Of a stretch of 64,000 nucleotides of DNA, positions 1 through 64,000 are shown one piece after another (the first letter of the stretch is position 1; every line of letters begins with the position of its first letter). The stretch is from the NCBI GenBank assembly GCA_012514635.1, contig JAAYZX010000122.1, positions 3,449 to 67,448 on the forward strand, read 5' to 3'. Under the pieces are notes generated by a model. The model made no database searches, had not been told where the DNA came from, and saw nothing but the letters and a program-made list of their open reading frames with translations. The translations under genes were made by a program, and so were the position numbers. Source of the DNA: Actinomycetota bacterium. GTDB lineage: Bacteria; Actinomycetota; Thermoleophilia; RBG-16-64-13.

Positions 1-590
1 GCCTTGGTGGCACCCTTGTCCACCATGGCCAAAACTTGGTTCGACCCCGATTCAAACCCCACATGGATACGATTAAGACCGGCGGCTTCCATGGCGCTCA
101 GATCCTCGTCGTTGAGATGGGTGGCTAGGGTGTGTGATCGCGCATACGTGGTGATCCGCTCTATCCACGGAAACCGCATGCGCATATGCTGTAGGATGCG
201 TATCATGTCGGCTGCTCGGATGGCCAGGCTGTTGGCATCCTGTAGAAACACGGACTTCATCCCCGTCTGGTACCAGCTCCACGCGATACCTGCTGCCAAG
301 ACATCCTCTTGGGGAAGATCGGGGAATGATTGGCGCCGCTCTTGCGCTATAGCCTCTGCCTCATCCACGCGACCCATCGCCGCATACACGTGTTGAGCAA
401 CGGCATCGATATCCGCCAGTACATGCTCGACAGGTCTCCGCGAAAACCGAGTTCCCTTATATACAGGGCAGAAGCTGCACTTGTTCCACGGACAGTTCCG
501 CGTGACCCGCACGAGGAGACTGGCGGCCTCACTCGGCGGTCTGATGGGCCCCTGTTCTACTCCCCGATACGCCTGCACAGATCTCGCCAT
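1..590 (-). CDS. Radical SAM protein, N-terminal ~196 codons only; the gene continues past the window start
   Basis: Hand translation of the minus strand. It is absent from the ORF track because there is no stop codon inside the window. Sequence: MARSVQAYRGVEQGPIRPPSEAASLLVRVTRNCPWNKCSFCPVYKGTRFSRRPVEHVLADIDAV...GLNRIHVGFESGSNQVLAMVDKGATKA. It has a Cys cluster with C-x4-C-x2-C spacing followed by a GLxRIxxGxES motif typical of radical SAM cores. A GGAGGA sits about 12 nt upstream of the ATG at 590, which lies 3 nt after the stop of the upstream ORF. Confidence 0.6.
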   Translation of the reverse strand, partial: MARSVQAYRGVEQGPIRPPSEAASLLVRVTRNCPWNKCSFCPVYKGTRFSRRPVEHVLADIDAVAQHVYAAMGRVDEAEAIAQERRQSFPDLPQEDVLAAGIAWSWYQTGMKSVFLQDANSLAIRAADMIRILQHMRMRFPWIERITTYARSHTLATHLNDEDLSAMEAAGLNRIHVGFESGSNQVLAMVDKGATK

Positions 591-592
591 TG

Positions 593-955
593 TCAGCAGC
601 CGTCCTCCGCCAACACCGGCCCCTCTTCTTCGTCCTTCTCCTGAATCTCGTAACGAACGCCATCTTCCGGCACTTCGGGGAACTCGGGGCTCCGCGAACG
701 AAGTGTACTCCACGCCTGGACGCGCAACGGTACATTGCAGTCCTGGTAGGCACAGCGCGCCCGCATCATAACAGCGTCGGCCAGACGGTCCAGATTGGGG
801 CTGCCGCCCACATACATCGTAGCCTTATCGAAAGTAGCGTCGTCAATGGCAACGTCATCTTCTACAAACGTCCTGTGACACTCCTCGCACCACAAGTGCT
901 TCGTGCCTCCTAGGCGCGTGCTCAGAGCCTCGGGCAGATCCTTGACCGGTCTCAT
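593..955 (-). CDS. Hypothetical small Cys-containing protein (120 aa), possibly metal-binding
   Basis: ORF-track ORF lying between the RNase R stop (995) and the radical SAM start (590). It contains HLWCEECH and CAYQDC. No family is recognised and codon bias is only moderately coding-like. Confidence 0.35.
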   Translation of the reverse strand: MRPVKDLPEALSTRLGGTKHLWCEECHRTFVEDDVAIDDATFDKATMYVGGSPNLDRLADAVMMRARCAYQDCNVPLRVQAWSTLRSRSPEFPEVPEDGVRYEIQEKDEEEGPVLAEDGC

Positions 956-994
956 GCTCGTCCTCCTACGTACGCAAAGGGCGATCCGCCGAGA

Positions 995-2812
995 TCATCC
1001 CTCGTCCTTGTGTTCTCCTGCCAACTCTACATCTATCTTGCCACGAGCCTCGTCAACATTCTTGACCCGCACCGTAACGAGGTCCGCCAATCTGTATGCA
1101 CCACCCGATCGTCGCCCCACCAAGGCGGTCTCCATATCGTTCAACTCATAGTAATCTCCTGGTAGATCGCGGGCGGCCAAGAAGCCCTGATACAGGCCAT
1201 CGAAGAGGACGAACGCTCCGCTCCGCACCAAGCCCAGGATCTCGCCTGCGAACACCCGATCCTTCCCCTCCCGTTCCAGCCGTGCGGTGAGCAGGTGCGC
1301 CAGAGCGATATCATCCGCCACGAGCTCCACCTTGGCCGCCTCCCGCTCCATCCGCGAACAGTGTTCCGCCCACTCGGTCAGCGAATACGTGGTGGGCTTG
1401 GGTCCCAGCCCCAGTTCCCCCAACAGGCCGCGATGCACCAGGAGATCCGGATATCTACGGATAGGCGAAGTGAAATGGCAGTAGGCGGAGGACGCCAGAC
1501 CGAAATGCCCGATGTTTTTGGTCTGATATACGGCGCGTGACTGGGCCCGCAGTACTTGATTCATGAGCGCCGCCTTGCCACGACCGGGAGGCGTAATGCG
1601 CTCTACCCATCCTGCGACATCTACCATAGTCCGCCGAATGTCTGCAGGTGTGGCTACCACGGGATCAAAGGGCGGTGTGGGCAGATCCAGGGATGCAAGA
1701 ACATCCAGCAGGTGATCCAAGTGAAATGGGTCGGGCAGATCGTGGACCCGGTACACGGTGGGCGTCCGTTGGCGCTCGAGGAAGACGGCCACCTGTTCAT
1801 TGGTCAGCACCATGAAGTCCTCGATAAACAGATGGCTTTCCAAGTCCTGTGCCACATGCGCGCGGATGAGGCGCCCCCGATCATCCCAGTGGAAGTCGGG
1901 CTCCAAAGACATGATGTCGATCTTGCCCCGCTCCGCCCGACGACGACGCAGGGCGGCCGCCAGGGACCTGCCCAGAGCCAGGGCGGCAGCCAACTCCGGA
2001 ATCGGATGCACACACCCCTCGAAAATGTCCTGAACCTGCTCGTACTCCAAGCGTGCATCATTACGCACGAGGGAACGATAGAAGTCCACACTCTGCGGAC
2101 AACCGTCGTCATCCACCACCATTTCCACCGTGACGGTCTTTCGGTCGACCCCAGGCATGAGCGAGCAGACGCCGCTGGATAGCTGGACCGGCAGCATGGG
2201 CTCAACACCCGTGGGTACGTAAACGGAGGTAGCACGGCTGAACGCCTCTTGATCGATCACCGATCCCTCGTGTACAAAGTACGACACATCGGCGATATGC
2301 ACATAGACCCGTACCGCGCCGCCGGCCGCCTTCTCGAAGGATAGTGCGTCATCAAAGTCACGTGCCGTTTCCGGATCGATGGTGAACGTGAACAGGCTCC
2401 GGAGGTCCACCCGCCCCTCGTCGCACACGGAATCACGTTGCGCCACCTCCGCAGCTTCGGCCAACGCCCGCGGCGCGAAACCGCGCTGCGGCACGCTGTC
2501 CAGTAGCAACGCCTCCAACACATCCTGGACATCGCCCTTGCGTCCGATGACCTTGAGTATCTTGACCCGTCGCCCATGTGAGTATGTGTATAGAACGAGG
2601 TCTCCGAGGTGCGGTTTGACCCCTTCCCGAGCCACCAGCAGCGACGTGCCCTTCTGGAACAGCGGCTCCACTTCTAGATGCCTGCCGCTGCGCGTCACCA
2701 GGCCGGCGGTAGGTCGCGACTGCTCCACAAATGCGCGTCCCGCAGCACGGGACACGGCTTGAGCCGACGCGTGGCGACGGGCGCTTCGGCTGAGGCGTTT
2801 GGGTCCGGACAC
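995..2812 (-). CDS. rnr: Ribonuclease R / RNase II-family 3'-5' exoribonuclease
   Basis: RNB catalytic domain signature HFGLASSAYCHFTSPIRRYPDLLVHR; 605 aa with an S1-like C-terminus. Confidence 0.9.
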   Translation of the reverse strand: MSGPKRLSRSARRHASAQAVSRAAGRAFVEQSRPTAGLVTRSGRHLEVEPLFQKGTSLLVAREGVKPHLGDLVLYTYSHGRRVKILKVIGRKGDVQDVLEALLLDSVPQRGFAPRALAEAAEVAQRDSVCDEGRVDLRSLFTFTIDPETARDFDDALSFEKAAGGAVRVYVHIADVSYFVHEGSVIDQEAFSRATSVYVPTGVEPMLPVQLSSGVCSLMPGVDRKTVTVEMVVDDDGCPQSVDFYRSLVRNDARLEYEQVQDIFEGCVHPIPELAAALALGRSLAAALRRRRAERGKIDIMSLEPDFHWDDRGRLIRAHVAQDLESHLFIEDFMVLTNEQVAVFLERQRTPTVYRVHDLPDPFHLDHLLDVLASLDLPTPPFDPVVATPADIRRTMVDVAGWVERITPPGRGKAALMNQVLRAQSRAVYQTKNIGHFGLASSAYCHFTSPIRRYPDLLVHRGLLGELGLGPKPTTYSLTEWAEHCSRMEREAAKVELVADDIALAHLLTARLEREGKDRVFAGEILGLVRSGAFVLFDGLYQGFLAARDLPGDYYELNDMETALVGRRSGGAYRLADLVTVRVKNVDEARGKIDVELAGEHKDEG

Positions 2813-2832
2813 GACGACAGCCTACACTGCGC

Positions 2833-3765
2833 CTACGAACCCGCAGGCCACAGCTCGAGCGAAACCCACTCTCCCTCATGGTACGAATCCACCACTGAGA
2901 ATCCGGCGGCCGCACCAACCGCACTAACTCTCTGTTCCTGGGGGCCGATCAGTATGCCCGCCAACAGCAGGCGGCGCGGCCGCGCGGGGGCCGCTTCGCC
3001 GGAGGCGAAGCGGCCCAGCAGTTGCAACACCGCTCCCTCGGTCAGGTTGGCCAACACTACCGAATCATGAAAGATGCTCACCGGTGCCTCAGCCAAATCC
3101 ACGCCGTACACCTCAAACGACACACCGTTAGCCGTGGCATTTGACTCCGCCGCCTCCACTGCCATAGGGTCTATATCGAAGGCAGTCACCGGGCCATATC
3201 CCAATCTCACGGCAGCAATGGCCAATATCCCCGAACCGGTCCCTACATCCACCAACGGGCCGCCTACCGACTCTGTGTCCGTAAACCCGCTACGACGCTG
3301 CAGCAGGGCCAACACTCCCTTTGTGGTGGGATGAAGCCCGGTTCCAAATGCAAGTCCCGGATTGATCATCACGTCGTGAAGATCGAACGGGGCCGGTTCG
3401 GCCCAAGGTGGACGCACATAGACTTCACCCACCACGAGCGGACGGAAGTGGTCTCGCCAGCCCTCTTCCCAATCCCGCGACACCCGGCGCCATTTCACGA
3501 CCACGCCATCACGCAACCCCCCTTCCGCCGGCAGCAGAGCAGACACCGTAGATTCGGTTGCGTGCGGGGAGCCGTGACAGGCCGGGAAGAAGATCAGTGT
3601 AGAACGCCCAATCCGGTCGCTGCGTTCCTCATACGGGCCTAAGCTATCCATGAGCAGCGCCCCCACGGCATCGGCGTGCGCCGCCGGCAGAGAAATGTAG
3701 AGCGCTCTATCGTTGGCAATCGTCTCGCGGCGTGCGCCGCCGGCCACGGGCATGTGCCGCATCAC
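2833..3765 (-). CDS. prmA: Ribosomal protein L11 methyltransferase
   Basis: SAM-binding motif VLDVGTGSGILAIAA and overall PrmA architecture. It overlaps dnaJ by 4 nt. Confidence 0.9.
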   Translation of the reverse strand: MMRHMPVAGGARRETIANDRALYISLPAAHADAVGALLMDSLGPYEERSDRIGRSTLIFFPACHGSPHATESTVSALLPAEGGLRDGVVVKWRRVSRDWEEGWRDHFRPLVVGEVYVRPPWAEPAPFDLHDVMINPGLAFGTGLHPTTKGVLALLQRRSGFTDTESVGGPLVDVGTGSGILAIAAVRLGYGPVTAFDIDPMAVEAAESNATANGVSFEVYGVDLAEAPVSIFHDSVVLANLTEGAVLQLLGRFASGEAAPARPRRLLLAGILIGPQEQRVSAVGAAAGFSVVDSYHEGEWVSLELWPAGS

Positions 3766-4895
3766 CCCGTGAAGAGCTGCTTGAACTTATGGAAGAAGCC
3801 TTCCGTCTTATGGTTATAGTGTTCTTCGCCGCAACACTCGTCAAAAGCCTGCAGAAAATCTCTCTGCCGCTCGTCCAGATTGCGCGGCACCACAACATTG
3901 ATGAGGATTCTCTGTGCACCGCGTCCCGTCTGTCGCAAACGTGGGACCCCCCGCGAACGCAACGTGATCACGTCACCGGGCTGAGTGCCGGCAGCGAAAT
4001 GAACCTCTTCTTCTCCATCCAACGTAGGCACGTTGAGATCTACACCAAGCGCCGCCTGAATCATAGTCAAATCCTGACGATACAGAATGTCATCCCCATC
4101 CCGTTGGAACAGAGGATGCGGAGCCACCCGCACCTGCACATATAGATCTCCCGGCTGCCCACCCCGTTCTCCGACACCGCCGCGTCCCGTCAACCTAACA
4201 CGCTGGCCGTCTGCGATCCCCGCTGGAATGTCCACCGACAGCGTGCGCGCGCGCAGGGACCTGCCCGCTCCTCCACACGCGGCGCAGGGTTCACCGATAA
4301 TGCGTCCTTCACCACGACAGGCGGTGCAGGGACCCGTCTGCACAAGCCGGCCGAGCAAGGACTGCCTAACCGTTTGCGAAACTCCACTACCTCCACACAC
4401 CGAGCACGTGGTAACCGACGACGGATCGGCCGTGCCCGCTCCTCCGCACTCCGGGCAGGTATCCAGCGCTTCGATCTCTACATCCTTGGTGACTCCAAAG
4501 GCCGCCTCCTCGAGATCCAGCACAACTTCTACCAGAAGGTCCTGTCCGCGTGCCGGCTCTGCCCGCTTTTGAGCTCCTCCACCAAACCACGAGCCGAAGA
4601 AACTCTGGAAAATATCGTCGAAGTCGCCGAAGGGACCGTTGAACCCACCAAAACCAGATCCGCCCGCGCCCCGCCGGAAGGCATCCGGCCCGTAGGTGTC
4701 GTACAACCGCCGCTTCTCAGCATCGCAGAGCACCTCGTAGGCCCGCGTGGCTTCTTTGAACTTTTCTTCGCAATCCGGATCGTGGTTGTTGACATCAGGG
4801 TGGAGCTCGCGCGCGAGCCGCCGGTAGGCTTTCTTGATGGTCTGTGTGTCGGCGTCACGTGGCACACCGAGCACTTCGTAGTAATCACGCGTCAT
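3762..4895 (-). CDS. dnaJ: Chaperone DnaJ (actinobacterial hrcA-dnaJ2 arrangement)
   Basis: J-domain YYEVLGVPRDADTQTIKKAYRRLARELHPD, a G/F-rich linker and four CxxCxGxG zinc-finger repeats. Confidence 0.9.
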   Translation of the reverse strand: MTRDYYEVLGVPRDADTQTIKKAYRRLARELHPDVNNHDPDCEEKFKEATRAYEVLCDAEKRRLYDTYGPDAFRRGAGGSGFGGFNGPFGDFDDIFQSFFGSWFGGGAQKRAEPARGQDLLVEVVLDLEEAAFGVTKDVEIEALDTCPECGGAGTADPSSVTTCSVCGGSGVSQTVRQSLLGRLVQTGPCTACRGEGRIIGEPCAACGGAGRSLRARTLSVDIPAGIADGQRVRLTGRGGVGERGGQPGDLYVQVRVAPHPLFQRDGDDILYRQDLTMIQAALGVDLNVPTLDGEEEVHFAAGTQPGDVITLRSRGVPRLRQTGRGAQRILINVVVPRNLDERQRDFLQAFDECCGEEHYNHKTEGFFHKFKQLFTG

Positions 4896-5938
4896 TCGTA
4901 ACGATCCTCTAGGAATTCTGACAGGAGGTGTGCAGTGCCCCGCACAGTGGCAATGGCAGATTCATAATCCATGCGGGTGGGTCCCACTAGGCTCACAGTG
5001 CCCAACGTCCGCTGCGGCAGACCGTAACCAGCGGCCACAAGCGAGAAGCTACGCAACGTCTCCACTACATTCTCTTCCCCGATACTCAGGTAGACACGAT
5101 CTCTGTCCAAAGCAGATCGGAGCACGCGCAGGATAAGATATCTCTCTTCAAGCAGACACATGAGGCGATGCAGCTCGTCCAGATCGCAGAACCGTGACGC
5201 ATCCAGAAGTGTGGAAGCGCCACCTACGTACAGTTCGGCAGACGACTCCTCGTCCAGCAGGCGACTGAAGGCGCGTTCCAACGTACCCAGAAACGCTGCC
5301 TCTTTGTGGGACAGCTCCGGATTGGTCAGCGCGCGACGTATCGTGCGCTCCGAGATTAACGAATCACCGATCAACTCGTTCAGGTATGCGCGCGCCCACT
5401 CCACCGTGCCGAGATCTACGGGAGCTGGGTACTCTATCATTTCCTTGGTCACACGCCCTGTTGACACAATGAACACTACCAGCAGTACGGAAGACTGCAA
5501 TAGCAGCAATTCTACGTGTCGCAGGCGGGCACCGCTGGTACGCGGCGCCACCACCAAAGCCAGCAGGTTGGTGGCGCGGGCCATGGCCTCGCTTGTCTGT
5601 TGCATGGCGGTGTCCACTTCTATGGCCAGTTCGTCCAGCTGTACCGGAGGTTGCGCTACATCTTTTCCAGTCTGGGCCGCAACCAGCGAATCCGCGATCT
5701 TGCGGTAACCGAGATCCGTGGGCACCCGGCCGGCGGAGATATGTGGATGAGTGAGATACCCAAGCTCCTCCAGGGTGGCGAACTCGTTGCGCACCGTAGA
5801 GGCCGATACTTTAAAATCCGCCTGCGCGGCAACCGACCTAGAGGACACGGGCACTCCGGAACGGATGTACTGTTCCGTAGTGATCCTCAGGATTATTTTC
5901 TGTCGCTGCGTGAGCGGCATAACGTGTTCGACTTCCAT
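4892..5938 (-). CDS. hrcA: Heat-inducible transcription repressor HrcA
   Basis: N-terminal winged-helix LTQRQKIILRITTEQYIRSGVPVSSRSVA. It is operonic with dnaJ with a 4-nt overlap. Confidence 0.9.
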   Translation of the reverse strand: MEVEHVMPLTQRQKIILRITTEQYIRSGVPVSSRSVAAQADFKVSASTVRNEFATLEELGYLTHPHISAGRVPTDLGYRKIADSLVAAQTGKDVAQPPVQLDELAIEVDTAMQQTSEAMARATNLLALVVAPRTSGARLRHVELLLLQSSVLLVVFIVSTGRVTKEMIEYPAPVDLGTVEWARAYLNELIGDSLISERTIRRALTNPELSHKEAAFLGTLERAFSRLLDEESSAELYVGGASTLLDASRFCDLDELHRLMCLLEERYLILRVLRSALDRDRVYLSIGEENVVETLRSFSLVAAGYGLPQRTLGTVSLVGPTRMDYESAIATVRGTAHLLSEFLEDRYE

Positions 5939-5949
5939 CTTTGACGGAG

Positions 5950-7197
5950 CTACTCATCGGCAGGCGTGAGGAGAATGGCGGACAGCACCGCGTTGACCAC
6001 GTTAAGCCCGCCCACGCTGAGTGTGAGTTTACCACAGCGCTCTTCCAGCAGGCCCCTTTCCAGGAGAATTGCGGTGCGGGTTCCGTCGAGCACGGGCTCG
6101 ATGAGCCGCCGCCCAACTCCTTGGCGCGTGCGCAAACCGAGCATGGCCCGCTCAAACAGCTTTGTCCTGGGAGCCAGCTCCTCCACATCCGCTCCAAACG
6201 AGCGAAGTCTATGGCTGCAGAGAGCGGTTACCCGCTCCACCTCTTGGCCCGGCGGCCAGACTCGACAATATGTTTCCACCGGAGCAGGATTCGTCCAGCG
6301 ATATCGGCCCACCGTGGAGACGGCACCTGCCCCCAGGCCCAGATAGTCGTGCCCCTGCCAGTACCCCTGGTTGTGCCGGCACTCAAAACCGGGGAGCGCA
6401 AAGTTAGACACCTCGTAACGTCCGTAACCCGCACTCTCCAACAACGCCACCGCCCGCTCGTAGTGGCGCTCGGCGAAGATCTGCGCCTGCGCTTGGGCCT
6501 CGGGCCCGAAGCGCCGAGCCAGCCCGGCGGCGAACCGCGGCGTGTACGTCAAATCATACAGCGAGATATGCGCCGGCCCCGCCGCCACGGCGCGGGCCAG
6601 ATCCCGCTCCGCCTGCATCCAAGACTGTCCGGGGATCCCGAATATCAAATCGATATTCCAATTCTCCAAACCGCACGCAACCGGCAGTGCGCAGGCATCA
6701 TGTATATCCTTATCCGCCACGCGACGGCCCAACACCGAGCGCAGCGACACATCGAAGCTCTGTATCCCTATACTGAGGCGCGTCACCCCCTCTTCCAACA
6801 GCCGTAGCAACGTCCTTTCCTGGAGGCTCTCCGGGTTGGCCTCTATCGATATCTCGCGCGGCCACATCCCCTCACCGGTGACACAACCATATCCCCCGCC
6901 GCCACTCCCCACCGGTTCCGCCGCGGGCGAGCCACCCGTCACCATGCGCACCAGTTCCACTAACACCCCTACAGGCAGACAGGTAGGAGTTCCACCCCCC
7001 ACGTACACGGTGTCCACCTGTACATCCAGAAGGGAACGGAAAGCGTGCAACTCTTCTCGGAGAGACGCAAGGTAGGCGGCCGCCGCCGGTTCCCGGGCGG
7101 CCGGCCTCAGCACTTCCGAGACGAAGTCACAGTATGCGCAGCGCGTTCGACAGAAGGGCACATGCACGTAAAGATGGCGCACTGTTCCTGCAACCAT
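5950..7197 (-). CDS. hemW: Radical SAM family heme chaperone HemW (HemN-like)
   Basis: HLYVHVPFCRTRCAYCDF radical SAM CxxxCxxC motif at the N-terminus; 415 aa, in the typical position between hrcA and lepA. Confidence 0.85.
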   Translation of the reverse strand: MVAGTVRHLYVHVPFCRTRCAYCDFVSEVLRPAAREPAAAAYLASLREELHAFRSLLDVQVDTVYVGGGTPTCLPVGVLVELVRMVTGGSPAAEPVGSGGGGYGCVTGEGMWPREISIEANPESLQERTLLRLLEEGVTRLSIGIQSFDVSLRSVLGRRVADKDIHDACALPVACGLENWNIDLIFGIPGQSWMQAERDLARAVAAGPAHISLYDLTYTPRFAAGLARRFGPEAQAQAQIFAERHYERAVALLESAGYGRYEVSNFALPGFECRHNQGYWQGHDYLGLGAGAVSTVGRYRWTNPAPVETYCRVWPPGQEVERVTALCSHRLRSFGADVEELAPRTKLFERAMLGLRTRQGVGRRLIEPVLDGTRTAILLERGLLEERCGKLTLSVGGLNVVNAVLSAILLTPADE

Positions 7198-7213
7198 CGG
7201 CCGCCTCGCAGCG

Positions 7214-7549
7214 TTAGCCGGAAACGGCGGCCAAGATCACGCAGATCACGCCCAAAGCTATCGCCACGTATCCGGCCATCTTGGTCCAGGATCGCCACAA
7301 GCCCCCTGATTGGACCTCAACAGCCCTGGCGGGACCCTGCTCCAACGCTGAACCGTGGTCCTCCGGACCGGAGCCGCCGGCTCTACGGATGGTGACGGTA
7401 GAGTCGCCCCCCTGCGCCCCGGAATCATTATTTGCGCCGGACTCAACTTCTTCTACATAGGGCCGGAACGGCCAGCGCCCGTTCGTCCATAGCTGCAACA
7501 TGCCCAAGGCAGTCAGCAGTATGCCCGCGATGAGGTAGTCTCCACGCAC
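7214..7549 (-). CDS. Small membrane protein with 2 predicted TM helices, hypothetical
   Basis: 111-aa ORF with hydrophobic N- and C-terminal segments (LIAGILLTALGML and YVAIALGVICVILAAV) around a Gly/Ser/Asp-rich middle. It sits between hemW and lepA. Confidence 0.4.
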   Translation of the reverse strand: MRGDYLIAGILLTALGMLQLWTNGRWPFRPYVEEVESGANNDSGAQGGDSTVTIRRAGGSGPEDHGSALEQGPARAVEVQSGGLWRSWTKMAGYVAIALGVICVILAAVSG

Positions 7550-7558
7550 AACTACCCC

Positions 7559-9364
7559 TTACTTGGTGTTGAGATCGAGAACAGCCAGGAATGCTTCCTG
7601 CGGAATCTCTACGGTACCCACCATCTTCATACGTCTCTTGCCTGCCTTCTGCTTCTCCAGAAGCTTGCGCTTGCGGCTGATGTCGCCCCCGTAGCACTTG
7701 GCCAGGACGTCTTTCCGAAGAGCCTTCACCGTCTCCCGCGCTATGATGCGGCTACCGGTGGCAGCCTGTATGGGGACATCGAACAATTGGCGAGGAATGC
7801 GCTTGCGCAGTCGTTCCACCAAACCCTTCCCCACCGCGTATGCTTTCTCTCGATGGCTGATCAGGCTGAGTGCATCCACCACGTCGCCCGCAATGAGGAT
7901 ATCCAGCTTGACCAAATCCCCTACACGGTAGTCGGCCAACTCGTAATCTAGGCTGGCGTATCCGCGGGTTCTGGTCTTTAGCAGGTCGAAAAAATCGAGC
8001 ACGATTTCCGCCAACGGCAGATCGTACGTCAAGCGAATGCGATCCGTGGACAGGTACTCCATCTCTCCAAAAACGCCCCGCTTTTCTTGGCAGAGTTCCA
8101 TGACACTGCCCACAAACTCCTGCGGAACCAAAACGCCGGCAGTAATATAAGGTTCTAGAACTTCTTCTATCTTGCTACCGTCCGGAAAATCCGTAGGATT
8201 GCTAATGGGCAATATCGTGCCGTCGATCAACACTACCTTGTAGAGCACGCTGGGAATGGTCATCAGCAGCTCCAGACCGAACTCTCGCTCCAGTCGTTCG
8301 CGGATGATCTCCATATGCAGCAGGCCAAGAAAACCGCAGCGAAAACCAAAGCCCAAGGCTTTGGAGGTTTCCGGTTCGTAGTGTAGGGCTGCGTCGTTCA
8401 GTTTGAGCTTCTCGAGAGCGTCCTTGAGATCCGGGTAATCCTCCCCATCTATAGGAAAGAGTCCACAGAAGACCATGGACACGGCTTCGCGGTAGCCGGG
8501 CAGCGGCTCCGCCGCCGGCCGCTGGGCGTCGGTCAGCGTATCTCCCACCCTCAGATCCTCTACCTCTTTGATGCCGGTTATGATGTAGCCCACCTCGCCG
8601 GCCTTCAGCTCGTCGGCCTTGCGCATATCGGGGCCGAAGAACCCCACCTCTTCCACCTCGCTGCGCCGATCGCTGGCAAATACCCGGATCATCTGACCGC
8701 CCCGGAAGGTGCCGTCGACCACGCGAACGAACGCCACTACTCCGCGATACTGGTCATAGAGCGAGTCGAAGATGAGAGCGCGCGCCGGACCATCGAGTTC
8801 TCCTTGAGGCGACGGTATACGTACCACGATCGCCTCCAACACCTCCAGAACCCCCTGCCCTGTTTTAGCCGATATAGGCAGTATCTCGCCTCTGGAGCAG
8901 CCTATGAGATTCATGATCTCCTCAGCGCGCCGTTCCGGTTCGGCTCCGGGAAGATCGATCTTATTCAGTACCGGCACAATCTCCAGATCGTTCTCTAGCG
9001 CCAGGTAGATGTTGGCGAGAGTCTGGGCTTCTATGCCCTGACTAGCGTCCACCACCAGCAACGCGCCCTCGCACGCCGCCAAGCTGCGAGACACCTCGTA
9101 GTTGAAGTCCACATGCCCGGGTGTATCGATGAGATTCAACTGATACTGCATCCCATCAGCCGCTGTGTGCAGCACTCGTACGGCCTGCGCCTTGATGGTG
9201 ATACCCCGTTCACGCTCAAGATCCATCCGATCGAGCACCTGCTCCCGCATCCGCCGTTGCTCTACGGTATTGGTGATCTCCAAAATACGGTCGGCCAGCG
9301 TGGATTTCCCATGATCAATATGGGCAATGATGGAGAAGTTACGAATGTGCGAGAAGGAAACCAT
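7559..9364 (-). CDS. lepA: Translation elongation factor 4 (LepA)
   Basis: [26 protein letters not shown]-binding motif. The likely start is the Met of [10 protein letters not shown], because the ORF-track start at 9433 adds a non-conserved extension. Confidence 0.9.
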
Positions 9365-9436
9365 GGACGTAGATTGTACCCCAGGAAGGGGGGAGTGCCC
9401 TGAAAGAATCGCACCTCGGCACCCATTCGGCACCGT

Positions 9437-11023
9437 TCACGCCGACGATGAGTTAACGCCCACCCTCCTGCCTCTGCGCCTCAAAACCTCGAGCACCAGC
9501 TGCATTTCTTCCATTCTGAGAAGCCGCGCACATAGCGCGTAAGCCCCCAGGCCCAGCAGGTAACCTACGCCCACCGAGACCACCTGTGCCGGGTTCGACC
9601 GTCCCAACCATGCGTCCAGCAACCACCAACTCCCGTAGGCCACTCCGGCCAGCAGTATGCACGCGGCCAGCGATCGACCGATACTATCTAGAAATCGCCT
9701 ACCGCCCAAAGGTCCCACTTCCCGACGCAGGAGCCAGTAAAGGCCTAGGAAGTTGACCACAGTCACGGCGCTGGTAGCCATGGTGATACCCCCTATCCCC
9801 AAGGGCTTATACAAGAGGTAGTTCAGAAGTACGTTGACGCCCAGGTTCAGACAACCCATGAGTAGAGGTGGCCATGTCTTCTGGATGCCGTAGAAGCCAC
9901 GGCTCAACAACGTATTGGCGCTGACAAACGACATCCCCAAACTGAAGAAGTACAGTGCCCAGGTGACGGCCGCAGTGTCGGCGGCTTTGAATAGACCATG
10001 CTCGTAGATAAGCCGAACGGTGGGTTTGCCCAGAACAAGAAAGAAGGCCGTAAAAGGCAAGGTGAGAAAGAAGACCTGCCTGAGTCCGGATGTGAGCGCC
10101 TCCTTGAACTCGGGCATCAACTTCGACGCCGCCAACCGCGAAAGAGAGGGCAGTAGTACGGTACCGATGGCTATGGCGAATACTCCCTGCGGCAACTGGA
10201 AAAGACGGAACGCCTTGTCAATGACCGCGGGTGCCGGCTCGCTGATGAAGCTGGCAAAGATCGTGTTCACGAACCAGTTGATATTCACAAGGCCGAGACT
10301 GAGCACTACCGGCCACAACAACACGCCCACGCGGCGCACGGCCGGGTTGCGCAGATCCACGGAGAGACCTCCCGGCTCCCACAATCTGATGACCGCCGGT
10401 AGTTGCATACAGAGCTGAACCGTGGTACCTGCCACCACCCCCCATGCCAGAGCATAGAACCCGTAGCTGCGCGCGAAGAATGTGATCGACGCGATGATTA
10501 CCACATTCCACACGATCGGCCCCAAAGCCGGTAACGTAAAATGATCGTAGGAATTGAGAATCCCCACCACGATGGCAACCAGGCCAAGCAACAGCACAAG
10601 AGGAAACATGATGCGGGTGAGATCTACAGCCAGAGCAATGGTGGCCGGATCCGAGTAGCCGGGAGCCATGAGCCAGATCACCTGCCGAGCGAAGAGCACG
10701 CCGAGCAGACTGAGAGTTCCCAACACGATGAGGGCGACAAGAGACACGCTCGTTGCCACCCGCCATGCTTCCTGCCTCCGCCCTTTGACCAGCAACTCGG
10801 AGAAGACGGGAATGAAGGCTGCACTCAGAGCGGTATCCGACACCATAGTCCACACCAGACTGGGCGCTTTGAATGCCACCGTAAAGGCGCCCATGTCGGC
10901 CCCCAGACCCAGGTAGTACACCATCACCTGTTCCCGCACCAGCCCGAGGACACGCGAAACCGCGGTGGCGGCCATGATAAGTGCGGCCAATGAGGCCAAT
11001 CTGCGGGGAGTTTCGTTGCCCAT
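9437..11023 (-). CDS. murJ: Lipid II flippase MurJ (MviN)
   Basis: 528-aa polytopic membrane protein with the MurJ-like N-terminus AVSRVLGLVREQVMVYYLG and about 14 hydrophobic segments. Confidence 0.85.
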   Translation of the reverse strand: MGNETPRRLASLAALIMAATAVSRVLGLVREQVMVYYLGLGADMGAFTVAFKAPSLVWTMVSDTALSAAFIPVFSELLVKGRRQEAWRVATSVSLVALIVLGTLSLLGVLFARQVIWLMAPGYSDPATIALAVDLTRIMFPLVLLLGLVAIVVGILNSYDHFTLPALGPIVWNVVIIASITFFARSYGFYALAWGVVAGTTVQLCMQLPAVIRLWEPGGLSVDLRNPAVRRVGVLLWPVVLSLGLVNINWFVNTIFASFISEPAPAVIDKAFRLFQLPQGVFAIAIGTVLLPSLSRLAASKLMPEFKEALTSGLRQVFFLTLPFTAFFLVLGKPTVRLIYEHGLFKAADTAAVTWALYFFSLGMSFVSANTLLSRGFYGIQKTWPPLLMGCLNLGVNVLLNYLLYKPLGIGGITMATSAVTVVNFLGLYWLLRREVGPLGGRRFLDSIGRSLAACILLAGVAYGSWWLLDAWLGRSNPAQVVSVGVGYLLGLGAYALCARLLRMEEMQLVLEVLRRRGRRVGVNSSSA

Positions 11024-11085
11024 AGGCGAGGCCTATGCTAAACTCCCACGGCTCTGAAGGGAAGGGCAGGACGAGGAGGTGACAC

Positions 11086-11346
11086 TTGGCTAATACCCCG
11101 CAACAACGTAAGCGCGTGCGCATCGCCGCTCGTCAGCGCTTGGAGAATCTGCGTTACAAGTCTTCCATCAAGACCCTCTTCAAGCGCCTCAAACGCAGCA
11201 TCGCCGCGGGCGATGAAGAGATGGTGCAGACGGTGGCCACCAAGCTCACCTCCGCCATCGACAAGGCGACGGCGCATAAGGCTATACACAAGAACAACGC
11301 GGCTCGCAAGAAGTCTCAGCTGGCACGCACCCTAGCCGCACGCTAG
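11086..11346 (+). CDS. rpsT: 30S ribosomal protein S20
   Basis: MANTPQQRKRVRIAARQRLENLRYKSSIKTLFKRLK, 86 aa. Confidence 0.9.
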   Translation: MANTPQQRKRVRIAARQRLENLRYKSSIKTLFKRLKRSIAAGDEEMVQTVATKLTSAIDKATAHKAIHKNNAARKKSQLARTLAAR

Positions 11347-11376
11347 ACACCTGAACACTTCCGCGATGCCCTCTGC

Positions 11377-11408
11377 GAGGCGCCCTCAAGGCGCCTCTTG
11401 TGTTTTTG
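11377..11408 (+). terminator. Rho-independent terminator of rpsT
   Basis: Stem gaggcgcc/ggcgcctc with loop ctcaa, followed by the T-rich tract ttgtgtttttg. Confidence 0.65.
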
Positions 11409-11486
11409 TAACATCAGTTTCTCTAGCACCATATTTTCTCCGCTCTCCGGAGTCCTGCTTCTCAGATTCACTCGCTTAAACAACGC

Positions 11487-12623
11487 CTAGGCTCTGCACG
11501 CTGTCAATATCGCCCCTAAACACAGTTCGAACTCCAGACCGGCCGCCACTTCCGAAGGAAGCGGGGACATGCCCTTCATGCGCGCATCTGCCCGCGAGAG
11601 CGCCTGCACAATCATCCGCGCGCGTTCAGGTCTCAGGCTGTTGGACTGGCGCCACAACTTCTTGGCCGGAAAAGCTTTCAACTTTAGACGATCCTGAGTC
11701 TGTTCAAAGGTACCGCCGCCGCTCCGCAACGCAATCACAGCAACCAGCTTCTCGAAATGCCACAAAACCCTATAAAAGAGACTCATGGGCTCTTCTCCCG
11801 CCGCGTACAACTCCTCGAGAGCTCGGAAGGCCTGCACCCCTTGTCCCGCGGCGAGTGCATCCACCAGTTCAAAGACACTGGCCTCCAGCGTATGCGAGCA
11901 CACTGCTTCTATATCGTCGGTAGTAATGCGACCCGGACCCGCATATACAGATAGCTTCTCCAATTCCCTCAGAACCAGGTGTTGGTGCTCACCCATGCGC
12001 TCCACGAGCAGCCGCGCCTCCTCCTGACCCAGTTCCATCCTCAGCCGCGCCGCCTGCTTCGTCACCCAGTCCGTAAACTTGGCCCTGCGTGGCGCGGCAT
12101 ACTCCAGCACATCTCCCGTAGCAGCAACCGCGGCACGAAGCGAGTCGGCCGCGGGCAGCTTGTCTCCGACCAGTGCCAGACAGGCATCCGGTGCCGGCGA
12201 ACGAAGGTACGCCACCACCCGATCCTTATCTTCTTTCTTCCACATGTGGACCGAGTGGACCAACACCAGCCGCAATCCACCCAGAAAAGCCATGGTGTTC
12301 GCAGCATTCACTACGCCCACCGAAGTACCGGCGGTAGCCCAAAACTCAACTATATTGAGATCCCCCACGTCACCCGACGCAGCTTGACCGATACGCATCT
12401 TGAGCCGACGTAGAGCCTTCTCCACCTTGGGTTCGTCGTCCCCCAGAATGAGGTAGGCCGCTTTAAGAGGACCCTTGCCGGCGGAAGCTGCTTGAGAATC
12501 TCTGGCCGCAGAGACCTTCCTTCCACCTTTGGAGTCGGGCGCGGAGGTAGCTTCGGCAGCCACTCGACTCCCCTGACTGAGACTATCTTCTGATCGGCTT
12601 AGCATCAGTAGTCCCCGCTCCAT
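11487..12623 (-). CDS. holA: DNA polymerase III subunit delta
   Basis: Delta-subunit-like N-terminal region (YLILGDDEPKVEKALRRLKMRIG) in the conserved comEA-comEC-holA-rpsT context. The start is uncertain and may be an internal Met, because the ORF overlaps the comEC end by 40 nt. Confidence 0.8.
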   Translation of the reverse strand: MERGLLMLSRSEDSLSQGSRVAAEATSAPDSKGGRKVSAARDSQAASAGKGPLKAAYLILGDDEPKVEKALRRLKMRIGQAASGDVGDLNIVEFWATAGTSVGVVNAANTMAFLGGLRLVLVHSVHMWKKEDKDRVVAYLRSPAPDACLALVGDKLPAADSLRAAVAATGDVLEYAAPRRAKFTDWVTKQAARLRMELGQEEARLLVERMGEHQHLVLRELEKLSVYAGPGRITTDDIEAVCSHTLEASVFELVDALAAGQGVQAFRALEELYAAGEEPMSLFYRVLWHFEKLVAVIALRSGGGTFEQTQDRLKLKAFPAKKLWRQSNSLRPERARMIVQALSRADARMKGMSPLPSEVAAGLEFELCLGAILTACRA

Positions 12624-15129
12624 CCGACCACACTCTTATCCCTTCTCTCTGTCCAAGGGGTGATACCACCACCGTCCCCACCAAGTCGGTGCGCAGACAG
12701 GTTACCCCGGCCTCATCTAGAAACTCCAACGTTTCTTGATGAGGATGACGGAAAGAGTTGCCCTCCCCTACCGATATGACCGACACAGCAGGTTGCAGAC
12801 GTCCCAGCAACTCCTGAGTCAACGCTCCACGGCTACCGTGGTGTCCCACCACGAGCACGTCTACCGGTGACAACTCCAAATCCCGCAATTCCTTCGCTTC
12901 CGCGTCTCCCGGCAGAAGTATATCAAGGGCTCCTATTGTCACCGTCACCACCAGAGACGCTGCATTGGCATCACCGGCAAACGCAACCTCCGGCCCCGGA
13001 ACATCTATGTGGATGAGACAACCACCCATTTGGGCACACATGTTGGCCGACAACCGCGCACAGACAACACCTTTCTCCTTCAGTTCTTCCCGCAGTTGCA
13101 GATATCTCTCCGCTTCAGCCGCTCCTGAATCGGACGCCTGCCCGCCGAGTCCGAAAAGCACCCCACCATCTGGTCCGTCAACGAACCTCTCAATCTCCAT
13201 AGCCTCCGCCACCTCAGCCAATCCCCCAAAATGATCTTCGTGGGGATGAGAAATGATAACCACGTCCAGTCTCCTCACCCCCAGCGCACGAAGCTGAGCG
13301 TACAATCCACAGCCCTTCGGCCCCGCATCCACAAGCACCGCCTGCCTATCCGGCGTGCGTATGAGAGCAGCGCTGCCCTGTCCTACGTCCAGAACTCGGA
13401 CTTCACCGTGAGCCGGCCATGATCTCGCCGCCCACGCCACCTGCAATCCGTCGAGTAGCCAGGCTCCCGTAAGGTACAAAACACACCCCAGCACTACCCC
13501 CATCATAGGTAGGAGGCGACGACGTAAACCGGCACGAGTGAGAAGCCTGGAGCCTCCGACGCTCCGCCGAGAACGGTTGCGCCACCACTGAGCGACAAGG
13601 ACGGCAACGTATCCCCCGACGGCACATATCACCAACCCCACCGACGAGCGCGGCAGCACCGGCAACATCGAGCACCAGGAGGCCACCCGCATACACCACT
13701 CCACCAGCACTGCCGATATCTGATTGAGAAAGATCGCACCCATAGGCCACATCAGGCCCACAGAAGCCGAAGCCAGGCATAGGCCGGTCACAGCAGGCAT
13801 TGTGGGAACCGCCAAGAGGTTGGCGGGCAATGAACCCAGTGGTACTTGGCCGAAATGAGCAAGCGAGACGGGAGCCGTACCGAGTGTGGCCGCCAAAGTT
13901 ACTGCAGCCACGGTAGCCACAGATGCGGGCAGTCGCTTCATCCCCTGTTGGAAACGCGCCGCGAAGCATAGGATCCCCATGACGGCTGAGAACGAGAGTT
14001 GCATCCCAGGTGTCAACGCCAAATAAGGGTTTATCGACAGCAGGATCAGTGCTGCCAGCAACAGCAGATGCCAGGTATCGCGTCCCCTGCCAAGTAATCG
14101 CGCACAGATGAGCAGTCCCCCCGTCAAAGCCGCCCGTAGCACAGACGGACCGCCATCGGTAAGAGGAACGAAAACCAAGAGAGCCGCAGCCGCCATGACA
14201 AACCCCGTCCAGCGCGGAAGACCGGCTGCTCGTGCCAGTACTAAGACTCCTGCAATTATCCACGCGATGTGCGAACCACTCACAGTCAACATATGCGAGA
14301 GGCCACTGCGCCGGAAGTTATCCGACACCTCTCGCGGTATGTGGTCCTTGATGCCCAAGAGGACTCCCTGCAGCAGACCGCCGTGCGCCGAAGGGATGCC
14401 GGCCGCCAACAAGGAACACACGCGTTCTCGCAGATCTGCGAACCACGTAGTGAGGTTCCTGCAACTACCCACAGCCCTCAGTTCCGCTGCTTGGGCATGG
14501 AAAACCCACCCCACCCCCAGACCGCGCAGATATGTTCTCTGGTTGAAACCTTCCGACGCCGGTGCGGGCGGCCGGATTTCTCCTCGGCCCTGCAATACCG
14601 TGCCCACCGGGATGCATTCGATTATGTCGTCTCTATCGAAGCATTCCATCCACACCGGCGTTATGATGCGCTCATTGTGGGCGTTATCTGCTGATATCAG
14701 ACTCAGTACTTGCGCCTTCCCCGACCAGAACTTGCCGTGCTTGGCCGGTGATTCTTCCAGGAGCAACACCAACTCCACCTCTTCACCCATGTGTGCAGCG
14801 AGCGGCCCTTCATCAATGGACCGGGCACGAGATGAGCCCCACACAAGACCCGCAGTCAACGCGAGGAGGAGGATCATTACAGGCACCACATCCGACCGTC
14901 GTGGTCCGCACCAGACGGTCGCGACCCCAAGCACTGCGGCCGCCAAGCCCACCAGCACTGCGAGGATCGGATATCCGCGGATCCCCAATGAAGCGACGAC
15001 CAGCCCGCCAACGACGCACCCTGTCGCCGTCCGGGCCAGTCCCATACGTTTCCGCAGCAGAAGCCCGCATCCCAGCCGGCGGCCGGCCGCGCGCAGTTCG
15101 GCCGGCCGCCCCCACAATCCCTGTTTCAC
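12583..15129 (-). CDS. comEC: DNA internalization competence protein ComEC/Rec2 with C-terminal metallo-beta-lactamase domain
   Basis: 848 aa with a polytopic membrane core and a C-terminal MBL domain (HPHEDH, VVGHHGS). Confidence 0.85.
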   Translation of the reverse strand: MKQGLWGRPAELRAAGRRLGCGLLLRKRMGLARTATGCVVGGLVVASLGIRGYPILAVLVGLAAAVLGVATVWCGPRRSDVVPVMILLLALTAGLVWGSSRARSIDEGPLAAHMGEEVELVLLLEESPAKHGKFWSGKAQVLSLISADNAHNERIITPVWMECFDRDDIIECIPVGTVLQGRGEIRPPAPASEGFNQRTYLRGLGVGWVFHAQAAELRAVGSCRNLTTWFADLRERVCSLLAAGIPSAHGGLLQGVLLGIKDHIPREVSDNFRRSGLSHMLTVSGSHIAWIIAGVLVLARAAGLPRWTGFVMAAAALLVFVPLTDGGPSVLRAALTGGLLICARLLGRGRDTWHLLLLAALILLSINPYLALTPGMQLSFSAVMGILCFAARFQQGMKRLPASVATVAAVTLAATLGTAPVSLAHFGQVPLGSLPANLLAVPTMPAVTGLCLASASVGLMWPMGAIFLNQISAVLVEWCMRVASWCSMLPVLPRSSVGLVICAVGGYVAVLVAQWWRNRSRRSVGGSRLLTRAGLRRRLLPMMGVVLGCVLYLTGAWLLDGLQVAWAARSWPAHGEVRVLDVGQGSAALIRTPDRQAVLVDAGPKGCGLYAQLRALGVRRLDVVIISHPHEDHFGGLAEVAEAMEIERFVDGPDGGVLFGLGGQASDSGAAEAERYLQLREELKEKGVVCARLSANMCAQMGGCLIHIDVPGPEVAFAGDANAASLVVTVTIGALDILLPGDAEAKELRDLELSPVDVLVVGHHGSRGALTQELLGRLQPAVSVISVGEGNSFRHPHQETLEFLDEAGVTCLRTDLVGTVVVSPLGQREGIRVWSDGAGTTDAKPIRR

Positions 15130-15872
15130 GGCACCACCAGGTCGCGAATACGAGCCAGTGTGGCAGGACCAATTCCCGGTACCTTCTGCAGCTCCTCCAC
15201 CGTGCCGAACGGGCCATGTTCCTCGCGATAAGAGATGATGGCAGCAGCAGTTGCGGGCCCTATGCCCGGCAGCTGATCAAGCGTGGCGGCATCCGCAGCA
15301 CTAAGAGAAATGAGACCCCCACCGCCTCCCATGCCCCCACTGGAAGGCACACTCCCCCCGACCTCGTTGCCTCCCGATGCCGGAGCCTGCTCTCCCACAG
15401 CGGGGACAACAATCCGAGAACCATCCCCCACCACAGCAGCCAAGTTGAGTGATTCAATATCCGCCTCAGCCGTGGCCCCGCCTGCTTCTTGCACCGCTTC
15501 GAACACGCGTGCACCGCGTTTCAGCTGATATACACCGGGCTTCCGCACGGCTCCCACCACCTGGACGTAAATTCCCACGGTGGTGCTTGTGGTGAGTCCC
15601 GCCAAGCTTTGACCTTCTCCAAATCCGGCGGCACCCTCCCCCACATTCACCACTCGGGGAGAGCCTTGAGTGGCGTCCAAAAGAAGGAAAGAGTCTTCCT
15701 GTCCCGATGAGGCTTTCCTGGCTGTTGCAACACCCCACAGTCCTACACCCAGGACCACGGCGGCCGCCGCAAAATACAGAATCACCTTTCTCAAACCCGG
15801 CGCTTTCATAGCCGCCAGTCTATGTCCGCCCGCGGCGGCCGAGAAGAAGACCATGGTCCTATCTTGGATCAC
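15126..15872 (-). CDS. comEA: Competence protein ComEA (helix-hairpin-helix DNA-binding)
   Basis: C-terminal tandem HhH, LDQLPGIGPATAAAIISYREEHGPFGTVEELQKVPGIGPATLARIRDLV, with an N-terminal membrane anchor. Confidence 0.8.
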   Translation of the reverse strand: MIQDRTMVFFSAAAGGHRLAAMKAPGLRKVILYFAAAAVVLGVGLWGVATARKASSGQEDSFLLLDATQGSPRVVNVGEGAAGFGEGQSLAGLTTSTTVGIYVQVVGAVRKPGVYQLKRGARVFEAVQEAGGATAEADIESLNLAAVVGDGSRIVVPAVGEQAPASGGNEVGGSVPSSGGMGGGGGLISLSAADAATLDQLPGIGPATAAAIISYREEHGPFGTVEELQKVPGIGPATLARIRDLVVP

Positions 15873-15889
15873 TGGGTTGTGGATAAGAG

Positions 15890-15923
15890 CCGGGGGGCGG
15901 GGCCGTTCGGCCCCGCCCCCCGG
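15890..15923. terminator. Perfect 16-bp GC-rich hairpin between the rubrerythrin stop and the comEA start; probable U-tract-less intrinsic terminator
   Basis: ccggggggcggggccg tt cggccccgccccccgg read directly from the sequence. Confidence 0.5.
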
Positions 15924-15959
15924 CGGACCTCTTACTCAGTTATGGCTTGAGTCTAGTCC

Positions 15960-16532
15960 CTAGTAGGCCTCAACCCACAGCTCAAAGTGCGACTGTGCGT
16001 GCGCGCATGCGGGGCAGACACTCGGAGCCTCCACTCCTTCGTGGACGTATCCACAATTTCCGCACTTCCAGCGAACCGGCTCCTCCCTCTTGAACACTTT
16101 GTCCTGCTCAACGTTTTCGAGCAGTTTGCGATAGCGTTTCTCGTGCCATTTTTCCACCTTGGCGATACTGCGGAAGGAGGCGGCGATCTTCTTGAAACCC
16201 TCCTTCTCAGCTACTTCGGCAAAGTCCGGGTATAGAGCCGACCATTCGTCCTTTTCGCCGTCAGCAGCAGCAAGCAGATTCTCTGCCGTGGTTCCAGTAG
16301 GGCCGGCGGGATACATCGCGTCGAATTTGACCATACCTCCGTCAAGATACTGGAAGAATACCTTCGCGTGCTCCTTCTCATTCTCAGCGGTTTCCTGGAA
16401 GAGGGCTGCTATCTGTACGTAGCCCTCATCTCGAGCGACACTAGCGTAGTAGTTGTACCGATTTCGCGCCTGCGACTCTCCGGCAAAAGCACGCATCAGG
16501 TTCTTCTCTGTCTCAGAACCTCTCATTTCCAT
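15960..16532 (-). CDS. rbr: Rubrerythrin
   Basis: Di-iron ExxH motifs and a C-terminal rubredoxin-like CGNCGYVHEG...CPAC. Confidence 0.9.
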   Translation of the reverse strand: MEMRGSETEKNLMRAFAGESQARNRYNYYASVARDEGYVQIAALFQETAENEKEHAKVFFQYLDGGMVKFDAMYPAGPTGTTAENLLAAADGEKDEWSALYPDFAEVAEKEGFKKIAASFRSIAKVEKWHEKRYRKLLENVEQDKVFKREEPVRWKCGNCGYVHEGVEAPSVCPACAHAQSHFELWVEAY

Positions 16533-16549
16533 AGATTGTTCTCCTTCCG

Positions 16550-18583
16550 TTAACCGTTTTTGTGAGGTTTGGCACGCGCCACAGTGATCTCGCGTCCACG
16601 GATGACCTCGCCGCTCAGACGATCGATAACATGGTCGGCTACCTCTCTCCGCACCTCTAGGAATGTGTAACGCGACAGCACATCGATCCGACCGATCTGT
16701 TCAGCGGTCAGTCCCGCCTTGTCGCACAATAGTTCCTCCAACTGCTCTTTACCCAGGCGAGCCGTTCGGCCCACAGATATGAACAACCGGGTCCAAATAC
16801 CGGCACCAACATCTGCCGACAGTCCCACAGTTGCCGGCATGGGCGCCATCGCCTGCAGAAGTGCAGCCACCAAATCCGTGGCTTCACTGCTCGTCAGGAG
16901 ATGCTCGGCCAGCACACGATACTCCTGAGTCCCTTCGCGCGCACTCCGTTCCAACAACCGCTTCACTTCGGCGTGGGTATTCCGTATCCAAGCCACGAGC
17001 GATTGCTCCCGTTCGTCCAACGGCTCCGTCTCTACCTGCGCCTCCACAGGCTCGGCCGCTCTCTCCTGTCCCATCAGTTTCCTGCGCGCTTCACGTAAAC
17101 GTTCGTCCACCTCCCGGCGCCGCAACATCTCCGCCACCGCCCGATCTTGCGCACCCGGAGCCTGCTCTGAAACGACATCCTCCGCCCCAGCGACCTCCGG
17201 CGCAAACGCCTGCAATCGAGCCGTCTCTACCATGGATTCTTTCACAAGACGTGCCGCTTCCTTGGTGGCATCTTCAGGATCGATACACTCGATCTTGCGC
17301 GAAGCGTCCCTCCGAATATACCGGCGCTGCATCCTCTCAGCCTCTGTTAGGGCTGGGGTATCCGCCGCCGATGTGGAGGTGGAGGCGGTCGCCGGCCCCG
17401 ATACGCTCCTCTTCTTCCTACCACGTTCTTGCACAGGCTGAGCCGCCATGGCCGGTTGTGCCGCCTCGGTGGAGACCTCCTCGCTGGAATTAGCCGCCAC
17501 GGCGCATTGAGACACCGGCTCCACCTGAATCAGATCGGTACGCACGTAATCCCAGTATTCCGCCGGTGAGATGAGTATCTTCGCCTCGCCTGAATCGACG
17601 GCTGAGGTCCATTCGGACAACCGGATAGGAAGATGTAAAAAGATGACACGACGATCAACCCCACCCTCCTCCGACTTGTCTTCTTCTCCATCGACGCGCA
17701 CGCTAACATCCGCTTCCGGACTCAGACGCGTCACTTCCGCGCTCAGAGCCGCGGCCTCCTCCCCAGTGCGAGTTATCACCAACATGGGCGCAGTCTTCCC
17801 GTTGGTGTTTCCGACCATGCCCACAACGACATCCGTCTTTTCATCCTCCGCGACCTCGCGCAATACCGATGCCAGTGCTCCCAGTTCTCCACGCATCTCA
17901 GTGAACTGTAGCTCAGTGGCCTGGGGGATACACGACCCGACGAACTCCTCCGTCTCGCGATCCATACCCGCCGTCACCGCCAGAACCTGGACGTCTCCTC
18001 CATCCTCGCCACGCGTTCGAGCTGCCTGCAACAAACGGCTCAAGCCCTCACCGGCACCCACCGAGAGCAGTAGGTCTACCTCCAGCATAACCACTATCCG
18101 CAAGGCCTCCGGCTCCAGCGCCCCTCTATCAACGAGATCGCTCACGCGCCCCGGCGTGCCTACCACGCAAACGGCTCCCCGGCGCAGAGCTGCAGCCACT
18201 CTGTCTATTCTGGTGCCGGAATGCGCCCGCACCACTACCCCACGCGCACCCAGCGCCCACTCGAAGGCCGCCGCCACCTGCTGTACATCATCGGCTGTGA
18301 AGGCGACCACAGCCACCACCGGCCGCGAATCACCCTCCAAGGGCAGATCCAAGGCAGCCAGTCGTTGTGCCGTAGCCAGAGCCAGCCCTGCCACCCGTCC
18401 CGTCCCTGCGGGTGCCCGCACTACCAGATCTCCACCGTCCAGCACAGCCGGTATCAGCGCAGCCTGTACCGTCGTAGGCCGCAAAAATCCCGCGTCACGC
18501 GCAGCTGCCAGCGCCATTCCACTCAAACCTGTTTGCTCCAAGGTCATCTCCGCCACTTCGTCAGCGGCATCCGATGAAACCAT
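16550..18583 (-). CDS. DEAD-box helicase-like protein with degenerate ATPase motifs and a C-terminal DbpA RNA-binding domain
   Basis: The Q-motif is retained (GFLRPTTVQAALIP). Motif I reads APAGTGRVAG instead of AxTGSGKT, and the DEAD box reads LEVD. The C-terminus WTRLFISVGRTARLGKEQLEELLCDKAGLTAEQIGRIDVLSRYTFLEVRRE is DbpA-like. The likely start is the Met of MVSSDAADEV at 18583, which overlaps the upstream stop as TGATG. Confidence 0.7.
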   Translation of the reverse strand: MVSSDAADEVAEMTLEQTGLSGMALAAARDAGFLRPTTVQAALIPAVLDGGDLVVRAPAGTGRVAGLALATAQRLAALDLPLEGDSRPVVAVVAFTADDVQQVAAAFEWALGARGVVVRAHSGTRIDRVAAALRRGAVCVVGTPGRVSDLVDRGALEPEALRIVVMLEVDLLLSVGAGEGLSRLLQAARTRGEDGGDVQVLAVTAGMDRETEEFVGSCIPQATELQFTEMRGELGALASVLREVAEDEKTDVVVGMVGNTNGKTAPMLVITRTGEEAAALSAEVTRLSPEADVSVRVDGEEDKSEEGGVDRRVIFLHLPIRLSEWTSAVDSGEAKILISPAEYWDYVRTDLIQVEPVSQCAVAANSSEEVSTEAAQPAMAAQPVQERGRKKRSVSGPATASTSTSAADTPALTEAERMQRRYIRRDASRKIECIDPEDATKEAARLVKESMVETARLQAFAPEVAGAEDVVSEQAPGAQDRAVAEMLRRREVDERLREARRKLMGQERAAEPVEAQVETEPLDEREQSLVAWIRNTHAEVKRLLERSAREGTQEYRVLAEHLLTSSEATDLVAALLQAMAPMPATVGLSADVGAGIWTRLFISVGRTARLGKEQLEELLCDKAGLTAEQIGRIDVLSRYTFLEVRREVADHVIDRLSGEVIRGREITVARAKPHKNG

Positions 18584-19251
18584 CACACCTTCCTTTCCCC
18601 AGAGGCCTCCTCCGTGGGCAGGCACCGTAGAAGAAAACTTTCCACCGCCGCTTCCAGAGGTCCATGTCGACCATGGAAGAAATGGTCGGTTCCACTGATA
18701 ACCACGGTTTCCGGCTGCAGACCGCGCTGGTGGAAGAAGGCCTCTACCTCAGCGGGCGGTGCGATATCGTCCTGTAGCCCGCATATAGAAAGAACCGGCC
18801 CTGTGAACTCACCCAGTCGATCGAACGCATCCGGAGTAAGATCTTCCCACAGCATGGGGAACGCCACCAGGATAAGTGCATCGGCCCGTACATCTTTGAG
18901 AGCAGCTAACGCCGACATCCTGGCGCCAAAGGAGTAGCCGGCGAGCACCATGGGCCCATCTACAGCGGCGCGCTGAGTGACCATATCCGCCGCGGCCCGC
19001 ACGTCTTCCCACTCGTCCATCCCGCTGAATTCGCCTTGACTTAGGCCCACTCCGCGAAAATTAAAGCGGACCGTAGCCAATCCCATCCGTCGACAAGCCT
19101 TGGCCACGTGATGCACCACCGGTTGTACCATGGTGCCACCGCGCAGGGAGTGGGGATGGGCGATCACTGCGCTTCCCCGGATAACGGAGTCCGGACTCTC
19201 ATACACGCCCTCCAGAACCGGAGGACCGGGAATCATAACCGCCTCTCTCAT
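18583..19251 (-). CDS. Alpha/beta-fold hydrolase
   Basis: GYSFGA nucleophile-elbow motif; 222 aa. Confidence 0.7.
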   Translation of the reverse strand: MREAVMIPGPPVLEGVYESPDSVIRGSAVIAHPHSLRGGTMVQPVVHHVAKACRRMGLATVRFNFRGVGLSQGEFSGMDEWEDVRAAADMVTQRAAVDGPMVLAGYSFGARMSALAALKDVRADALILVAFPMLWEDLTPDAFDRLGEFTGPVLSICGLQDDIAPPAEVEAFFHQRGLQPETVVISGTDHFFHGRHGPLEAAVESFLLRCLPTEEASGERKV

Positions 19252-19273
19252 ACGTCCTCCCTGGCCCAGGTGT

Positions 19274-19765
19274 TCATTCCCTCATGTTGACGAACTGCAG
19301 TGGGACGTCGAGATCCGCATCGCGCACCAGAGCGATGACGCTCTGCAGGTCGTCGCGGTTCTTTCCGCTCACCCTAACCTCATCTCCCTGAATGGCTACC
19401 TGGACCCTGAGCTTGCTCCCCTTTATCATCTTCACCACCCGGCGGGCGGCATCCTCACTGAGACCGTTGGCGATACCAACCTCTTGTCGCACCATATCGC
19501 CCGCCGCCCGCTCACCTTTGCCAAAGGTGAAAGCCTTGGTGTCCACCCCCCGACGCACGGCCTTGCCGATAAGGAGCTCCTGCAGAGCCTGCAGCTTCAT
19601 TTCGTCTTCTGTTTGGATCCGCACTACTGCCAGCTTTCGATCCAACTCCAGCACCGTCTTGGATCCGCGGAAATCATAGCGGGTAGCCACCTCCTTCTTG
19701 ACCTGATTGATGGCGTTGTCCATCTCCTGCATGTCCACTCGACTCACTATGTCAAAAGACGGCAT
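19274..19765 (-). CDS. yajQ: YajQ family (UPF0234) nucleotide-binding protein
   Basis: MPSFDIVSRVDMQEMDNAINQVKKEVATRYDFRGSK, 163 aa, with a GGAGGAGGG SD. Confidence 0.85.
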   Translation of the reverse strand: MPSFDIVSRVDMQEMDNAINQVKKEVATRYDFRGSKTVLELDRKLAVVRIQTEDEMKLQALQELLIGKAVRRGVDTKAFTFGKGERAAGDMVRQEVGIANGLSEDAARRVVKMIKGSKLRVQVAIQGDEVRVSGKNRDDLQSVIALVRDADLDVPLQFVNMRE

Positions 19766-20078
19766 ATCCCTCCTCCTTCCCGCAGATCATGAAGCGTATC
19801 ACGCGCCGATCGCGACTCCCCCACGAGCATACAGGGCTGCGACATAGAACCGCGACCCCCGGGATGATTAAAGAAGAGCAACGAAGGGGGCAAGGCGACA
19901 GCCCCATCAGCACCGCTACGAAGGTCCGACAACTCCGGAGCAAGAGAGGCGGAGAGAGGCGGAGATGCGCGGAAACAGAAACACGGTGAAGCAAATGCCT
20001 ACGCCGTCGTATGAAGCCCCGCGTCACGGCGCGAAGCTCACACCGCCATACGAAACATCCCAGAAGCCGGCCTCCGGC

Positions 20079-20567
20079 TTATTCCTGAACCTTCACCAAC
20101 AACACCGGACACTTGGATGCATGGAGCACCTGCGTACTTACAGACCCCAGCGCCAATCCGGCGAGACCGCCCAATCCACGGTTACCGATCACGATTAAAC
20201 GGCAGGAGTCGGCAGCGTTGGCTTCCCTAATGATAGCTGCAGCCGGAGACGTGTCTTCCAGTAACTGTTCGTAGACGGTGGCGCGAGGATTGGTGAGTTT
20301 GGCTCGGATCCGATCAGCGGCTTCAGAGAGGAGAGTACGTGCCCGCTTGACGTCTTCATCCGACGACTCCGGTGAATATGGTGTTGTCTTTACGTACATA
20401 CGACGACGAGGTTGGATGACCGTAACCACCTCTATCTGGCAGTCCTCCAAGGAGTTGCAGATTAAGGCGGCCGTTTCCTCAGCGACCCGCGCAGGGGCGG
20501 AACCGTCGGTTGCAACCAAGATCTTGCTGCTCAGCATTGACACTCTCTCCCGATAGGCGGTATACAT
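20079..20567 (-). CDS. Universal stress protein (UspA family)
   Basis: USP fold with ILVATDGS at the N-terminus and GNRGLGGLAGLALGSVSTQVLHASKCPVLLV at the C-terminus. Confidence 0.8.
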   Translation of the reverse strand: MYTAYRERVSMLSSKILVATDGSAPARVAEETAALICNSLEDCQIEVVTVIQPRRRMYVKTTPYSPESSDEDVKRARTLLSEAADRIRAKLTNPRATVYEQLLEDTSPAAAIIREANAADSCRLIVIGNRGLGGLAGLALGSVSTQVLHASKCPVLLVKVQE

Positions 20568-20619
20568 GCTGCGGGCGGCCGGGCGCCTGCGCCCGGCCGC
20601 CCGCTCCTCTCGCAGAGTA

Positions 20620-21120
20620 TCAGTCGGCCTTCACAACGAGAACCGGGCCGTGCGAGCCGTGCAGCACTTGTGTACTCACCGAGCCCAAGGCGAGGCTACC
20701 AAAACCTCCCAGCCCACGGTTCCCCAGCACAATCAGGGTGCGGTCGCCCTTTTCGCGGGCCTTATCCACTATAGCCTGAGCCGGCGAGGGTGCTTCCAGC
20801 ACCTTGCCAACAACGGTTACCGAGTCCGATTTCACAATATTCTGGATCCTCTTGATGGCCGCATCCACCACCGCCTGAGCGTTCTTCTGCTCCTCCAGGC
20901 TGCACGCCAGATAGTCGAACTCCTTGATACGCACCACATTCTCTGAGACCAAGAATTCGGACATGCAGGTCAAGGGGATAACGTTCACAACCGTGATCTC
21001 CATCTGTCCCACAGCGTTCGCCAGATCCGCAGCCATGGCCTCAGCAGCCATCGCCGGATTGGACCCATCGGTGGGTACGAGAATGTTGCTCGGGATCATG
21101 GTCCTCCTTCCGTCCATCAA
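20620..21120 (-). CDS. Universal stress protein (UspA family), tandem paralog
   Basis: ILVPTDGS ... GNRGLGGFGSLALGSVSTQVLHGSHGPVLVV. Confidence 0.8.
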   Translation of the reverse strand: MMDGRRTMIPSNILVPTDGSNPAMAAEAMAADLANAVGQMEITVVNVIPLTCMSEFLVSENVVRIKEFDYLACSLEEQKNAQAVVDAAIKRIQNIVKSDSVTVVGKVLEAPSPAQAIVDKAREKGDRTLIVLGNRGLGGFGSLALGSVSTQVLHGSHGPVLVVKAD

Positions 21121-21317
21121 AGACAGTGCCGCCTATATGCCACCAGGTTTGTTCCCCAACCCGGGTTCTGCTAATCACTCGAACCGAACTGCGAGACGAC
21201 CGATACGATCTAAATAGGCCCTCACACCCGCCGCCTCGTGTCTCCCTCGGTACCGCCCGTCAATACCTAATGCCGATCCGGACGCCGATGGCGCAACTCC
21301 TTTCTCGGTGCACGAGC

Positions 21318-23291
21318 CTACGCATCCAACGCCACCACGCGATCCGTCAAACCATCCCACTCCTCGTAGAGCATGTGGAGCTCGTCCGCTACACGTTCAG
21401 CGTCCTCCAGCGCATCCACCAGCACCTGGTAGTCGGAGCTGTGAGCGGGACTGCTGAGAACAGCGGCGAGCTGCTCTTGGCGCTCTTCCAGCTCCACGAT
21501 ACGCTTCTCCACCTGACGATGGCGCCGCTGCAGCTCCTTGCGATCCTGATAGCTCAGACGAACAGGCTGATCGACACTTGGTGGGCTCTGCACCCCGGCG
21601 CCGGCAGCGGAGACTGCTCCCGCAGCCGCAGCGGTCTCCTCGTCGGTGTCGCTGCGCAATCTAGGACCGGTGGCGGATGTCGGTGTCGTCGCCCTGCCCT
21701 TCTTCCACTGATAGTACTCCCAATCACCCTGATAATGGATCAAATGGCCGTCCACCACCTCCACCACTTCGGTGGCGATGGCGTTAATGAGTCGCCGGTC
21801 GTGGCTGATGAAGACAATAGACCCCTCGAACTGACGAAGGGCCTCCATGAGTACTTCACGCGAAGCCATGTCCAGATGGTTGGTGGGCTCGTCGAGCAAC
21901 AGTAGGCCGGCCGGGTCGAGCAGCATCTGGGCCAGCGCCAACCGCGCCTTCTCTCCCCCCGACAGCACCGATACCTTCTTGTCCACATCATCTGCGTTAA
22001 ACAAAAAGGCGCCAAGATACGAGCGCGCGCGCGCCGCATCCCCGGCGCTGGAGACGGCCTGAATTGCCCGCAATACCGTGTGGTCTGGGTTCATAACCTC
22101 GGCTTGGTGCTGAGCATAGTACTCACGGCGTACCTGGTAGCCCAAACGCACCTCCCCGCCATCGGGCCGTTCCACGCCGGCCAGCATCTTGAGTAGAGTG
22201 GACTTGCCGGCCCCGTTGGAGCCCACCAAGGCAATTTTATGGCCCCGCTCGATCACTATATTGAGGTCCGAGTACACCACCAGATCCCCGTAGGCCTTAC
22301 GCACATGCGAAATTTCGGCTGTCACCCTCCCTGTGCGACCCGGCTGTGGAAAGCGGAAGTTGATGACGGGTCGATCGAGATTAGGAGCATCGATCCGTTC
22401 CATTTTCTCCAACTGCCGGATCTTCTGCTGCACTTGCTTAGCCTTGGTATTTTTGGCCCGGAAACGACGGATGAAGGCCTCGGCCTGCTCGATTTCGCGC
22501 TGCTGATTCTTGGCGGCGTTGGCCAACGCCTCATAACGTTGCCGCTTTTCGCGCTCGAAGTGATCGTAGTTGCCGGTGTAGAGATCCAGCGTGCCGCGAT
22601 CCAACTCCACTATGTCCGTAACCATACGATTGAGAAAGTAGCGATCATGACTGATAATCACCAGCGACCCCGGCCAAGCCATGAGAAACTCCTCCAGCCA
22701 GAGCAGACTTTCCAGATCGAGATGGTTGGTGGGCTCGTCGAGCAACAGCAGATCGGGCTGCTCCAGCAACAGGCGCGCCAGAGCCACGCGCATGCGCCAT
22801 CCACCGGACAGCTCTGCAATAGGTCGACTGAAGTCCCTGTCCTTGAAGCCTATGCCGCGCAACACTGCTTCGGCACGACTTTCGATCTCATATCCGCTCG
22901 ACATCTCAAAGGCCGTCTGCAGCTCAGCCATCTCCCGCAACAGCACCCTCGACTCCTCCGGCGAGGCCGCCGTCAGCCTCTCGCCGAGTGCATGCAGGCG
23001 TTGCTCCATATCCAGTACCTCTTGATACGAAGAGAGCACTTCCTCCATCACCGTGGAACCGGCTATCTCTTCGATCTCTTGGGGCAGGAAGCCGATACGC
23101 AGATCTTTGCGGCCGGAGATCTCGCCGGCATCCAGCGACAGCTCCCCGGCAATTAGACGGAGTAATGTGGTCTTGCCGGCACCATTAGGACCTACCAGCC
23201 CCAGGCGTACACCCGGCCTGATATGCAGCCCGGCATCCTCCAGGATGACCTGGTTCCCGAAAGACTTGGAGATGTCGGTGATATGCAACAT
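21318..23291 (-). CDS. ABC-F family ATPase (tandem ABC cassettes, no TM domain)
   Basis: Two Walker A motifs (GPNGAGKTTLL and GSNGAGKSTLL), two LSGGE signatures and a coiled linker; 657 aa. Confidence 0.9.
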   Translation of the reverse strand: MLHITDISKSFGNQVILEDAGLHIRPGVRLGLVGPNGAGKTTLLRLIAGELSLDAGEISGRKDLRIGFLPQEIEEIAGSTVMEEVLSSYQEVLDMEQRLHALGERLTAASPEESRVLLREMAELQTAFEMSSGYEIESRAEAVLRGIGFKDRDFSRPIAELSGGWRMRVALARLLLEQPDLLLLDEPTNHLDLESLLWLEEFLMAWPGSLVIISHDRYFLNRMVTDIVELDRGTLDLYTGNYDHFEREKRQRYEALANAAKNQQREIEQAEAFIRRFRAKNTKAKQVQQKIRQLEKMERIDAPNLDRPVINFRFPQPGRTGRVTAEISHVRKAYGDLVVYSDLNIVIERGHKIALVGSNGAGKSTLLKMLAGVERPDGGEVRLGYQVRREYYAQHQAEVMNPDHTVLRAIQAVSSAGDAARARSYLGAFLFNADDVDKKVSVLSGGEKARLALAQMLLDPAGLLLLDEPTNHLDMASREVLMEALRQFEGSIVFISHDRRLINAIATEVVEVVDGHLIHYQGDWEYYQWKKGRATTPTSATGPRLRSDTDEETAAAAGAVSAAGAGVQSPPSVDQPVRLSYQDRKELQRRHRQVEKRIVELEERQEQLAAVLSSPAHSSDYQVLVDALEDAERVADELHMLYEEWDGLTDRVVALDA

Positions 23292-23341
23292 AATCTAAGC
23301 GAAATATGTCCTGAGCGGCGCGGTGGGCACGATTGGCGCCG

Positions 23342-23717
23342 TCAGGCATCCACCGGTTCCACGCGCGCCTGAAAGGCACGCCAGGACGGAAACCCGGATA
23401 CAGGATCGTACGCGGGTGCCCCGTAATGCGTCAACACGTTGGCGTTGGCTTCTTCCCATCCGATGGGATGGAACCCTCCGCAAACATTGCGGCGCAATGG
23501 AGCCCAGAGCCGCTCGGGCGAGTTTTGTAGCTCCAGCAGCGCACGACCCTTTGGACAAACGAAGCCGCGCGTGTCCGGAGAAGCCGCGCGCGTCCGGATC
23601 ATGCTTGTGGCCGTATACGGCCGTCACACGACCTCCCACCACCTCCACTTCGAGACCGCAGTGGGCTTCACATAGCGGACAATTGCTGATAACCACACGA
23701 GTCTCCACGCTCGACAC
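23342..23717 (-). pseudogene. Remnant of a molybdopterin (bis-MGD) oxidoreductase gene, formate-dehydrogenase-like N-terminus only, frameshifted and truncated
   Basis: The N-terminal 4Fe-4S motif CPLCEAHCGL...VYGHKHDPD(A/T)RGF continues in another frame as VCPKGRALLELQNSPERLWAPLRR...GGFHPIGWEEA. That corresponds to the C.KG...RL..PL.R...ISWDEA signature. The reading frame stops about 125 codons in, immediately before the ABC-F gene, so roughly 600 or more codons are missing. Confidence 0.7.
23552..23589. repeat. 19-bp tandem duplication (2 copies, 17/19 identical) causing the frameshift in the oxidoreductase remnant
   Basis: aagccgcgcgtgtccggag / aagccgcgcgcgtccggat. Each copy encodes PD(T/A)RGF on the minus strand. 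Confidence 0.8.
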
Positions 23718-23721
23718 ACCT

Positions 23722-23738
23722 ATATGATTTCATCATAT
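23722..23738. promoter_or_regulatory. Palindrome ATATGAT-ttc-ATCATAT in the AT-rich region upstream of the oxidoreductase remnant; candidate operator
   Basis: Perfect 7-bp inverted arms with a 3-nt spacer, immediately 5' of the GTG start on the minus strand, inside an unusually AT-rich 40-nt stretch. Confidence 0.35.
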
Positions 23739-23960
23739 GTATCATTTTATTTTACCTCCCGCGAGTGACCACCTGTCAGAGGAACGCAACCACGCATGAG
23801 TGCTTGGCGGGAACCAGACCATGCCATCGTGTGACGAATGACTCTCTCCCGGCTTCTTACTCCCGCATAAATCAGCGCCCGCTCGGGTACACTGCGGGAG
23901 TACGGACTACGCACACGGCTCCACACTCCCGCCGCGGCCCGCCCTCAGGAGGATGGGAAG

Positions 23961-24845
23961 GTGACCCAAACACAGCTAATCATCGTCATCGTTATCGCAG
24001 TGGTGGTGATCGCTATCATTGTCACGCTGGTGGCCCTTCGCCTCCGCAAGAAACGCAGAATCGCAGCCATGGACCCTGAAGAACGCGAGCTGTACGAGGC
24101 CGAGCGCCACTACCGCGAGACAGTGGATAAGGCACGCAAGACACTGCAGGCCACTCAGCACAGTTGGGATCAGCGGGTCAAAGATGCGGAAGAATCGCTC
24201 AAGGAGGCACGCCGCATTGGGTATCGACCGTTGGGATCACTCGAGAAAGTTGATCTGTTTGAAGACCACCTGGAGACTCCCGACGGAGCATTTCAGTTGA
24301 GCGGTGGTCCCGTAACCGCAATCGTGGAGACGGCTGAGCAATTAACAGCCACCCGCCAGGATGCGCTCTCGCGGGCCGGCAAGGAGATCATGCGAGAGTT
24401 GTCCACGCAGGCAGGGGGTGAAGGACCCTCCACGCAATACCTCCTAATCGAGACGCCCATCTTTGTGACCGTCCGCCGTCTCCGTGACGGAGATGTAGTG
24501 AAGGCGCGCCAATTTGCCAGCAGTATCAATAGTGCGGCGGCATCTACGGATGAACTGGCCCTGCGGCGCCGGGAGGCCGCCGACGCAGCTCAGTCGAAGC
24601 TTGACCAGGTCAAAATGGACATGCAGGCTGCAGTGCAGGCAGCGCAGCAAGAGCTGGACCGGGTCAAGACCGACACCGAGCGATTGGATGCCGCCCGCCA
24701 AGCATACCAACACATCAAAGGGGTTGCGGCTACTACTGAGGGGCCGATCGCCGCACCCGCCGCCGAACCGGCTGCGCCCACAGAAGTCCCGAAAACACAT
24801 CCCGACGAGAAGGAAACGCACCCTGACGAGAAAGGGGCACAATGA
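23961..24845 (+). CDS. Membrane-anchored coiled-coil protein, hypothetical
   Basis: GTG start with an AGGAGGA SD. N-terminal TM segment LIIVIVIAVVVIAIIVTLVAL, followed by a charged alpha-helical region (ELYEAERHYRETVDKARK...). The C-terminus carries a tandem THPDEK repeat encoded by an 18-bp DNA repeat. Confidence 0.5.
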   Translation: MTQTQLIIVIVIAVVVIAIIVTLVALRLRKKRRIAAMDPEERELYEAERHYRETVDKARKTLQATQHSWDQRVKDAEESLKEARRIGYRPLGSLEKVDLFEDHLETPDGAFQLSGGPVTAIVETAEQLTATRQDALSRAGKEIMRELSTQAGGEGPSTQYLLIETPIFVTVRRLRDGDVVKARQFASSINSAAASTDELALRRREAADAAQSKLDQVKMDMQAAVQAAQQELDRVKTDTERLDAARQAYQHIKGVAATTEGPIAAPAAEPAAPTEVPKTHPDEKETHPDEKGAQ

Positions 24846-25642
24846 GAGGACGGTACATATGGGCCGTCGCCTTGGTTTTGGTGGGCCTGTGGCTGCTTCT
24901 AGGCAACATCGGGTGGCTACCTGGGGCCTCGTGGGGCATTTTCTGGTCACTGGTCCTGATCGTTGCCGGTGTGGTACTGATCCTGGAAGCCGCCCGCCGC
25001 GGTCGGCAGGTAGGCCCGGTCGATGACACCGTTCCCCTGGGGACGGCCGTACGCGGAAAACTCACCGTCAAGCACGGTGCCGGCCGGTTGGTGATCCAAG
25101 GTGTCGAGGGTCCCGGATACCTGGCATGGGGCACCTTCGGCGGGGGTGTTCATAAGACGATAAATACGATCGACGACGTTATCGAAGCCGAACTCAGCAT
25201 GGATGTAGGTGTCGTGGCTGATCGGGTGGCTTCCCTGAGTAAACGCAACAAAGCCTACGAGTGGAACGTGGCCGTAAACTCGGCGGTGCCGCTGGACCTG
25301 AATCTAGATACGGGTGTATCCGACCAACATCTCGACCTCTCGCGCACTCACATCACCAAGTTCAACCTCAACACCGGCGCCAGTTCCACGGTTCTGATCT
25401 TACCGAAAGCGGCGGGCTTCACAGAAGCACGGATTAACTCGGGAGCGGCGTCTGTCAAGATCACAGTCCCCCAAGGCGTCTCGCTCCGCGTGACGGGAGC
25501 CATGGGATTGGGCTCGCTCAAAGTGGATGAGAATCGCTTCCCCAAGACAACAGACGGCTACGAGTCCCCCGACTTCCAAACCGCGGCCAACCGTGTGTAC
25601 CTGACCATCGAAGGCGGAGTGGGATCGGTCGAGATCCGCTGA
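24842..25642 (+). CDS. LiaF-like membrane protein with C-terminal toastrack (DUF2154/DUF4097-like) beta domain
   Basis: Two N-terminal TM helices (WAVALVLVGLWLLLGNIGW and FWSLVLIVAGVVLIL), followed by a repetitive beta-rich region (DLNLDTGVSDQHLDL...KFNLNTGASSTVLIL...ITVPQGVSLRVT). It overlaps the upstream gene by 4 nt. Confidence 0.55.
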   Translation: MRGRYIWAVALVLVGLWLLLGNIGWLPGASWGIFWSLVLIVAGVVLILEAARRGRQVGPVDDTVPLGTAVRGKLTVKHGAGRLVIQGVEGPGYLAWGTFGGGVHKTINTIDDVIEAELSMDVGVVADRVASLSKRNKAYEWNVAVNSAVPLDLNLDTGVSDQHLDLSRTHITKFNLNTGASSTVLILPKAAGFTEARINSGAASVKITVPQGVSLRVTGAMGLGSLKVDENRFPKTTDGYESPDFQTAANRVYLTIEGGVGSVEIR

Positions 25643-25648
25643 CGGGCA

Positions 25649-26488
25649 GTGGTCGACAGATTCAAGAATCACGTGCCTAAGCAGGCGCAGGGACCCATTA
25701 TGCGCTGCCTGCCGGTGAAGCGCGCCGTGCGGAACCTGCCGGCAACACCGATCCTGCTGGCAATACTCGTCTGGAGCCTCGCCGGCCCCGTCTCTCCCGC
25801 TCTCGCCGCCGACGCGCTTTGGAGACTCACCCACGGAGACCAGGACGCCCTCGTCGTGGGAAAATTGATCGCGGTTGAAGAGGACGAGATCACGCTCGGT
25901 AGCGCCCGCAGCCTGGCCGGACTTCCCGTGACCGCAGAGATCTGCATCAAGACACCAAGGCCACCCACTTCCTGGCCACTCGACAGCGACCTCATTGCGT
26001 CCATCAACCACACCGGCTCCGATTTCGTAGAGCGGTGGGGCATCTTTCTTGCATCGTCAGACGATCCTGCGACGCTCACCATCCTCGACGGTCCCCTCGC
26101 ACACGGAGACCAAGCCGCCTTCCAACGCTACATCAACTCAGAAGGACGGGACAGCGAGTTCACCTTCATCGAGGGTAATGTGTGTGCGAGGAATGCCGAT
26201 GGGTCACTGGAGCTCATCTATTCCCTACCGAATACGCCCTCCCTCACTACACCCACGGAAGAGGCCGCATCCGGAGAACCTGTCCCTGGAGACGCCTCCT
26301 CCCAAGACGCCGCCCCGCAAGACACGCCGCCCGCCGGATGGAATCTAGGCTACCTGGCAGGCGCCGCTGCAGTATTGATTGTCATCCTCATACTCTTCCG
26401 CCTGCGTCCCCGACCACCCCGTCGCCCCACCGCGCGGCCACACTTTCCGGACTTCCCCCAGGACGAAAATGAGGAGGTTGATGTGTAG
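25649..26488 (+). CDS. Secreted / membrane-anchored protein, hypothetical (signal peptide, C-terminal TM, Pro-rich tail)
   Basis: A signal-peptide-like MRCLPVKRAVRNLPATPILLAILVWSLAGPVSPALAADA begins at internal Met 25700. There is a C-terminal hydrophobic anchor GYLAGAAAVLIVILILF followed by RPRPPRRPTARP. Confidence 0.5.
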   Translation: MVDRFKNHVPKQAQGPIMRCLPVKRAVRNLPATPILLAILVWSLAGPVSPALAADALWRLTHGDQDALVVGKLIAVEEDEITLGSARSLAGLPVTAEICIKTPRPPTSWPLDSDLIASINHTGSDFVERWGIFLASSDDPATLTILDGPLAHGDQAAFQRYINSEGRDSEFTFIEGNVCARNADGSLELIYSLPNTPSLTTPTEEAASGEPVPGDASSQDAAPQDTPPAGWNLGYLAGAAAVLIVILILFRLRPRPPRRPTARPHFPDFPQDENEEVDV

Positions 26489-27058
26489 TCAAGACCATGA
26501 ATCAATATCTTATTGCCACCCGCCACGAGGCGGTGCGCAGCCACGATGCGGTGCGCAGAATCGACAAAAGTGATGGTCGGACCACTCAAACAAAAACGAG
26601 CCCCGAGTGGACTCGCTTTTCATCTTTCATCGACTCTCCACTTGTGGACTGCTTCTCCGTACTGCCCGATGTTTTGCTTTCGGGTTTCCTCCACAGCCCT
26701 TCTTGTGTCGAGCCTCCAGATGATGCGTCTGAACTCTCGGGACTCTACTTCTATTCTACGTATTTCCAGCTATCTGTCAAGGCCCCTATTCGGCTATCCA
26801 CGACAAGAAAAGCCTGCATCTTGGGCAAAAGCTCGGCGGCCATCTGTACGCTGCGCGCGGACAACCGGCACCACCTCCGCGCCATGGTTGAAGGTCCGCA
26901 CCATGGTGAAGGGTTGTCAGGCGATCACACAACCGCCTTCTGCCGACTGCAGCCGGAGTTTGCCCGTGAAATGCGCGATGAGGCCGCGTGTATGCGATCA
27001 TGAAGGGTCCACGAACAACACGGGCCGCTGCGCCCTTTGGCCGGTAGGAAGGTGACAC

Positions 27059-28633
27059 ATGCCCATCACCGAGTTGCTATCCGCTCATGCCGATTCCTTT
27101 GGAGACGAGGTAAGCCTGGTAGAGGTGAGCCCCGAGTCCGGCGACAGACGCCTGCTCACGTGGCGCGAGTTCGACGCCGCATCCAATCGCCTGGCCAACG
27201 CGCTTCTCAGTCGAGGAATTGGAAGGGGCAAGAAAGTCGCCATACTCATGACCAACTGCCTGGAATGGCTTCCTATCTATTTCGGTATCCTTAAAACCGG
27301 TGCTTTAGCCGTTCCTATGAACTATCGTTATCTGGCCGAAGAGATTGCGTATTGCCTCAATCTGGCCGAGACCGATGCGTTGGTATTTGGTCCCGAGTTT
27401 GTCGCTCGTGTGGAACCGATACTGGACAAGATCCCTCAAGTGCGGCCGTTTATCTTTGTAGGTGCCGATACACCAGCCTTCGCGGAGAGTTACGAACAGC
27501 TCATTGCGACCGCTTCCACCGCCGCCCCTGCAGTTCCCATCACCGACAGCAACGACGCGGCCATTTACTTCTCGTCGGGCACTACCGGCTTTCCCAAAGC
27601 CATTCTCCACGACCACCGTAGCCTCATGTCTTCCTGTGAAACCGAACAGAATCATCACGGACAAACCCGCGATGATAACTTCCTCTGCATCCCTCCTCTG
27701 TACCACACGGGCGCCAAAATGCACTGGTTCGGCAGCCTGCTGGTGGGGGGGAAAGCCGTACTTCTGCGTGGGGTCACACCGGAATGGATCATCGACACCG
27801 TCTCCAAGGAGCGCTGCACCATCGTGTGGCTGCTCGTGCCGTGGGCCCAGGATATTCTCGACGCCATCGACCGCGGTGAGATCAAACTGGAGAATTACCG
27901 CCTGGAACAGTGGCGACTGATGCATATCGGCGCGCAACCAGTGCCGCCCAGCCTGATCCGGCGCTGGAAGGAACGCTTCCCTCATCACCAATACGATACC
28001 AACTACGGTCTCAGCGAATCTATCGGCCCAGGCTGCGTACACTTGGGGGTCGAAAACATCCACAAAGTCGGCGCCATCGGCAAGGCGGGACATCTCTGGG
28101 ACGTGAAGATCGTAGACGCCGCCGGTGAGGCCACCCCTCAAGGAGAGGTCGGAGAGTTGGCCGTCAAAGGCCCGGGGGTCATGAAGGGCTACTATCGAGA
28201 CCCGGAGGCAACCGCCGCCGCACTGAAAGACGGCCGGCTTCTCACCGGAGACATGGCACGCATGGACCAAGACGGGTTCATCTGGCTGGTAGATCGTAAG
28301 AAAGACGTGATAATCACCGGTGGGGAGAACATCTACCCCATTGAGATCGAGGACTTCCTCCACCAACATGACGCCATCAAAGATGTAGCCGTCATCGGGC
28401 TGCCGGACCAGCGCCTGGGCGAGATCGTGGGAGCGGTGATTGAACTCAAGACCGGCGCACAGACCACTGAGGAGGAGATCCTGGAGTTCTGCACAGCACT
28501 GCCGCGCTACAAGCGTCCGCGCGTGTTTATCTTCAATCGCGTGCCACGCAACCCTACCGGCAAGATCGAGAAGGTCAAACTCCGCGAGAAATATGCAGGC
28601 GGGAGTGTGGTGGAGGCGCAACTGAAAGTATAG
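27059..28633 (+). CDS. Acyl-CoA synthetase / AMP-dependent ligase (class I adenylate-forming)
   Basis: YFSSGTTGFPKAILHDH AMP-binding motif and a C-terminal GKIEKVKLRE. Confidence 0.85.
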   Translation: MPITELLSAHADSFGDEVSLVEVSPESGDRRLLTWREFDAASNRLANALLSRGIGRGKKVAILMTNCLEWLPIYFGILKTGALAVPMNYRYLAEEIAYCLNLAETDALVFGPEFVARVEPILDKIPQVRPFIFVGADTPAFAESYEQLIATASTAAPAVPITDSNDAAIYFSSGTTGFPKAILHDHRSLMSSCETEQNHHGQTRDDNFLCIPPLYHTGAKMHWFGSLLVGGKAVLLRGVTPEWIIDTVSKERCTIVWLLVPWAQDILDAIDRGEIKLENYRLEQWRLMHIGAQPVPPSLIRRWKERFPHHQYDTNYGLSESIGPGCVHLGVENIHKVGAIGKAGHLWDVKIVDAAGEATPQGEVGELAVKGPGVMKGYYRDPEATAAALKDGRLLTGDMARMDQDGFIWLVDRKKDVIITGGENIYPIEIEDFLHQHDAIKDVAVIGLPDQRLGEIVGAVIELKTGAQTTEEEILEFCTALPRYKRPRVFIFNRVPRNPTGKIEKVKLREKYAGGSVVEAQLKV

Positions 28634-29255
28634 ATCCTGGATGTCTCGCCGACATGTTCGGGGAGTTCTCTGCCGTCTCTCGTAGCTCGCTAAACGCGGC
28701 CGCGAACTCCGCGGGTTTATAGTGGGCGTTGAGCCCGCTGGTGTTGGGAAGCACCCATATGCGCGACCCGGCTATGGTCTCCGACTGAAGCTCCACCTGC
28801 ACCCTGCGTCGCCCGAATGCCGTGGCATATGCGCCGATACCCACAAACGCCACCCAACACGGAGCGAACCGGGCCACCTTCTCTTCGAGTAGCTGCGCTC
28901 CATTACGGAACTCCTCGGGTGCCAGCTCGGCCGCCGACGCCGTGGCCCGCTCCACCAGATTGGTGATGCCCAGCCCGAGAGGCAACAGTTCCTCTTCCTG
29001 CTCCGGCCCAAGCAACCGGGGCGTGAAGCCCGATCGGTGGAGCGCCGGCCAGAACCGATTGCCGGGCCGGGCGAAGTGACGGCCCACCGCCGCCGAATAC
29101 AGCCCGGGATTGATCCCCACGAACAGCACGTTCAATCCAGGCGCGATCACATCGGGAAGAGTTCTACCCACAGCCGCCTGTAATTCCTCGCGCGACGGCC
29201 TACTCGGTTTCGACGACCCGGGTCCCTGCTCCGGCAATCCGGGACGCTTTGCCAT
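28575..29255 (-). CDS. mug: G/U mismatch-specific DNA glycosylase (Mug/TDG family, UDG family 2) with C-terminal extension
   Basis: GINPGLYSAAVGRHFARPGNRFW catalytic motif. The start is set at the Met of MAKRPGL, 12 nt after the Pif1-like gene stop, because the ORF-track start at 29498 would overlap that gene by 230 nt. Confidence 0.75.
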   Translation of the reverse strand: MAKRPGLPEQGPGSSKPSRPSREELQAAVGRTLPDVIAPGLNVLFVGINPGLYSAAVGRHFARPGNRFWPALHRSGFTPRLLGPEQEEELLPLGLGITNLVERATASAAELAPEEFRNGAQLLEEKVARFAPCWVAFVGIGAYATAFGRRRVQVELQSETIAGSRIWVLPNTSGLNAHYKPAEFAAAFSELRETAENSPNMSARHPGSILSVAPPPHSRLHISRGV

Positions 29256-29266
29256 TCCGTTCTGCC

Positions 29267-30568
29267 CTACCGTGACTGGGAGTCTGCGTTGCATCTGTTC
29301 TCCTCGTAGAAACGACGTACTCGAGGATCGCACCTGACATCGGTGGTCCGCAAAGGTCGAGCCAGCCGTATCCCCCGCAACGACCGGCAGCGGCTGAGTG
29401 CCACATAGGCCTGCCCACCGGCGAACGCGCCGCGGCCGAAATCGATCAGCACGCGATCCAGCGTAGTACCTTGACTCTTGTGGATGGTAACCGCCCACGC
29501 CGGTGTCAACGGGAACTGGGTGTACTCTCCCACCTTCTCAGCCACGATGCGGTCCTCGGCCCGGTCCAGCCGGTACTCGAACGACTCCCAAGACACCGGG
29601 ACCACGTCGTGTATCAGGCGTTCGCCCGCCCCTTCGCCCAGCATGCGCACCCGCACCAGATCCTGCGACACGGCGACCACCACTCCCAGCGAGCCGTTGA
29701 CCCAGCGTTCCTGCTCATCGTTTTTGGTGAACATGACCTGAGCACCCACCTTGAGCCGCAGCTCCAGCGGTGAGGGCAGACGATCGCCCCCCAATTTGAA
29801 GTTACCGGTGAGGGTCCCCTCTAGGAGGTGCTCCTCGGTGTCAAGCGCAGCCATGGCCGCCGCGTTGATGGCGTCGGCCGCGCGATTGGTGCAGGTGAGC
29901 GTCATCTCCGGTTCGATGTCGTCGCCCAGGAAGCAGCGCTCATTGAGTTTCTCCACCACCGCCTCCAGGTCCTGCGCTGTTCTCACTTTGTTCAGGAGGG
30001 ATACAAAGGCGGGATCACTCTGGCGAAAGACGTGACGCAGTTCCACGTGTTCCACGGCTATCCTTTCCAGTGCGAACGCACTGAAAAAGTAGGGATCGGC
30101 GTAGCCTCCGGCCCGCAACACCTCCCACTCCGCCCGCGGCACCACCGGAGGCAACTGGAACATATCGCCGATCAGAAGCAGTTGTACTCCGCCGAAGGGA
30201 TGCGGACTCTCGCGTGCGCGCCGCAGGAAGCGGTCGACGGCATCCAGCAGATCGCAGCGCAACATAGACACTTCATCCACGATAAGCAGCTCCAACCTCT
30301 TGTACAGCGTGCGGTCACGGGGCAGGCGGACCTCTTTGGCATCGTGCAGCCGCGGAGGCAATCGAAAGAAGGAGTGGAGAGTGGAGCCGCCCGCATTGAG
30401 CGCCGCCACCCCGGTAGGTGCCACCACGGCGCTCTGCAGGGGCAGCACCTCCAGCAGGTAGCGGATGAGCGTGGTCTTGCCCGTGCCGGCATTTCCCGAC
30501 ACGAACACCGCCGGGTGCCGAGCCTGCACCAACTGTTCCACCTGCTTATAAGTGTCGGGGATATCCAT
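29267..30568 (-). CDS. Pif1/RecD-like superfamily 1 DNA helicase
   Basis: Walker A GNAGTGKTTL, Walker B LLIVDEVSML, and GDMFQLPPV, which is a Pif1/RecD hallmark. Confidence 0.8.
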   Translation of the reverse strand: MDIPDTYKQVEQLVQARHPAVFVSGNAGTGKTTLIRYLLEVLPLQSAVVAPTGVAALNAGGSTLHSFFRLPPRLHDAKEVRLPRDRTLYKRLELLIVDEVSMLRCDLLDAVDRFLRRARESPHPFGGVQLLLIGDMFQLPPVVPRAEWEVLRAGGYADPYFFSAFALERIAVEHVELRHVFRQSDPAFVSLLNKVRTAQDLEAVVEKLNERCFLGDDIEPEMTLTCTNRAADAINAAAMAALDTEEHLLEGTLTGNFKLGGDRLPSPLELRLKVGAQVMFTKNDEQERWVNGSLGVVVAVSQDLVRVRMLGEGAGERLIHDVVPVSWESFEYRLDRAEDRIVAEKVGEYTQFPLTPAWAVTIHKSQGTTLDRVLIDFGRGAFAGGQAYVALSRCRSLRGIRLARPLRTTDVRCDPRVRRFYEENRCNADSQSR

Positions 30569-30627
30569 ATTGTCTTGCGGACTCTAGTCCTCGTCCGATG
30601 GATGTGCGTGGTGGAGTAAGACGGAGC

Positions 30628-31425
30628 TCAGGCCACGTCTCGGCGGCTGAACACCAGTACGGCCGCCACCAGCGACGCCACGCCCACCGCGCCGTAGATC
30701 CACCAGGCCTCCGCCGCCACGGTGTCTCCATTGATGATCTTGCCCGGCTGCCAGTAAGAGATGAGGTTGACCGGCCTCAGTACCCGGGCAACCTTGGAGA
30801 CGCTCGATACCAGATCGGCGATCCAGAACAGGAGGAGAATGCCGGCTGTGATGACACTGGGTCCGGCGCCGTCTCGGAAAATGGAACTGAACAGCATGGC
30901 GAGTCCGCCCACCGCCAGCATGTACAGCACCCCGAACGCCAACAGGGTCCAGAAGACACCGGCGCCGAGGTGGATACCGTACGTGGGACCGAAGATCTGG
31001 ATGGGGCCAAAGGATGCCGCCGCCAGGAGCAGCACATAGCCGATTAGAACCGCCACCCGCGTGACGGCCACCCGCACCCGCGAGATGGGCTGGGACAAGA
31101 GCAGCTCCATGGTGCCGGCCGCGATCTCCCCTGCGAACGCCCGCACCGCGAACAGCACCACCGCCGTCGACACGATGACCAACCACATGAGACCCAGGTA
31201 CTCCACCTGGAAGTATCCGCCCAGCGTCACCAAAGACACCTCGGTGCCTCCAAACATGGCGACCAACTCCGGTGGCCACATCTGGAGCAACTGCGCGAAC
31301 TGCCCCGCATCCATATGCTGGTAGAACCAGGTCATGAACCAGGCGTACACGATGAGGCCCAGAGAGAACCAGAACATGGAGGCCCGCCGCTGATGCAGCG
31401 TGCCACGCAGGAGCGTCCAGCTCAT
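30628..31425 (-). CDS. ABC-2 type transporter permease
   Basis: 265-aa six-TM protein, with a 4-nt overlap to the upstream ATPase gene. Confidence 0.8.
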   Translation of the reverse strand: MSWTLLRGTLHQRRASMFWFSLGLIVYAWFMTWFYQHMDAGQFAQLLQMWPPELVAMFGGTEVSLVTLGGYFQVEYLGLMWLVIVSTAVVLFAVRAFAGEIAAGTMELLLSQPISRVRVAVTRVAVLIGYVLLLAAASFGPIQIFGPTYGIHLGAGVFWTLLAFGVLYMLAVGGLAMLFSSIFRDGAGPSVITAGILLLFWIADLVSSVSKVARVLRPVNLISYWQPGKIINGDTVAAEAWWIYGAVGVASLVAAVLVFSRRDVA

Positions 31426-32405
31426 GTGCGCTCTTCTCGGGCCGGCGGGGAGCCGCCAACGCCGCCGCCCCCAGCGACGGCCACACCGCCTGTGCCATCG
31501 CCGACGTCTGCTGTGAGCACCTCTTCCCGGTAGAACTCCAGAAACACCTCTTCCAGACCGGCCGGCTGGATGGTCAGGTCCACGATCGACCGCTCAGCCA
31601 TGCGCTTCACGACCCGATCGACCACATCGCCCCTGGTCCGCGCCGCCAGTGAGAACTCATTGTGTGCTACCACGCCGTCCACGCCCGGTAGATCCGCCAG
31701 GAACGAGGGCGACGTCGGCTCGGCAAACGTCACCGCCACGTGGCGCAGGCGCCTACCCAGCAGATCGCGCACGTTCTCCTCGGCCACCAGCCGTCCCGAC
31801 CGCACTATCCCCACCCGCCCGCACACGCGCTCCACTTCGGAGAGCATGTGGCTGGAGAGGAAAACCGTCCGCCCCGCCGCGATACGCTCCTCCAGTACAC
31901 GGTGCACCTCTTCCTGATTGAGTGGATCCAGGCCGCTGGTGGGCTCGTCCAAGATCAGCAACTCCGGGTCATGCGCCATCCCCAGGATGAGAGCGAGCTT
32001 CTGCTTGTTGCCCTTGGACAGCTCTTTGACCTTTCTCGTCGGATCGAAGGCCAGGCGTTCCAGCAACTGGTCCGTGAGCGCGCCGCGCCCGCCGCGGAAC
32101 CCGGCCACGTAGTCGAGATGCCAGTGCCCCGTCTCCCGCTCGTAGAGCCGGACTTCGCCGGGCACGTATCCGATACGCCGCCGCACGTCGGAGTCGTGGA
32201 GCGTGACCCTCCGCCCCAGAACAGTGGCATCGCCGGACGTGGGTTTGAGCATACCCAGCAGGCAGCGTATGGTAGTGGTCTTGCCCGAGCCGTTCGGACC
32301 CAGGAATCCGTAGACGGCGCCGGCCGACACCGACAGCGAGAGGCCCTCGATACCCCGAGTATTCCCGTAGAACTTGGTCAGGTTGCACGTGCTTATCACG
32401 TCCAT
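31422..32405 (-). CDS. ABC transporter ATP-binding protein (ABC-2 exporter family)
   Basis: GPNGSGKTTT Walker A, LSKGNKQKLAL signature and ILDEPTSGLD Walker B. Confidence 0.9.
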   Translation of the reverse strand: MDVISTCNLTKFYGNTRGIEGLSLSVSAGAVYGFLGPNGSGKTTTIRCLLGMLKPTSGDATVLGRRVTLHDSDVRRRIGYVPGEVRLYERETGHWHLDYVAGFRGGRGALTDQLLERLAFDPTRKVKELSKGNKQKLALILGMAHDPELLILDEPTSGLDPLNQEEVHRVLEERIAAGRTVFLSSHMLSEVERVCGRVGIVRSGRLVAEENVRDLLGRRLRHVAVTFAEPTSPSFLADLPGVDGVVAHNEFSLAARTRGDVVDRVVKRMAERSIVDLTIQPAGLEEVFLEFYREEVLTADVGDGTGGVAVAGGGGVGGSPPAREERT

Positions 32406-32627
32406 ACGCTAATCTCCGTACCCATTCATCCCACCAACCTCCGGGCTCCTCTTGCGACGGAACGGCGTTCGGGTAGTATTCTCCAAAGCGCTCTCCACCC
32501 TAGTGCGGTCTGTCACATCCCTGGTGTGATAACCGTAGAATGTTTGGGCATACCTGTATGTTCCGATAATCCCGCTCTTGGCCGTTCCGGTCATGACCCT
32601 CATGGCTTTGTTCCAGATGCATCCTCT

Positions 32628-33497
32628 TCACTCATCCCAGAAGAGACCGAGCGATAAAGTCGCAGTATCCATTGCCCCAACGGTGGCGCCGGTGGCCACC
32701 ATAACTCCCGCACTCTCGGCCCGGCTGAACAATTCTTCGATAGCCCTCCTGCCCTCATTGCCGTAGTCCAGAGAAAACTCGTTCACATAAAGTGCGATGT
32801 GCTCCTGACATACCTTCTCGTCCATCTCTTGAGCATGCGCCCTTACGTATGCCCGTGCAGCCTCTGGATGCCGCCATACATATTCCACACCAGCCCGCAA
32901 CGCAGCATCAACCTTGGCGGCCAGATGTTTCGGCATGTCTCTCTTGATTGCGATACCGCCCAGCGGAATGGGGAGCCCCATGGCCACTTCCCACCACTCA
33001 CCCAAATCCTCCAAGCAACGCAACCCATAGCCGGAATAAGTGAAGCGCCCTTCATGAATAATGACACCTGCATCCACTTTCCCTTCCGCTACGGCGGGCA
33101 TGATCTCGTCAAAGCGCAGGACCACAATATGACGGGCTTCAGGAAGACGCAATCTGAGAAGAAGTGCAGCAGTGGTAAGCTCTCCCGGAATGGCGATGGC
33201 TGCGGCCACCAATTCCTCCGGCCGACTCCACAGGGCTTCTTTACCAACCACCAGCAATGGCCCGCACCCCCTTCCCAGCGCGCCGCCGGCGTGTAGAAGT
33301 GCATAGCGATCGAACACGTGGGCCAAAGCCGCAAATGACAGTTTGGTCACATCGGTCTCCCCGCACAGAGCCATGGCGTTGAGCTCATCGATGTCAGCCA
33401 AGACCACCTCCACCTCCGGAGTCCCGGCGATTAGCCCGTGTACCCATGCGTAGAAAATGAAAGTATCGTTGGGGCACGGAGAGAACGCCAGTCTCAT
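32628..33497 (-). CDS. mqnD: Futalosine-pathway 1,4-dihydroxy-6-naphthoate synthase (MqnA/MqnD superfamily, MqnD-like)
   Basis: N-terminal MRLAFSPCPNDTFIFYAWVHG, which is the SPCPNDTF motif characteristic of MqnD. Confidence 0.7.
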   Translation of the reverse strand: MRLAFSPCPNDTFIFYAWVHGLIAGTPEVEVVLADIDELNAMALCGETDVTKLSFAALAHVFDRYALLHAGGALGRGCGPLLVVGKEALWSRPEELVAAAIAIPGELTTAALLLRLRLPEARHIVVLRFDEIMPAVAEGKVDAGVIIHEGRFTYSGYGLRCLEDLGEWWEVAMGLPIPLGGIAIKRDMPKHLAAKVDAALRAGVEYVWRHPEAARAYVRAHAQEMDEKVCQEHIALYVNEFSLDYGNEGRRAIEELFSRAESAGVMVATGATVGAMDTATLSLGLFWDE

Positions 33498-34456
33498 CCC
33501 TCATCTCCGGGACCGTCTGGATTAGGCGGCAGGATTTCGCCGATTCGAGCGAGCAGATAGGCGGCGGCGCGCGCCGCGCGCGCCGCCGCCCCCGTCACAT
33601 CCCACTGCCCGCGATCCCGATCTCCCACAAGGTTACTGATGGCCCTCACCTCCAGGAGCGGTACCCCGTACAATAGACATACCTGAGCCGCCGCCGCGCC
33701 TTCCATAGATTCCGCCAACACCCCCCACCGCTGCCACAACTCGTCGGCCTGTTCAGAGGTCCCGGTCACACACGACATGGTAATGCAGCTGCCGGCCTCC
33801 ACATGCGCCACATCGGCGGAGCCCTCTACCGCCCCCGGTTCCCGCCAACGCAGGCGGCGGGTCGCCCGCCCTGCAACGGCTCGATCCAAAACGAAACGGT
33901 TCCACGATGGCCTGCCGGCCACCTCCAGAAGAGGCATCCCGAAGCACTCGGTCGAGAGCCAACCCTCGGGGGTCCAAGCTCCGGTGTCGCCGTAGATCTC
34001 CTCGGTGGCCACCACCAAATCTCCTACGTCCAGACCCGAGGGAGGATATGCTCCTGCGATTCCAAACTGTAACACCAGCCTCGGTTTGGGATCCCAGTCG
34101 GGGTGGGCCGGCACAGGTAACCACGACGCCCTCGCCCTTTCCAGCAATGATGTCAGCGCCTGAGCGGTGTTTGTCTTGTCGTACCCAGTCTCCACGACAA
34201 CAGCACCCATGTCTTCGCCTCCTCTATGGGCGCCTGGAATGTCGGTGAAAACATGCCATCGTCTGTGGATAATCTCCGTTGTCACAAACCCTGGAGCCTT
34301 CCCATGTTTGTCGGGTGACTCCGTCTCCCCAGTCTTATTTTCAGCTCCCCAGGCTTCCAGAAGCGGTTCTGCTTCTAATCGCGTCGCCGCGATAAGGGCT
34401 ACCCACGGCCGCCGTGCTCGGGTTTGTGTTACCTGGGTTGTTGCCCCTCCGTTCAT
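33494..34456 (-). CDS. mqnB: Futalosine hydrolase-like nucleosidase (PNP/UDP phosphorylase fold)
   Basis: MTA/SAH-nucleosidase-like segments (VALIAATRLEAEPLLE, VVVETGYDKTNTAQALTSLLE). It overlaps mqnD by 4 nt. Confidence 0.6.
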   Translation of the reverse strand: MNGGATTQVTQTRARRPWVALIAATRLEAEPLLEAWGAENKTGETESPDKHGKAPGFVTTEIIHRRWHVFTDIPGAHRGGEDMGAVVVETGYDKTNTAQALTSLLERARASWLPVPAHPDWDPKPRLVLQFGIAGAYPPSGLDVGDLVVATEEIYGDTGAWTPEGWLSTECFGMPLLEVAGRPSWNRFVLDRAVAGRATRRLRWREPGAVEGSADVAHVEAGSCITMSCVTGTSEQADELWQRWGVLAESMEGAAAAQVCLLYGVPLLEVRAISNLVGDRDRGQWDVTGAAARAARAAAYLLARIGEILPPNPDGPGDEG

Positions 34457-34470
34457 GGTCGCGCCGCTAT

Positions 34471-35913
34471 TCAGGCTCCCTCCAGCAGCATCAGGTCAGG
34501 TTCTTCCAGGTAGTTCACGACCAGGTTGAGGAAACGTGCCGCCTCCGCCCCATCTATCAATTGGTGATCAAAAGTCAAACTGAGCGGCAACAACGAGCGA
34601 ATCACCACCTGGCCTCTGTTGGCCACCGGCCGCTCACGCACACGGCCCATACCCAGCACCGCCACCTCCGGATAGTTGGTGACCGGCGTGGCATGGATAC
34701 CGCCAATGGCACCGTAGTTACTGACGGTGAACGTGCCGCCGTGGAGATCGGCTACATCCAGTTTGCGATCCTGCGCTCGGGCTACGAGCTCGTTGATCTC
34801 TTTGGCCAGATCAAAGATACTCTTGGTATCGGCCGCCTTGATATTCGGGACCATAAGGCCGGCGCTGGTATCGACGGCCAAGCCGATGTTGTAGTAGCGC
34901 TTGATGAGAACCTCATCACAGGCCTCGTCCAGCACTGCGTTGAGACGCGGGAACCGCTCCAGCGCCAGGATACCGGCCTTGACTACGAAGGCCAGATAAG
35001 TCAGGTGGATCCCTCGCTCAGTGGCGAGCGCGCGTTGCTTCTCGCGTATGCGCTTAAGTCCCGTGACGTCCGCTTCCTCTGTCTCTGTGACCAGCGCCTG
35101 TTTGGACAGCGCCTCTCGCATCTTCTTAGCCATAGTCCGACGCACACCGCGAAACGCCACACGTTCCACGACGCCGTACTGGTCCTGTTCCAGACCACCT
35201 CCCAGACAGGCTGCAGCCGTGTCGATCTCCTCCACAGCTACCGATGGGACTTCCACCCGGTCGCGTCCGTAGGCGATGGCGGCGGCGTAGTCCTCCACAT
35301 CTTGTCTCAAGATGCGGCCGCCCGGACCGGTGCCGCGAACCCGAGCCAGATCTACGCCGAGCTCATCAGCCATAGAGCGCACGGAGGGCAGAGCCAGAAC
35401 CTTGATGGCGCTGCGGGCGCCGACACGGCCGGCGGCGGCCGCCCTGCGGGCAGCCGCCTCGGCCTCCTCATCCGGTGCTTCCTCCAGCCTACCCACCACC
35501 GAGCCGGTGTAGAATTCCTCGGCCTCCATGACCTGAGCCACCGGCGGCGGCGGTACTCCAGCCTCTCCCGACGCGGCGACTGCGGGCGGCGCAGTCCCGA
35601 CCGGAGCACCGGCTTCCCCGGCCGGCGAAACCCCAGGCACCGCGGACGGAGCGCCAACCGTCGGCTCCGCCGCCGCGGCCTCCTCGATGGTCACCAATAC
35701 TGCTCCTACCTTGATGATCTCGCCCTCTTGAGCATGTAGCTTCACGATCTTCCCGGCCTTGGGCGAGGGGATTTCTACCACGGCCTTGTCGGTCTCTATT
35801 TCAGCCAAGGTTTGGTCCTCGGTTATGACCTCTCCCTCTCCCACCTTCCAGCTGAGCAGTTCGCCTTCAGTTATGCCTTCGCCCACATCGGGGAATCTGA
35901 ATTCGTACGCCAT
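34471..35913 (-). CDS. 2-oxo acid dehydrogenase complex E2 dihydrolipoamide acyltransferase
   Basis: Lipoyl domain EIETDKAVVEIPSP, an Ala/Pro linker, and the catalytic DHQLIDGAEAARFL. Confidence 0.9.
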   Translation of the reverse strand: MAYEFRFPDVGEGITEGELLSWKVGEGEVITEDQTLAEIETDKAVVEIPSPKAGKIVKLHAQEGEIIKVGAVLVTIEEAAAAEPTVGAPSAVPGVSPAGEAGAPVGTAPPAVAASGEAGVPPPPVAQVMEAEEFYTGSVVGRLEEAPDEEAEAAARRAAAAGRVGARSAIKVLALPSVRSMADELGVDLARVRGTGPGGRILRQDVEDYAAAIAYGRDRVEVPSVAVEEIDTAAACLGGGLEQDQYGVVERVAFRGVRRTMAKKMREALSKQALVTETEEADVTGLKRIREKQRALATERGIHLTYLAFVVKAGILALERFPRLNAVLDEACDEVLIKRYYNIGLAVDTSAGLMVPNIKAADTKSIFDLAKEINELVARAQDRKLDVADLHGGTFTVSNYGAIGGIHATPVTNYPEVAVLGMGRVRERPVANRGQVVIRSLLPLSLTFDHQLIDGAEAARFLNLVVNYLEEPDLMLLEGA

Positions 35914-35914
35914 A

Positions 35915-36895
35915 TCAAAACTCCATGGTTGCCCGGATTTGTCTCATTACTCCCCTCACGTCGGGATGATAATAATCTTCTAGTCTGCCCAGCGGCGGAA
36001 TGGTGTCGAACCCCGTAACCCGACCCACCGGCGCCTCCAATTGTAGTATGGCCCGCTCCATCAACTGTGTAGCGATCTCCGATGCAAACCCGCCGGTACG
36101 AGGCGCCTCCTGCACCACCACCGCGCGCCCGGTCTTGACCACACTGGCCGCCACTGTATTGATATCGAAAGGCGAGAGTGTACGCACATCGATCACTTCC
36201 ACGTCGTAAACGCCTTCCTCGGCCAGGTGATCGGCCGCCTGTTTGGCCGTGCGAACGTGCGCTCCCCAAGAGATCAAGGTGAGATCGAAGCCTTCGCGTA
36301 CCACTTTGGCCTCTCCCAGCGGTAGCGTGTAAGACTCCTCCGGCACTTCCATCCGCACCGCTCGATATATACGGTCCGGCTCGCAGAAGATGACCGGATC
36401 CGGGTCGCGGATGGCGGCCGTCAGTAGGCCCTTGGCGTCGTAGGGATCCGACGGTATGACCACCTTGAGTCCCGGCACATGTACGAATACGGCTTCCATG
36501 CTCTCGGAATGGTGTTCCAATGCTCGGATGCCGCCACCGTAGGGCATGCGCACCACCATCGGCACCGTATAGCCGCCACGCGAGCGATTACGCATGCGCG
36601 AAGCGTGCGACACCAACTGATCGTACGCGGGATAGACGAACCCGGAGAACTGTATCTCCGCCACCGGCCGATACCCGGCGATGGCCATACCGATAGCCAT
36701 GCCCACGATCCCCGACTCCGCCAACGGCGTATCGACCACACGATCAGGCCCGAATTGTTGGAATAGTCCCTCAGTGACCCTAAATACGCCCCCGTTCCTA
36801 CCCACATCCTCACCCAAGACGATGACCTTGGGATCGTGCTCCATCTCCTGCCGCAGCGCCTCCCGCACCGCCTCCACCAGGTTGAGGTTCGCCAC
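35915..36895 (-). CDS. 2-oxo acid dehydrogenase E1 component beta subunit
   Basis: Transketolase-like beta-subunit fold; 326 aa, directly between E1alpha and E2. Confidence 0.9.
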   Translation of the reverse strand: MANLNLVEAVREALRQEMEHDPKVIVLGEDVGRNGGVFRVTEGLFQQFGPDRVVDTPLAESGIVGMAIGMAIAGYRPVAEIQFSGFVYPAYDQLVSHASRMRNRSRGGYTVPMVVRMPYGGGIRALEHHSESMEAVFVHVPGLKVVIPSDPYDAKGLLTAAIRDPDPVIFCEPDRIYRAVRMEVPEESYTLPLGEAKVVREGFDLTLISWGAHVRTAKQAADHLAEEGVYDVEVIDVRTLSPFDINTVAASVVKTGRAVVVQEAPRTGGFASEIATQLMERAILQLEAPVGRVTGFDTIPPLGRLEDYYHPDVRGVMRQIRATMEF

Positions 36896-36897
36896 AG

Positions 36898-37995
36898 CTA
36901 CCTCCCCTCGTCGGCGGCGTTCAGGCTGCTCAGCAGTTCTTCCTGCTGTGCCACCAGTGCCGGTGTCGGTTCAGCGAATACGTGCCGGAATATCTCCTCA
37001 GGCTCGGACGGAGGTTTAGCCTCAAAGGCCTCCACCCATCCGGCCACTTTGGCTTCGGCCTCGGCCGCCACTGCGGCCTCGGCCGTCTCGTCCAGCATGC
37101 CCGCAGCCCGCATGTACCTAGCGAGGCGCTCCAAAGGGTCACGTTCCTGCCAGAAAGCCAACTCTTCCGCGGTGCGATAGCGACGCGCATCGTCCGACGT
37201 GGTGTGGTCAGACATGCGGTAGGTATGAGCCTCGATCAGCGTGGGGCCCTCCCCATTGCGTGCCCGCTCGACGGCCTCTTTGGTCACGCGGTAGACGGCG
37301 AAGATATCGTTACCGTCCACTTGGATGCCGGGCATACCATACGCCACCGCCTTCTGGGCCACTGTGGCCGCTGCCGTCTGGCGCTCATACGGCACGGATA
37401 TGGCCCACTGGTTGTTCTGGCACAGGAATATCACCGGCGCTTGGAACACGGCGGCGAAGTTCATAGCCTCGTGGAAGTCGCCCTCGGAGGTGGCGCCGTC
37501 ACCGAAGATGGTCAGGACCACCGCCCGCTCTTTGTTATGTTTCATCGCCCAGCCGATCCCCACAGCGTGCAACATGTGCGTCCCCACGGGCACCGAGATC
37601 GGCAACATACGCGAGCCCGCCGGGAAGTCATGGCCCCGCTCATCGCCGCCCCAATACTGCAACAGCTTCTCAGGGGGTATGCCCCGCAGGAGGAAGGAAC
37701 CGGTCTCGCGAAAAGCCGGCACCAGCCAATCCTCCTTGGCAAGCGCGTAGGTGGCTCCTATATGTGCCGCTTCCTGCCCCAGCACGCGGGCAAAGGTCCC
37801 GATCCGCCCCTGCCTCTGCAACTTGAGCATGCGGTCATCCAGTTTGCGCGTGGTGACCATGGTTGCGTACAGCTCCCGGATCTGTTCCGGGGTGAGGTCG
37901 GGCATGAGTGCGGCATCAACGGTTCCCGCCGGGTCCATGACCTCCACCCGCGGGATGGTGAACGATACGAGATTGGTGACCGGCACCTGCCTCAC
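36898..37995 (-). CDS. 2-oxo acid dehydrogenase E1 component alpha subunit (TPP-dependent)
   Basis: TPP motif GDGATSEGDFHEAMNFAA, with an AGGAGGTGA SD. Confidence 0.9.
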   Translation of the reverse strand: MRQVPVTNLVSFTIPRVEVMDPAGTVDAALMPDLTPEQIRELYATMVTTRKLDDRMLKLQRQGRIGTFARVLGQEAAHIGATYALAKEDWLVPAFRETGSFLLRGIPPEKLLQYWGGDERGHDFPAGSRMLPISVPVGTHMLHAVGIGWAMKHNKERAVVLTIFGDGATSEGDFHEAMNFAAVFQAPVIFLCQNNQWAISVPYERQTAAATVAQKAVAYGMPGIQVDGNDIFAVYRVTKEAVERARNGEGPTLIEAHTYRMSDHTTSDDARRYRTAEELAFWQERDPLERLARYMRAAGMLDETAEAAVAAEAEAKVAGWVEAFEAKPPSEPEEIFRHVFAEPTPALVAQQEELLSSLNAADEGR

Positions 37996-38012
37996 CTCCT
38001 GGCCGCTGATAA

Positions 38013-38045
38013 CATGAGGGCCCGCCGGACCGGCGGGCCCTCATG
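38013..38045. promoter_or_regulatory. Perfect 16-bp-arm palindrome directly upstream of the E1alpha RBS; terminator of the upstream MBL gene or an operator
   Basis: catgagggcccgccgg a ccggcgggccctcatg. Confidence 0.4.
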
Positions 38046-38164
38046 CCTGGTTATTCCAGGAGTGGCTCTACTTTACACTTCCGTAGGCATTCGGGAACTG
38101 CGGAGATGACGGAGCCTCCCCATTTCTCTTATCCCGGCACCGGAGCTTTTGTAACACGTAGACT

Positions 38165-38947
38165 TCACGAGATCCGTATCACCGTCCCCACTCCCGCAGA
38201 GATGAATTTATCGCCAAACATCTCTTGAAAACGAAGCGTGGCGACTGAGCCGGTGCAGTGGGCGGGACAGATACGCTTCACTCCTAATTCTTGCAACCTC
38301 GTCACCACCGCCTCAGTCTGTTCCCCAGATATGCCACCCATATGAAAGCCCCCCACCACCAAACCTAAGTCCCATCCCACGAGCGCACGCGCCGCCTCCA
38401 CCACCGTCAAGATCCCCGGATGCGCACATCCCGTCACCACAACCATTCCGCCGGGTGTCTCCAGCACCAACGCCTGCTCCGGCAGTAGGCCGGGAAGCTC
38501 ACCGGTAGAGGTAACGCCTGGAAGCACTTCGCCGGCTGCAGTCACCACCTCCACTGCCGCACCAGTCTCCGCAATGAAGTCCCGCGCACCTTTGGGCAAG
38601 GACGCCGGCACAAACACGGTAACACGGCTGTTTTCGCGCAACAGCGCGGGCAGCCCTCCTATATGGTCCGCGTGTGCATGGGAGATCACTACAAGATCGA
38701 TATCGGCGGGAGCCACATCGAGAGCACGTAGATTGTGGAGAAGGATGGTCCCGGACGCTCCCGTGTCGAAAAGTATGGTGGGACCAGAAGTCTCAATGAC
38801 ACAGGCGAAACCCCAATCCGCGCTCAGCTCCGGCTTGGTTTTGGTGTTGTTATAGACAATTGTGATCACAGCCCCACACCCTCTCAAATCACCTGCAATC
38901 CTCCACGTACCGGCCTTCTCGGCAACTGCTCCACCGACTAAGCGCAC
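38165..38947 (-). CDS. MBL-fold metallo-hydrolase
   Basis: VVISHAHADHIGG motif. Confidence 0.7.
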   Translation of the reverse strand: MRLVGGAVAEKAGTWRIAGDLRGCGAVITIVYNNTKTKPELSADWGFACVIETSGPTILFDTGASGTILLHNLRALDVAPADIDLVVISHAHADHIGGLPALLRENSRVTVFVPASLPKGARDFIAETGAAVEVVTAAGEVLPGVTSTGELPGLLPEQALVLETPGGMVVVTGCAHPGILTVVEAARALVGWDLGLVVGGFHMGGISGEQTEAVVTRLQELGVKRICPAHCTGSVATLRFQEMFGDKFISAGVGTVIRIS

Positions 38948-39005
38948 TCGATCTGTACCAGTCGGCCCATCGAAATTATCGGAACGACCCGTACATCACG
39001 GTGAG

Positions 39006-40445
39006 CTATGCAAAGGACTGAGTTCGGGCTGAGACCGACGCTCGAAATCGATCACCGATCTGCCTCAAGTCGTAGATCTGGTACTTACGAGGCACCAGAA
39101 CATTGAACTTAAGCTGCTTTTCCAGTTCCCGCCTCAAGGCTTCGATGGCCTGCAGTTCCCCGTGCACCAAAAAAGTGGCCTTAAGAGACTCGAAGTGCGA
39201 CACCCAGTCCAGCAACTGTCCGCGATCGGCATGAGCAGACAACCCGGGCACAAAATGCACCTTGGCCTTCACTGCGATCTCCTCACCAAGGATGCGGACC
39301 CGCTCCACACCATCCTGCAACCTGCGGCCCAGCGTACCGCACGCCTGGAAACCCACAAGCACCACATGGTTCTGCGGCCGCCACAGATTGTGCTTTAGAT
39401 GATGTCTGACTCTGCCGGCCTCAGCCATACCACTGGCAGAGATGATCACGATCCCCTCCTGCCCGTTGAGATTCCGAGACTCCTCCACTGATTGCGTGTA
39501 GTGTAAATAGGGAAAGTTAAAGATAGAGCCGCCTTCTTCCAGAATATCGAGGGCCTCTTCGTCAAAGACGTCGCGATGCCGCCGGTACACCTTAGTGGCT
39601 TCGTGCGCCAGCGGGCTGTCCACAAAGACAGGCATGGACAACTTGCGACTTTCATAGAGATCGCGGAGAAAGTAGACCACTTCTTGCGTGCGACCCACAG
39701 CGAAACTAGGGATGATGACGTTTCCACCAAAATGCTGGGCTTCCTCCAATATGGCACCCAGCTGCTCCACAGGATCTCCTTCCTCGTCGTGCCGGCGGTC
39801 ACCGTATGTCGCCTCCATAACTAGGTAGTCGGCCTCGGTGATAGGCTCCGGATCACGGATTATGGGTTGACCCGGCTGACCCACATCTCCGCTGAACACC
39901 ATTTTCGTCTCACCGCCGTCCTCGCTCAACCATAGCTCGGTGAAAGCGGATCCCAGGATATGTCCTGCGTCGGAAAAGCGACCCCGTATCCCTGCCAGTG
40001 GCCGGAATTCTTCCCCGTAGGGAACACTGCGGAACAAGCGGATGGCTTCCTCAGCGTCGGCGCGTGTGTAGAGAGGATCACGGACACGACGACCTGCCCG
40101 CCGCGCCTTGCGGGTGCGCCACTCGGTCTCACTCTCCTGTATGTATGCTGAATCCAGGAGCATGATCCGCGCCAGATCGACCGTGGCGGGCGTGGCGAAG
40201 ATATCACCCCTGAACCCCTCCTTGACGAGCTTGGGGATGAGCCCTGAGTGATCTACATGGGCATGGGTGAGGATGATGAAATCGATATCTGTGGGATCGA
40301 AGGGGAAGGCATCATAATTGCCGGCACTCTCTTCCACCCCTCCCTGACGAAGCCCGCAATCCACAAGAAATCGTGTAGCACCTACCGCCATCAGGAAGCA
40401 CGAGCCGGTCACCTCTCGGGCCGCACCGCAGAACTGAATCTCCAT
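39006..40445 (-). CDS. Beta-CASP family ribonuclease (MBL fold, RNase J / CPSF-like)
   Basis: MEIQFCGAAREVTGSCFLM ... ILTHAHVDHSG ... MEATYGDRRH ... SAHADRGQLLDW (beta-CASP motifs). The start is set at the Met of MEIQF, because the ORF-track start at 40688 adds 81 non-conserved codons. Confidence 0.75.
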   Translation of the reverse strand: MEIQFCGAAREVTGSCFLMAVGATRFLVDCGLRQGGVEESAGNYDAFPFDPTDIDFIILTHAHVDHSGLIPKLVKEGFRGDIFATPATVDLARIMLLDSAYIQESETEWRTRKARRAGRRVRDPLYTRADAEEAIRLFRSVPYGEEFRPLAGIRGRFSDAGHILGSAFTELWLSEDGGETKMVFSGDVGQPGQPIIRDPEPITEADYLVMEATYGDRRHDEEGDPVEQLGAILEEAQHFGGNVIIPSFAVGRTQEVVYFLRDLYESRKLSMPVFVDSPLAHEATKVYRRHRDVFDEEALDILEEGGSIFNFPYLHYTQSVEESRNLNGQEGIVIISASGMAEAGRVRHHLKHNLWRPQNHVVLVGFQACGTLGRRLQDGVERVRILGEEIAVKAKVHFVPGLSAHADRGQLLDWVSHFESLKATFLVHGELQAIEALRRELEKQLKFNVLVPRKYQIYDLRQIGDRFRASVSARTQSFA

Positions 40446-40663
40446 ATACCCTCCCCAAGCCGTTGGCCGCCCCGTTGACCACACTATTCTCCCACTCGGC
40501 GGTGACAGGTTACACCTCCGTGCCCGCAGTGCCGCTCGGCGCGCAGAACCCGTTGCCGGCCTCCAATAGACGAGGATGAAACCTCTTTCCGCAATCGCCG
40601 AGGCAATCGCTGAGGTTTTGTGAAACCACACGCACAAAAATACTGTTTGACTCACAGCACTAT

Positions 40664-40683
40664 AAGTGATAGTTCTGTCACTT
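40664..40683. promoter_or_regulatory. 20-nt imperfect palindrome (16/20) in the divergent acs / ribonuclease intergenic region; candidate operator
   Basis: AAGTGAtAGttcTgTCACTT, overlapping a TTGACA hexamer at 40682-40687. Confidence 0.3.
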
Positions 40684-40845
40684 GACATTAAGCCTCGTTT
40701 TCATCCGGCCAGAGTGCAAACCGGCGAGGTGCGCGGAGGTGTCGTCTGATATACTTTGGCCGCTTCTTGGCCCTGCCGACCTTGATCCAGGTTGGCCTCG
40801 GGCGCGGTTTCGGCGTGGCAACAACACCAGCGGAGGACAAAAGAG

Positions 40846-42800
40846 TGGCTGACGAAAAACTAGTCTTTCCCGTACCGGAAAACCTGAAGAAGACCGCTTG
40901 GATCAACTCTGAAGAGCAGTACAACGAGATGTACAAGCGGTCCGTTGAGGATGCGGACAACTTCTGGGCCGAAATGGCCGATGAGCTCCTTATCTGGAAC
41001 AAGAAGTGGGACAAGGTTCAGAATCACGACTGGGACAAAGCGAAGATCGCATGGTTTGAGGGCGGCAAGCTCAACGCCACCTACAACTGCCTCGACCGCT
41101 GGATGGGTACCCCCAACGAAAACAAGGTCGCCTACTTTGTGGAGGGTGACCATCCGGACGACTCCTACACCCTCACCTACCGTCAGCTATACGATCAGGT
41201 AACCAGAATCGCCAACGGCCTCGCCAAGCTCGGCGTCAAGAAGGGCGACCGCGTCTCCCTGTACCTACCTATGATCCCTCAGCTTCCCGTAGCCATGCTG
41301 GCCTGCGCGCGTCTCGGCGCCATTCACAGCGTATGCTTCGGCGGCTTCTCGGCTGAGGCCCTCCGTGACCGTCTCATCGACGCCGAGGCCAAGGTCCTCA
41401 TCACCACCGATGGGTCTCTCCGCGGCGGTAAGAAGATCAACGCCAAAGGTTCCGCCGATACCGCTATGGCTCAGGCTCCCAGCGTCGAGAAATGCATCGT
41501 GGTCAAGCACACCGGTGTGGACGTCAACTGGGTCGACGGCCGCGACATGTGGTGGGAAGACGTCCTGAACGATCCCGACAACGCCAAAGAAATTCCGTGC
41601 GTAGAAGTGGATGCCGAGGATCCTCTCTTCATCCTCTACACCTCGGGTTCCACCGGCAAGCCCAAGGGCGTCGTGCACACCACGGGTGGCTATCTGCTGC
41701 AGGGTGTCGCCACCTTCAAGTACGCGTTCGACTACCATGAGGGCGATGTTTTCTTCTGCACCGCCGACATCGGCTGGGTCACAGGCCACACCTACTGCGT
41801 GTACGCTCCCCTGATTGCCGGGGCCACCTCCGTTCTCTTCGAGGGCGTCCCCAGCTACCCCGACTACAGCCGTTTCTGGAAGACCGTTGAGCGCTATAAG
41901 GTCAACCAGCTCTATACCGCCCCCACCGCCCTCCGTGCCATCGCCAAGGAAGGCGACCAATGGTTGGAAGGCATTGACATGTCCTCTCTACGGATTCTCG
42001 GCTCCGTAGGCGAGCCCATCAACCCCGAAGTATGGCTCTGGTACTACAACAAGATCGGTGGCGGCCGCTGCCCCATCGTCGACACCTGGTGGCAGACGGA
42101 AACCGGCTCCCATCTGCTGCTGCCGCTTCCGGGTGCTGTGGCCACTAAGCCGGGCTCCGTGGGCCGCCCCTTCTTCGGCGTGCAACCGGAACTCCTGGAT
42201 CCCGATGGTGCCCTAGTTACCGAGCCCGGCGTCGCCGGCAACGTGGTTATCAAGGCTCCATGGCCCGGCATGATGCGCGGTATGTGGGGTGACCCGGAGC
42301 GCTTCTTCGACACCTACTTTGCGCAATACCCCGGTTACTACACCGCCGGTGACGGTGGCCGCCGCGATGAGGACGGCGATTGGTTCATCACCGGCCGCGT
42401 CGACGACGTCATCAACGTCTCCGGACACCGTATGGGTACCGCCGAGATCGAGTCGGCTCTGGTCAGCCACGACAAGGTCTCCGAAGCAGCCGTCGTGGGC
42501 ATGCTCCACGACATTAAGGGCGAAGGCATCTATGCTTACGTCACCCTGAACGCCGGTGTCGAACCTTCAGACGCTCTGAAGAAAGAACTCGTGACACACG
42601 TGCGTAAAGAGATCGGCCCCATCGCCAGCCCGGATGCCATTCAGTGGGCTCCCGGCCTGCCGAAGACCCGCTCCGGCAAGATCATGCGCCGTATCCTGAA
42701 AAAGATCGCCAAGAACGACCTCACCGACCTGGGCGATACCTCCACCCTGGCCGAGCCGGAAGTTGTTGACGAGCTGATCGAAAACCGTCTGGTCAAGTAA
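40846..42800 (+). CDS. acs: Acetyl-CoA synthetase (acetate--CoA ligase)
   Basis: YTSGSTGKPKGV, with WWQTETG and SGHR motifs typical of Acs. A GTG start at 40846 with a GGAGGA SD gives 651 aa, whereas the ORF-track start adds 26 aa. Confidence 0.9.
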
Positions 42801-42829
42801 GCAACAGACTTAGACTGGTTATTGACTCC

Positions 42830-42869
42830 AAGAAGGAGGCCGGCCCGCAAGCGGGCCGGCCTCCTTCTT
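42830..42869. terminator. Bidirectional intrinsic terminator between acs (+) and the EamA gene (-)
   Basis: 19-bp perfect stem aagaaggaggccggcccgc / gcgggccggcctccttctt, followed by cttt. Confidence 0.7.
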
Positions 42870-42897
42870 CTTTGGCTACGCGCTCATGGAGACGGCT

Positions 42898-43920
42898 CTA
42901 AGATGCTTCTCGTCCTCCGGCAGTTACCAGATAGATACCGGCCAGCACCAGACCCAACCCTACCAATAACCAGGTGGTCAACACCTCTCCTCTAATTATT
43001 ACTCCCGCCAATACGCCGAACAGTGGAGTCAGCATCGAGAATACGGCTAGATTGGTCACGTGATATCGAGTGATCATCCAGTACCACACCAAATAGCTCG
43101 CCACAGCAACCACGATTGTCTGATACACCAGCGACCACGCAATCGCCGGTGTAACATTGATGGCAAAACCGCGCTCGAAGATGGCAGCAAGTATCAGCAG
43201 CAGAGGAACAGAAAAGATGAGCTGATAGAAGAGTATATGCACCGCTGTAACTTGAAAGCGGTCGGACATAGCTTTGATATATACAGTGGTCGCCGCCCAG
43301 AATAGCGCCGACGCGATTATCATGATATCGCCGATCCAGTAATTGATCGGAAGCTCTTCCGGTCGCGTCGCAAAAACGGAAGCGATGCCTCCCATGGCAA
43401 GCAGGAGGCCCAGAATGCGTTTCCAGGTCAGGCGATCGTAACTGAAGAAAAAGTGGGCACCGACGGCTACCCAAATAGGATGCGTGTACATGAAAATAAT
43501 GGTTCGCGACGCGTTTGTGTACTGCACGCCGGTGTACATGAAAAAGAAGTCGAAGGCGAATAGTACCCCTATGGCCATCCCGTGCAACAGGCGGCGATCG
43601 CGGTGGAAGACAGGTTGCTTCATGGCCACCAACACCACTACGAAAATGCCGGCCGCCACCAGGTTACGCAACCCGGCTGTGAGCGCAGGCGGGAATCCCT
43701 CGGTGGAGATCTTCATCATGACGACGTTGATCCCCCACAACAGACACACCAGCGACAGAGCAGCTCCCGCGCGAGGCGTTAGACGGCGCAGAGAACCGGC
43801 GTCGGAGGAGGGCTCAGTGGCCGGCCCGGCCGCCGGCGCCCCCGTGTCGGCCCGGCCGACACCCACGCCGGGGCCGCCCGAGCCGCTCATTGGAGAGGGC
43901 GGATCCACGTCGGGATTCAC
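42898..43920 (-). CDS. EamA/DMT-superfamily transporter
   Basis: Ten hydrophobic segments and two EamA-like halves. There is a Gly/Pro-rich N-terminal extension, so the true start may be internal. Confidence 0.75.
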   Translation of the reverse strand: MNPDVDPPSPMSGSGGPGVGVGRADTGAPAAGPATEPSSDAGSLRRLTPRAGAALSLVCLLWGINVVMMKISTEGFPPALTAGLRNLVAAGIFVVVLVAMKQPVFHRDRRLLHGMAIGVLFAFDFFFMYTGVQYTNASRTIIFMYTHPIWVAVGAHFFFSYDRLTWKRILGLLLAMGGIASVFATRPEELPINYWIGDIMIIASALFWAATTVYIKAMSDRFQVTAVHILFYQLIFSVPLLLILAAIFERGFAINVTPAIAWSLVYQTIVVAVASYLVWYWMITRYHVTNLAVFSMLTPLFGVLAGVIIRGEVLTTWLLVGLGLVLAGIYLVTAGGREAS

Positions 43921-43927
43921 CCCGAGC

Positions 43928-46570
43928 CTACTTCACCACTACATTCACCAGTTTGCCCGGCACCACGATCTCTTTGACCACGGTCTTCCCCTCGACGTAT
44001 TTGACCACGCCCGGTAGAGCTTTGGCGGCCGCGATAACATCGGCGGCCGCCGCATCCTTGCTGATCATCAAGCGGTCGCGCACCTTGCCGTTTACCTGCA
44101 CGGCCATCTCCACCGTTTCCAGGGACAGAAAGCGGGAATCGACTTCCGGCCAGGGTGCATCCCAGATACTCTTGCGCCCCATCATCTCCCAAAGCTCCGC
44201 ACACATATGTGGCGTGAACGGCTCCAACAACCGGATGAGTGTCTCCACGGCCTCGGCCAATACACGACGTCCCGAAGACGTGGCCGCCGGTCCGCCATCG
44301 TCTCCCCCGCGCGCCGCCACGATCTCGTTGTTGAGTTCCATGATGGCTGCAAGCGCCGTGTTGAAGTGGAAGCGTTCGCCAATATCTGCGGTCACCTTCT
44401 CAATGGTCTGATGGGTCTTGACCAGCAAGGCCTTCTCGGCTGCCGTCAGCTCAGCCTCTTCAGGAAGCGGCCCCAAAGTTCCTTGTGTGGCCCCCGCCGG
44501 CGTTGCCAACCACCCGGCCTCGATCGCCTCGCAAGACACACGCCACACGCGATTGATGAATCGATACACACCCTCGATGCCTTTGTCCTGCCATTCAACG
44601 TCGCTCTCGGCCGGACCTATGAAGAGAATATAGCTGCGCAGCGAATCGGCGCCGTATTTGGCCACGTGTTCATCTGGGTTCACCACGTTGCCCTTGGACT
44701 TGGACATCTTGGCGCCTTTGTAGTGGATCATGCCCTGCGTGAAGAGGTTCTTGAACGGCTCCTCGAAACCCACCAGGCCCAGGTCGTAGAGCACCTTGCA
44801 GAAGAAGCGCGAGTACATGAGGTGGAGGATGGCGTGTTCCACTCCGCCGATGTACTGATCTACCGGTAGCCAATAGTCCACGGCCGCCTTCTCGAAGGCC
44901 ACGTCGTCGCGCCGGGCCGAAGCGTATCGCAGGAAATACCACGAAGAGTCCACGAAAGTATCCATGGTATCGGGATCGCGAGTGGCGGGGCCGCCGCAGG
45001 TGGGGCAGGTGGTATTCATGAAATGCTCGGCCGCCGCCAGCGGAGATTTGCCTTTGGGCTGGTAGTCGGTGATATCGGGGAGCAGAATGGGGAGATCCTT
45101 TTCCGGCACCGCCACCTGGCCACACTTCTCACAATAGATGATGGGGATGGGCGCCCCCCAATAGCGTTGGCGCGACAACAACCAATCGCGCAACTTGTAG
45201 TTTACGGCAAAGTCGGCCTTGCCCTGTTCTTTGAGCCATTCGGTGACCTGCCGGATGGCCTCGGTCTTAGGCAGACCGTTGAAGTGACTACTGTTGACCA
45301 ACAAGCCGTCACCCACATACGCTTCCTTCATGCTCCCGTCTGGATTCTTGAACTCCTCCGGGCTGGAGATCACCTCAATGACCGGCAGATTGAACTTCAG
45401 AGCAAAGTCGAAGTCGCGCTCGTCGTGGGCGGGTACGGCCATGATGGCTCCGGTGCCGTAGTCCATCATCACGTAGTCGGCGATGTATATGGGGATCAGT
45501 GCACCGTTAATGGGATTCTCCACGTAACGACCGGTGAAGACGCCGGTCTTCTCCTTTTCGGCATTGGACCGCTCTATATAGGAAGCGCCCATGGCCTGCC
45601 GGATATAGCGACGGCAGTCTTCTTCGGTCTCAGTGCCGCACACCATCTCTTCCACCAACGGATGTTCCGGTGCCATCACAAAGAAGGTGGCACCGAACAG
45701 AGTATCGGGACGCGTAGTGAAGACGGTGATCTCAGTGCCGGCCAAAGGGTCGAGAGGGTCGGCCACGCCGCCTGCAGCGCTGACGGCAGAGTCGGCAGTG
45801 GCCGGCGCGCTGGAACCATGCTCCGCGCCCTTCGCCGCCAGACGGAAAATAACATCGCTCCCCGTCGACCTACCGATCCAGTTGCGCTGCATGGTGATGA
45901 CGCGTTCGGGCCAATTTTCAAGTTTATTGAAGTCCTCCAGCAGACGCTCGGCGTAGTCGGTGATACGGAAGAACCACTGCTCCAGCTTCTTGGCATCCAC
46001 CTCGGTGGAACAGCGCTCACAGGTCCCCTGGATCACCTGCTCGTTGGCCAACACCGTCTGGCACGACGGGCACCAGTTGACCGGCGCTTCCTTCCGAAAG
46101 GCCAAACCCTTCTTGTAGAACTGTAGGAAGAGCCACTGGGTCCACTTGTAATACTCGGGACGACAAGTGACAACTTCGCGATCCCAATCAATGGCCACGC
46201 CCAGGCGACGAAGCTGACGGTTGATGGTGGCAATGGCACGTTCGGTGAAGACGGCCGGGTGCTCACCGGTCTGGATGGCGACGTTCTCGGAGTTGAGGCC
46301 GAAGGCATCGTAACCCATGGGATGTAGAACCAATCGCCCCTGGTGACGCCGGAAACGGGCGATCACATCCCCCATGGTGTAGTTCTTGACGTGTCCCATA
46401 TGCGCACTGCCCGACGGATAGGGGAACATCTCCAGGATGTAAGTGGCGCCACCCGCCTTGCCTTTCTGCATATCTTGAAGCGTAGGATTGGCCACATAAA
46501 AAGTCTTTTCGCGTGCCCACACCGCCTGCCACTTGGTCTCAATCTCCTCCGGGTTGTAGCTGCGCGCCAT
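43928..46570 (-). CDS. leuS: Leucyl-tRNA synthetase
   Basis: HMGH (HIGH) and KMSKS motifs; 880 aa. Confidence 0.95.
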   Translation of the reverse strand: MARSYNPEEIETKWQAVWAREKTFYVANPTLQDMQKGKAGGATYILEMFPYPSGSAHMGHVKNYTMGDVIARFRRHQGRLVLHPMGYDAFGLNSENVAIQTGEHPAVFTERAIATINRQLRRLGVAIDWDREVVTCRPEYYKWTQWLFLQFYKKGLAFRKEAPVNWCPSCQTVLANEQVIQGTCERCSTEVDAKKLEQWFFRITDYAERLLEDFNKLENWPERVITMQRNWIGRSTGSDVIFRLAAKGAEHGSSAPATADSAVSAAGGVADPLDPLAGTEITVFTTRPDTLFGATFFVMAPEHPLVEEMVCGTETEEDCRRYIRQAMGASYIERSNAEKEKTGVFTGRYVENPINGALIPIYIADYVMMDYGTGAIMAVPAHDERDFDFALKFNLPVIEVISSPEEFKNPDGSMKEAYVGDGLLVNSSHFNGLPKTEAIRQVTEWLKEQGKADFAVNYKLRDWLLSRQRYWGAPIPIIYCEKCGQVAVPEKDLPILLPDITDYQPKGKSPLAAAEHFMNTTCPTCGGPATRDPDTMDTFVDSSWYFLRYASARRDDVAFEKAAVDYWLPVDQYIGGVEHAILHLMYSRFFCKVLYDLGLVGFEEPFKNLFTQGMIHYKGAKMSKSKGNVVNPDEHVAKYGADSLRSYILFIGPAESDVEWQDKGIEGVYRFINRVWRVSCEAIEAGWLATPAGATQGTLGPLPEEAELTAAEKALLVKTHQTIEKVTADIGERFHFNTALAAIMELNNEIVAARGGDDGGPAATSSGRRVLAEAVETLIRLLEPFTPHMCAELWEMMGRKSIWDAPWPEVDSRFLSLETVEMAVQVNGKVRDRLMISKDAAAADVIAAAKALPGVVKYVEGKTVVKEIVVPGKLVNVVVK

Positions 46571-46713
46571 CGAAGCTCATCCTTTCTCGAGTGCGCCGTC
46601 CGCCGACCCGCCGCGAATACGCCGCACCGCCACGCCTATCGCCAGCCCTCTATTGTAGAGACTGCAGCGCAGGGAGCCAAACCCCCCGAAGTGCGGCAAT
46701 GGGCCCGCTTCAC

Positions 46714-48093
46714 TCAGCCACGACGCGAATCAAGCAGCTTCCGCTTTGCCGGCGACGCTAAGCCCCCCTCCGGGACCACCTCCATATTGACCTGCAGGCC
46801 GGAACGTCGCACGGCAGGAATCATCTCAATGCGCTCGATCATCGCCTTCAACTCCACATCCGGCGGTTCAGCGCACACTTCCACCCATAGCATCAGCCCG
46901 GAACTTCCCTCCGGCGGCGTAGCCCCCGAGACCTGCGCTCCCCCTTGGACCAGCTCAGCGGAAAACGCGACCACCCATCCCGCGCCATACACCGTCTCAT
47001 CCAAATCAGCCATGGTCAGCCGCACCCCGGCAGTAGGCTCCACTGCGTCCTGCAGCCGCCCCTGTACACGATCCAGACAGCGCAGCACACTGCCACATAC
47101 GCAAGGGCGTTGCAATAGCTTCCCGCTGTCGCCTGTGCGATACCGGATGAGAGGCATGCCCCGCCGGGTGAGGGTGGTCACCACCAGTTCGCCCGTCTCA
47201 CCCAACGGAAGCACTTCGCCTGTTCGCCGGTCTATTACCTCAAAGATCAGGTCGGCCTCGCGAATATGCAGTCCCGAAAACGCCTGACACTGTACCGCTC
47301 CACCCAAGCCGGTCTCGGTGGATCCGTAGTGCTCAAATACGGAGCAATCCCAAGCATCTTCGACGGCCGTCCGCAAAGAGGCCGCCACGTAGTCGCCCGA
47401 GAACAGCACCGCCTTCACCCGACCGGCAGGAACTGTGCGACCCGCCCGGCTCCGAGCCAGTCGCAGCATCTGACCGGGCACTCCTACCAAGCAATCGGCC
47501 TCAAACTCCAGGATGTGCTGCACGGCCGGTCCACAGTCATTCACGAACCCGTGAACTTCTACCTCCACCCCATCCCTAGCCAACCCCCTATTCAGAAGAT
47601 CCCCCACGCTCCCCGGAATGGCGCCCGGCATGAAGACGAGTACCCGCTGTCCACGTTGAACGAGAGCGCGCATCCCGTGGCGGAAGTGGTCGATGGTGAG
47701 CTCAAGATCGTCCTCGGTGAACCAGAGACGTTTCGCGACCCCCGTGCTGCCCGAGGTGCGAATGGTGACAACTCGGGCGATGTCACTTTGCGAGACGCAT
47801 ACAAAGTCCAGACCACGCCTGCGCAAATCCTCTTGCTGTACGAAGGGCAGACGCCCAAGATCGCTCAGTCTCTGCGGTGTGTCTGGTGGCAGATGTTCAT
47901 AGAGATCACGATATAAAGGGCTCCGGTCGCGGGACCAAGCCACAACTTCACGCAACTGAGCAAGTTGCCAATGCTCAAGGTCGGATCGAGACAAGGGAAC
48001 GCCGGATGAGGCGGCTTTTGCGGCCTTCTGGGCATCACCCCCCACGCCGATCCGCCGAGCCGTCCATTCGTCGAGCGGGGTGATGGGGATCAT
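46714..48093 (-). CDS. PaaK-like / coenzyme F390 synthetase-like adenylate-forming ligase
   Basis: TSGSTGVAKR, YGSTETG and YRTGD motifs in a roughly 430-aa PaaK-type architecture. It overlaps the upstream radical SAM gene by 4 nt. Confidence 0.8.
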   Translation of the reverse strand: MIPITPLDEWTARRIGVGGDAQKAAKAASSGVPLSRSDLEHWQLAQLREVVAWSRDRSPLYRDLYEHLPPDTPQRLSDLGRLPFVQQEDLRRRGLDFVCVSQSDIARVVTIRTSGSTGVAKRLWFTEDDLELTIDHFRHGMRALVQRGQRVLVFMPGAIPGSVGDLLNRGLARDGVEVEVHGFVNDCGPAVQHILEFEADCLVGVPGQMLRLARSRAGRTVPAGRVKAVLFSGDYVAASLRTAVEDAWDCSVFEHYGSTETGLGGAVQCQAFSGLHIREADLIFEVIDRRTGEVLPLGETGELVVTTLTRRGMPLIRYRTGDSGKLLQRPCVCGSVLRCLDRVQGRLQDAVEPTAGVRLTMADLDETVYGAGWVVAFSAELVQGGAQVSGATPPEGSSGLMLWVEVCAEPPDVELKAMIERIEMIPAVRRSGLQVNMEVVPEGGLASPAKRKLLDSRRG

Positions 48094-49478
48094 GGTCCGC
48101 CGGTGGTCGTTCTGAGATAGAGCCTCTTGCCGGATTCGCTGGTCAGGTTCCAGAGGCAGAATGGAATCAATCCCCTACCAGGCACAAGCGCGTGCACGCA
48201 GCAGCGGCGTACACGCTCCAGATCCAGATCCCAGGCATCTTGGAAGAGCATGCCCGACACGGCCAGGATTCGGCCGGCGGCTTCTAGGAAGCGATCGAGA
48301 TCGTCGCACGCTGCGCCTGCCGTGTCGCCCTTGTCAGAGCCGTAGTCGCCGACGTAGTCATTGCGGCCGACCGGACCGAGGCTCCATTGCCGCGCCGTGG
48401 CTGCCACGGCGCGGCGCGCGGCCGAGCTGAGCTCGGCCGCGCACGCTCCCGTCTCCGAGCGAACGAGTTCCAGACGACCATCCTCCCGCACCCAGTACCG
48501 CGCACGGAAGGAGCAGCGCACATGCTCGCAGCTACTCGGCTCAAAGTCGTCCGCCTTTATTCGGCTACCCGTCTGGCTCTCCAGGGCCCGCAGGATCTCG
48601 GGCAAAGTGAGTCTGGGTCGTTCCCCGACAGGATATCGGCCAAAGTAACTCACCGGCTGAAAGTGAACCCCCCGCACCACCCCCGCCCACTCCGTAGCGA
48701 AATCCACCAGCGCCCCAAGTTCTCCATCGTTGACCCCGGCCACCACGGTCGACACCAACACCACCGCCAACCCCGCTTCGGCGCAGCGCTCCACCGCCCG
48801 TAGCTTTTCTGCACCAAAAGCCCTTCCTCGTATGGCGCGGTGCGTGGCATCCATGAGACCGTCGAACTGTAGAAACACCGACACCAGCCCCGCATCGCGC
48901 AGTTTTTCAGCGTATTCGAGCTCCTGGGCCAGACGCAACCCATTGGTGTTCAGCTGCACAAACGCAAACCCGGCAGCGCGCGCCAAACTAATGATATCCG
49001 GGAGATCGGCACGCAGCGTAGGTTCACCACCGGAGAGCTGCAGATTCACCGATCCCTGCATAATGAAGAGATCCCGCAGCGTCGCCTCAAGTTCACGGAG
49101 CGACGGATCAGAACCAGGAGTATCGGGACGACTCTCCGCAAAGCAGATGGGGCAGACGAGGTTGCAGCGCCGAGTGATCTCAAGTACCGCCGTACAGGTG
49201 GACTGCTGGTGCTCCGGACACAGACCACAGGCCAGAGGGCAGGCCGACGGCGTCGACAACACCGCTTCTCTCGGAACGGAACAGCTTACAGTGCCCTTAT
49301 CCGCACACCAGGCACGATAAGATGGGGGACCGCTCCAAATCAGGGTGCTCCACATGCCGTGATCCGGGCAGTGCCCCTCCAGCCTGACCTCCTCCCCTGC
49401 GAAGCGCCGCTCGGCGGGCACTCGAGCTAGGCACACAGGACAGAGGCTCTCGGTGGGCTCCCGCTCGTCAGACTTCAC
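48090..49478 (-). CDS. Radical SAM enzyme with N-terminal zinc-ribbon
   Basis: N-terminal CPVCLARV...GHCPDHG, then the radical SAM motif ITRRCNLVCPICF with the glycine-rich LSGGEPTL. There are extra Cys residues at the C-terminus (RRCCVHALVP...FCLWN). Confidence 0.8.
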   Translation of the reverse strand: MKSDEREPTESLCPVCLARVPAERRFAGEEVRLEGHCPDHGMWSTLIWSGPPSYRAWCADKGTVSCSVPREAVLSTPSACPLACGLCPEHQQSTCTAVLEITRRCNLVCPICFAESRPDTPGSDPSLRELEATLRDLFIMQGSVNLQLSGGEPTLRADLPDIISLARAAGFAFVQLNTNGLRLAQELEYAEKLRDAGLVSVFLQFDGLMDATHRAIRGRAFGAEKLRAVERCAEAGLAVVLVSTVVAGVNDGELGALVDFATEWAGVVRGVHFQPVSYFGRYPVGERPRLTLPEILRALESQTGSRIKADDFEPSSCEHVRCSFRARYWVREDGRLELVRSETGACAAELSSAARRAVAATARQWSLGPVGRNDYVGDYGSDKGDTAGAACDDLDRFLEAAGRILAVSGMLFQDAWDLDLERVRRCCVHALVPGRGLIPFCLWNLTSESGKRLYLRTTTGGP

Positions 49479-49914
49479 GTGACTCGGTGGGGTCGAGGCC
49501 GTGTTCCATCAGGATGCTCATGGCCTGCATATACGCTTCTGCTACGATGGGTCCGCACCGTTCCGTGCTTGGGGTGCCGTTGCCAAGGATATCATTGCAC
49601 CTCACTCCCCCATATCGCCCGCCGATCTCTGCCTGGAACCACTCCTCCAGCTCGCTCAACATAAGCAGTAGGTCCTCGTGTTCTTCCTCGTCGTCTCGAC
49701 CCTTGGCCGCATACAACGCAATAAGGCACGCAGCTCCCGTCAGGCTTCCACATACTCCCTCACCCCTGCCACCTCCCAGAGCCAACCCGCCTACGGCTCG
49801 TATGAGATCTGGGTTGTTTTTGCCCTGGGCTTCCAGGCCCATTAAGAGCAGGATCTGGCTGCAGTAATAGCCTTTCCGCGACAGGTCCATCATGTGCATT
49901 CGTGTCTCGTCCAT
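49468..49914 (-). CDS. C_GCAxxG_C_C family putative redox protein
   Basis: YCSQILL ... GVCGSLTGAACLIALY ... RCNDILG ... CGPIV, matching the C...CGxxxG...C...C pattern of that family; 148 aa. Confidence 0.75.
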   Translation of the reverse strand: MDETRMHMMDLSRKGYYCSQILLLMGLEAQGKNNPDLIRAVGGLALGGGRGEGVCGSLTGAACLIALYAAKGRDDEEEHEDLLLMLSELEEWFQAEIGGRYGGVRCNDILGNGTPSTERCGPIVAEAYMQAMSILMEHGLDPTESREV

Positions 49915-49935
49915 TGTCCCTCCTCGTCGGCAGGC

Positions 49936-50700
49936 TCAGGTCGAAACCCGTTCGGCCACAAGCAGGAAGTAGCCGGGCCGAACTGCCGCGATCGCCTCGC
50001 GACACGGAGCACCATCTCCCAGCGCCGCCTTCCAGAAACGGGCGGCCGACCCGTAACTGAAGATCATGCGCGCTATAAAGACCTTGAGGGCGTGGGAACA
50101 GTCACGCCACACACGCACAGAAAAACCCGCATCTCTCAGTCTGGAGATGGTGACCTCTTCATTTACGGCGCCGCACAGACAGGTGTTCGCAGACGTTCGC
50201 TCCACCCAAGTAGTGACTTTTGCCCAATCAGTGCCATCAGAGTCTCCAACCGGGCCCCGGAGATAGACGTCGGTTATAGCCACGATCCCCCGAGGACGCA
50301 GCACCCGGCCAATCTCACCGAGAGCCCGCTCCGGATCGCCAAGCGTGCTGATAACGCACTCGGCAAAGACGACGTCGAAGAACCCGTCGGCGTAGGGAAT
50401 GCGTTCCGCCTGCCCCTCCACCCAGGTTACGTCCTCTCGTCTGGCCTGCGCTTCGGCCAGGCGAGAGACCGAGCAGTCGAGACCCACCACCTCCGCCCCC
50501 CACGCGCGGACCAGATATGCTGCCGTAGATCCCGTACCACATCCCAGATCGAGTACCCGCCAACCCGATTGCAGTCCGCACGCAGCCGCCAACTCTTCCG
50601 TCAGCTCTAAGCCTCCCGGCCTGAGTTCATCTCCAACAGCCTCTCGAAATGGGGCCTGCACCCACAGTCCGGAGGTTGTTGCGCACCTACTTGTCTTCAA
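49936..50700 (-). CDS. Class I SAM-dependent methyltransferase
   Basis: VLDLGCGTGSTAAYL motif I, followed by DVVFAEC; 254 aa. Confidence 0.8.
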   Translation of the reverse strand: MKTSRCATTSGLWVQAPFREAVGDELRPGGLELTEELAAACGLQSGWRVLDLGCGTGSTAAYLVRAWGAEVVGLDCSVSRLAEAQARREDVTWVEGQAERIPYADGFFDVVFAECVISTLGDPERALGEIGRVLRPRGIVAITDVYLRGPVGDSDGTDWAKVTTWVERTSANTCLCGAVNEEVTISRLRDAGFSVRVWRDCSHALKVFIARMIFSYGSAARFWKAALGDGAPCREAIAAVRPGYFLLVAERVST

Positions 50701-50902
50701 GGATTTGTTCCACTTCGGCCATGCGCCCGGTGGCCAGTTCCTCGGGGATGAGATAAAGGCCGCAATCGGGACAACGTGGCAACTCGAGCGTGAACGAATT
50801 TCCCAGATAGGTCAACTCCACGGGGCCCACTTCCAACGGACGTGAACAACGGCAGCACATCCAGCGCAGATCGTCCTCGGACAAACGGGCAATACTCGCC
50901 AT
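50687..50902 (-). CDS. Small 4-Cys zinc-ribbon protein (71 aa)
   Basis: CCRC ... CPDC pairs. It overlaps the downstream methyltransferase gene by 14 nt and abuts the upstream gene stop. Confidence 0.5.
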   Translation of the reverse strand: MASIARLSEDDLRWMCCRCSRPLEVGPVELTYLGNSFTLELPRCPDCGLYLIPEELATGRMAEVEQILEDK

Positions 50903-50903
50903 G

Positions 50904-53297
50904 TCACACCTGCCGTTCTACAGCCATGCGATGACTGTAGGCATTGTGCACTTCGAACCCCGAATCTCGGAGTGAATATTCCACCCAAAACGTGACGGCG
51001 CGAGGCCGGAAGAAGGCCAGAAAGTGCCCCGACGAATCGTGACAGAGTTTCTCTTCCGTATGTTCTGCGTGATATATCGCCTGTTGTATATCCTCCACCA
51101 AGATGCGGCGCGTGTCCAACAGGGTCTTAACTTCGTCCGCGATGATCAGTTGCACTTCCTGCCAAGGTTCCAAGGCTCCGCCTCCTTCGTTCCACAACTC
51201 CCTCAGCAGCCGTGCCTTCAGCCGGGCACGGTTCTCCCGTCGCTCGGACCAACCCGGTCTGCGTCTGCCTGCCGGATCCTCCTCCGTTGGATAGATGAGA
51301 TCGAGCACGTGCAGAATCCGCTTGCCTTGCGCTGCCAGACTGTCCCGGCACATGGCGCAATAAGTTACGTATTCCAGCGGGCTCTCTGCGCTGCGTCGTA
51401 CAGCCACGGCCGCCGCGAGCTGTGGGTTGGCGTTGGCCTGAAGGCCACCGTAACCGCAACACCCCGTGATCTGTCCCGACAACGCCAACTCCTCGATGGG
51501 CTGATCCAAATGTGCCAGCAATCTACGGACGCTCTGCTGCACATGCGTGCGATCCCGAGTAGTGCATGGGTCATGAAGCCCCCGCGGCAAAAGTGTAGGT
51601 CCTCCTGCACCCACAGTGATTCCCGTCTCTTCCATGATTTCGCTTAGAAACACATGGGTGCCTGTTCCCAAATGCGGAGCCAGAACGTCTTGGCAGGTAG
51701 GGCATGCAAAGATGAGCATCGGATCGCCCAGGCGATGCCGCTCCCTCAGAATGTCGGCGAGCCCCTGCCCAAACAAATCTTGCCTTCCTGCCCAGGTAGG
51801 AGGCGCGCCGCAACAATCCAGGATGAGACCTACGCCTCCTGTCAACTTCCCACGCAGATACTCGTAGACGGCCTCCACCTGAGCAGGGTTGGAGCCGGCC
51901 AGTTGACAGCCGGGGAAAAAGGCGTAGGAGCAACGCTCGCGTCCCGGTTCAGTGCGCGCAAGCACGAAGGCCGCCGAACGACTGAACGCGTAATCCTCTA
52001 GAGCAAACTCGTGAGCCGAGGGCGGCATCTTGCCCCTCTCCACCATCCCGCGCCGCGCCTCCAGACAGAGATCGGCCATGGAAAAATTCTCCGGACACAC
52101 CGCAGTGCAGAGACCGCATAACATGCATGAGTTGATGAGGCGGTTGGCTTTGTGCTCGCCCTGTACGATGGCTGCGTTATTGTAGATCTCGCGGGCGTAC
52201 CGACGTGGGTAACTACCGAAATGATGGAGATAATCACAGACTTTGACGCACTCAAGGCATTCGCAGCGCAGACAACGATCCGCCTCCTCTTGGGCTTCCT
52301 CCGCCGTGTACGCACCTCCCACGTCTTCGGGTTCGATCGACGGCAGCGACTCCACCCTCGCCAAGCTCACAAAAAGACGAGTGGGCTGAGGACCCTCCTT
52401 CTCCCGCGCAGCTGTGAGCGAAGCTCCCTGAAGGAAACGATCTATCGACACGGCAGCCCGGCGACCTTGGAGCGCCAAACCTACAGGCGACACCCTCCCC
52501 CCCGATGAAAGGCCGTCTCCCGTGGCCGAGCCTCCGCCCGGTGTCGCTTCGTCGCCCGCGAATACGCCCTCCCACTGGGTTGCCAAAGTTTGACGATCGT
52601 AGGGGAGCACCGGCCGGCCGTCGGGGCCCACGCCTGCCGGTTGCAACTCTTCCTCACCCCCCTCCACGAATACGGCAGCGAACTCTGCACGCAACTCCTC
52701 CAACGAGGGAGACTCACCAAGACGGAACTCCACTCCCAGAGCAGACAGCGCCGCCACCTCTGCCGCTACGACTTTCGGCGGAAGCAGTTCCGGCGGAAAC
52801 TGCAGGAGCCGGCCGCCGGCCGTTTCATAGGAGTCGAACACTGTAACGGGATGACCCTTGCGGACTAGATCGGAGGCCGTGGTTAGGCCGGCCAACCCCG
52901 ACCCCACCACCGCCACCCGCGCGTCACGACGCGGCAGGATCAGAACCCGATGGGTAGGGGCAGGCCTCGTCACACATGCCCGTTCCAGTGCCCCTATGCG
53001 CACGGCGTCACCGCGCTCGCGGCGCCTGCAGCGCAACTCGCAGGGATGATCACAGATCCGCCCCAGGATACCGGGGAGCGGCATGGTCTTGCGGAGAACC
53101 TTCCACGCCCCATCCCAGTCTCCCACCGCCACGGCCATAACGAACGAACGGGCGTCTACGTGCAGCGGACAGGCGGCGACGCATTCTGCCGGTTCTTCCT
53201 GTATGCAGCGGCGCTCGAATTCACGCAGTCGGGACTGTTCCATGGCCGGTTCCTCGTAGGACATCGTCGGGGGCCCGCGGAGCGGGCCCCCGACCAC
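50904..53297 (-). CDS. Fused oxidoreductase: GltD-like FAD/NAD(P)-binding module + 2x[4Fe-4S] ferredoxin + HdrD/GlcF-like CCG domain
   Basis: N-terminal CIQEEPAECVAACPLH...RICDHPCELRC, the dinucleotide fold VAVVGSGLAGLTTASDL, ferredoxin motifs CLRCECLECVKVCDY and CMLCGLCTAVCPE, and CCG motifs LILDCCGAPP, FACPTCQ and GCCGYGGL. Confidence 0.8.
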   Translation of the reverse strand: MVGGPLRGPPTMSYEEPAMEQSRLREFERRCIQEEPAECVAACPLHVDARSFVMAVAVGDWDGAWKVLRKTMPLPGILGRICDHPCELRCRRRERGDAVRIGALERACVTRPAPTHRVLILPRRDARVAVVGSGLAGLTTASDLVRKGHPVTVFDSYETAGGRLLQFPPELLPPKVVAAEVAALSALGVEFRLGESPSLEELRAEFAAVFVEGGEEELQPAGVGPDGRPVLPYDRQTLATQWEGVFAGDEATPGGGSATGDGLSSGGRVSPVGLALQGRRAAVSIDRFLQGASLTAAREKEGPQPTRLFVSLARVESLPSIEPEDVGGAYTAEEAQEEADRCLRCECLECVKVCDYLHHFGSYPRRYAREIYNNAAIVQGEHKANRLINSCMLCGLCTAVCPENFSMADLCLEARRGMVERGKMPPSAHEFALEDYAFSRSAAFVLARTEPGRERCSYAFFPGCQLAGSNPAQVEAVYEYLRGKLTGGVGLILDCCGAPPTWAGRQDLFGQGLADILRERHRLGDPMLIFACPTCQDVLAPHLGTGTHVFLSEIMEETGITVGAGGPTLLPRGLHDPCTTRDRTHVQQSVRRLLAHLDQPIEELALSGQITGCCGYGGLQANANPQLAAAVAVRRSAESPLEYVTYCAMCRDSLAAQGKRILHVLDLIYPTEEDPAGRRRPGWSERRENRARLKARLLRELWNEGGGALEPWQEVQLIIADEVKTLLDTRRILVEDIQQAIYHAEHTEEKLCHDSSGHFLAFFRPRAVTFWVEYSLRDSGFEVHNAYSHRMAVERQV

Positions 53298-53307
53298 AGC
53301 GTTACAG

Positions 53308-56038
53308 TTAGAGGGCTTTGAGTCCGGCCAGTACCTTTTCCGGCAGAGCGGGAAGGTGGGTGATCCTCACTCCGGTGGCATTTTTGATGGCATTAATGAC
53401 CGCCACGTGCGATGCCGTCAGCGGACACTCGCCCACACCGGCTGCTCCAAAGGGGCCGTTCTCGCGAGGACTCTCCACGTAGAGGAGCTCGATATCGTCG
53501 GGGATGTCCTCGGCATAGGGCAGACCGCACGAGACCATGGTTCTGTGCTTGGTCAAATCTTCACAGTCTTCGGAGAGCGCCAGACCGATACCCTGGGCAA
53601 TGCCCCCGTACATCTGGCCGTCCACCACCAGCTTGTTGTTGATTCTGCCCACGTCGGCCACAGCGGTGTACTTCTCTATCTTGGTCTTGCCCGTGGCCAC
53701 CTCCACCGCCACCTCGGCCATAAAGAGGCCGTACATGTATACGGAAAAGGGGCTGCCTTGGGCGTTCTCGTCACAGGCGGAGGCCATGGAAGCCGTGTAT
53801 TTGCCCGCATAACGGATGGCTATCCCCTCCGCCACCATCTCGTCATAGGTACGGAAGGACCCATCTGTCTTTTTCATGGCCGCCACCAACTGCTGACACC
53901 CATTCACGATGGCGTTGCCTGTGACCACCTGCTGGCGACTGCCTCCGGACGGGCCGCTATTAGGAGTCACGCCCGTGTCGTTCATGACCAGTTTGATACT
54001 CTCCGGCGCCAGACTCAGTGGGCGCAGAGCTTCATGCGCAGTGCCCAAGGCGCCCATGTCGGCCCCCTGGCCGTGATCTTCCCAGGAAACACCAAGCGTC
54101 ACACCGTCTTTGGTCAGCTCCACCCACACTTCGGAAGAGTCGGGACCATCGAGGCCGCACCCGTAGATGCCGAGGGAGACACCCACGCCCTTTTTGACGT
54201 TTGCCGTGGATTCTTTTTGAGCCTTCTCCAGCGCCGCCTGGTAGCGGGGACGCAGCAGATCGATCATCTCCGGGAAACTCCAGGCATCCGGGGTCTGACC
54301 GGTGGGAGTGGTGGCAGCGGCACGATATACATTCTTGTAGCGAAGCTCCAGCGGATCCACTCCCATCTTCTCGGCCAGTTCATCCATGAGGCTTTCAGAG
54401 GCCAGGAAGGCCTGCGGTGAGCCGTAGGCACGGAAGGCGCTCCCCCAAATATGGTTGGTGCATACGGTGCGGCCCACACCTCGAATAGCCGGGATGTCGT
54501 AGCCCGCTCCCATGTATTGTGCCCCGCGCAGCGTCAACAAGTCACCGAACTCGGAATACGGACCGTGGTCCACGGTCCAGTCGCTCTCCATGGCCAGCAA
54601 CTTACCGTCAGCGTCGGCCCCAAACTTAAGCCGTACGAAGAAGGGGGAACGCTTACCCGTATAGGTGATGTGTTGGAAGTAGTTGTAGCGCAGCGTTACC
54701 GGACGACCTGTGGCCATGCAGGCCACTCCCAGTAGGGCTTCCATGGTAGGCGAAAACTTGTAGCCAAAGGTGCCGCCGGCCGGGTTCTGTATCAAGCGCA
54801 GCTTATCCGGTTCCACGCCCAATCCGGGAGCGATCATGGCGTGGTGCAGGTGAATGCCGATGCTCTTGGAGTGAATGGTGAGGCGTCCTTCTTCGTCATA
54901 GTAAGCGAGACCCACATCCGGCTCGATGGTGAGGTGTGGCTGCCGTTGCAGATAGAATTCGTCTTCCACCGTATGGGTGGCGGCAGCCATAATGGGATCC
55001 GTGTCCTCGCCCTTGGCGATGTTCTGTTCAAAGTAGACGTTGGGCGTCCCGGGATGGATCTCAATGGCATCTTCAGCCATGGCCGCCGGTGCGCTCATAT
55101 AGGCGGGCAACACTTCCAAGTCCACCTTGACCTTGGCCGCCGCCGCCCGGGCGTGCTCCTCCGTATCGGCGCACACTATGGCCAGAGCGTCGCCGTATTG
55201 GAACACCTTCTCGTCGCAGAGGATGGGACGATCCCAACCGTCACCCTTGTTGGTAGCGAAGGTAATGAGGCCGGTGATACGGTTCTTTCCCTGTACATCC
55301 TTGTGGGTGATCACCTTGTAAACGCCGGGCATACTCTCAGCCTCAGCAGTATCAATAGAGCGGATGTTGGCGTGCGAAACTTCGGCCTGAGCCAGGGCCA
55401 TATGCAGTGAACCCGGCGGGAGCTTGAGTCCCAGATCGGCTCCGTAATCGATGGTGCCGCTAACCTTGGCCACCGCTGAGGGCCGTGGGTAGGCGCTGCC
55501 CCAGATCCGACCGTCGGCCGGCATCTTGAACTCGAGCTCGTCCTGTGGCATCTCACCGCGCAGCACCTTGGCGGCATCCATGACCGCATCGACAATAGGT
55601 TTATAGCCGTTACAGCGGCAGGCGTTGCGATGCGTCTGGAACCAGGCCCGGGTCTCCGCTCCGGTGGGATTGGGATTATCGTCGAGCAATACTTTAGAAG
55701 AAACTACAAAACCCGGCATACAGTAGCCGCACTGGGGCGCGCCATGTGTCACCAACGCCTGCTGCACCGGATGTAGGTTATCTGGAGTTCCGATACCCTC
55801 AACAGTGGTGATACGGGCGTCGTCGGGTACCCGGTTCATGCTGGTGATGCAGGAACGCACCAACTCGTCGTTGACGATAACGGAGCAGGCTCCACACTGA
55901 CCCTGCCCACACCCTATTTTGGTCCCCGTCATTCCCAACTGTGCCCTTAGGACATTGGCAAGATTGTCCTCAGGCTTTGCGACGATCGTCCTGGCGATAC
56001 CGTTAATGAAGAACTTTTTTTTGATCACCGACCGTGCC
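53308..56038 (-). CDS. mop: Molybdenum-containing aldehyde oxidoreductase (Mop-like, xanthine dehydrogenase family; 2x[2Fe-2S] + Mo cofactor domains, no FAD domain)
   Basis: The N-terminus KKKFFINGIARTIV...GCGQGQCGACSV aligns from memory with Desulfovibrio gigas MOP (MIQKVITVNGIEQ...GCEQGQCGACSV). The length is about 910 aa. The start is set at GTG 56038 with a GGAGAGAGG SD, because the ORF-track start at 56061 adds 8 aa. Confidence 0.9.
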
Positions 56039-56261
56039 CCCTCTCTCCTGCCGAGATTCACTTGAGCGAAGTGTCATTAGGGAAACGTATGGCTACATCC
56101 CCCTTTATTTCATCCTACCATGAGCAGTGATACACAGATTGTGGTCGACGGCAATATGTAGCTTGGATAATTGCAGGAGATTCAGCCCTCCTCAACGCAT
56201 GTTTCAGCACCCTATTAACGAAAGTGAGCCGCGAAACGCCGGTCGGGCACCCGCATCGGCT

Positions 56262-56294
56262 CCCGGCATCCGGCTCTGCGGGCCGGATGCCGGG
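56262..56294. terminator. 13-bp perfect-stem GC hairpin separating the SLH gene end from the mop operon leader
   Basis: cccggcatccggc tctgcgg gccggatgccggg. Confidence 0.5.
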
Positions 56295-56335
56295 ATATAC
56301 ATTCCCGCGCGGAAGGGGAAGGCTCGGCGATTTGA

Positions 56336-58129
56336 CTAACGGTAGAAGTAGAATTCCTCAGGGTAAGCCAAGTACCGTACGGGCAGCAAATTAGCCCATC
56401 CGTATTCCCGCGCCTCCCTCCCATCCATTTGCAATGCAAAGGCCTGTTCAGGTTTTGAATCGAGCCAGAACGTGAAGTTGGAGTACGGCGTAAGCGGGTG
56501 GGTTGACGCCGGGAATCCGTAATTGAACCAGCCCCCATCGATCATCCAAAACTTCAGGTTCATGCCCGAGGGACAAGCGTCAAACATGGACTGGGTATCC
56601 GCAAGAGTAGGCAGTCTCCAGTTCTTCCAACCCGATCCAGTACCATTCAGAGTATCTGTAATGATGCTTACGGCGGTGTTCTTTTCCATGGGGCTGCGAG
56701 TCTTGAACACATTGGAATCCAGCATGATGTCGTCGTACACAGACCCCGTCCCCCTTACTATGTAGAAACCGGGATTCACTGTACGAGGAAAAAGAGCCTG
56801 CTGGGCCTGTTTGCTGACAACGTAATCATCGAACTCTTTCGCTAAGGTCTCAATCGTATAATCCCTATAGTGCATATACTCGATGACTAGTTCTTCCTGG
56901 ATAGCCTGTATATCCATCCAGTAATTATACATGGCATACTGAGCATCAGAAGCAGCGGTGTTGAAGAAGTGATAAGAACCGGCTACCGCTCGACTCCAGC
57001 TCTTGATAAGACCACCATCGGCAAACCCGATACCCAGCATCGCGTTACTGATCTGGTTTTTCCCAGGCATGATGTGGTTATTGATTAAGTTGTAGATATC
57101 GTCAATCTGGCTCTGCGGTGCGGGCGACGGTGAGGCGGCCAGCGATGTTAGTAGACCATGGGCAGTCTGTATGGCACTGACCTGCGCCCCCAGGCCGGCG
57201 GCGAGCACGTTGTAGTTAGTGCTGGCCAGCTGATTCTGAAGGCTTGATATCTGCGCCGATATCTCTTCTATGCGCAGGGAGACGTCCTTCAGGAGCTGCA
57301 GCGTCTCGTCGGCGACCGTCATGCCTAGACCGGCTTGGTTGAGTATCCAGCCGACGCCGGAGTCCGGATATCGGACCCCGATCTCATGGGCGAGCATTGA
57401 GCCGAGTTTGACCGCGATGTTCAGCGAACCGGTAACTCGCGGCGGCGAGATCAGTGCCTCCGAGCGGATGAGCAGAGCAGCCGCTTGAGCACGCCACAGG
57501 TTGGAGAGGGGTTTCAGGCTGCTATCGTGATCACCCTTCGCGATGCCGTGCTCGAAGGCCAAGGCCAGCTCGGGCTTCAGACCGGCGGAGATACTCGCGG
57601 CGTCGCTGAAGTTGCCCAGGAGACTGTCCACGTCACCAGGAATATACATGGTGGCAAGATCGGAACCCAAGACCGACGCAGCGCGCCGAGAAATAATACC
57701 GATGGCCTCCTCCCGGGTGATGGGGTCATCGGGGTTGAATGTGGTCGAAGTGACGCCATTGACCAAACCGGCCGCTTTGGCGCCCTCTATGTAGCCATAG
57801 TAGAGATCGTCCCTAGGAACATCCGCAAAACTGGGGGTCTCCGGATTCGACTCTCCAAGTCTGAAGGCCGTCATGGCCATCTTGGTGAACTGAGCGCGGG
57901 TGATATCGGCCCAGGGCTTCCACGCCCCGTTGAAACCCTCAGATATGCGCGCGACCTGCTCTTCTGTGACACCATACTCTGTCATCACCGACTCGGGCAA
58001 GTCGCTCCACTGACCGCCGAGCGCGGCATTAGATATGCCAAGAACCAGAACAACAGCCATCAACATCACCAGGGTTAGTTGCACTGCGCGTTTCTGCACG
58101 CCTCCACCTATCCTCTCGTAGGGTGTCAA
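56336..58129 (-). CDS. Surface protein with N-terminal signal/TM, SLH (S-layer homology) repeats and C-terminal DUF1566 (Lcl C-terminal) domain
   Basis: SLH motif FADVPRDDLYYGYIEGAKAAGLVNGVTSTTFNPDDPITREEA, and a C-terminal WKNWRLPTLADTQSMF typical of DUF1566. Confidence 0.75.
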   Translation of the reverse strand: MTPYERIGGGVQKRAVQLTLVMLMAVVLVLGISNAALGGQWSDLPESVMTEYGVTEEQVARISEGFNGAWKPWADITRAQFTKMAMTAFRLGESNPETPSFADVPRDDLYYGYIEGAKAAGLVNGVTSTTFNPDDPITREEAIGIISRRAASVLGSDLATMYIPGDVDSLLGNFSDAASISAGLKPELALAFEHGIAKGDHDSSLKPLSNLWRAQAAALLIRSEALISPPRVTGSLNIAVKLGSMLAHEIGVRYPDSGVGWILNQAGLGMTVADETLQLLKDVSLRIEEISAQISSLQNQLASTNYNVLAAGLGAQVSAIQTAHGLLTSLAASPSPAPQSQIDDIYNLINNHIMPGKNQISNAMLGIGFADGGLIKSWSRAVAGSYHFFNTAASDAQYAMYNYWMDIQAIQEELVIEYMHYRDYTIETLAKEFDDYVVSKQAQQALFPRTVNPGFYIVRGTGSVYDDIMLDSNVFKTRSPMEKNTAVSIITDTLNGTGSGWKNWRLPTLADTQSMFDACPSGMNLKFWMIDGGWFNYGFPASTHPLTPYSNFTFWLDSKPEQAFALQMDGREAREYGWANLLPVRYLAYPEEFYFYR

Positions 58130-58508
58130 GAGTTCCAGCTACAGTCACGCCGGTCGGTTGTGTCTTGGATGCAGCGCAGACCAACACCCCCCTTGCTCGG
58201 GGTGGAAGGCCACCGAGAGTGCCCCATTCCAACTCGTCGCCGGGGCTCACTGTTCAAGATTCATGGTATTCGAAAATTGGACGGACCTCAAGTGGACCTC
58301 TCAGTCTATTTTTCACGGCCCGGCCCTGACAATTTCCGGCCACCTTGGTCGGATACGGCACGGCAGAACAGAGGGCCACAGCGCTATCGCCCGGCGATGT
58401 TTCCCTGCTCTATTTGGAAGCCATGTGGTGAAGCGTGTCCGGGTTCAAAACATACAATCCGTACACTGAACTTCGCGACGTCCCCATCCGCCGACGCGAT
58501 GTTTTCGT

Positions 58509-60527
58509 TCAGATCCGTTCCCTACTGCCTCTCACGCCGGCGGCCTCGCGCGTCAGTTCCTTGAGTTCGTCCCGAAGAGTGGCGGCATACTCGAACCTCA
58601 ACTCCTCGGCGGCTGCAAACATCTCTTCTTCGAGTGTAGCCATCAGTCTCTCGAGCTCCTCCAGCGTCATCTCCTGTCCGGTTTCGCTCAGGCGACGCTT
58701 GGCTTTGTGCGGTGTGGTACGTATCTCCTCGATGCCTAGAAGCGCCGTGATATCGGAGACGCCCTTGACCACCGATCGGGGAGTGATGCCGTGTCGCTCG
58801 TTGAAGACGATCTGCGCCGCCCGTCGCCGATCGGTCTCGCGTAGAGCAGTCCGCATGGCCTCCGTCTCTTTGTCGGCGTACATGATCACGGTACCTTCGA
58901 TGTTGCGTGCCGCTCGGCCGATGGTCTGAATGAGAGAGGTGGCGCCACGCAGGAAGCCTTCCTTGTCGGCGTCGAGGATGGCCACCAGCGACACCTCGGG
59001 CAGATCCAGCCCCTCACGCAGCAAATTGATGCCAACCAGAACATCGAACTCGCCCAAGCGCAGCTCGCGCACGAGCTTGATGCGCTCGAGCGTGTCCACC
59101 TCGGAGTGTAGATAGCGTGTGCGAAAACCCATGTCCAGCAGGTAGTCGGTGAGGTCCTCGGCCATCTTCTTGGTAAGAGTGGTGACGAGCACCCGCTCCT
59201 GTCGATCGACACGGTGGCGGATCTCGTTCATGAGGTCGTCGACTTGGTTGCGGGTGCGCCGCACTTCTACACGTGGCTCCACCAGCCCCGTGGGCCGCAC
59301 CAACTGCTCCACCACCTGCGCCGAGTTCTGGAGTTCCCAATCCCCCGGCGTAGCCGAGACGAACACCGCCTGCGGTACCTTGGCGATAAACTCGTCGAAG
59401 CGGAGCGGCCGGTTGTCGAGCGCCGAGGGCAATCGAAAACCGTTCTCGATGAGCGCGATTTTGCGACTGCGATCCCCCCGGTACATGCCGTGGAGCTGCG
59501 GTACGGTCATGTGCGACTCGTCAATGAGCACCAGAAAATCCTCGGGGAAGTAGTCAAGGAGGGTGTGCGGCGGCTCACCCGGCCCCCGCCCATCGAGGTG
59601 GCGCGAGTAGTTCTCAATCCCGCTGCAGTAGCCGATCTCGCGCAGCATCTCCATGTCGTACCGCGTGCGCTGACGCAGGCGGAACGCTTCCAACTGCTTA
59701 CCTTCGGCCTCCAGCTCGCCTAGACGCTGCTCCAACTCGGTCTCGATATCGCTCAGCACCCGCTCCATGACGCCCTGCTCGGTGACGAAGTGGGTGGCCG
59801 GATAAACGGCCACGTTCTGCAACCGGGCCACCACGCGGTTGGTGACGGGATCCACCTTCACGATCTCTTCCACCTGATCGCCCCACAGACTCACGCGGAC
59901 GGCCAGGTCCTCGTAGGCGGGCCAAATCTCGAAAGAGTCGCCACGTACACGAAACTTACCGCGCGCGAAGCCCACGTCGTTGCGCTCGTACTGGATGGCC
60001 ACTAAACGCCGCAGGACTTCGTCCCGGTCCACCTCGGCGCCCTCGCGCAGCATCACCACTTGAGCCAGATACTGCTCCGGCGAGCCCAGCCCGTAGATGC
60101 AGGAGACCGAGGCCACAATCACCACGTCGTCGCGGGTGAGGAGACTGCTGGTTGCTGAGTGGCGTAAGCGGTCGATCTCCTCGTTGATGGAGGAGTCCTT
60201 TTCGATGTACGTATCGGTGGCGGCGATGTAGGCTTCGGGTTGGTAATAGTCGTAGTAAGAGACGAAGTATTCCACGGCGTTCTCGGGCAGGAACTCGCGG
60301 AACTCGTTGCACAACTGAGCGGCCAAGGTCTTATTGTGGGCGATCACCAGGGTGGGTTTGGCCGCCGCCGCTATGAGGTTGGCCATGGTGAAGGTCTTGC
60401 CGGAGCCGGTCACGCCCAGCAGTGTCTGAAAGCGATCCCCCTTGCGCACGCCCTCAACCAGAGCCGCTATGGCTTCTGGCTGATCTCCCCGGGGTACGTA
60501 GTCGGCTTCAATCCGAAACTCAGCCAT
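58509..60527 (-). CDS. uvrB: Excinuclease ABC subunit B
   Basis: [13 protein letters not shown] Walker A, and the UvrB interaction and C-terminal UVR domains. Confidence 0.95.
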
Positions 60528-60603
60528 TCCCGCTATCTCACCTGCCGTTTCGCCCCCACCCGCCTGCCTGCTCCCATCTGATCACCCATAAATCTCCAAA
60601 CAA

Positions 60604-61242
60604 CTAAATGTTCGGGTAGATGCGGGCGTACAGATCACGGTAGCGCAGTACCCGTTGTACAAAGTCGCGGGTGTCCGGATACGGTATGGCTGTTGGCTCC
60701 AGCCTTCCGTCCCCAGTGTCGTCTGCACAAGACAGCCACATGTCGACCACACCCTGTCCTGCATTGTACGCAGCCAGAGCGGTCACCATGTCGTGCCCGT
60801 AGAGGCTGAGCAGAAAACGCAGGTAGTAACACCCCAGGACAAGGTTGTCTTCTACCGCCGTCAAATCGGGCCGCTCCGGCCCCGCCCAGTCCGCACGGCT
60901 CACAATCCACTGGGCCGTATCCGGCATCAACTGCATCAGACCCACCGCGCCCACTTTGGATACGGCGCCGCGTTGAAATCCACTCTCTGCTTTGACCACG
61001 GCCATCACTAGGTGGGGGTCCAAATCATGACACGCAGCCGCTGCGGCAATCTCACCCGTATAGGCAACGGGATTGACCCAACGCGCCACGCCCGGCGGAA
61101 GAACCATACGTGAAGCCCAACCAACCCCAAACAACAACAGGAAGGTAAGGGCAAGCAGAAGCAGCGCCAGCCGCACGCCACCTTTCTCGCATGAAATCGC
61201 TCGTTGCGCCCGAGCCGGCTGCGACGCCGCGCAATCCACCAA
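60604..61242 (-). CDS. Lytic transglycosylase (SLT domain) with N-terminal membrane anchor
   Basis: AESGFQRGAVSKVGAVGLMQLMPDTAQW. Confidence 0.8.
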   Translation of the reverse strand: MVDCAASQPARAQRAISCEKGGVRLALLLLALTFLLLFGVGWASRMVLPPGVARWVNPVAYTGEIAAAAACHDLDPHLVMAVVKAESGFQRGAVSKVGAVGLMQLMPDTAQWIVSRADWAGPERPDLTAVEDNLVLGCYYLRFLLSLYGHDMVTALAAYNAGQGVVDMWLSCADDTGDGRLEPTAIPYPDTRDFVQRVLRYRDLYARIYPNI

Positions 61243-61259
61243 ATCCAGAGCCTTGGACT

Positions 61260-61928
61260 CTAGAACGAAGCTTTCTCAGACGCTCCTGTCGACGACTTGG
61301 CGCCGGCCATAGTCAAAGCCCGATCGTAGACCATGCGTACAAAGTAGCGTAGCTCATTGAGACCGGCGTCGTTGGTGAAGTGCATATCGGCGGATGCAAT
61401 TCGCTGACCGGTGGTCAAACGTCTTTTCTCCAGCACCTGCATAGCTTTGTCGTCGAACCGTTGAGACAGTCTCTTCTGGCGTACCCCGAACGGAGCCTCG
61501 ATAGTAACGACCAAATCATAGCCCCGCTGAAAACCACCCTCAATCAGCAGCGGTGACTCAATAACTACAACAGATCCGGCAGGGGTGGTTTCCATCAGGC
61601 GAATACGTTCTTGGGTGATCAGTGGCGAGACAAGATTCTCCAGCCATTTCAGTCCATCAGGAAATTGACCGGCCTTCCTCAATAGGCGCTTGCGATCGAT
61701 TTCTCCATCAACGTTGAAGATCTCGTCCCCAAACTTGTGTGCCAACATTTCCTTGACATCTGGCCGGCGATACAACTCATGCACAAACTCGTCCGCCGAG
61801 AAGGTCTCCGCTCCAAGCTCCTGGAACATTCCGAGCGCCGTTGTCTTGCCCGCGCCGATTCCGCCGGTGAGACCGACGACGACCGCCCTCTCGCGGATCT
61901 CTTTGAGTCCCGACCCACTCGTCATCAT
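61260..61928 (-). CDS. coaE: Dephospho-CoA kinase
   Basis: VVGLTGGIGAGKTT P-loop. Confidence 0.9.
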   Translation of the reverse strand: MMTSGSGLKEIRERAVVVGLTGGIGAGKTTALGMFQELGAETFSADEFVHELYRRPDVKEMLAHKFGDEIFNVDGEIDRKRLLRKAGQFPDGLKWLENLVSPLITQERIRLMETTPAGSVVVIESPLLIEGGFQRGYDLVVTIEAPFGVRQKRLSQRFDDKAMQVLEKRRLTTGQRIASADMHFTNDAGLNELRYFVRMVYDRALTMAGAKSSTGASEKASF

Positions 61929-62064
61929 GTGCTGACCCTCCCCACGAAGTTACCCCTCCATGCGGACACGCATCACCCAGCCGACTCCGCCGCTGCACAC
62001 AAGAGGGCGCACGCGGCGCCCTCTCTCGCTACGTTGCACTTCTTATACCCTACCGCAGACTTTC

Positions 62065-63408
62065 CTATTCGTCGGCCTGCTCCTCAGATGCAACGTCAGA
62101 CTCTACAGCCTCCGCTGGCTCATCCGTCGCTTCCGCAACCGGTTCTGCCTCTAGTTCGTCACCTTCGACAACATCGGTTGCATCGTCATAACCGGACTCC
62201 GCGTAGACGCCCTCAGGAGCGTACTCCTGGCCCTCGTCTTCCGCCTCAGCTTCTTCTTCCACCAAAGCATCCTCGTGGATACGATACTCCGGCTCCAGAC
62301 GTTTCAAACTGAGCGACAGACGACGACGGTCCGGATCCAACTCGATAATCTTGACGTTGATCTCTTGTCCCACCCGCAGGATCTCGGACGGTTCTTCCAC
62401 GTGATGATTGGCCAGTTCCGAAATGTGAATGAGACCTTCAACGCCCTCTTCGATTTCAACGAAGGCGCCGAACGACACGAGTTTGGTGACCCGACCATGA
62501 ACGATCTCATTGACCTGCCGGTTCTCGAATACTTCCTGCCACGGGTCCTTCTGAGTCTGCTTGAGCCCCAAGGAGATGCGTTGGCGATCCCGGTCAATAT
62601 CCAAAACTTTGACCGTCACTTCTTGGCCGATGCTGAGCACCTCGGACGGATGGTTGACGTGACTCCAAGACAGCTCCGAGATATGAATTAGACCATCAAT
62701 GCCATCGAGATCAACGAAGGCACCAAAGTCCACAATGTTGGAGACGGTTCCTTTGACCAGATCTCCCACATTCATGCTGTCAAGAATCTGCTCGCGCACG
62801 CCGCGGCGCTCCTCTTCCAACACTGCGCGTCGGCTGAGCACTACGTTGTTGCGAAAACGATTCAGCTCAATTACCCGGCACTGGAGCGCCTTTCCGAGAA
62901 ACTCATCCAGATCTGCTACGCGTCGGATGTCCACCAGCGAAGCCGGCAGGAACCCGCGTACGCCTAGATCGAGGATAAGCCCACCCTTGACGACCTCAAT
63001 GACGGTACCTTCGACTGGAGTGCCTTCTTCTGCCGCCTTCTCGATACGTTGCCACGCCCTCTCGAAGCGGGCCCGTTTCTTGGAGAGGATGAGCCGGCCG
63101 TCGGCATCCTCCTTGGTAAGCACAAGGGCGTCGACCACGTCTCCCATGGCCACTTCGTCGCCAGGATCGACGGACTTCTTGATGGACAGCTCATTTGCGG
63201 GAATCACTCCCTCGCTCTTGTAGCCGATGTCCACCAGGACCTCGTCCTTGTCCACTCTGACCACGGTGCCTGTGACAATGTCTCCTTCTTCAAAGGTCAC
63301 CAGAGTGGCGTCGTAGTTGGGGACCATCTTCCCTTCAACCTCGATCATGAGGTCTTGGCCCCCCTGAAGCGTTTGCGTGCTGTCGTCGAGTTGTTGATCT
63401 GGCATGTA
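62065..63408 (-). CDS. rpsA: 30S ribosomal protein S1
   Basis: Four S1 repeats (GTVVRVDKDEVLVDIG..., GTVIEVVKGGLILDLG..., GTVSNIVDFGAFVDL..., GRVTKLVSFGAFVEI...) and an acidic C-terminus. The start is set at ATG 63408 with a GAGGAGG SD, because the ORF-track start at 63573 adds 55 aa. Confidence 0.9.
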   Translation of the reverse strand, partial: YMPDQQLDDSTQTLQGGQDLMIEVEGKMVPNYDATLVTFEEGDIVTGTVVRVDKDEVLVDIGYKSEGVIPANELSIKKSVDPGDEVAMGDVVDALVLTKEDADGRLILSKKRARFERAWQRIEKAAEEGTPVEGTVIEVVKGGLILDLGVRGFLPASLVDIRRVADLDEFLGKALQCRVIELNRFRNNVVLSRRAVLEEERRGVREQILDSMNVGDLVKGTVSNIVDFGAFVDLDGIDGLIHISELSWSHVNHPSEVLSIGQEVTVKVLDIDRDRQRISLGLKQTQKDPWQEVFENRQVNEIVHGRVTKLVSFGAFVEIEEGVEGLIHISELANHHVEEPSEILRVGQEINVKIIELDPDRRRLSLSLKRLEPEYRIHEDALVEEEAEAEDEGQEYAPEGVYAESGYDDATDVVEGDELEAEPVAEATDEPAEAVESDVASEEQADE

Positions 63409-63547
63409 GGTTCCGTTCCTCCTCAACAGAGTTGCGCTCGGGAAGGCCGTCTCACCCCGCGCACTGCACACAAGTATACCCTTGCTCTGAATAAAATGAA
63501 AAGTACCCATGAAAAGCAAACATGGATATGTTGCACAGAGCTTCCAT

Positions 63548-64000
63548 CTACTTGGCGGCCAGCCAATTCTCACCTATTCCCGCGTCTACTCCCAGCGGCG
63601 GATTCAGCGGATGCGCATCGACCATTTCAGCCACCACCACATCGCGAACTCTTTCGGCTTCATCTGCCGGCACTTCGATCAGCAACTCGTCGTGAATCTG
63701 AAGTACCAAACGCGCATTGGGGAACTCGCGCCTCAAACGACTATGGCACCGGTTCATGGCCACTTTGATAATGTCGGCGGCACTACCTTGGATTACGCTG
63801 TTGACCGCTAACCTCTCCCCCAAAGAACGCCTCTGGAAGCTACCGTCCTGTAGCTCAGGGATGGGGCGTCGCCGTCCCAGCATGGTGGCCACAAACCCTT
63901 GGGCTTTCGCTGCTGCAATAGTGCCATCGATGAAGGAACGAACCCTGGGCAATCGTTCAAAGTAGCGCTCTATATATTGAGCGGCTTCCTCTCGCTCGAT
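63548..64000 (-). CDS. polA: DNA polymerase I, C-terminal end of the polymerase domain (5' part outside the window)
   Basis: QIHDELLIEVP and VIQGSAADIIK (Pol I motifs B/C region). The frame stays open to the window edge. Confidence 0.85.
   Translation of the reverse strand: MEREEAAQYIERYFERLPRVRSFIDGTIAAAKAQGFVATMLGRRRPIPELQDGSFQRRSLGERLAVNSVIQGSAADIIKVAMNRCHSRLRREFPNARLVLQIHDELLIEVPADEAERVRDVVVAEMVDAHPLNPPLGVDAGIGENWLAAK

Follow-up and report, generated by a model that had tools for sequence, protein, structure and literature searches.

What remains of a gene for a molybdenum enzyme when its N-terminus is split over two short open reading frames, and in which order was the rest lost? The question is raised by a locus on the minus strand of a 64,000-nucleotide stretch of Thermoleophilia DNA (the whole of which is called the window below). 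The sequence-only reading of this locus was that of a decayed molybdopterin-oxidoreductase gene, namely an N-terminal fragment that is interrupted by a 19-bp tandem duplication and then truncated. The assignment to the molybdopterin oxidoreductases is borne out by the Fe4S4 domain (PF04879) and by an intact ortholog in a related genome. The truncation is not: the gene has retained its true C-terminus and its native stop codon, and an in-frame deletion of 569 codons had been overlooked. Judged from the comparison with its relatives, the locus is very probably the non-functional relic of a gene for a cytoplasmic Mo/W-bisPGD (MopB) oxidoreductase of about 680 residues, which would have decayed in at least two steps.

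Extent and reading frames of the remnant

Two overlapping minus-strand open reading frames are indeed present in different frames, ORF1 (23717..23295, 140 aa) and ORF2 (23602..23342, 86 aa), and the motifs CPLCEAHCGL, HKHDPDARGF/PDTRGFVCPKG, RLWAPLRR and IGWEEA can be read in them as had been described. When either copy of the 19-mer is removed, a single frame of 117 codons (rather than the approximately 125 residues of the earlier reconstruction) runs from a GTG at 23717 to a TGA at 23342–23344. The whole pseudogene remnant of this MopB-superfamily gene thus extends over 23342..23717 (−), from the native GTG start to the native TGA stop. The two frames as called do not reflect these borders: ORF1 (23295..23717, −) continues past the duplication out of frame into meaningless sequence, and the ATG of ORF2 (23342..23602, −) at 23602–23600 is an artefact located just upstream of, and overlapping, the first copy of the 19-mer.

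In the repaired product Pfam recognizes only PF04879 (Fe4S4), at residues 7–59 with 56.1 bits. The first three cysteines of the N-terminal 4Fe-4S motif lie in CPLCEAHC (23658..23681, −), whose counterparts, identified through an alignment of the intact ortholog, are CQSCDINC in acetylene hydratase and CPYCGTGC in FdhF; the fourth lies in FVCPKG (23546..23563, −), which has been moved into the +1 frame with respect to the start codon. The molybdenum core domain PF00384 has no Pfam match in the remnant, and PF01568, reduced to its final ~35 residues out of ~105, is below Pfam detection. The NCBIfam models for FdhA, PhsA, NasC, NapA and others match the remnant over their first ~80–130 positions only, that for the formate dehydrogenase alpha subunit (TIGR01591) with 44 bits. 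Of the "Fe-S and Mo-binding fragment" that had been proposed, the Fe-S part therefore stands, but the Mo-ligand cysteine and the PF00384 core are gone, and from its sequence the remnant is predicted to be unable to bind the cofactor. A second MopB gene was not found within the 64-kb window when it was searched by tblastn with the intact ortholog.

Full-length relatives and the internal deletion

The earlier note had suggested looking in related genomes for an intact ortholog at the syntenic position, and such a gene was found in a Gaiellales metagenome-assembled genome (MAG) from an anaerobic digester (L007). It is 678 codons long, intact in a single frame (3961–5997), and ends 3 bp before the start of the ABC-F gene. 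Relative to this intact syntenic ortholog the copy in the window is disrupted. By tblastn the intact protein matches the remnant at residues 6–77 and 642–678 only; residues ~78–641 are missing, which corresponds to 569 of the 678 codons (84%), and they are missing in frame. The tail of the remnant, NANVLTHYGAPAYDPVSGFPSWRAFQARVEPVDA, which with the native stop occupies 23342..23447 (−), shows 70% identity (E 8e-11) to the last ~37 residues of the ortholog, 642–678. The deleted segment holds the PF00384 core, the cysteine in the ligand column (AGSHC, at about residue 135 of the ortholog) and most of PF01568.

The same picture is obtained from other sources. In a search of the protein database with the remnant, C-terminal PF01568 fragments were found (P0004 and P0005) which read ...LLHGWEEANAN(L/V)L(T/S)HYG(A/E)PAYDPISGFPSWRAF(Q/L)ARVEPV, and also a protein of 111 aa (P0001) that has the same fusion of N- and C-terminus in a single uninterrupted frame. 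P0004 is encoded on a 297-kb Thermoleophilia MAG contig (AnMBR.bin144, GCA_040770645.1; L004/L006), which carries a molybdoenzyme gene of ~2 kb at the position matching that of the remnant, flanked by the ABC-F gene and, on its other side, by a divergent gene for ~300 aa together with a LiaF-like gene. By BLASTN the window aligns with this contig in two collinear blocks, the 5' part with positions 8132–8383 and the 3' part with positions 10081–10356; the 3' block matches the end of the molybdoenzyme gene with 78% DNA identity and runs directly on into the ABC-F gene.

These data bear on the truncation that had been assumed, in which the duplication interrupts an N-terminal fragment and the C-terminal 85% was lost by a cut on the 3' side. 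Such a cut would account for Pfam seeing only the N-terminal Fe4S4 domain in the repaired product, and the estimate of the missing amount was correct (~84%). It is the middle that is missing, however, and not the end: the last 37 residues align both to the end of the intact ortholog and to the PF01568 fragments, the native stop is kept, and the DNA alignment continues from the 3' end of the molybdoenzyme gene into the ABC-F gene. A 3' truncation can therefore practically be dismissed.

The junction between the two retained parts is CGGATGGGAAGAAGC (23448..23462, −), which encodes GWEEA and represents the only copy left of a direct repeat of 15 bp. It is contained in both BLASTN blocks, at positions 8369–8383 of the 297-kb contig (N site) and at 10081–10095 (C site), where its counterparts are CGGGTGGGAGGAGGC and CGGATGGGAAGAGGC, respectively; in the intact ortholog the two sites read GWAEA (residues 73–77) and GWEEA (residues 642–646), the deletion between them being an exact multiple of 3. 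That one copy of the repeat is left at the junction is the signature of a deletion mediated by repeats or microhomology. It should be noted that the two repeats are only 12/15 identical in the 297-kb contig and 11/15 in the intact ortholog, so that the ancestral microhomology may have differed in length from 15 bp.

The first step, which is common to the sister strains described below, would thus have been the in-frame excision of 569 codons, brought about by recombination, slippage or end joining at two GWEEA-encoding direct repeats of 15 bp, located around residues 75 and 644, respectively. The Fe4S4 domain would have been fused by it to the last ~35 residues, with the native start, the native stop and the upstream region being kept, and the loss of the Mo-ligand cysteine and of the whole cofactor-binding core would have abolished catalysis. 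For this step as for the later one the molecular mechanism is inferred, whereas the sequences themselves show the junction, the order of the two events, the neutral evolution and the presence of an intact ortholog in synteny.

Deletions flanked by microhomology (about 40% of the deletions, with a bias toward multiples of 3) and insertions that create repeats are typical of bacterial pseudogenes (PMC6054270), whose decay has a deletional bias (PMC2817411). The remnant conforms to this in that the end points of the deletion lie in a short direct repeat of which one copy is kept, in that the length is a multiple of 3, and in that the inserted bases duplicate the sequence next to them in tandem, with substitution having been neutral since then. 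It differs in scale, the deletion being about 1.7 kb and the repeat 15 bp as compared to the microhomologies of 1–12 nt tabulated for small indels (PMC6054270). It also differs from typical decay in that the open reading frame of the N–C fusion lasted long enough to be common to diverged strains.

How widespread the decay is among the relatives can be said only in part. The full-length gene on the 297-kb contig (8154–10201) has three frame switches (2 to 1 to 0 to 1; at about 9596, 9847 and 10000) where the Gaiellales gene is continuous. In two of them a single base has been lost from a G4/C4 run, for which a (long-read) sequencing error is possible; all three are in the enzyme gene and none is in its neighbours (rough p about 0.02). 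The idea that the gene has decayed independently in every relative would, on these sequences, be only partly supportable. In a further contig (L005) there is an in-frame TAG at 959–961 where the two full-length genes have an arginine codon (SLR*QMPEP vs SLRRLMPEP); the coverage of this contig is 1.2x, and the TAG may be an error. Near the enzyme gene the 297-kb contig also has a 171-aa Beta_elim_lyase fragment (3789–4304), which appears short for a member of this family. For this contig there are either several decaying genes or indel errors of the assembly.

Order of events in the sister strains

Three independently assembled contigs, L001 (Logan SRR22941225), L002 (NCBI GCA_001577815.1) and L003 (ENA ERZ941572), are 95–96% identical to the window. 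All three have the identical junction, one 19-mer each and an open frame of 111–117 codons. When the remnant is aligned with its sister sequence over 701 bp, the sole gap is exactly 19 bp. Since the sisters have the junction and a single 19-mer, the deletion is the older event, predating the split of these lineages, and the duplication arose afterwards and is private to the lineage of the window. The deletion, being present without the duplication in the sisters, is thus the primary inactivating event.

Selection on the fused open reading frame

The open frame of the sisters raises the question of whether the fusion product was ever of use. For the comparison of the window with L001, dN/dS was calculated by the method of Nei and Gojobori. 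The fused frame has a dN/dS of 1.23 (dN 0.065, dS 0.053) from 16.5 nonsynonymous and 4.5 synonymous differences, the counts (21 differences) being small. The corresponding values of the neighbours are 0.05 for the ABC-F gene, 0.15 for the LiaF-like gene, 0.35 for the 294/306-aa gene and 0.34 for the 279-aa gene. The contrast is significant both against the ABC-F gene (Fisher p = 2e-5) and against the pooled flanks (1e-3), and the split into nonsynonymous and synonymous changes is indistinguishable from the neutral expectation; dN of the fused frame (0.065) is about equal to dS of the neighbours (0.06–0.07). Purifying selection on the fused frame has thus been lost. Because it evolves neutrally between constrained neighbours, the gene was dead before the frameshift, which is a secondary lesion.

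It is against this background that another explanation has to be weighed, according to which the N–C fusion is a small functional 4Fe-4S protein, open in the sister strains and rescued in the window by programmed +1 frameshifting. The open frame in the three sister contigs, the retention of all four cluster cysteines and the promoter-like region upstream would all be expected of such a protein. A dN/dS of 1.2 next to neighbours with 0.05–0.35 would not, and the substitutions include a P-to-S change beside the fourth cysteine and changes in the tail. Moreover, the fused pieces come from different domains of the parent fold. Programmed frameshifting, which the earlier note had named as a way to a continuous full-length gene, finds no recognizable slippery motif at the break when the sequence is read, and the 19-bp insert, being absent from the three sister contigs and from both full-length relatives, does not qualify as a conserved recoding signal. 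A functional mini-protein in the window is therefore highly improbable. For the open reading frame in the sister strains, with its four Fe-S cysteines, a residual role is unlikely but not impossible.

The 19-bp tandem duplication

We return to the relic and its later lesion. That a 19-bp duplication breaks the frame had been seen correctly; its coordinates are 23561–23598, about 10 bp from those that had been given (23552–23589). Tandem Repeats Finder reports a period of 19, 2.0 copies and a score of 69, with 18/19 positions identical, and on the plus strand GAAGCCGCGCGTGTCCGGA is followed by GAAGCCGCGCGCGTCCGGA in perfect register at the point where the frame breaks. In 64 kb ~3e-5 of such period-19 pairs are expected by chance. 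On the minus strand, copy a (TCCGGACGCGCGCGGCTTC, 23580..23598) is upstream in the sense of the gene and has a G at one position where copy b and the sister lineage have an A; this A-to-G substitution thus came after the duplication. Copy b (TCCGGACACGCGCGGCTTC, 23561..23579) is the ancestral-like one, which is identical to the single copy of L001 except for the second base (C in the window, T in L001). In the second step, confined to the lineage of the window, the frame would have been shifted by the tandem duplication of 19 bp within the sequence for the Fe4S4 domain, with a point substitution in one of the copies following later, and from then on the remnant would have drifted neutrally beside an intact ABC-F gene.

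Could the duplication be an artefact of assembly or sequencing, the genome in fact carrying an open frame of 117 codons as the sister strains do? The window stems from a MAG (going by the annotation of P0003), the repeat sits in GC-rich sequence containing (CG)n, and a scan of JGI metagenome contigs yielded no further homologous copy: with a pattern covering the one-copy and the two-copy state of the 19-mer there were 29 hits, none of them homologous by blastn/tblastn, which are chance matches. A SPAdes contig of 2,317 bp from a different pipeline (ENA ERZ778040; L040), however, is 100% identical to the window and repeats the region base for base, including both diverged copies; it is a separate assembly, which may share source reads with the MAG of the window, so that an artefact at the level of sequencing is still formally conceivable. 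In addition, the copies differ by one base, which is not what k-mer assembly errors give, and the difference in length from the three sister contigs amounts to precisely one repeat unit. From these three lines an assembly artefact appears unlikely, and we consider it quite improbable that the genome itself has the open frame. Even if it had, the main conclusion would be unchanged since the fused frame is neutral also without the frameshift.

The parent enzyme

What kind of enzyme was lost can be approached via the intact ortholog of about 680 aa, which contains PF04879, PF00384 and PF01568 (residues 573–676). The best PDB matches of this parent are acetylene hydratase (2e7z, 1.5e-70) and FdhF of HDCR (7qv7, 2.7e-61). 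With acetylene hydratase (2e7z) and FdhF (7qv7, 1aa6) it shares the three-domain architecture and the size, and it has a cysteine in the column of the Mo/W ligand, whereas the copy in the window has residues ~1–77 and 642–678 only. The stitched full-length protein of the 297-kb contig scores 311 bits with TIGR01591, the cut-off of which is 666, and is thus not assigned to the Fdh-alpha equivalog; with every NCBIfam equivalog the parent is far below the trusted cut-off. The label "formate-dehydrogenase-like" that the remnant had been given would therefore be correct at the superfamily level only.

In the alignment of the parent with 2e7z, CPLCE falls on CQSCD and a cysteine on the column of the Mo/W ligand, the residue after the second cysteine being Glu instead of Asp, at modest overall identity. 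Acetylene hydratase has a cysteine as ligand to tungsten and an acidic residue, Asp13 in 2e7z, directly after the second Fe-S cysteine. As a lead, the alignment suggests that the lost enzyme may have been acetylene-hydratase-like rather than a formate dehydrogenase. A twin-arginine leader was not seen on reading the N-terminus of the parent by eye, which suggests a cytoplasmic enzyme.

Neighbourhood and upstream region

The gene order is conserved between the window and L007: the genes for p279, the LiaF-like protein and p294 are followed, in divergent orientation to p294, by the gene of the Mo-enzyme, the ABC-F gene and two genes for universal stress proteins. The intact gene of the ABC-F ATPase (21318..23291, −), our syntenic anchor, starts 50 bp after the stop codon of the remnant. 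Downstream of it, at 20079–21120 (−), are the two tandem universal stress protein genes (PF00582); as this pair follows the ABC-F gene also in L006 and L007, the conserved block reaches beyond the pseudogene. Among 34 loci in GTDB species representatives that were anchored on the ABC-F gene, only L006/L004 and L007 have this neighbourhood. The flanks of the others are unrelated, and these remaining 32 loci are therefore uninformative on gain versus loss of the enzyme. The divergent neighbour (23961–24845, +; 294 aa) has a weakly DUF948-like N-terminus and is 306 aa long in L001 (1365–2285). Outside of the remnant the alignment of the window with L001 has 36 more gap positions; the 294-aa protein ends in a repeated THPDEK motif, in which a change in the number of repeats is likely. 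In the window no tRNAs were found, and Rfam gave nothing credible, neither for the leader plus remnant at permissive E-values nor for the whole window at the gathering thresholds; a Moco riboswitch was not among the results.

An AT-rich, promoter-like region adjacent to the remnant had been noted, and it is there: positions 23718–23760 have 28% GC (60% in the window), with an AT-rich island of 38 bp (23719..23756, −) directly upstream of the start codon and one sigma-70-like match, TGGTCA-16-TAAAAT (23744..23771, −), which is a match to the consensus only and is present in L001. The island includes a perfect palindrome, TATGATGAAATCATA (23723–23737; TATGAT-GAA-ATCATA), and is found with it in L001 with two substitutions. 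Neither of the full-length relatives, L004 and L007, has the island, the palindrome or the consensus match. A role of the palindrome as a regulatory site conserved with the enzyme was therefore rejected; the palindrome could be an operator for some regulator or a drifted promoter. The upstream region of 243 bp shared with the divergent p294 gene differs from that of L001 at 10/243 positions, which is near the neutral rate.

A second sigma-70-like match, TTGACG-18-TACGAT (23405–23434, −), lies within the C-terminal tail, ~110 bp upstream of the start of the ABC-F gene. L001 has it as well and L004 has a near match (TTGACC); neither L005 nor L007 has it. The match could serve the ABC-F gene as an internal promoter or be a by-product of the coding sequence LLTHYGAPAYDP. 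A terminator-like site was not found between the remnant and the ABC-F gene.

The spacing of 3 bp between the stop of the intact enzyme gene and the ABC-F start in L007 suggests an operon, and one may ask whether the two ends of the gene were retained as carriers of signals that drive the ABC-F gene, be it the upstream promoter or palindrome, the match in the tail, or both; a deletion would under this reading be tolerated only if it left both ends in place. As a further possibility, the parent might represent an uncharacterised acetylene-hydratase-like clade that is restricted to a few Thermoleophilia of anaerobic digesters and is being lost. We mention these proposals as speculation that is rather unlikely to be correct.

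Implications

The relic has already left traces in the databases. P0003, the NCBI "hypothetical protein GX604_10590" (137 aa), is ORF1 begun three codons downstream (METRV...), P0002 (86 aa) is an ENA entry, and P0001 (111 aa) is from the sister contigs. These entries are pseudogene fragments that gene callers have taken as real and should be flagged as such, and the value of the analysis is mainly in annotation. The locus is an ordinary, well-resolved multi-step pseudogene which opens no new biological question. What it does provide is a fully ordered series of decay, from an intact ortholog via a repeat-mediated deletion that left the frame open, as it still is in the sister strains, to the frameshift, and an example of the fact that a small open reading frame containing a recognizable domain can already be neutral.

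What the first reader, a model, noticed from the sequence alone, without database searches (positions are those of the whole stretch)
46714..56038. Seven-gene operon coupling a Mop-type aldehyde oxidoreductase to a radical SAM / PaaK-like ligase / C_GCAxxG_C_C / methyltransferase / zinc-ribbon cassette of unknown function
All seven genes are on the minus strand. Their boundaries overlap or nearly touch: a 4-nt ATGA overlap at 48090-48093, an 11-nt overlap at 49468-49478, a 22-nt gap, a 14-nt overlap at 50687-50700, an abutment at 50902/50904, and an 11-nt gap at 53297-53308. That spacing is a strong indication of one translationally coupled transcript. In transcription order the genes are: Mo aldehyde oxidoreductase, a fused flavin/Fe-S/CCG oxidoreductase, a 71-aa 4-Cys protein, a SAM methyltransferase, a C_GCAxxG_C_C protein, a zinc-ribbon radical SAM enzyme, and a PaaK-like ligase. 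From memory (not verified here), this order mirrors the consecutive Desulfovibrio vulgaris locus DVU_1553 to DVU_1559. In that locus DVU_1559 is mop, and NCBIfam/TIGRFAM names such as 'DVU_1553 family AMP-dependent ligase', 'DVU_1555 family C-GCAxxG-C-C protein', 'DVU_1556 family methyltransferase' and 'DVU_1557 family redox protein' were defined purely from co-occurrence, with no known function. As far as I know, the five-gene cassette has not been tied to a function. I see two hypotheses. First, the cassette could be a maturation or modification system for the Mop enzyme or its Mo cofactor. Second, it could be a small pathway in which Mop oxidises an aldehyde to an acid, the PaaK-like ligase activates the acid as a CoA thioester, and the radical SAM enzyme and methyltransferase tailor the product. 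In either case the fused flavo-Fe-S-CCG protein would be the electron acceptor for Mop. The segment sits between conserved backbone genes (leuS and uvrB), so it may be accessory.
Basis: partly seen in the sequence, partly recalled or inferred. Interest (0 to 1): 0.85.

Follow-up and report, generated by a model that had tools for sequence, protein, structure and literature searches.

The report
Conserved Mop aldehyde-oxidoreductase accessory gene cluster
This is a real, intact copy of a seven-gene cluster found in many hundreds of anaerobic bacterial species; it pairs a well-known molybdenum aldehyde-oxidising enzyme with a dedicated iron-sulfur partner and four accessory enzymes whose job nobody has yet worked out.

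Summary
Seven tightly packed minus-strand genes (46714-56028) each score above the curated NCBIfam cut-off for Mop, the DVU_1558-type Fe-S flavoprotein, DVU_1557, the DVU_1556 methyltransferase, DVU_1555 C-GCAxxG-C-C, radical SAM TrsS and the DVU_1553 ligase. The order is conserved: 51 of 80 TrsS-anchored reference loci and 25 of 39 Mop-anchored metagenome loci. D. gigas, source of the crystallised MOP, has the same order with one extra gene inserted. Curators already recognise the neighbourhood (TrsS: Haft & Tolstoy 2025), so this is a new member (Actinomycetota MAG) of a known cluster of unknown function.

New clues:
- mop, the Fe-S flavoprotein and DVU_1557 form the tightest module.
- DVU_1557 is always C-terminal, is sometimes fused to the flavoprotein, and ends in an invariant LEDK-COOH.
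- The flavoprotein lacks an NAD(P)H domain and has two complete HdrB-type CCG motifs.
- TrsS keeps all Tes/GDGT-MAS metallocentre motifs plus its own conserved Cys95.
- The methyltransferase keeps both As(III)-binding cysteines of ArsM.
- XdhC, MocA and desulfurase genes are often interleaved elsewhere but absent from this window.

Best reading (about 0.3): Mop feeds electrons to an Hdr-like disulfide-type reductase, and the other four genes build or regenerate its sulfur- or metalloid-type acceptor.

The parts
53308..56028 (-). mop: molybdopterin (MCD)-dependent aldehyde oxidoreductase, 906 aa from GTG 56028 (the ORF is open back to 56061)
   Evidence: NF045668 1658.8 bits, cut-off 1100. Pfam Fer2, Fer2_2, Ald_Xan_dh_C, MoCoBD_1 and MoCoBD_2. 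1419 bits, end-to-end alignment to D. gigas MOP 1SIJ/1VLB, including the [2Fe-2S] Cys motifs and the GVGE active-site Glu.
50904..53243 (-). DVU_1558-type Fe-S flavoprotein ('fadFeS'), 779 aa from ATG 53243. Domains: Fer4_20 Fe-S domain, one dinucleotide-binding Rossmann domain with no NAD(P)H domain, a 2x[4Fe-4S] ferredoxin domain, two complete CCG motifs, and a roughly 100-aa C-terminal domain.
   Evidence: NF045663 983 bits, cut-off 530. Pfam Fer4_20, Fer4_17 and CCG. The N-terminus resembles Stn/Nfn/GltD modules. Ten invariant CCG cysteines; only about 113 residues lie between GxGxxG and VFAGG.
50687..50902 (-). DVU_1557 / DUF7479: 71-aa Zn-ribbon protein with four invariant Cys and an invariant C-terminal L-E-D-K-COOH
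   Evidence: NF045645 96.3 bits, cut-off 60; PF24292. Terminus identical in 108 of 108 family members (D at position 70 in 106/108), with no extension. Always C-terminal in the best 150 of 334 library clusters (about 140 of 150 end exactly there). Fused to fadFeS in 8 of 160 loci.
49936..50661 (-). DVU_1556-family SAM methyltransferase, ArsM-like (alternative start TTG 50700)
   Evidence: NF045667 224.6 bits, cut-off 155. Invariant C102 and C161 (82%) align with the two As(III)-binding Cys motifs of human AS3MT 8XT7 and Chlamydomonas ArsM 5EVJ. Fused to TrsS in P0120.
49468..49914 (-). DVU_1555-family C-GCAxxG-C-C protein, 148 aa, four invariant Cys (C18, C55, C106, C120)
   Evidence: NF045669 165.3 bits, cut-off 103; PF09719. 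Conservation. No solved relative by sequence. CGC-TrsS fusions: P0041 and L028.
48090..49478 (-). TrsS: radical SAM enzyme of the Tes/GDGT-MAS fold, all-Cys form (no selenocysteine)
   Evidence: NF045646 562.5 bits, cut-off 490; the Tes model scores only 318.6 against a cut-off of 450. 7TOL E 8e-78. Model pLDDT 80.8; TM 0.76/0.71 to 7TOL. Motifs for the rubredoxin-like Fe, [4Fe-4S]N, RS and [4Fe-4S]C sites (including Met410) are conserved, plus a family-specific C95 at 99%.
46714..48093 (-). DVU_1553-family PaaK-like adenylate-forming ligase, 459 aa; start overlaps the TrsS stop (ATGA)
   Evidence: NF045666 439.1 bits, cut-off 300; the PaaK models fall far below their cut-offs. PaaK 2Y27 E 3e-30. 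Invariant C269, C331, C333 and a conserved K-R near the C-terminus.
56029..56335 (-). 307-nt region upstream of mop, containing a perfect 14-bp GC-rich hairpin (56261-56295) just after the SLH gene stop; the operon promoter probably lies here
   Evidence: Sequence; fold (-42.2 kcal/mol, z -2.0). No Rfam family hit even at E<=1.

Best explanation
The locus is an intact copy of the conserved 'Mop cluster' of anaerobes (the D. gigas mop locus / D. vulgaris DVU_1559-DVU_1553 type). I read it as two coupled modules.

Module 1 is mop, the 779-aa Fe-S flavoprotein and the 71-aa DVU_1557 protein.
- Mop oxidises an aldehyde to the acid at its Mo-pterin site.
- It passes two electrons through its two [2Fe-2S] clusters to the dedicated Fe-S flavoprotein.
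- That partner has no NAD(P)H-binding domain and ends in an HdrB-type double CCG site. The electrons therefore most likely reduce a disulfide-type (S-S or S-X) acceptor rather than NAD(P)+.
- DVU_1557 is the detachable C-terminal Zn-ribbon domain of this partner. Its invariant ...LEDK-COOH tail is a functional arm or docking element at that site.

Module 2 is the ArsM-type methyltransferase, the four-Cys C-GCAxxG-C-C protein, the Tes-type radical SAM enzyme TrsS and the PaaK-type ligase. It is an accessory system that consumes ATP and SAM. It makes, attaches or regenerates the sulfur-, selenium- or metalloid-containing group on which the CCG site works.
- The ligase activates a carboxylic acid (possibly Mop's product) and transfers it to a thiol or to the terminal Lys of DVU_1557.
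- TrsS abstracts hydrogen from an unactivated carbon and joins that carbon to a thiophilic atom, either sulfide from its own cluster or an atom held by the four-Cys protein.
- The methyltransferase methylates a cysteine-bound atom.

Shown: gene content, family membership, synteny, fusions and conserved residues. Inferred: every chemical step, the identity of the acceptor, and the link between the two modules.
For: - All seven proteins fall in the curated families.
- Mop-anchored loci: flavoprotein 53/56, DVU_1557 50/53, CGC 41/46, TrsS 34/42, ligase 31/39, methyltransferase 38/51. Some loci have mop-flavoprotein-1557 only (L090, L091). Module 1 is therefore the core and module 2 is separable.
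- DVU_1557 is fused in-frame to the flavoprotein's C-terminus in 8 of 160 loci. In a search of 1.84 billion proteins it is essentially always C-terminal, and always on CCG proteins when fused.
- L68, E69 and K71 are 108/108 and D70 is 106/108, with no extension beyond K71.
- The flavoprotein has ten invariant Cys in two C...CC...CxxC motifs, a conserved GxGxx(G/S/A), and no room for a second dinucleotide domain. It gives weak hits to TfrB and LdhH CCG proteins.
- Physical coupling inside module 2: a methyltransferase-TrsS fusion (P0120) and CGC-TrsS fusions (P0041, L028).
- TrsS shares the whole GDGT-MAS fold and its metallocentre motifs. Tes is reported to form a substrate-sulfur adduct at its C-terminal cluster (PMC13459092).
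- The methyltransferase keeps both ArsM As(III)-binding cysteines.
- In a few loci the cassette accompanies divergent XDH-family enzymes or even a DMSO-reductase-type enzyme (L005, L007, L008, L076, L052). That fits a redox-partner or acceptor role better than a role specific to Mop's active site.
- D. gigas has the full cassette, yet to my knowledge its native MOP is an unmodified MCD enzyme, which points the cassette's target away from Mop itself.
Against: - Nothing here shows any of the chemistry.
- Some loci have TrsS without the ligase, methyltransferase or CGC nearby (L006, L018). Others have CGC and the ligase without TrsS or the methyltransferase (L134, L164). The module is therefore not an obligate four-part machine, at least not locally.
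- The DVU_1557 model is only moderately confident (pLDDT 67). Its fold search gives no significant hit and does not recover LysW or any known carrier protein.
- To my knowledge, D. gigas MOP was purified alone and reduces flavodoxin in vitro, so a stable Mop-flavoprotein complex is unproven.
- XdhC, MocA-like and desulfurase genes are interleaved with the cassette in Firmicutes. That pattern also fits a Moco-related role.
- The ArsM-like cysteines could serve a purpose unrelated to the CCG site.
Confidence: 0.3

Rival explanations
1. Small-molecule pathway. Mop oxidises a specific aldehyde. The PaaK-like ligase converts the acid to a CoA thioester. TrsS and the methyltransferase then tailor it by C-C coupling or C-methylation at an unactivated carbon. 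The Fe-S flavoprotein, DVU_1557 and CGC act only as electron carriers.
For: - The ligase's closest characterised relatives are aryl-acetate CoA ligases and natural-product ligases (PaaK, FlxY, BagE, AjiA1).
- The methyltransferase's best solved relatives are natural-product methyltransferases.
- From my own knowledge, an aldehyde oxidoreductase followed by a PaaK-type ligase is the logic of anaerobic phenylalanine degradation.
- In the close relative L084 a second acyl-CoA ligase, a thiolase and a CoA-binding protein lie just downstream.
Against: - The cluster is kept in physiologically very different anaerobes: sulfate reducers, Geobacter, acetogens, Chloroflexota and Actinomycetota. None share an obvious special substrate.
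- No transporter or regulator is consistently linked.
- The cassette also accompanies non-Mop molybdoenzymes.
- The ligase's C-terminal domain is barely conserved.
- The ArsM-type cysteine pair and the invariant DVU_1557 tail go unexplained.
Confidence: 0.2
2. Molybdenum-site or Moco maturation. The cassette installs or repairs a labile feature of Mop's Mo centre or pterin, such as a sulfur, selenium or alkyl ligand, that is lost on purification. This would be analogous to CoxDEF for CO dehydrogenase or YqeB/YqeC for selenium-dependent Mo hydroxylases.
For: - The neighbourhood is full of Moco-handling genes. In the 80 TrsS-anchored loci: XdhC in 42, a MobA-like NTP transferase with HD domain in 36, His_Phos_1 in 34, MoCF_biosynth in 22 and a cysteine desulfurase in 9.
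- In Sporomusa and Fusibacter these genes are interleaved between cassette genes, with two XdhC sets.
- From my own knowledge, as-isolated D. gigas MOP is largely desulfo, so a labile ligand could have escaped notice.
- The thiophile-binding methyltransferase and CGC would suit handling of a Mo-S or Mo-Se species.
Against: - D. gigas has the cassette, but to my knowledge its high-resolution native structures show standard MCD.
- The canonical maturation set (XdhC, MocA, desulfurase) is already present and sufficient in other XDH-family systems.
- DVU_1557 is tied to the CCG protein, not to Mop.
- L052 links the cassette to a bis-MGD-type enzyme.
Confidence: 0.15
3. Aldehyde-powered radical SAM system. 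Mop, the flavoprotein and DVU_1557 serve mainly as a low-potential electron supply for TrsS. DVU_1557 acts as a Dph3-like or rubredoxin-like Fe(Cys)4 shuttle. The biologically important product is whatever TrsS, the methyltransferase and the ligase make.
For: - From my own knowledge, aldehyde/acid couples are low enough in potential to reduce radical SAM clusters.
- The four invariant Cys in DVU_1557 and NCBI's name 'redox protein' fit this.
- From my own knowledge, diphthamide synthesis uses a similar parts list: radical SAM enzyme, methyltransferase, ATP-dependent ligase, small 4-Cys electron donor and a reductase.
Against: - Mop is an abundant catabolic-type enzyme in D. vulgaris proteomes (PMC10920352), out of proportion for a reductant supply.
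- mop-flavoprotein-1557 occurs without TrsS nearby.
- The double CCG site is unexplained.
Confidence: 0.1
4. Organo-arsenic or other metalloid metabolism. The ArsM-like methyltransferase plus the radical SAM enzyme form carbon-metalloid bonds, as ArsM/ArsS and ArsM/ArsL do. CGC acts as a metallochaperone. Mop and the ligase process the carbon skeleton, or the system protects arsenite-sensitive Mop.
For: - Both ArsM As(III)-binding cysteines are conserved in the methyltransferase.
- The methyltransferase and TrsS are fused in P0120.
- CGC has four invariant Cys.
- Arsenite binds the Mo site of D. gigas MOP (PDB 1SIJ; plus my own knowledge).
- NCBI names TrsS and CGC as '(seleno)proteins'.
Against: - The methyltransferase scores far below the arsenite-methyltransferase cut-off (71.8 against 263) and lacks ArsM's C-terminal domain.
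- No ars genes recur in the loci.
- Such wide, tight conservation with Mop is odd for a trace-metalloid process.
Confidence: 0.08
5. TrsS is a bacterial tetraether or membrane-spanning lipid synthase, as proposed for 'bacterial Tes homologs', and merely neighbours mop.
For: - 7TOL E 8e-78, TM 0.76.
- JGI labels some homologues 'tetraether lipid synthase'.
- Zeng et al. 2022 proposed brGDGT synthesis for bacterial Tes homologs.
Against: - The score is below the Tes equivalog cut-off, and a separate curated family exists.
- The region corresponding to Tes residues 332-445 does not align.
- The enzyme is embedded in, and sometimes fused with, a soluble redox and methyltransferase cassette across phyla.
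- To my knowledge, D. gigas and D. vulgaris are not known to make such lipids.
Confidence: 0.03

Closest known systems
D. gigas mop locus / D. vulgaris DVU_1559-DVU_1553 cluster (NCBIfam NF045668, NF045663, NF045645, NF045667, NF045669, NF045646, NF045666)
   Same: All seven families are present in the same order and on the same strand. Mop scores 1419 bits against the crystallised D. gigas enzyme.
   Different: The host is an Actinomycetota MAG. The window lacks the XdhC, MocA-like/HD, His_Phos_1, MoCF_biosynth, nitroreductase and HEAT genes that flank or interrupt the cluster in D. gigas and many others. The flavoprotein carries a unique 12-residue Gly/Ser-rich insertion.
Tetraether lipid synthase Tes / GDGT-MAS (PDB 7TOL)
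   Same: Full-length fold (TM 0.76/0.71, 30% identity). The N-terminal 3Cys+His rubredoxin-like site, the 3Cys+His [4Fe-4S]N, the radical SAM cluster, and the C-terminal cluster motif including the Met ligand are all conserved.
   Different: The score is below the Tes cut-off (318.6 against 450). The middle, substrate-side segment does not align and is about 60 residues shorter. TrsS has a family-specific, 99%-conserved Cys95 ten residues before CxxxCxxC. Its genomic context is a Mo-enzyme and redox cassette, not lipid genes.
Arsenite methyltransferase ArsM/AS3MT, and ArsM + radical SAM pairs (ArsS, ArsL)
   Same: Class I SAM fold. Both As(III)-binding Cys motifs (SNC-VINL and GEC-LxGAL) are retained. 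It is adjacent to, and sometimes fused with, a radical SAM enzyme.
   Different: It scores far below the ArsM cut-off, is only about 215-240 aa, and has no ArsM C-terminal domain. The radical SAM partner is Tes-like and unrelated to ArsS or ArsL. No ars genes are nearby.
Heterodisulfide-reductase-type CCG proteins (HdrB/HdrD, DsrK with DsrC, TfrB)
   Same: Two complete five-Cys CCG motifs preceded by a 2x[4Fe-4S] ferredoxin domain. A small partner or domain with a strictly conserved C-terminal tail recalls DsrC's C-terminal arm working with DsrK (my own knowledge).
   Different: The N-terminus is a GltD/NfnB-like Fe-S plus flavin module without an NAD(P)H domain. The conserved tail carries Lys, not Cys. 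The electron source is an XDH-family Mo enzyme.
XDH-family enzymes with GltD-like partners or maturation operons (E. coli XdhD-YgfK, paoABCD, cox clusters)
   Same: A Mo/2x[2Fe-2S] enzyme is encoded with a GltD-like Fe-S flavoprotein (weak YgfK, AegA and YgfT hits) and, in relatives, with XdhC-type chaperones.
   Different: No FAD subunit of the CoxM/XdhB type. The partner is fused to an Hdr-like module. There are four extra enzymes with no counterpart in those operons.
Carrier and swinging-arm proteins (LysW, lipoyl domains)
   Same: A small acidic Zn-ribbon protein with an invariant terminal residue is encoded beside an adenylate-forming ligase and tailoring enzymes.
   Different: The fold search does not recover LysW. 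The ligase is ANL/PaaK-type, not ATP-grasp or LplA-type. No modification has been observed. The resemblance is in architecture only.

Membership tests
DVU_1553-1559-type Mop cluster (curated NCBIfam set) | Each of the seven proteins scores above the curated cut-off of its family model | tested here: met
   1658.8/1100, 983/530, 96.3/60, 224.6/155, 165.3/103, 562.5/490 and 439.1/300 bits.
DVU_1553-1559-type Mop cluster (curated NCBIfam set) | Colinear order mop - Fe-S flavoprotein - 1557 - MT - CGC - TrsS - ligase on one strand | tested here: met
   for the window. Same order in 51 of 80 TrsS-anchored loci and 25 of 39 Mop-anchored loci, and in D. gigas with one inserted gene.
Mop (D. gigas-type Mo aldehyde oxidoreductase) | Full-length similarity with the two [2Fe-2S] motifs, the Mo-cofactor domains and the active-site Glu | tested here: met
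   residues 1-905 align to 1-907 of 1SIJ; the CGxGxCGAC, CGYC and CRC motifs and GVGE are conserved.
Mop (D. gigas-type Mo aldehyde oxidoreductase) | MCD cofactor and aldehyde-oxidising activity | not testable with these tools
   Needs biochemistry.
Tetraether lipid synthase Tes / GDGT-MAS | Score above the Tes equivalog cut-off (NF045702, 450 bits) | tested here: not met
   318.6 bits, matching only residues 9-320.
Tetraether lipid synthase Tes / GDGT-MAS | Four metallocentres (rubredoxin-like Fe, [4Fe-4S]N, RS, [4Fe-4S]C with Met) and the overall fold | tested here: met
   Ligand motifs conserved (against the description in PMC13459092). TM 0.76/0.71 to 7TOL.
Tetraether lipid synthase Tes / GDGT-MAS | Lipid substrate and C(sp3)-C(sp3) tail coupling | not testable with these tools
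   The segment equivalent to Tes residues 332-445 does not align. The product is unknown.
Arsenite methyltransferase ArsM/AS3MT | Score above the PRK11873 cut-off (263 bits) and three-domain architecture | tested here: not met
   71.8 bits. The protein is about 241 aa and has no C-terminal ArsM domain.
Arsenite methyltransferase ArsM/AS3MT | The two As(III)-binding cysteines (hAS3MT C156/C206 equivalents) | tested here: met
   C102 (100% in family) and C161 (82%) align with the Cys of SNCVINL and GECLGGAL in 8XT7 and 5EVJ.
Phenylacetate-CoA ligase PaaK | Score above the PaaK equivalog cut-offs | tested here: not met
   TIGR02155 118.7 against 646.3; NF041878 144.1 against 700.
Phenylacetate-CoA ligase PaaK | Adenylate-forming core and C-terminal catalytic Lys | tested here: met
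   PF00501. 2Y27 E 3e-30 over residues 34-366. Conserved K-R near the C-terminus. The acyl acceptor (CoA or otherwise) is not testable.
HdrB/HdrD-type CCG disulfide reductase | Two CCG motifs, each with five conserved Cys | tested here: met
   C446, C477, C478, C514, C517 and C560, C595, C596, C629, C632 are all 100% in 120 sequences. Pfam CCG hit.
HdrB/HdrD-type CCG disulfide reductase | Non-cubane clusters and heterodisulfide substrate | not testable with these tools
   Needs spectroscopy and enzymology.
GltD/NfnB-type NAD(P)H-dependent Fe-S flavoprotein | Second (NAD(P)H) dinucleotide-binding domain | tested here: not met
   Matches stop at about residue 216. Only about 113 residues lie between GxGxxG and the VFAGG motif, with no second Gly-rich motif.
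LysW-type amino-group carrier protein | Fold similarity to LysW and an ATP-grasp LysX-type ligase partner | tested here: not met
   Fold search best hit is the MqsA Zn ribbon at E 0.036; LysW is not listed. The ligase is ANL-type.

The most novel reading that the evidence does not exclude
The four accessory enzymes build a previously unknown covalently tethered prosthetic arm. This would be a sulfur-, selenium- or metalloid-bearing acyl group attached to the invariant C-terminal lysine of DVU_1557. It would be shuttled to the HdrB-like site of the Mop partner and reduced there. In other words, it would be a new lipoyl- or DsrC-like swinging-arm redox cofactor, made by a Tes-type radical SAM enzyme and an ArsM-type methyltransferase, and widespread in anaerobes.
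Probability: 0.12. Interest if true: 0.9.

Novelty: new member of a known kind. Interest (0 to 1): 0.6.

Why it matters
- Mop has been a textbook molybdoenzyme since the first XO-family crystal structure, yet its physiological partner and the purpose of its conserved neighbours are unknown.
- The cluster occurs in at least 591 species-level genomes across many anaerobic phyla. Its function is therefore a sizeable gap in anaerobe redox biochemistry.
- The clues found here make the question directly testable in genetically tractable Desulfovibrio. They are an Hdr-like terminal site, a mini-domain with an invariant C-terminal Lys, an ArsM-type cysteine pair, and a complete Tes-type metallocentre set.
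- There is also a practical caveat for lipid-biomarker studies. TrsS matches GDGT-MAS at E 8e-78 and would pass the BLAST filters (E < 1e-50) used to count 'bacterial Tes homologs' as candidate brGDGT synthases (PMC8941075). Some public annotations already call TrsS homologues 'tetraether lipid synthase'.

Tried and rejected
- **Selenocysteine.** I looked for in-frame TGA in TrsS in 80 loci and found none. The N-terminally short database entries (P0075, P0080, P0082 type) are mis-called starts, not Sec truncations. The Sec position of '(seleno)protein TrsS' stays unknown and is irrelevant to this all-Cys copy.
- **Riboswitch.** No Rfam hit in the window at gathering thresholds, nor upstream of mop at E<=1.
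- **Haft & Tolstoy 2025** (PMC12013261) is not in the library. Citing papers only list TrsS in a table.
- **D. vulgaris Hildenborough locus.** Not retrievable; the cluster members found were other Nitratidesulfovibrio strains. Papers mentioning DVU1559 only report protein abundance.
- **LysW homology of DVU_1557.** Not supported by the fold search.
- **Structure of the C-GCAxxG-C-C protein.** There is no solved relative by sequence, and literature on the broad family was uninformative.
- **Shared flanks with relatives.** None found.
- **Papers linking ArsM-like methyltransferases, radical SAM enzymes and aldehyde oxidoreductase.** None found.
- **The D. gigas genome paper** does not discuss the operon.

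Full report
**Observation**

The window carries seven co-directional minus-strand ORFs between 46714 and 56061.

| Protein | NCBIfam model | Bits / cut-off |
|---|---|---|
| Mop, molybdopterin-dependent aldehyde oxidoreductase | NF045668 | 1658.8 / 1100 |
| 'Pyridine nucleotide-disulfide oxidoreductase/dicluster-binding protein' (Fe-S flavoprotein) | NF045663 | 983 / 530 |
| DVU_1557 family redox protein | NF045645 | 96.3 / 60 |
| DVU_1556 family methyltransferase | NF045667 | 224.6 / 155 |
| DVU_1555 family C-GCAxxG-C-C protein | NF045669 | 165.3 / 103 |
| Radical SAM (seleno)protein TrsS | NF045646 | 562.5 / 490 |
| DVU_1553 family AMP-dependent ligase | NF045666 | 439.1 / 300 |

Pfam gives the matching domain content.

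Homology-supported starts change two junctions:
- Mop starts at GTG 56028.
- The Fe-S flavoprotein starts at ATG 53243, which leaves a gap of about 64 nt after mop.
- The methyltransferase start is ambiguous (50700 or 50661).
- The ATGA overlap between TrsS and the ligase, the 11-nt CGC/TrsS overlap and the near-abutment of the flavoprotein and DVU_1557 stand as described.

Promoter-like and terminator-like hits inside the cluster do not exceed shuffled expectation. A perfect 14-bp hairpin (56261-56295) separates the cluster from the upstream SLH-domain gene. No known RNA family lies upstream.

The flanks are housekeeping genes: rpsA, coaE, SLT, uvrB and the SLH protein on one side; leuS, EamA, acetyl-CoA synthetase, RNase J and a 2-oxoacid dehydrogenase complex on the other. 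GC content is unremarkable. An identical DVU_1557 protein is recorded from an 'Actinobacteria bacterium' MAG, and the closest loci are Gaiellales and Thermoleophilia MAGs.

**Conservation**

A scan of one genome per GTDB species found at least 591 stretches encoding TrsS relatives. I analysed the best 80. They span Actinomycetota, Desulfobacterota, Bacillota, Chloroflexota, Nitrospirota, Acidobacteriota, Spirochaetota and Myxococcota. I also analysed 80 metagenome loci anchored on Mop at 65-77% identity.

| Component | TrsS-anchored loci | Mop-anchored loci |
|---|---|---|
| All seven genes colinear on one strand | 51/80 | 25/39 |
| mop | 60/68 | (anchor) |
| Fe-S flavoprotein | 69/75 | 53/56 |
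| DVU_1557 | 77/79 | 50/53 |
| Methyltransferase | 69/79 | 38/51 |
| CGC | 74/80 | 41/46 |
| TrsS | (anchor) | 34/42 |
| Ligase | 73/78 | 31/39 |

Denominators count only loci whose contig extends far enough to evaluate that gene.

So mop, the flavoprotein and DVU_1557 form the tightest unit, and the other four genes form a more separable module. Local variants exist:
- mop-flavoprotein-1557 only (L090, L091);
- that core plus CGC and the ligase only (L134, L164);
- that core plus TrsS only (L006, L018).

In a few loci the cassette sits beside divergent XDH-family enzymes at 35-50% identity (L005, L007, L008, L076). In one locus (L052) it sits beside a [2Fe-2S]-fused DMSO-reductase-type enzyme with a CoxM-like FAD subunit.

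**Extended neighbourhood**

Clustering the unassigned ORFs of the 80 TrsS-anchored loci revealed recurrent neighbours:
- XdhC in 42 loci;
- a MobA-like nucleotidyltransferase fused to an HD domain (MocA-like) in 36;
- a His_Phos_1 phosphatase in 34;
- a MoCF_biosynth protein in 22;
- a class-V aminotransferase (cysteine desulfurase) in 9.

In Sporomusa and Fusibacter these genes are interleaved between cassette genes, and Sporomusa has a second, split XdhC. The window encodes none of them.

**D. gigas**

I rebuilt the D. gigas MOP sequence from the PDB alignment and found its database entry (P0121, 100% identity). I then read its genome context: MoCF_biosynth - mop - nitroreductase - flavoprotein - DUF7479 - methyltransferase - C_GCAxxG_C_C - TrsS - ligase - XdhC - His_Phos_1 - HEAT. 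All six accessory proteins fall in the same NCBIfam families.

To my knowledge, the native enzyme from this organism was solved to 1.28 A. It shows ordinary MCD and two [2Fe-2S] clusters, is a homodimer without a partner subunit, and carries no extra modification. A stable covalent modification of Mop or its pterin by the cassette is therefore unlikely. A labile ligand or a transient role is not excluded.

**Component anatomy**

*TrsS*
- It matches GDGT-MAS/Tes (7TOL) at E 8e-78.
- Its model (pLDDT 80.8, pTM 0.85) superposes at TM 0.76/0.71 over 494 columns. No other radical SAM structure exceeds 0.41.
- Tes has a rubredoxin-like Fe (3Cys+His), [4Fe-4S]N (3Cys+His), the RS cluster, and [4Fe-4S]C (3Cys+Met). 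It forms a substrate-sulfur adduct at the C-terminal cluster (PMC13459092).
- TrsS keeps CPxC...CPxH, CPxxCGLCPxH, CxxxCxxC, Met410, C426 and C441 at 99-100% conservation.
- It adds a family-specific Cys95 (99%).
- It scores below the Tes cut-off and diverges in the segment equivalent to Tes residues 332-445.

*Fe-S flavoprotein*
- The N-terminus is an Nfn/GltD/Stn-type Fe-S plus flavin module.
- Only about 113 residues lie between the GxGxxG and VFAGG motifs, so there is no NAD(P)H domain.
- A 2x[4Fe-4S] domain and two complete five-Cys CCG motifs follow. All ten cysteines are invariant in 120 sequences. This is the HdrB pattern.

*DVU_1557*
- It is a Zn-ribbon hairpin followed by a helix (model pLDDT 67).
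- All 108 family members end exactly at L-E-(D)-K-COOH.
- A profile search of 1.84 billion representatives finds only 334 clusters. In about 140 of the best 150, the domain's last position is the protein's last residue.
- When fused, the domain is the C-terminus of CCG proteins.

*Methyltransferase*
- Its invariant C102 and its C161 (82%) align with the two As(III)-binding cysteines of human AS3MT and algal ArsM.
- It is fused to TrsS in P0120.

*CGC protein*
- It has four invariant Cys.
- It is fused to TrsS in P0041 and L028.

*Ligase*
- It is PaaK-like, with a conserved terminal Lys-Arg. The rest of its C-terminal domain is poorly conserved.

**Interpretation**

The best-supported statements are structural:
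1. Mop, the flavoprotein and DVU_1557 form a unit.
2. That unit terminates in an Hdr-like site rather than an NAD(P)-binding site.
3. The methyltransferase, TrsS and CGC act together physically.
4. Both the methyltransferase and CGC are built to hold a thiophilic atom.
5. TrsS has the full apparatus for radical activation of an unactivated carbon and its capture on cluster sulfur.

From these I infer, at about 0.3 confidence, that Mop-derived electrons reduce a disulfide-type acceptor, and that the four accessory enzymes make, attach or regenerate that sulfur-, selenium- or metalloid-bearing group. The invariant C-terminal Lys of DVU_1557 is a candidate attachment or docking point.

Rivals, in order of my confidence, are:
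- an aldehyde-to-acyl-CoA tailoring pathway;
- a labile Mo-site maturation system;
- an aldehyde-powered radical SAM system;
- organo-metalloid metabolism;
- lipid synthesis (unlikely).

None can be excluded without experiments. The analogy between DVU_1557 and LysW failed a fold test, so it is architectural only.

**Prior knowledge and novelty**

- The neighbourhood is already encoded in NCBI's curated models, whose names and consecutive accession numbers suggest they were built as a set.
- TrsS is listed as a selenoprotein family from Haft & Tolstoy 2025 (PMC13188914). I could not read that paper.
- I found no functional study of DVU_1553-1558.
- The window's locus is therefore a new member of a known, functionally unassigned cluster.
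- As far as I could find, these points have not been published: the C-terminal LEDK invariance, the DUF7479-CCG fusions, the ArsM-type cysteine pair, the module structure, and confirmation of the cassette in D. gigas.

**Side implication**

Bacterial 'Tes homologs' counted by BLAST (E < 1e-50) as candidate brGDGT synthases (PMC8941075) would include TrsS. Some public annotations already call TrsS homologues 'tetraether lipid synthase' or '7,8-dihydro-6-hydroxymethylpterin dimethyltransferase'. The operon context argues that these are not lipid synthases.

Noticed in passing
window 40767-42800 (+): A 677-aa acetyl-CoA synthetase (ACAS_N, AMP-binding, AMP-binding_C) lies about 4 kb downstream of the cluster on the opposite strand. 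It could take up acetate if Mop's substrate is acetaldehyde, or its position could be coincidence.
   Followed up: no
window 56336-58129 (-) and 56261-56295: A 597-aa SLH-domain protein with no NCBIfam match sits directly upstream of mop in what appears to be an Actinomycetota MAG. A perfect 14-bp GC hairpin without a U-tract follows it.
   Followed up: partly
window 50904-53243 (-), protein residues 234-245: The window's Fe-S flavoprotein has a 12-residue Gly/Ser-rich insertion, shared by at most 1-3 of the other 119 family sequences. It reads VFAGD where the family consensus is VFAGG.
   Followed up: no
L051:11991-14711: A second full-length mop copy (64% identity) is inserted between TrsS and the ligase in a deltaproteobacterial MAG that also has mop at the head of the cluster.
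   Followed up: no
L052:4289-12731: The cassette (1557-MT-CGC-TrsS-ligase) follows a CoxM-like FAD subunit and an 809-aa [2Fe-2S]-fused DMSO-reductase-family molybdoenzyme instead of Mop and the flavoprotein.
   Followed up: partly
L028:1775-13215 (Pelotomaculum, same contig as L013): This is a decayed second copy of the cassette. It has an IS-type transposase, a truncated ligase, a fragment of the flavoprotein's C-terminus and a 695-aa CGC-like-TrsS fusion.
   Followed up: partly
L077:4365-9951 (Sporomusa silvacetica): Between the methyltransferase and TrsS lie a split XdhC (XdhC_C and XdhC_CoxI as separate genes), CGC, a second full-length XdhC, MocA-HD, a cysteine desulfurase, and two small ORFs (94 and 104 aa) with no Pfam match.
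   Followed up: partly
L165:12800-13414 and 21244-21861 (D. gigas): A nitroreductase-family gene is inserted between mop and the flavoprotein, and a HEAT-repeat protein ends the D. gigas operon. L048 has a DUF364/DUF4213 'heavy-metal chelation' protein between TrsS and the ligase.
   Followed up: no
database entries P0075, P0080, P0082, P0241 and names: Gene callers often truncate TrsS at the N-terminus (non-ATG starts). Public names for family members are inconsistent: 'tetraether lipid synthase' and 'hydroxymethylpterin dimethyltransferase' for TrsS, and 'DNA-binding protein', 'RpoP' and 'ribosomal protein L32' for DVU_1557.
   Followed up: yes
window 34471-37995 (-): A complete E1-alpha/E1-beta/E2 2-oxoacid dehydrogenase complex with a lipoyl domain is encoded about 9 kb downstream of the cluster.
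   Followed up: no

Follow-up and report, generated by a model that had tools for sequence, protein, structure and literature searches.

TrsS is a bacterial radical SAM family that is sister to the archaeal tetraether lipid synthase GDGT-MAS/Tes, and the gene at 48090..49478 (minus strand) of the window, i.e. of the whole 64,000-nucleotide stretch of DNA that was analysed, is an ordinary cysteine-type member of this already catalogued family and not a new kind of enzyme. The gene encodes a 462-aa protein and is part of a seven-gene operon composed of AOR, FAD/FeS/CCG, DVU_1557, DVU_1556, DVU_1555, TrsS and DVU_1553 ligase genes. Taken together, the data are probably best explained by a TrsS protein of GDGT-MAS-like type acting in an accessory module of a MOP-type aldehyde oxidoreductase (AOR) cassette.

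Membership of TrsS and a GDGT-MAS-like architecture are virtually certain. The curated profile NF045646 (radical SAM (seleno)protein TrsS) matches protein residues 9-454 over positions 3-440 of its 441 (562.5 bits against a cutoff of 490, E 4.9e-169), and this full-length match establishes that the reading frame singled out in the original prediction is real and not a product of chance. The view that its architecture corresponds to no known radical SAM subfamily is overturned by the same match and also by the domain order, which is that of GDGT-MAS/Tes (MJ0619; NCBIfam NF045702), an enzyme characterised in both structure and mechanism. As grounds for its own rejection, the prediction had named a match along the whole protein to a characterised family of known substrate; this applies only in part, since the full-length match is to TrsS, which is biochemically uncharacterised, while the protein stays below the cutoff of Tes, the family of known substrate, and misses a Tes-defining residue. 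The TrsS family, reportedly named by Haft and Tolstoy in 2025 (mSystems 10:e0141724), is widespread (one scan reached at least 570 species), and its loci were found by an alignment-based genome scan, whereas a single-sequence genome scan found none. TrsS/NF045646 is named among known families in a review table, and homologue P0117 carries the NCBI name ‘radical SAM (seleno)protein TrsS’. No experiments on any TrsS were found in the accessible literature, which excludes the naming paper, and searches on the cassette or its DVU locus tags returned nothing relevant. Profiles of other radical SAM families reach the radical SAM core only: those of MoaA (GTP 3',8-cyclase) give 77-84 bits against cutoffs of 231-325, and SPASM-family NCBIfam profiles match residues ~94-280 with 37-74 bits against cutoffs of 265-725, with no SPASM Pfam match in the protein.

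The coding sequence runs from a GTG start codon at 49478 to a TGA stop ending at 48090 and contains no in-frame UGA across its 462 codons, which makes it the Cys (non-selenocysteine) form; as the ‘(seleno)protein’ of the family name implies, selenocysteine is optional. In the 81 TrsS loci collected from genomes, no UGA aligned to Cys was found in TrsS or its neighbours; the sole internal stop, in locus L062, lies opposite Ser/Gly in the alignment and appears to be an error. Homologues of 314-410 aa were considered as selenocysteine forms cut at UGA, an idea given up in favour of mis-called starts when translation of locus L001 yielded an uninterrupted full-length ORF. Pfam domains are PF23545 (Zn_ribbon_HMPTM) at residues 8-49 and PF04055 (Radical_SAM) at residues 100-261, and the AF2 model has a pLDDT of 86. 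The GC profile shows no island signature, and a search for Rfam riboswitches (e.g. Moco) and scans for promoters and terminators gave nothing above background.

The nearest solved relative is GDGT-MAS (7TOL/7TOM; E 8e-78 for 7TOL), with which TrsS shares ~31% identity; in Foldseek the AF2 model matches 7TOM with a TM score of 0.77, all other structures remaining at or below 0.41. From alignment, TrsS is predicted to carry the four metal sites of GDGT-MAS, i.e. C13/C16/C37/H40, C80/C84/C87/H90, C105/C109/C112 and M410 with C322, C426 and C441. In a 69-sequence alignment, C13, C16, C37, H40, C105, C109, C112, C322, C426, C427 and C441 are invariant. At the N-terminus (49359..49442, minus strand), the first of the two Cys pairs originally described is confirmed (C13-x2-C16), the second being in fact a Cys plus a His (C37-x2-H40). 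The resulting Cys3His ribbon C13-x2-C16-x20-C37-x2-H40 has a spacing identical to that of the GDGT-MAS Fe site, C9X2C12X20C33X2H36 (PMC9433317); what had been called a zinc ribbon corresponds to a rubredoxin-like iron site.

The next motif, C80-x3-C84-x2-C87-x2-H90 (49209..49241, minus strand), aligns with C73/C77/C80 plus a His of GDGT-MAS and is assigned to an N-terminal auxiliary [4Fe-4S] cluster; it is missing from one TrsS subclade (41 of ~197 sequences). This CxxxCxxCxxH motif was not mentioned in the original prediction, and the nearby C95 is invariant. The radical SAM motif C105-NLV-C109-PI-C112 (49143..49166, minus strand, inside PF04055) and the additional C-terminal cysteines (RRC426C427 and FC441LW) are read in the translation as previously stated. 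The C-terminal block M410...C426 C427...C441 (48156..48251, minus strand) aligns to residues 446-494 of the GDGT-MAS chain, with M410 on the labile ligand Met439. The segment C317-E-H319-VR-C322 (48513..48530, minus strand) aligns weakly to the HQHC of GDGT-MAS, and C317 is TrsS-specific and covaries with C427 in TrsS alignments. C322, C426 and C441 are thus regarded as candidate cluster ligands, and the C-terminal [4Fe-4S] cluster would be held by three Cys plus a labile Met. The N-terminal CxxxCxxC...H cluster, the radical SAM cluster and the C-terminal block with its labile Met are thus shared with GDGT-MAS, whereas C95, C317 and C345/346 are extra, family-specific cysteines of TrsS; at the last position the window copy has A345-C346, in place of the CC dipeptide present in most members. 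Alignment of the C-terminal third with GDGT-MAS is confined to the surroundings of the cluster ligands, and residues 337-396 are not alignable by sequence. The idea that the lipid-pocket helices of GDGT-MAS are missing from TrsS was dropped, since the unaligned middle segment is only ~13 residues shorter.

The six partners of trsS lie in canonical order on the minus strand, each scoring above its own profile cutoff. The first gene of the operon (53308..56061) encodes a MOP-type molybdopterin AOR (NF045668, 1658.8 bits, cutoff 1100) that matches the D. gigas MOP (1SIJ/1VLB) over its full length with 1418 bits. It is followed by the FAD/FeS/CCG protein (50904..53297; NF045663, 983 bits, cutoff 530), a pyridine nucleotide-disulfide oxidoreductase/dicluster-binding protein (DICLUST) with Fer4_20, Fer4_17 and CCG Pfam domains and an NfnB/GltD-like N-terminus. 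Next comes a 71-aa DVU_1557-family small Cys4 protein (DUF7479; 50687..50902; NF045645, 96 bits, cutoff 60), a homologue of which occupies the equivalent position in L001; this gene (50902..50687) is absent from the original prediction. The DVU_1556-family SAM-dependent methyltransferase (MT; 49936..50700; NF045667, 224.6 bits, cutoff 155) has an invariant Cys115 and a Cys174 conserved at 80%, a pattern that would fit the As-binding cysteines of AS3MT/ArsM. An ArsM-like MT is retained as a weak lead only, since the PDB sequence search brought up methyltransferases of generic type, with none for arsenite at E <= 1e-8. The DVU_1555-family C-GCAxxG-C-C protein (CGCA; 49468..49914; NF045669, 165 bits, cutoff 103) has five conserved Cys; the last 11 nt of its gene overlap the start of trsS, which was not mentioned previously. 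The last gene encodes a 459-aa DVU_1553-family PaaK-like adenylate-forming ligase (46714..48093; NF045666, 439 bits, cutoff 300; E 3e-30 against PaaK 2Y27). Domain order and neighbours (DVU_1553, 1555, 1556 and 1557 families, NF045663 and NF045668) are thus those of the TrsS family at large, whereas the 64-kb window lacks both the XdhC-type factor and the DVU_1551 NTP transferase that the full cassette contains; a search for XdhC, MocA-type, NifS-like, MoeA-like and CobC-like genes found none in it.

The order AOR-DICLUST-MT-CGCA-TrsS-LIG, LIG being the ligase, recurs in most of the 81 TrsS loci, which are spread over many anaerobic phyla (Actinomycetota, Desulfobacterota, Bacillota, Chloroflexota, Nitrospirota, Acidobacteriota, Spirochaetota and others); the partners are present in 77 (LIG), 75 (CGCA), 70 (MT), 69 (DICLUST) and 62 (AOR) of the loci. 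In a reciprocal sample centred on AOR, TrsS is found in 27 of 30 loci (~90%) and DICLUST follows AOR in all 30, three of the loci having no TrsS nearby. In the Sporomusa, Fusibacter and Spirochaetota loci, CGCA and TrsS are separated by genes for a 104-aa protein, MocA-HD, a NifS-like protein and an XdhC-type AOR maturation factor. Natural fusions join CGCA to TrsS (P0041) and MT to TrsS (P0120). On this synteny, a functional tie between TrsS and the oxidoreductase is held with high confidence, and the oxidoreductase pair, not the ligase, is seen as the most constant neighbour of TrsS.

The full-length fold and the four metal sites common to TrsS and GDGT-MAS raise the question of whether TrsS is a bacterial Tes that joins the termini of two lipid alkyl chains to give membrane-spanning (brGDGT-like or diabolic-acid-type) lipids; JGI pipelines call some members ‘tetraether lipid synthase’, and bacterial Tes homologues have been hypothesised to make such lipids (PMC13159169). 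Yet the Tes profile NF045702 gives TrsS 318.6 bits against a curated cutoff of 450, with a best stretch spanning only positions 2-314 of 486. In addition, Tes Tyr459, which never varies among 1,000 archaeal homologues and lies 4.2 Å from the lipid terminal carbon, aligns to A430 in the window and is V, A, T, S, E or I, never Y, in 197 TrsS sequences. Nor does the context agree, since GDGT-MAS is archaeal and serves lipid biosynthesis whereas TrsS is bacterial and sits in a Mo aldehyde oxidoreductase cassette without conserved lipid genes. Mss, reportedly described by Sahonero-Canavesi et al. in 2022 as a bacterial membrane-spanning lipid synthase, is like TrsS an anaerobic radical SAM enzyme, and joins unactivated alkyl carbons. 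This confirmed bacterial enzyme is described as only remotely related to Tes (PMC13159169), and it has no link to AOR genes. Furthermore, Tes homologues are missing from the tested producers of diabolic or iso-diabolic acid, except 3 of 14 Acidobacteria (PMC13159169). A lipid-joining TrsS is therefore very improbable: as judged from sequence, TrsS is not Tes, and a substrate other than an archaeal-type lipid is indicated by the score below cutoff, the C-terminal third aligned only near the ligands and the replaced tyrosine. Equally remote is a pterin-modifying TrsS acting on the molybdopterin cytosine dinucleotide (MCD) cofactor of AOR. It would suit a cassette built around a pterin-dependent enzyme and accompanied elsewhere by MocA, XdhC and MoeA-like genes, but the MCD in reported structures of D. 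gigas AOR, entry 1VLB among them, is of the ordinary kind. The HMPTM annotation of TrsS is carried only by the Pfam ribbon name and several JGI labels; it goes back to the original annotation of MJ0619 as 7,8-dihydro-6-hydroxymethylpterin dimethyltransferase, and Lloyd et al., who reported the structure of GDGT-MAS, could not confirm the pterin methylase activity of MJ0619 (PMC9433317).

More weight is due to a small-molecule pathway built on the original prediction, with the PaaK-like ligase and TrsS as successive enzymes: the ligase would adenylate or CoA-activate a carboxylate, perhaps the acid made by AOR, TrsS would modify it radically (C-C coupling, cyclisation or thiolation) and the MT would cap the product. 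The stop/start overlap that had been noted is present as ATGA (48090..48093, minus strand; tcat on the plus strand), the trsS TGA overlapping the ligase ATG. The ligase is an intact PaaK homologue that comes next after TrsS in 77 of the 81 loci; of 70 adjacent pairs elsewhere, 31 share the 4-nt overlap. AOR turns aldehydes into carboxylates, as established for D. gigas MOP. The proposed functional link between TrsS and ligase is thus supported, and their coupling is conserved but not obligatory. Minimal loci exist (L004 and L016) in which TrsS lies beside AOR and DICLUST with no ligase, MT or CGCA, which weakens the case for the ligase product as the TrsS substrate, and one AOR locus (L114) keeps CGCA, ligase and XdhC while lacking TrsS. 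Moreover, the genes interspersed with the module are those of Moco maturation and not catabolic ones, and the cassette holds no conserved transporter or further catabolic genes. Such a pathway is accordingly considered possible but rather doubtful, and a role in accessory functions or maturation is preferred to it, itself only tentatively; the ligase and MT are typical small-molecule enzymes, which a pathway reading fits equally well.

For TrsS, chemistry like that of GDGT-MAS is reasonably likely by analogy. The reduced radical SAM cluster would cleave SAM, the 5'-deoxyadenosyl radical would abstract H from an unactivated carbon of the substrate, and the substrate radical would be held on a sulfide of the C-terminal cluster before formation of a C-C (or C-S) bond. 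Comparable features are known from LipA, BioB, MiaB/RimO and NifB, whose auxiliary [4Fe-4S] cluster lies near the active site and has a ligand that is labile or other than Cys, as predicted for TrsS, and in which the cluster sulfide is a reaction partner; S-C chemistry has been discussed for GDGT-MAS as well. The Cys-rich partners of TrsS can be likened to the scaffold-like partner in the NifB-NifX association. These likenesses do not extend to family membership at the sequence level, since MoaA, SPASM-type and other profiles reach only the radical SAM core of TrsS. TrsS, its Cys-rich partners and the ligase could form an accessory module that makes or installs a group, linked through sulfur or carbon, on which the oxidoreductase system depends, and TrsS is not seen as a catabolic enzyme acting on its own. 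For the native AORs of D. gigas and D. desulfuricans, orthologues of the window AOR, high-resolution structures are described as containing only Mo-MCD and two [2Fe-2S] centres, so that a stable extra cofactor or modification on AOR is unlikely. A more specific and rather improbable version would have the cluster-trapped radical of TrsS, together with MT, CGCA and ligase, produce a labile organosulfur group for AOR or its FAD/FeS/CCG partner, lost on classical purification and selenium-linked in species using selenocysteine.

The assignment bears on annotation, as pipelines label TrsS members inconsistently, either as tetraether lipid synthase or as pterin methyltransferase. Being bound to the AOR cassette and devoid of the Tes substrate-site Tyr, TrsS genes should not be counted as markers of membrane-spanning lipids. 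The FAD/FeS/CCG protein emerges as a likely physiological partner of the classical aldehyde oxidoreductase of Desulfovibrio. The cassette also points to a putative accessory module for this enzyme, and genetically tractable Desulfovibrio strains exist.

The gene trsS spans 462 codons on the minus strand, starting with a GTG at 49478 and closed by a TGA whose last base is 48090, as read in the ORF listing and the raw sequence. Its product matches the NCBIfam family NF045646, 'radical SAM (seleno)protein TrsS', at 562.5 bits (E 4.9e-169; residues 9–454 against profile positions 3–440 of 441), the curated cutoff being 490 bits. The second-best family, NF045702 (tetraether lipid synthase Tes), reaches 318.6 bits against a cutoff of 450 and is matched over the first two thirds of its profile only, while the MoaA, NirJ, PqqE and SPASM-type profiles cover just the radical SAM core and fall far under their cutoffs. 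In Pfam, PF23545 (Zn_ribbon_HMPTM, residues 8–49) and PF04055 (residues 100–261) were found, and a SPASM domain was not. Among the matches listed, the nearest relatives are one metagenomic protein (96% identical) and, as the nearest genome, a Gaiellales MAG (66%). A 2026 review, citing Haft and Tolstoy 2025, counts TrsS/NF045646 among the known families. The gene is a new sequence in an already curated family of known fold, and the original prediction that its architecture matches no known subfamily, and with it the claim to novelty, fails on the full-length match above cutoff and on the known architecture of a structural relative.

That relative is GDGT-MAS (Tes, MJ0619), the archaeal tetraether lipid synthase of M. 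jannaschii and the sole close solved structure (7TOL/7TOM; E 8e-78, aligned with residues 7–315 and 397–445). For TrsS, AlphaFold2 gave a confident model from an alignment of 69 sequences (mean pLDDT 86, pTM 0.88); this structure prediction, a check proposed at the outset, superposes on 7TOM over nearly its whole length (TM 0.77, E 8e-39), and SkfB comes next (TM 0.41). GDGT-MAS has four metallocofactors (PMC9433317): a rubredoxin-like iron with the ligands C9X2C12X20C33X2H36, an N-terminal [4Fe-4S] cluster held by C73, C77, C80 and a His, the radical SAM cluster, and a C-terminal [4Fe-4S] cluster to which Met439 binds labilely and one sulfide of which traps the substrate radical as an S–C intermediate. 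In the TrsS translation, the ribbon C13PVC16...C37PDH40 (C13X2C16X20C37X2H40) has a spacing identical to that of the iron site; C80PLAC84GLC87PEH90 (C80X3C84X2C87X2H90), followed by C95, is the counterpart of the N-terminal cluster motif, and C105NLVC109PIC112 (C105X3C109X2C112) that of the radical SAM cluster. The C-terminal cysteines lie in C317EHVRC322, at C346, in RRC426C427 and in FC441LW; in the HMMER alignment, M410 aligns with Met439, and C426, C427 and C441 with the RCC...FC block. Family alignments show these metal-site residues to be invariant or nearly so. Judged by motifs, TrsS carries all four metal sites of GDGT-MAS, a known architecture. Because the motifs are shared and their residues conserved, the presumed zinc ribbon is most likely an iron site, and the C-terminal cysteines regarded as extra are the predicted ligands of the third cluster.

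The gene-level observations made at the outset are borne out: the radical SAM ORF, the N-terminal ribbon and the C-terminal cysteines are present in the translation, and positions 48090–48093 of the plus strand (tcat) give ATGA on the coding strand, so that the trsS stop shares bases with the start codon ATG of the following gene, which encodes a 459-aa PaaK-like ligase (48093–46714). Two amendments are called for. Only the first of the two N-terminal Cys pairs (C13/C16) stands, the second being a Cys plus a His (C37/H40), and the CxxxCxxCxxH motif had been overlooked. At its 5′ end, trsS overlaps the stop of an upstream 148-aa gene by 11 nt.

These genes belong to a set of seven, tightly packed and co-directional on the minus strand, in which trsS is the sixth and each member scores above its curated NCBIfam cutoff: a MOP-type molybdopterin aldehyde oxidoreductase (AOR; 56061–53308, NF045668), an FAD/FeS/CCG protein (53297–50904, NF045663), a 71-aa DVU_1557-family Cys4 protein (50902–50687, NF045645), a DVU_1556 methyltransferase (50700–49936, NF045667), a DVU_1555 C-GCAxxG-C-C protein (49914–49468, NF045669), TrsS (49478–48090, NF045646) and the DVU_1553 ligase (48093–46714, NF045666). 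Along its entire length the AOR is orthologous to D. gigas MOP, a classic of crystallography (1418 bits), and to D. desulfuricans MOD, and the ligase resembles PaaK (2Y27, E 3e-30). Conserved cysteines number five in the C-GCAxxG-C-C protein and four in the DVU_1557 protein, and Cys115 is invariant in the methyltransferase. Housekeeping genes border the set, with LeuRS, an EamA transporter and acetyl-CoA synthetase at one end and an SLH protein, UvrB, CoaE and ribosomal protein S1 at the other. GC content hardly varies along the region, and neither an Rfam family nor a convincing terminator was found within the cassette. The 71-aa gene (50687–50902), previously unlisted, lies between the FAD/FeS/CCG and methyltransferase genes, and its product, with two CxxC pairs, belongs to the DVU_1557 redox-protein family (NF045645/DUF7479). 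The 14 nt at its 3′ end also lie in the methyltransferase ORF, whose annotated start is a TTG, so translation of the methyltransferase may actually begin at a later codon. Residues 114–115 of the methyltransferase are an invariant Glu-Cys (ECV), and residue 174 is an 80%-conserved Cys in a C..GA context; these cysteines resemble the arsenic-binding ones of ArsM/AS3MT. In NCBIfam, an arsenite methyltransferase subfamily comes second for this protein (71.8 bits), but a PDB sequence search did not favour ArsM. Elsewhere in the window, a beta-CASP/RMMBL metallo-beta-lactamase RNase (RNase J-like; 39006–40688, minus strand) is unusually long at its N-terminus: read from the first ATG, ~80 residues precede any Pfam domain, and the start is probably over-called.

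An alignment-based scan of one-genome-per-species contigs recovered TrsS relatives in at least 570 species. The 80 best loci, mostly MAGs and many from lineages known as anaerobes, fall in Actinomycetota, Desulfobacterota, Bacillota (Negativicutes, Peptococcaceae, Clostridia), Chloroflexota, Nitrospirota, Acidobacteriota, Spirochaetota and others. When window proteins were used as tblastn queries, 81 trsS loci had as neighbours the ligase (77), the C-GCAxxG-C-C protein (75), the methyltransferase (70), the FAD/FeS/CCG protein (69) and the AOR (62), many of the misses being contigs too short to reach the gene; order and strand are almost always as in the window. The 4-nt overlap between trsS and the ligase gene recurs in 31 of 70 adjacent pairs, most others lying ≤20 nt apart. 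Further neighbours are an XdhC-family 'aldehyde oxidoreductase maturation factor' (NF045664, 59 loci), a DVU_1551 MocA-HD NTP transferase (NF045665), a CobC-like histidine phosphatase (42 loci), a MoeA-like protein (26) and a NifS-like desulfurase (12), none of which is encoded in the 64-kb window. In Sporomusa, Fusibacter, Negativicutes and Spirochaetota (loci L073 6345–9951, L012, L030 and L039), XdhC-type, MocA-HD, NifS/selenocysteine-lyase-like and 104-aa genes stand between the C-GCAxxG-C-C gene and trsS, the 104-aa protein being uncharacterised and having no NCBIfam match. Natural fusions also occur among database entries, as deposited: P0041 (568 aa) joins a C-GCAxxG-C-C protein to TrsS, and P0120 (784 aa) a DVU_1556-type methyltransferase to TrsS.

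The converse sample comprised 30 metagenome loci (L084–L158) that extend 7.5 kb or more past the AOR gene on its downstream side and whose AORs are 58–77% identical to that of the window; it contains the FAD/FeS/CCG protein in 30, the C-GCAxxG-C-C protein in 28, TrsS and the methyltransferase in 27 each and the ligase in 26. In two genome loci (L004, L016), trsS accompanies the AOR and FAD/FeS/CCG genes, and the methyltransferase, C-GCAxxG-C-C and ligase genes are all absent from the vicinity. From these counts and loci, the most constant association of TrsS is with the oxidoreductase pair, and the ligase is a usual, non-obligatory partner. Other reduced cassettes hold the AOR, FAD/FeS/CCG, C-GCAxxG-C-C, ligase and XdhC genes without trsS or the methyltransferase gene (L114), or the AOR and FAD/FeS/CCG genes only (L084, L116); together with L004 and L016, they could help dissect component dependencies.

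The kinship with GDGT-MAS raises the hypothesis of a bacterial Tes making membrane-spanning lipids, as put forward in the literature for bacterial Tes homologues (PMC13159169). This is very unlikely for TrsS: the confirmed bacterial enzyme, Mss, is merely a remote relative of Tes (PMC13159169), the Tes score of TrsS is below cutoff, and the genomic context is invariably non-lipid. The C-terminal third of TrsS aligns with GDGT-MAS around the cluster ligands only. Tyr459 of GDGT-MAS lies 4.2 Å from the lipid terminal carbon and does not vary among 1,000 archaeal homologues; its place is taken by A430 in the window protein and by V, A, T, S, E or I, never Tyr, in 197 TrsS sequences. The old HMPTM annotation of MJ0619 has in turn suggested a pterin methylase acting on molybdopterin; however, that activity of MJ0619 could not be corroborated (PMC9433317), and AOR structures contain ordinary MCD.

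TrsS has conserved cysteines of its own, among them the invariant C95. Across the 197 sequences, C317 (48528–48530, minus strand) and C427 (48198–48200, minus strand) covary, both being Cys in 163 and both non-Cys in ~26, with C317 alone lost in five and C427 alone in none; this suggests, beside the C-terminal cluster, a functional pair (disulfide or shared metal site) that is absent from GDGT-MAS. Residues 345–346 (48441–48446, minus strand) are CC in most TrsS and A345-C346 here, a variant common only to P0001, the 96% identical homologue; the CC dipeptide could be the Sec site of selenoprotein members. In a Nitrospirota MAG trsS (L062, ~1112–2434), an in-frame stop aligns with Ser305/Gly and with no Cys, and probably reflects a sequencing error or a pseudogene, not selenocysteine. 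One subclade (41 sequences; homologues P0032–P0081, including P0087; 53–61% identity to the query) has no CxxxCxxCxxH motif at all and keeps the ribbon, radical SAM and C-terminal motifs, so the N-terminal auxiliary cluster appears dispensable.

Beyond the established family identity, metal-binding motif set, fold and cassette, the chemistry can be pictured by analogy with GDGT-MAS: the radical SAM cluster would cleave SAM, a hydrogen would be abstracted from an unactivated carbon, and a sulfide in the Met-capped C-terminal cluster would trap the substrate radical, with a C–C or C–S bond as the outcome. Genomic context ties the likely substrate to the MOP-type oxidoreductase system rather than to an archaeal-type lipid. 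Tentatively, TrsS may be part of an accessory module by which something is made for, or installed on, the oxidoreductase or its partner. Three features favour this reading: bona fide Moco maturation genes stand among the genes of the module, the partners of TrsS are Cys-rich (C-GCAxxG-C-C protein, DVU_1557 protein, methyltransferase Cys115), and some of them occur naturally fused to TrsS. A small-molecule pathway centred on the ligase, as originally proposed from the coupled genes, is only somewhat less likely. What speaks most against a stable modification of the AOR is the cofactor set of the native Desulfovibrio enzyme, given in a review as Mo-MCD and two [2Fe-2S] centres only. According to the same review, this enzyme is anomalous in its family in needing no sulfido ligand, and that of D. 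gigas is without a flavin domain, flavodoxin having been proposed as surrogate or partner. The FAD/FeS/CCG protein (NF045663), adjacent to the AOR in 30/30 AOR-centred loci, is a more obvious candidate and may be the real physiological electron-transfer partner. What the family catalyses and what the cassette is for are questions of moderate interest, and both are experimentally tractable in Desulfovibrio.
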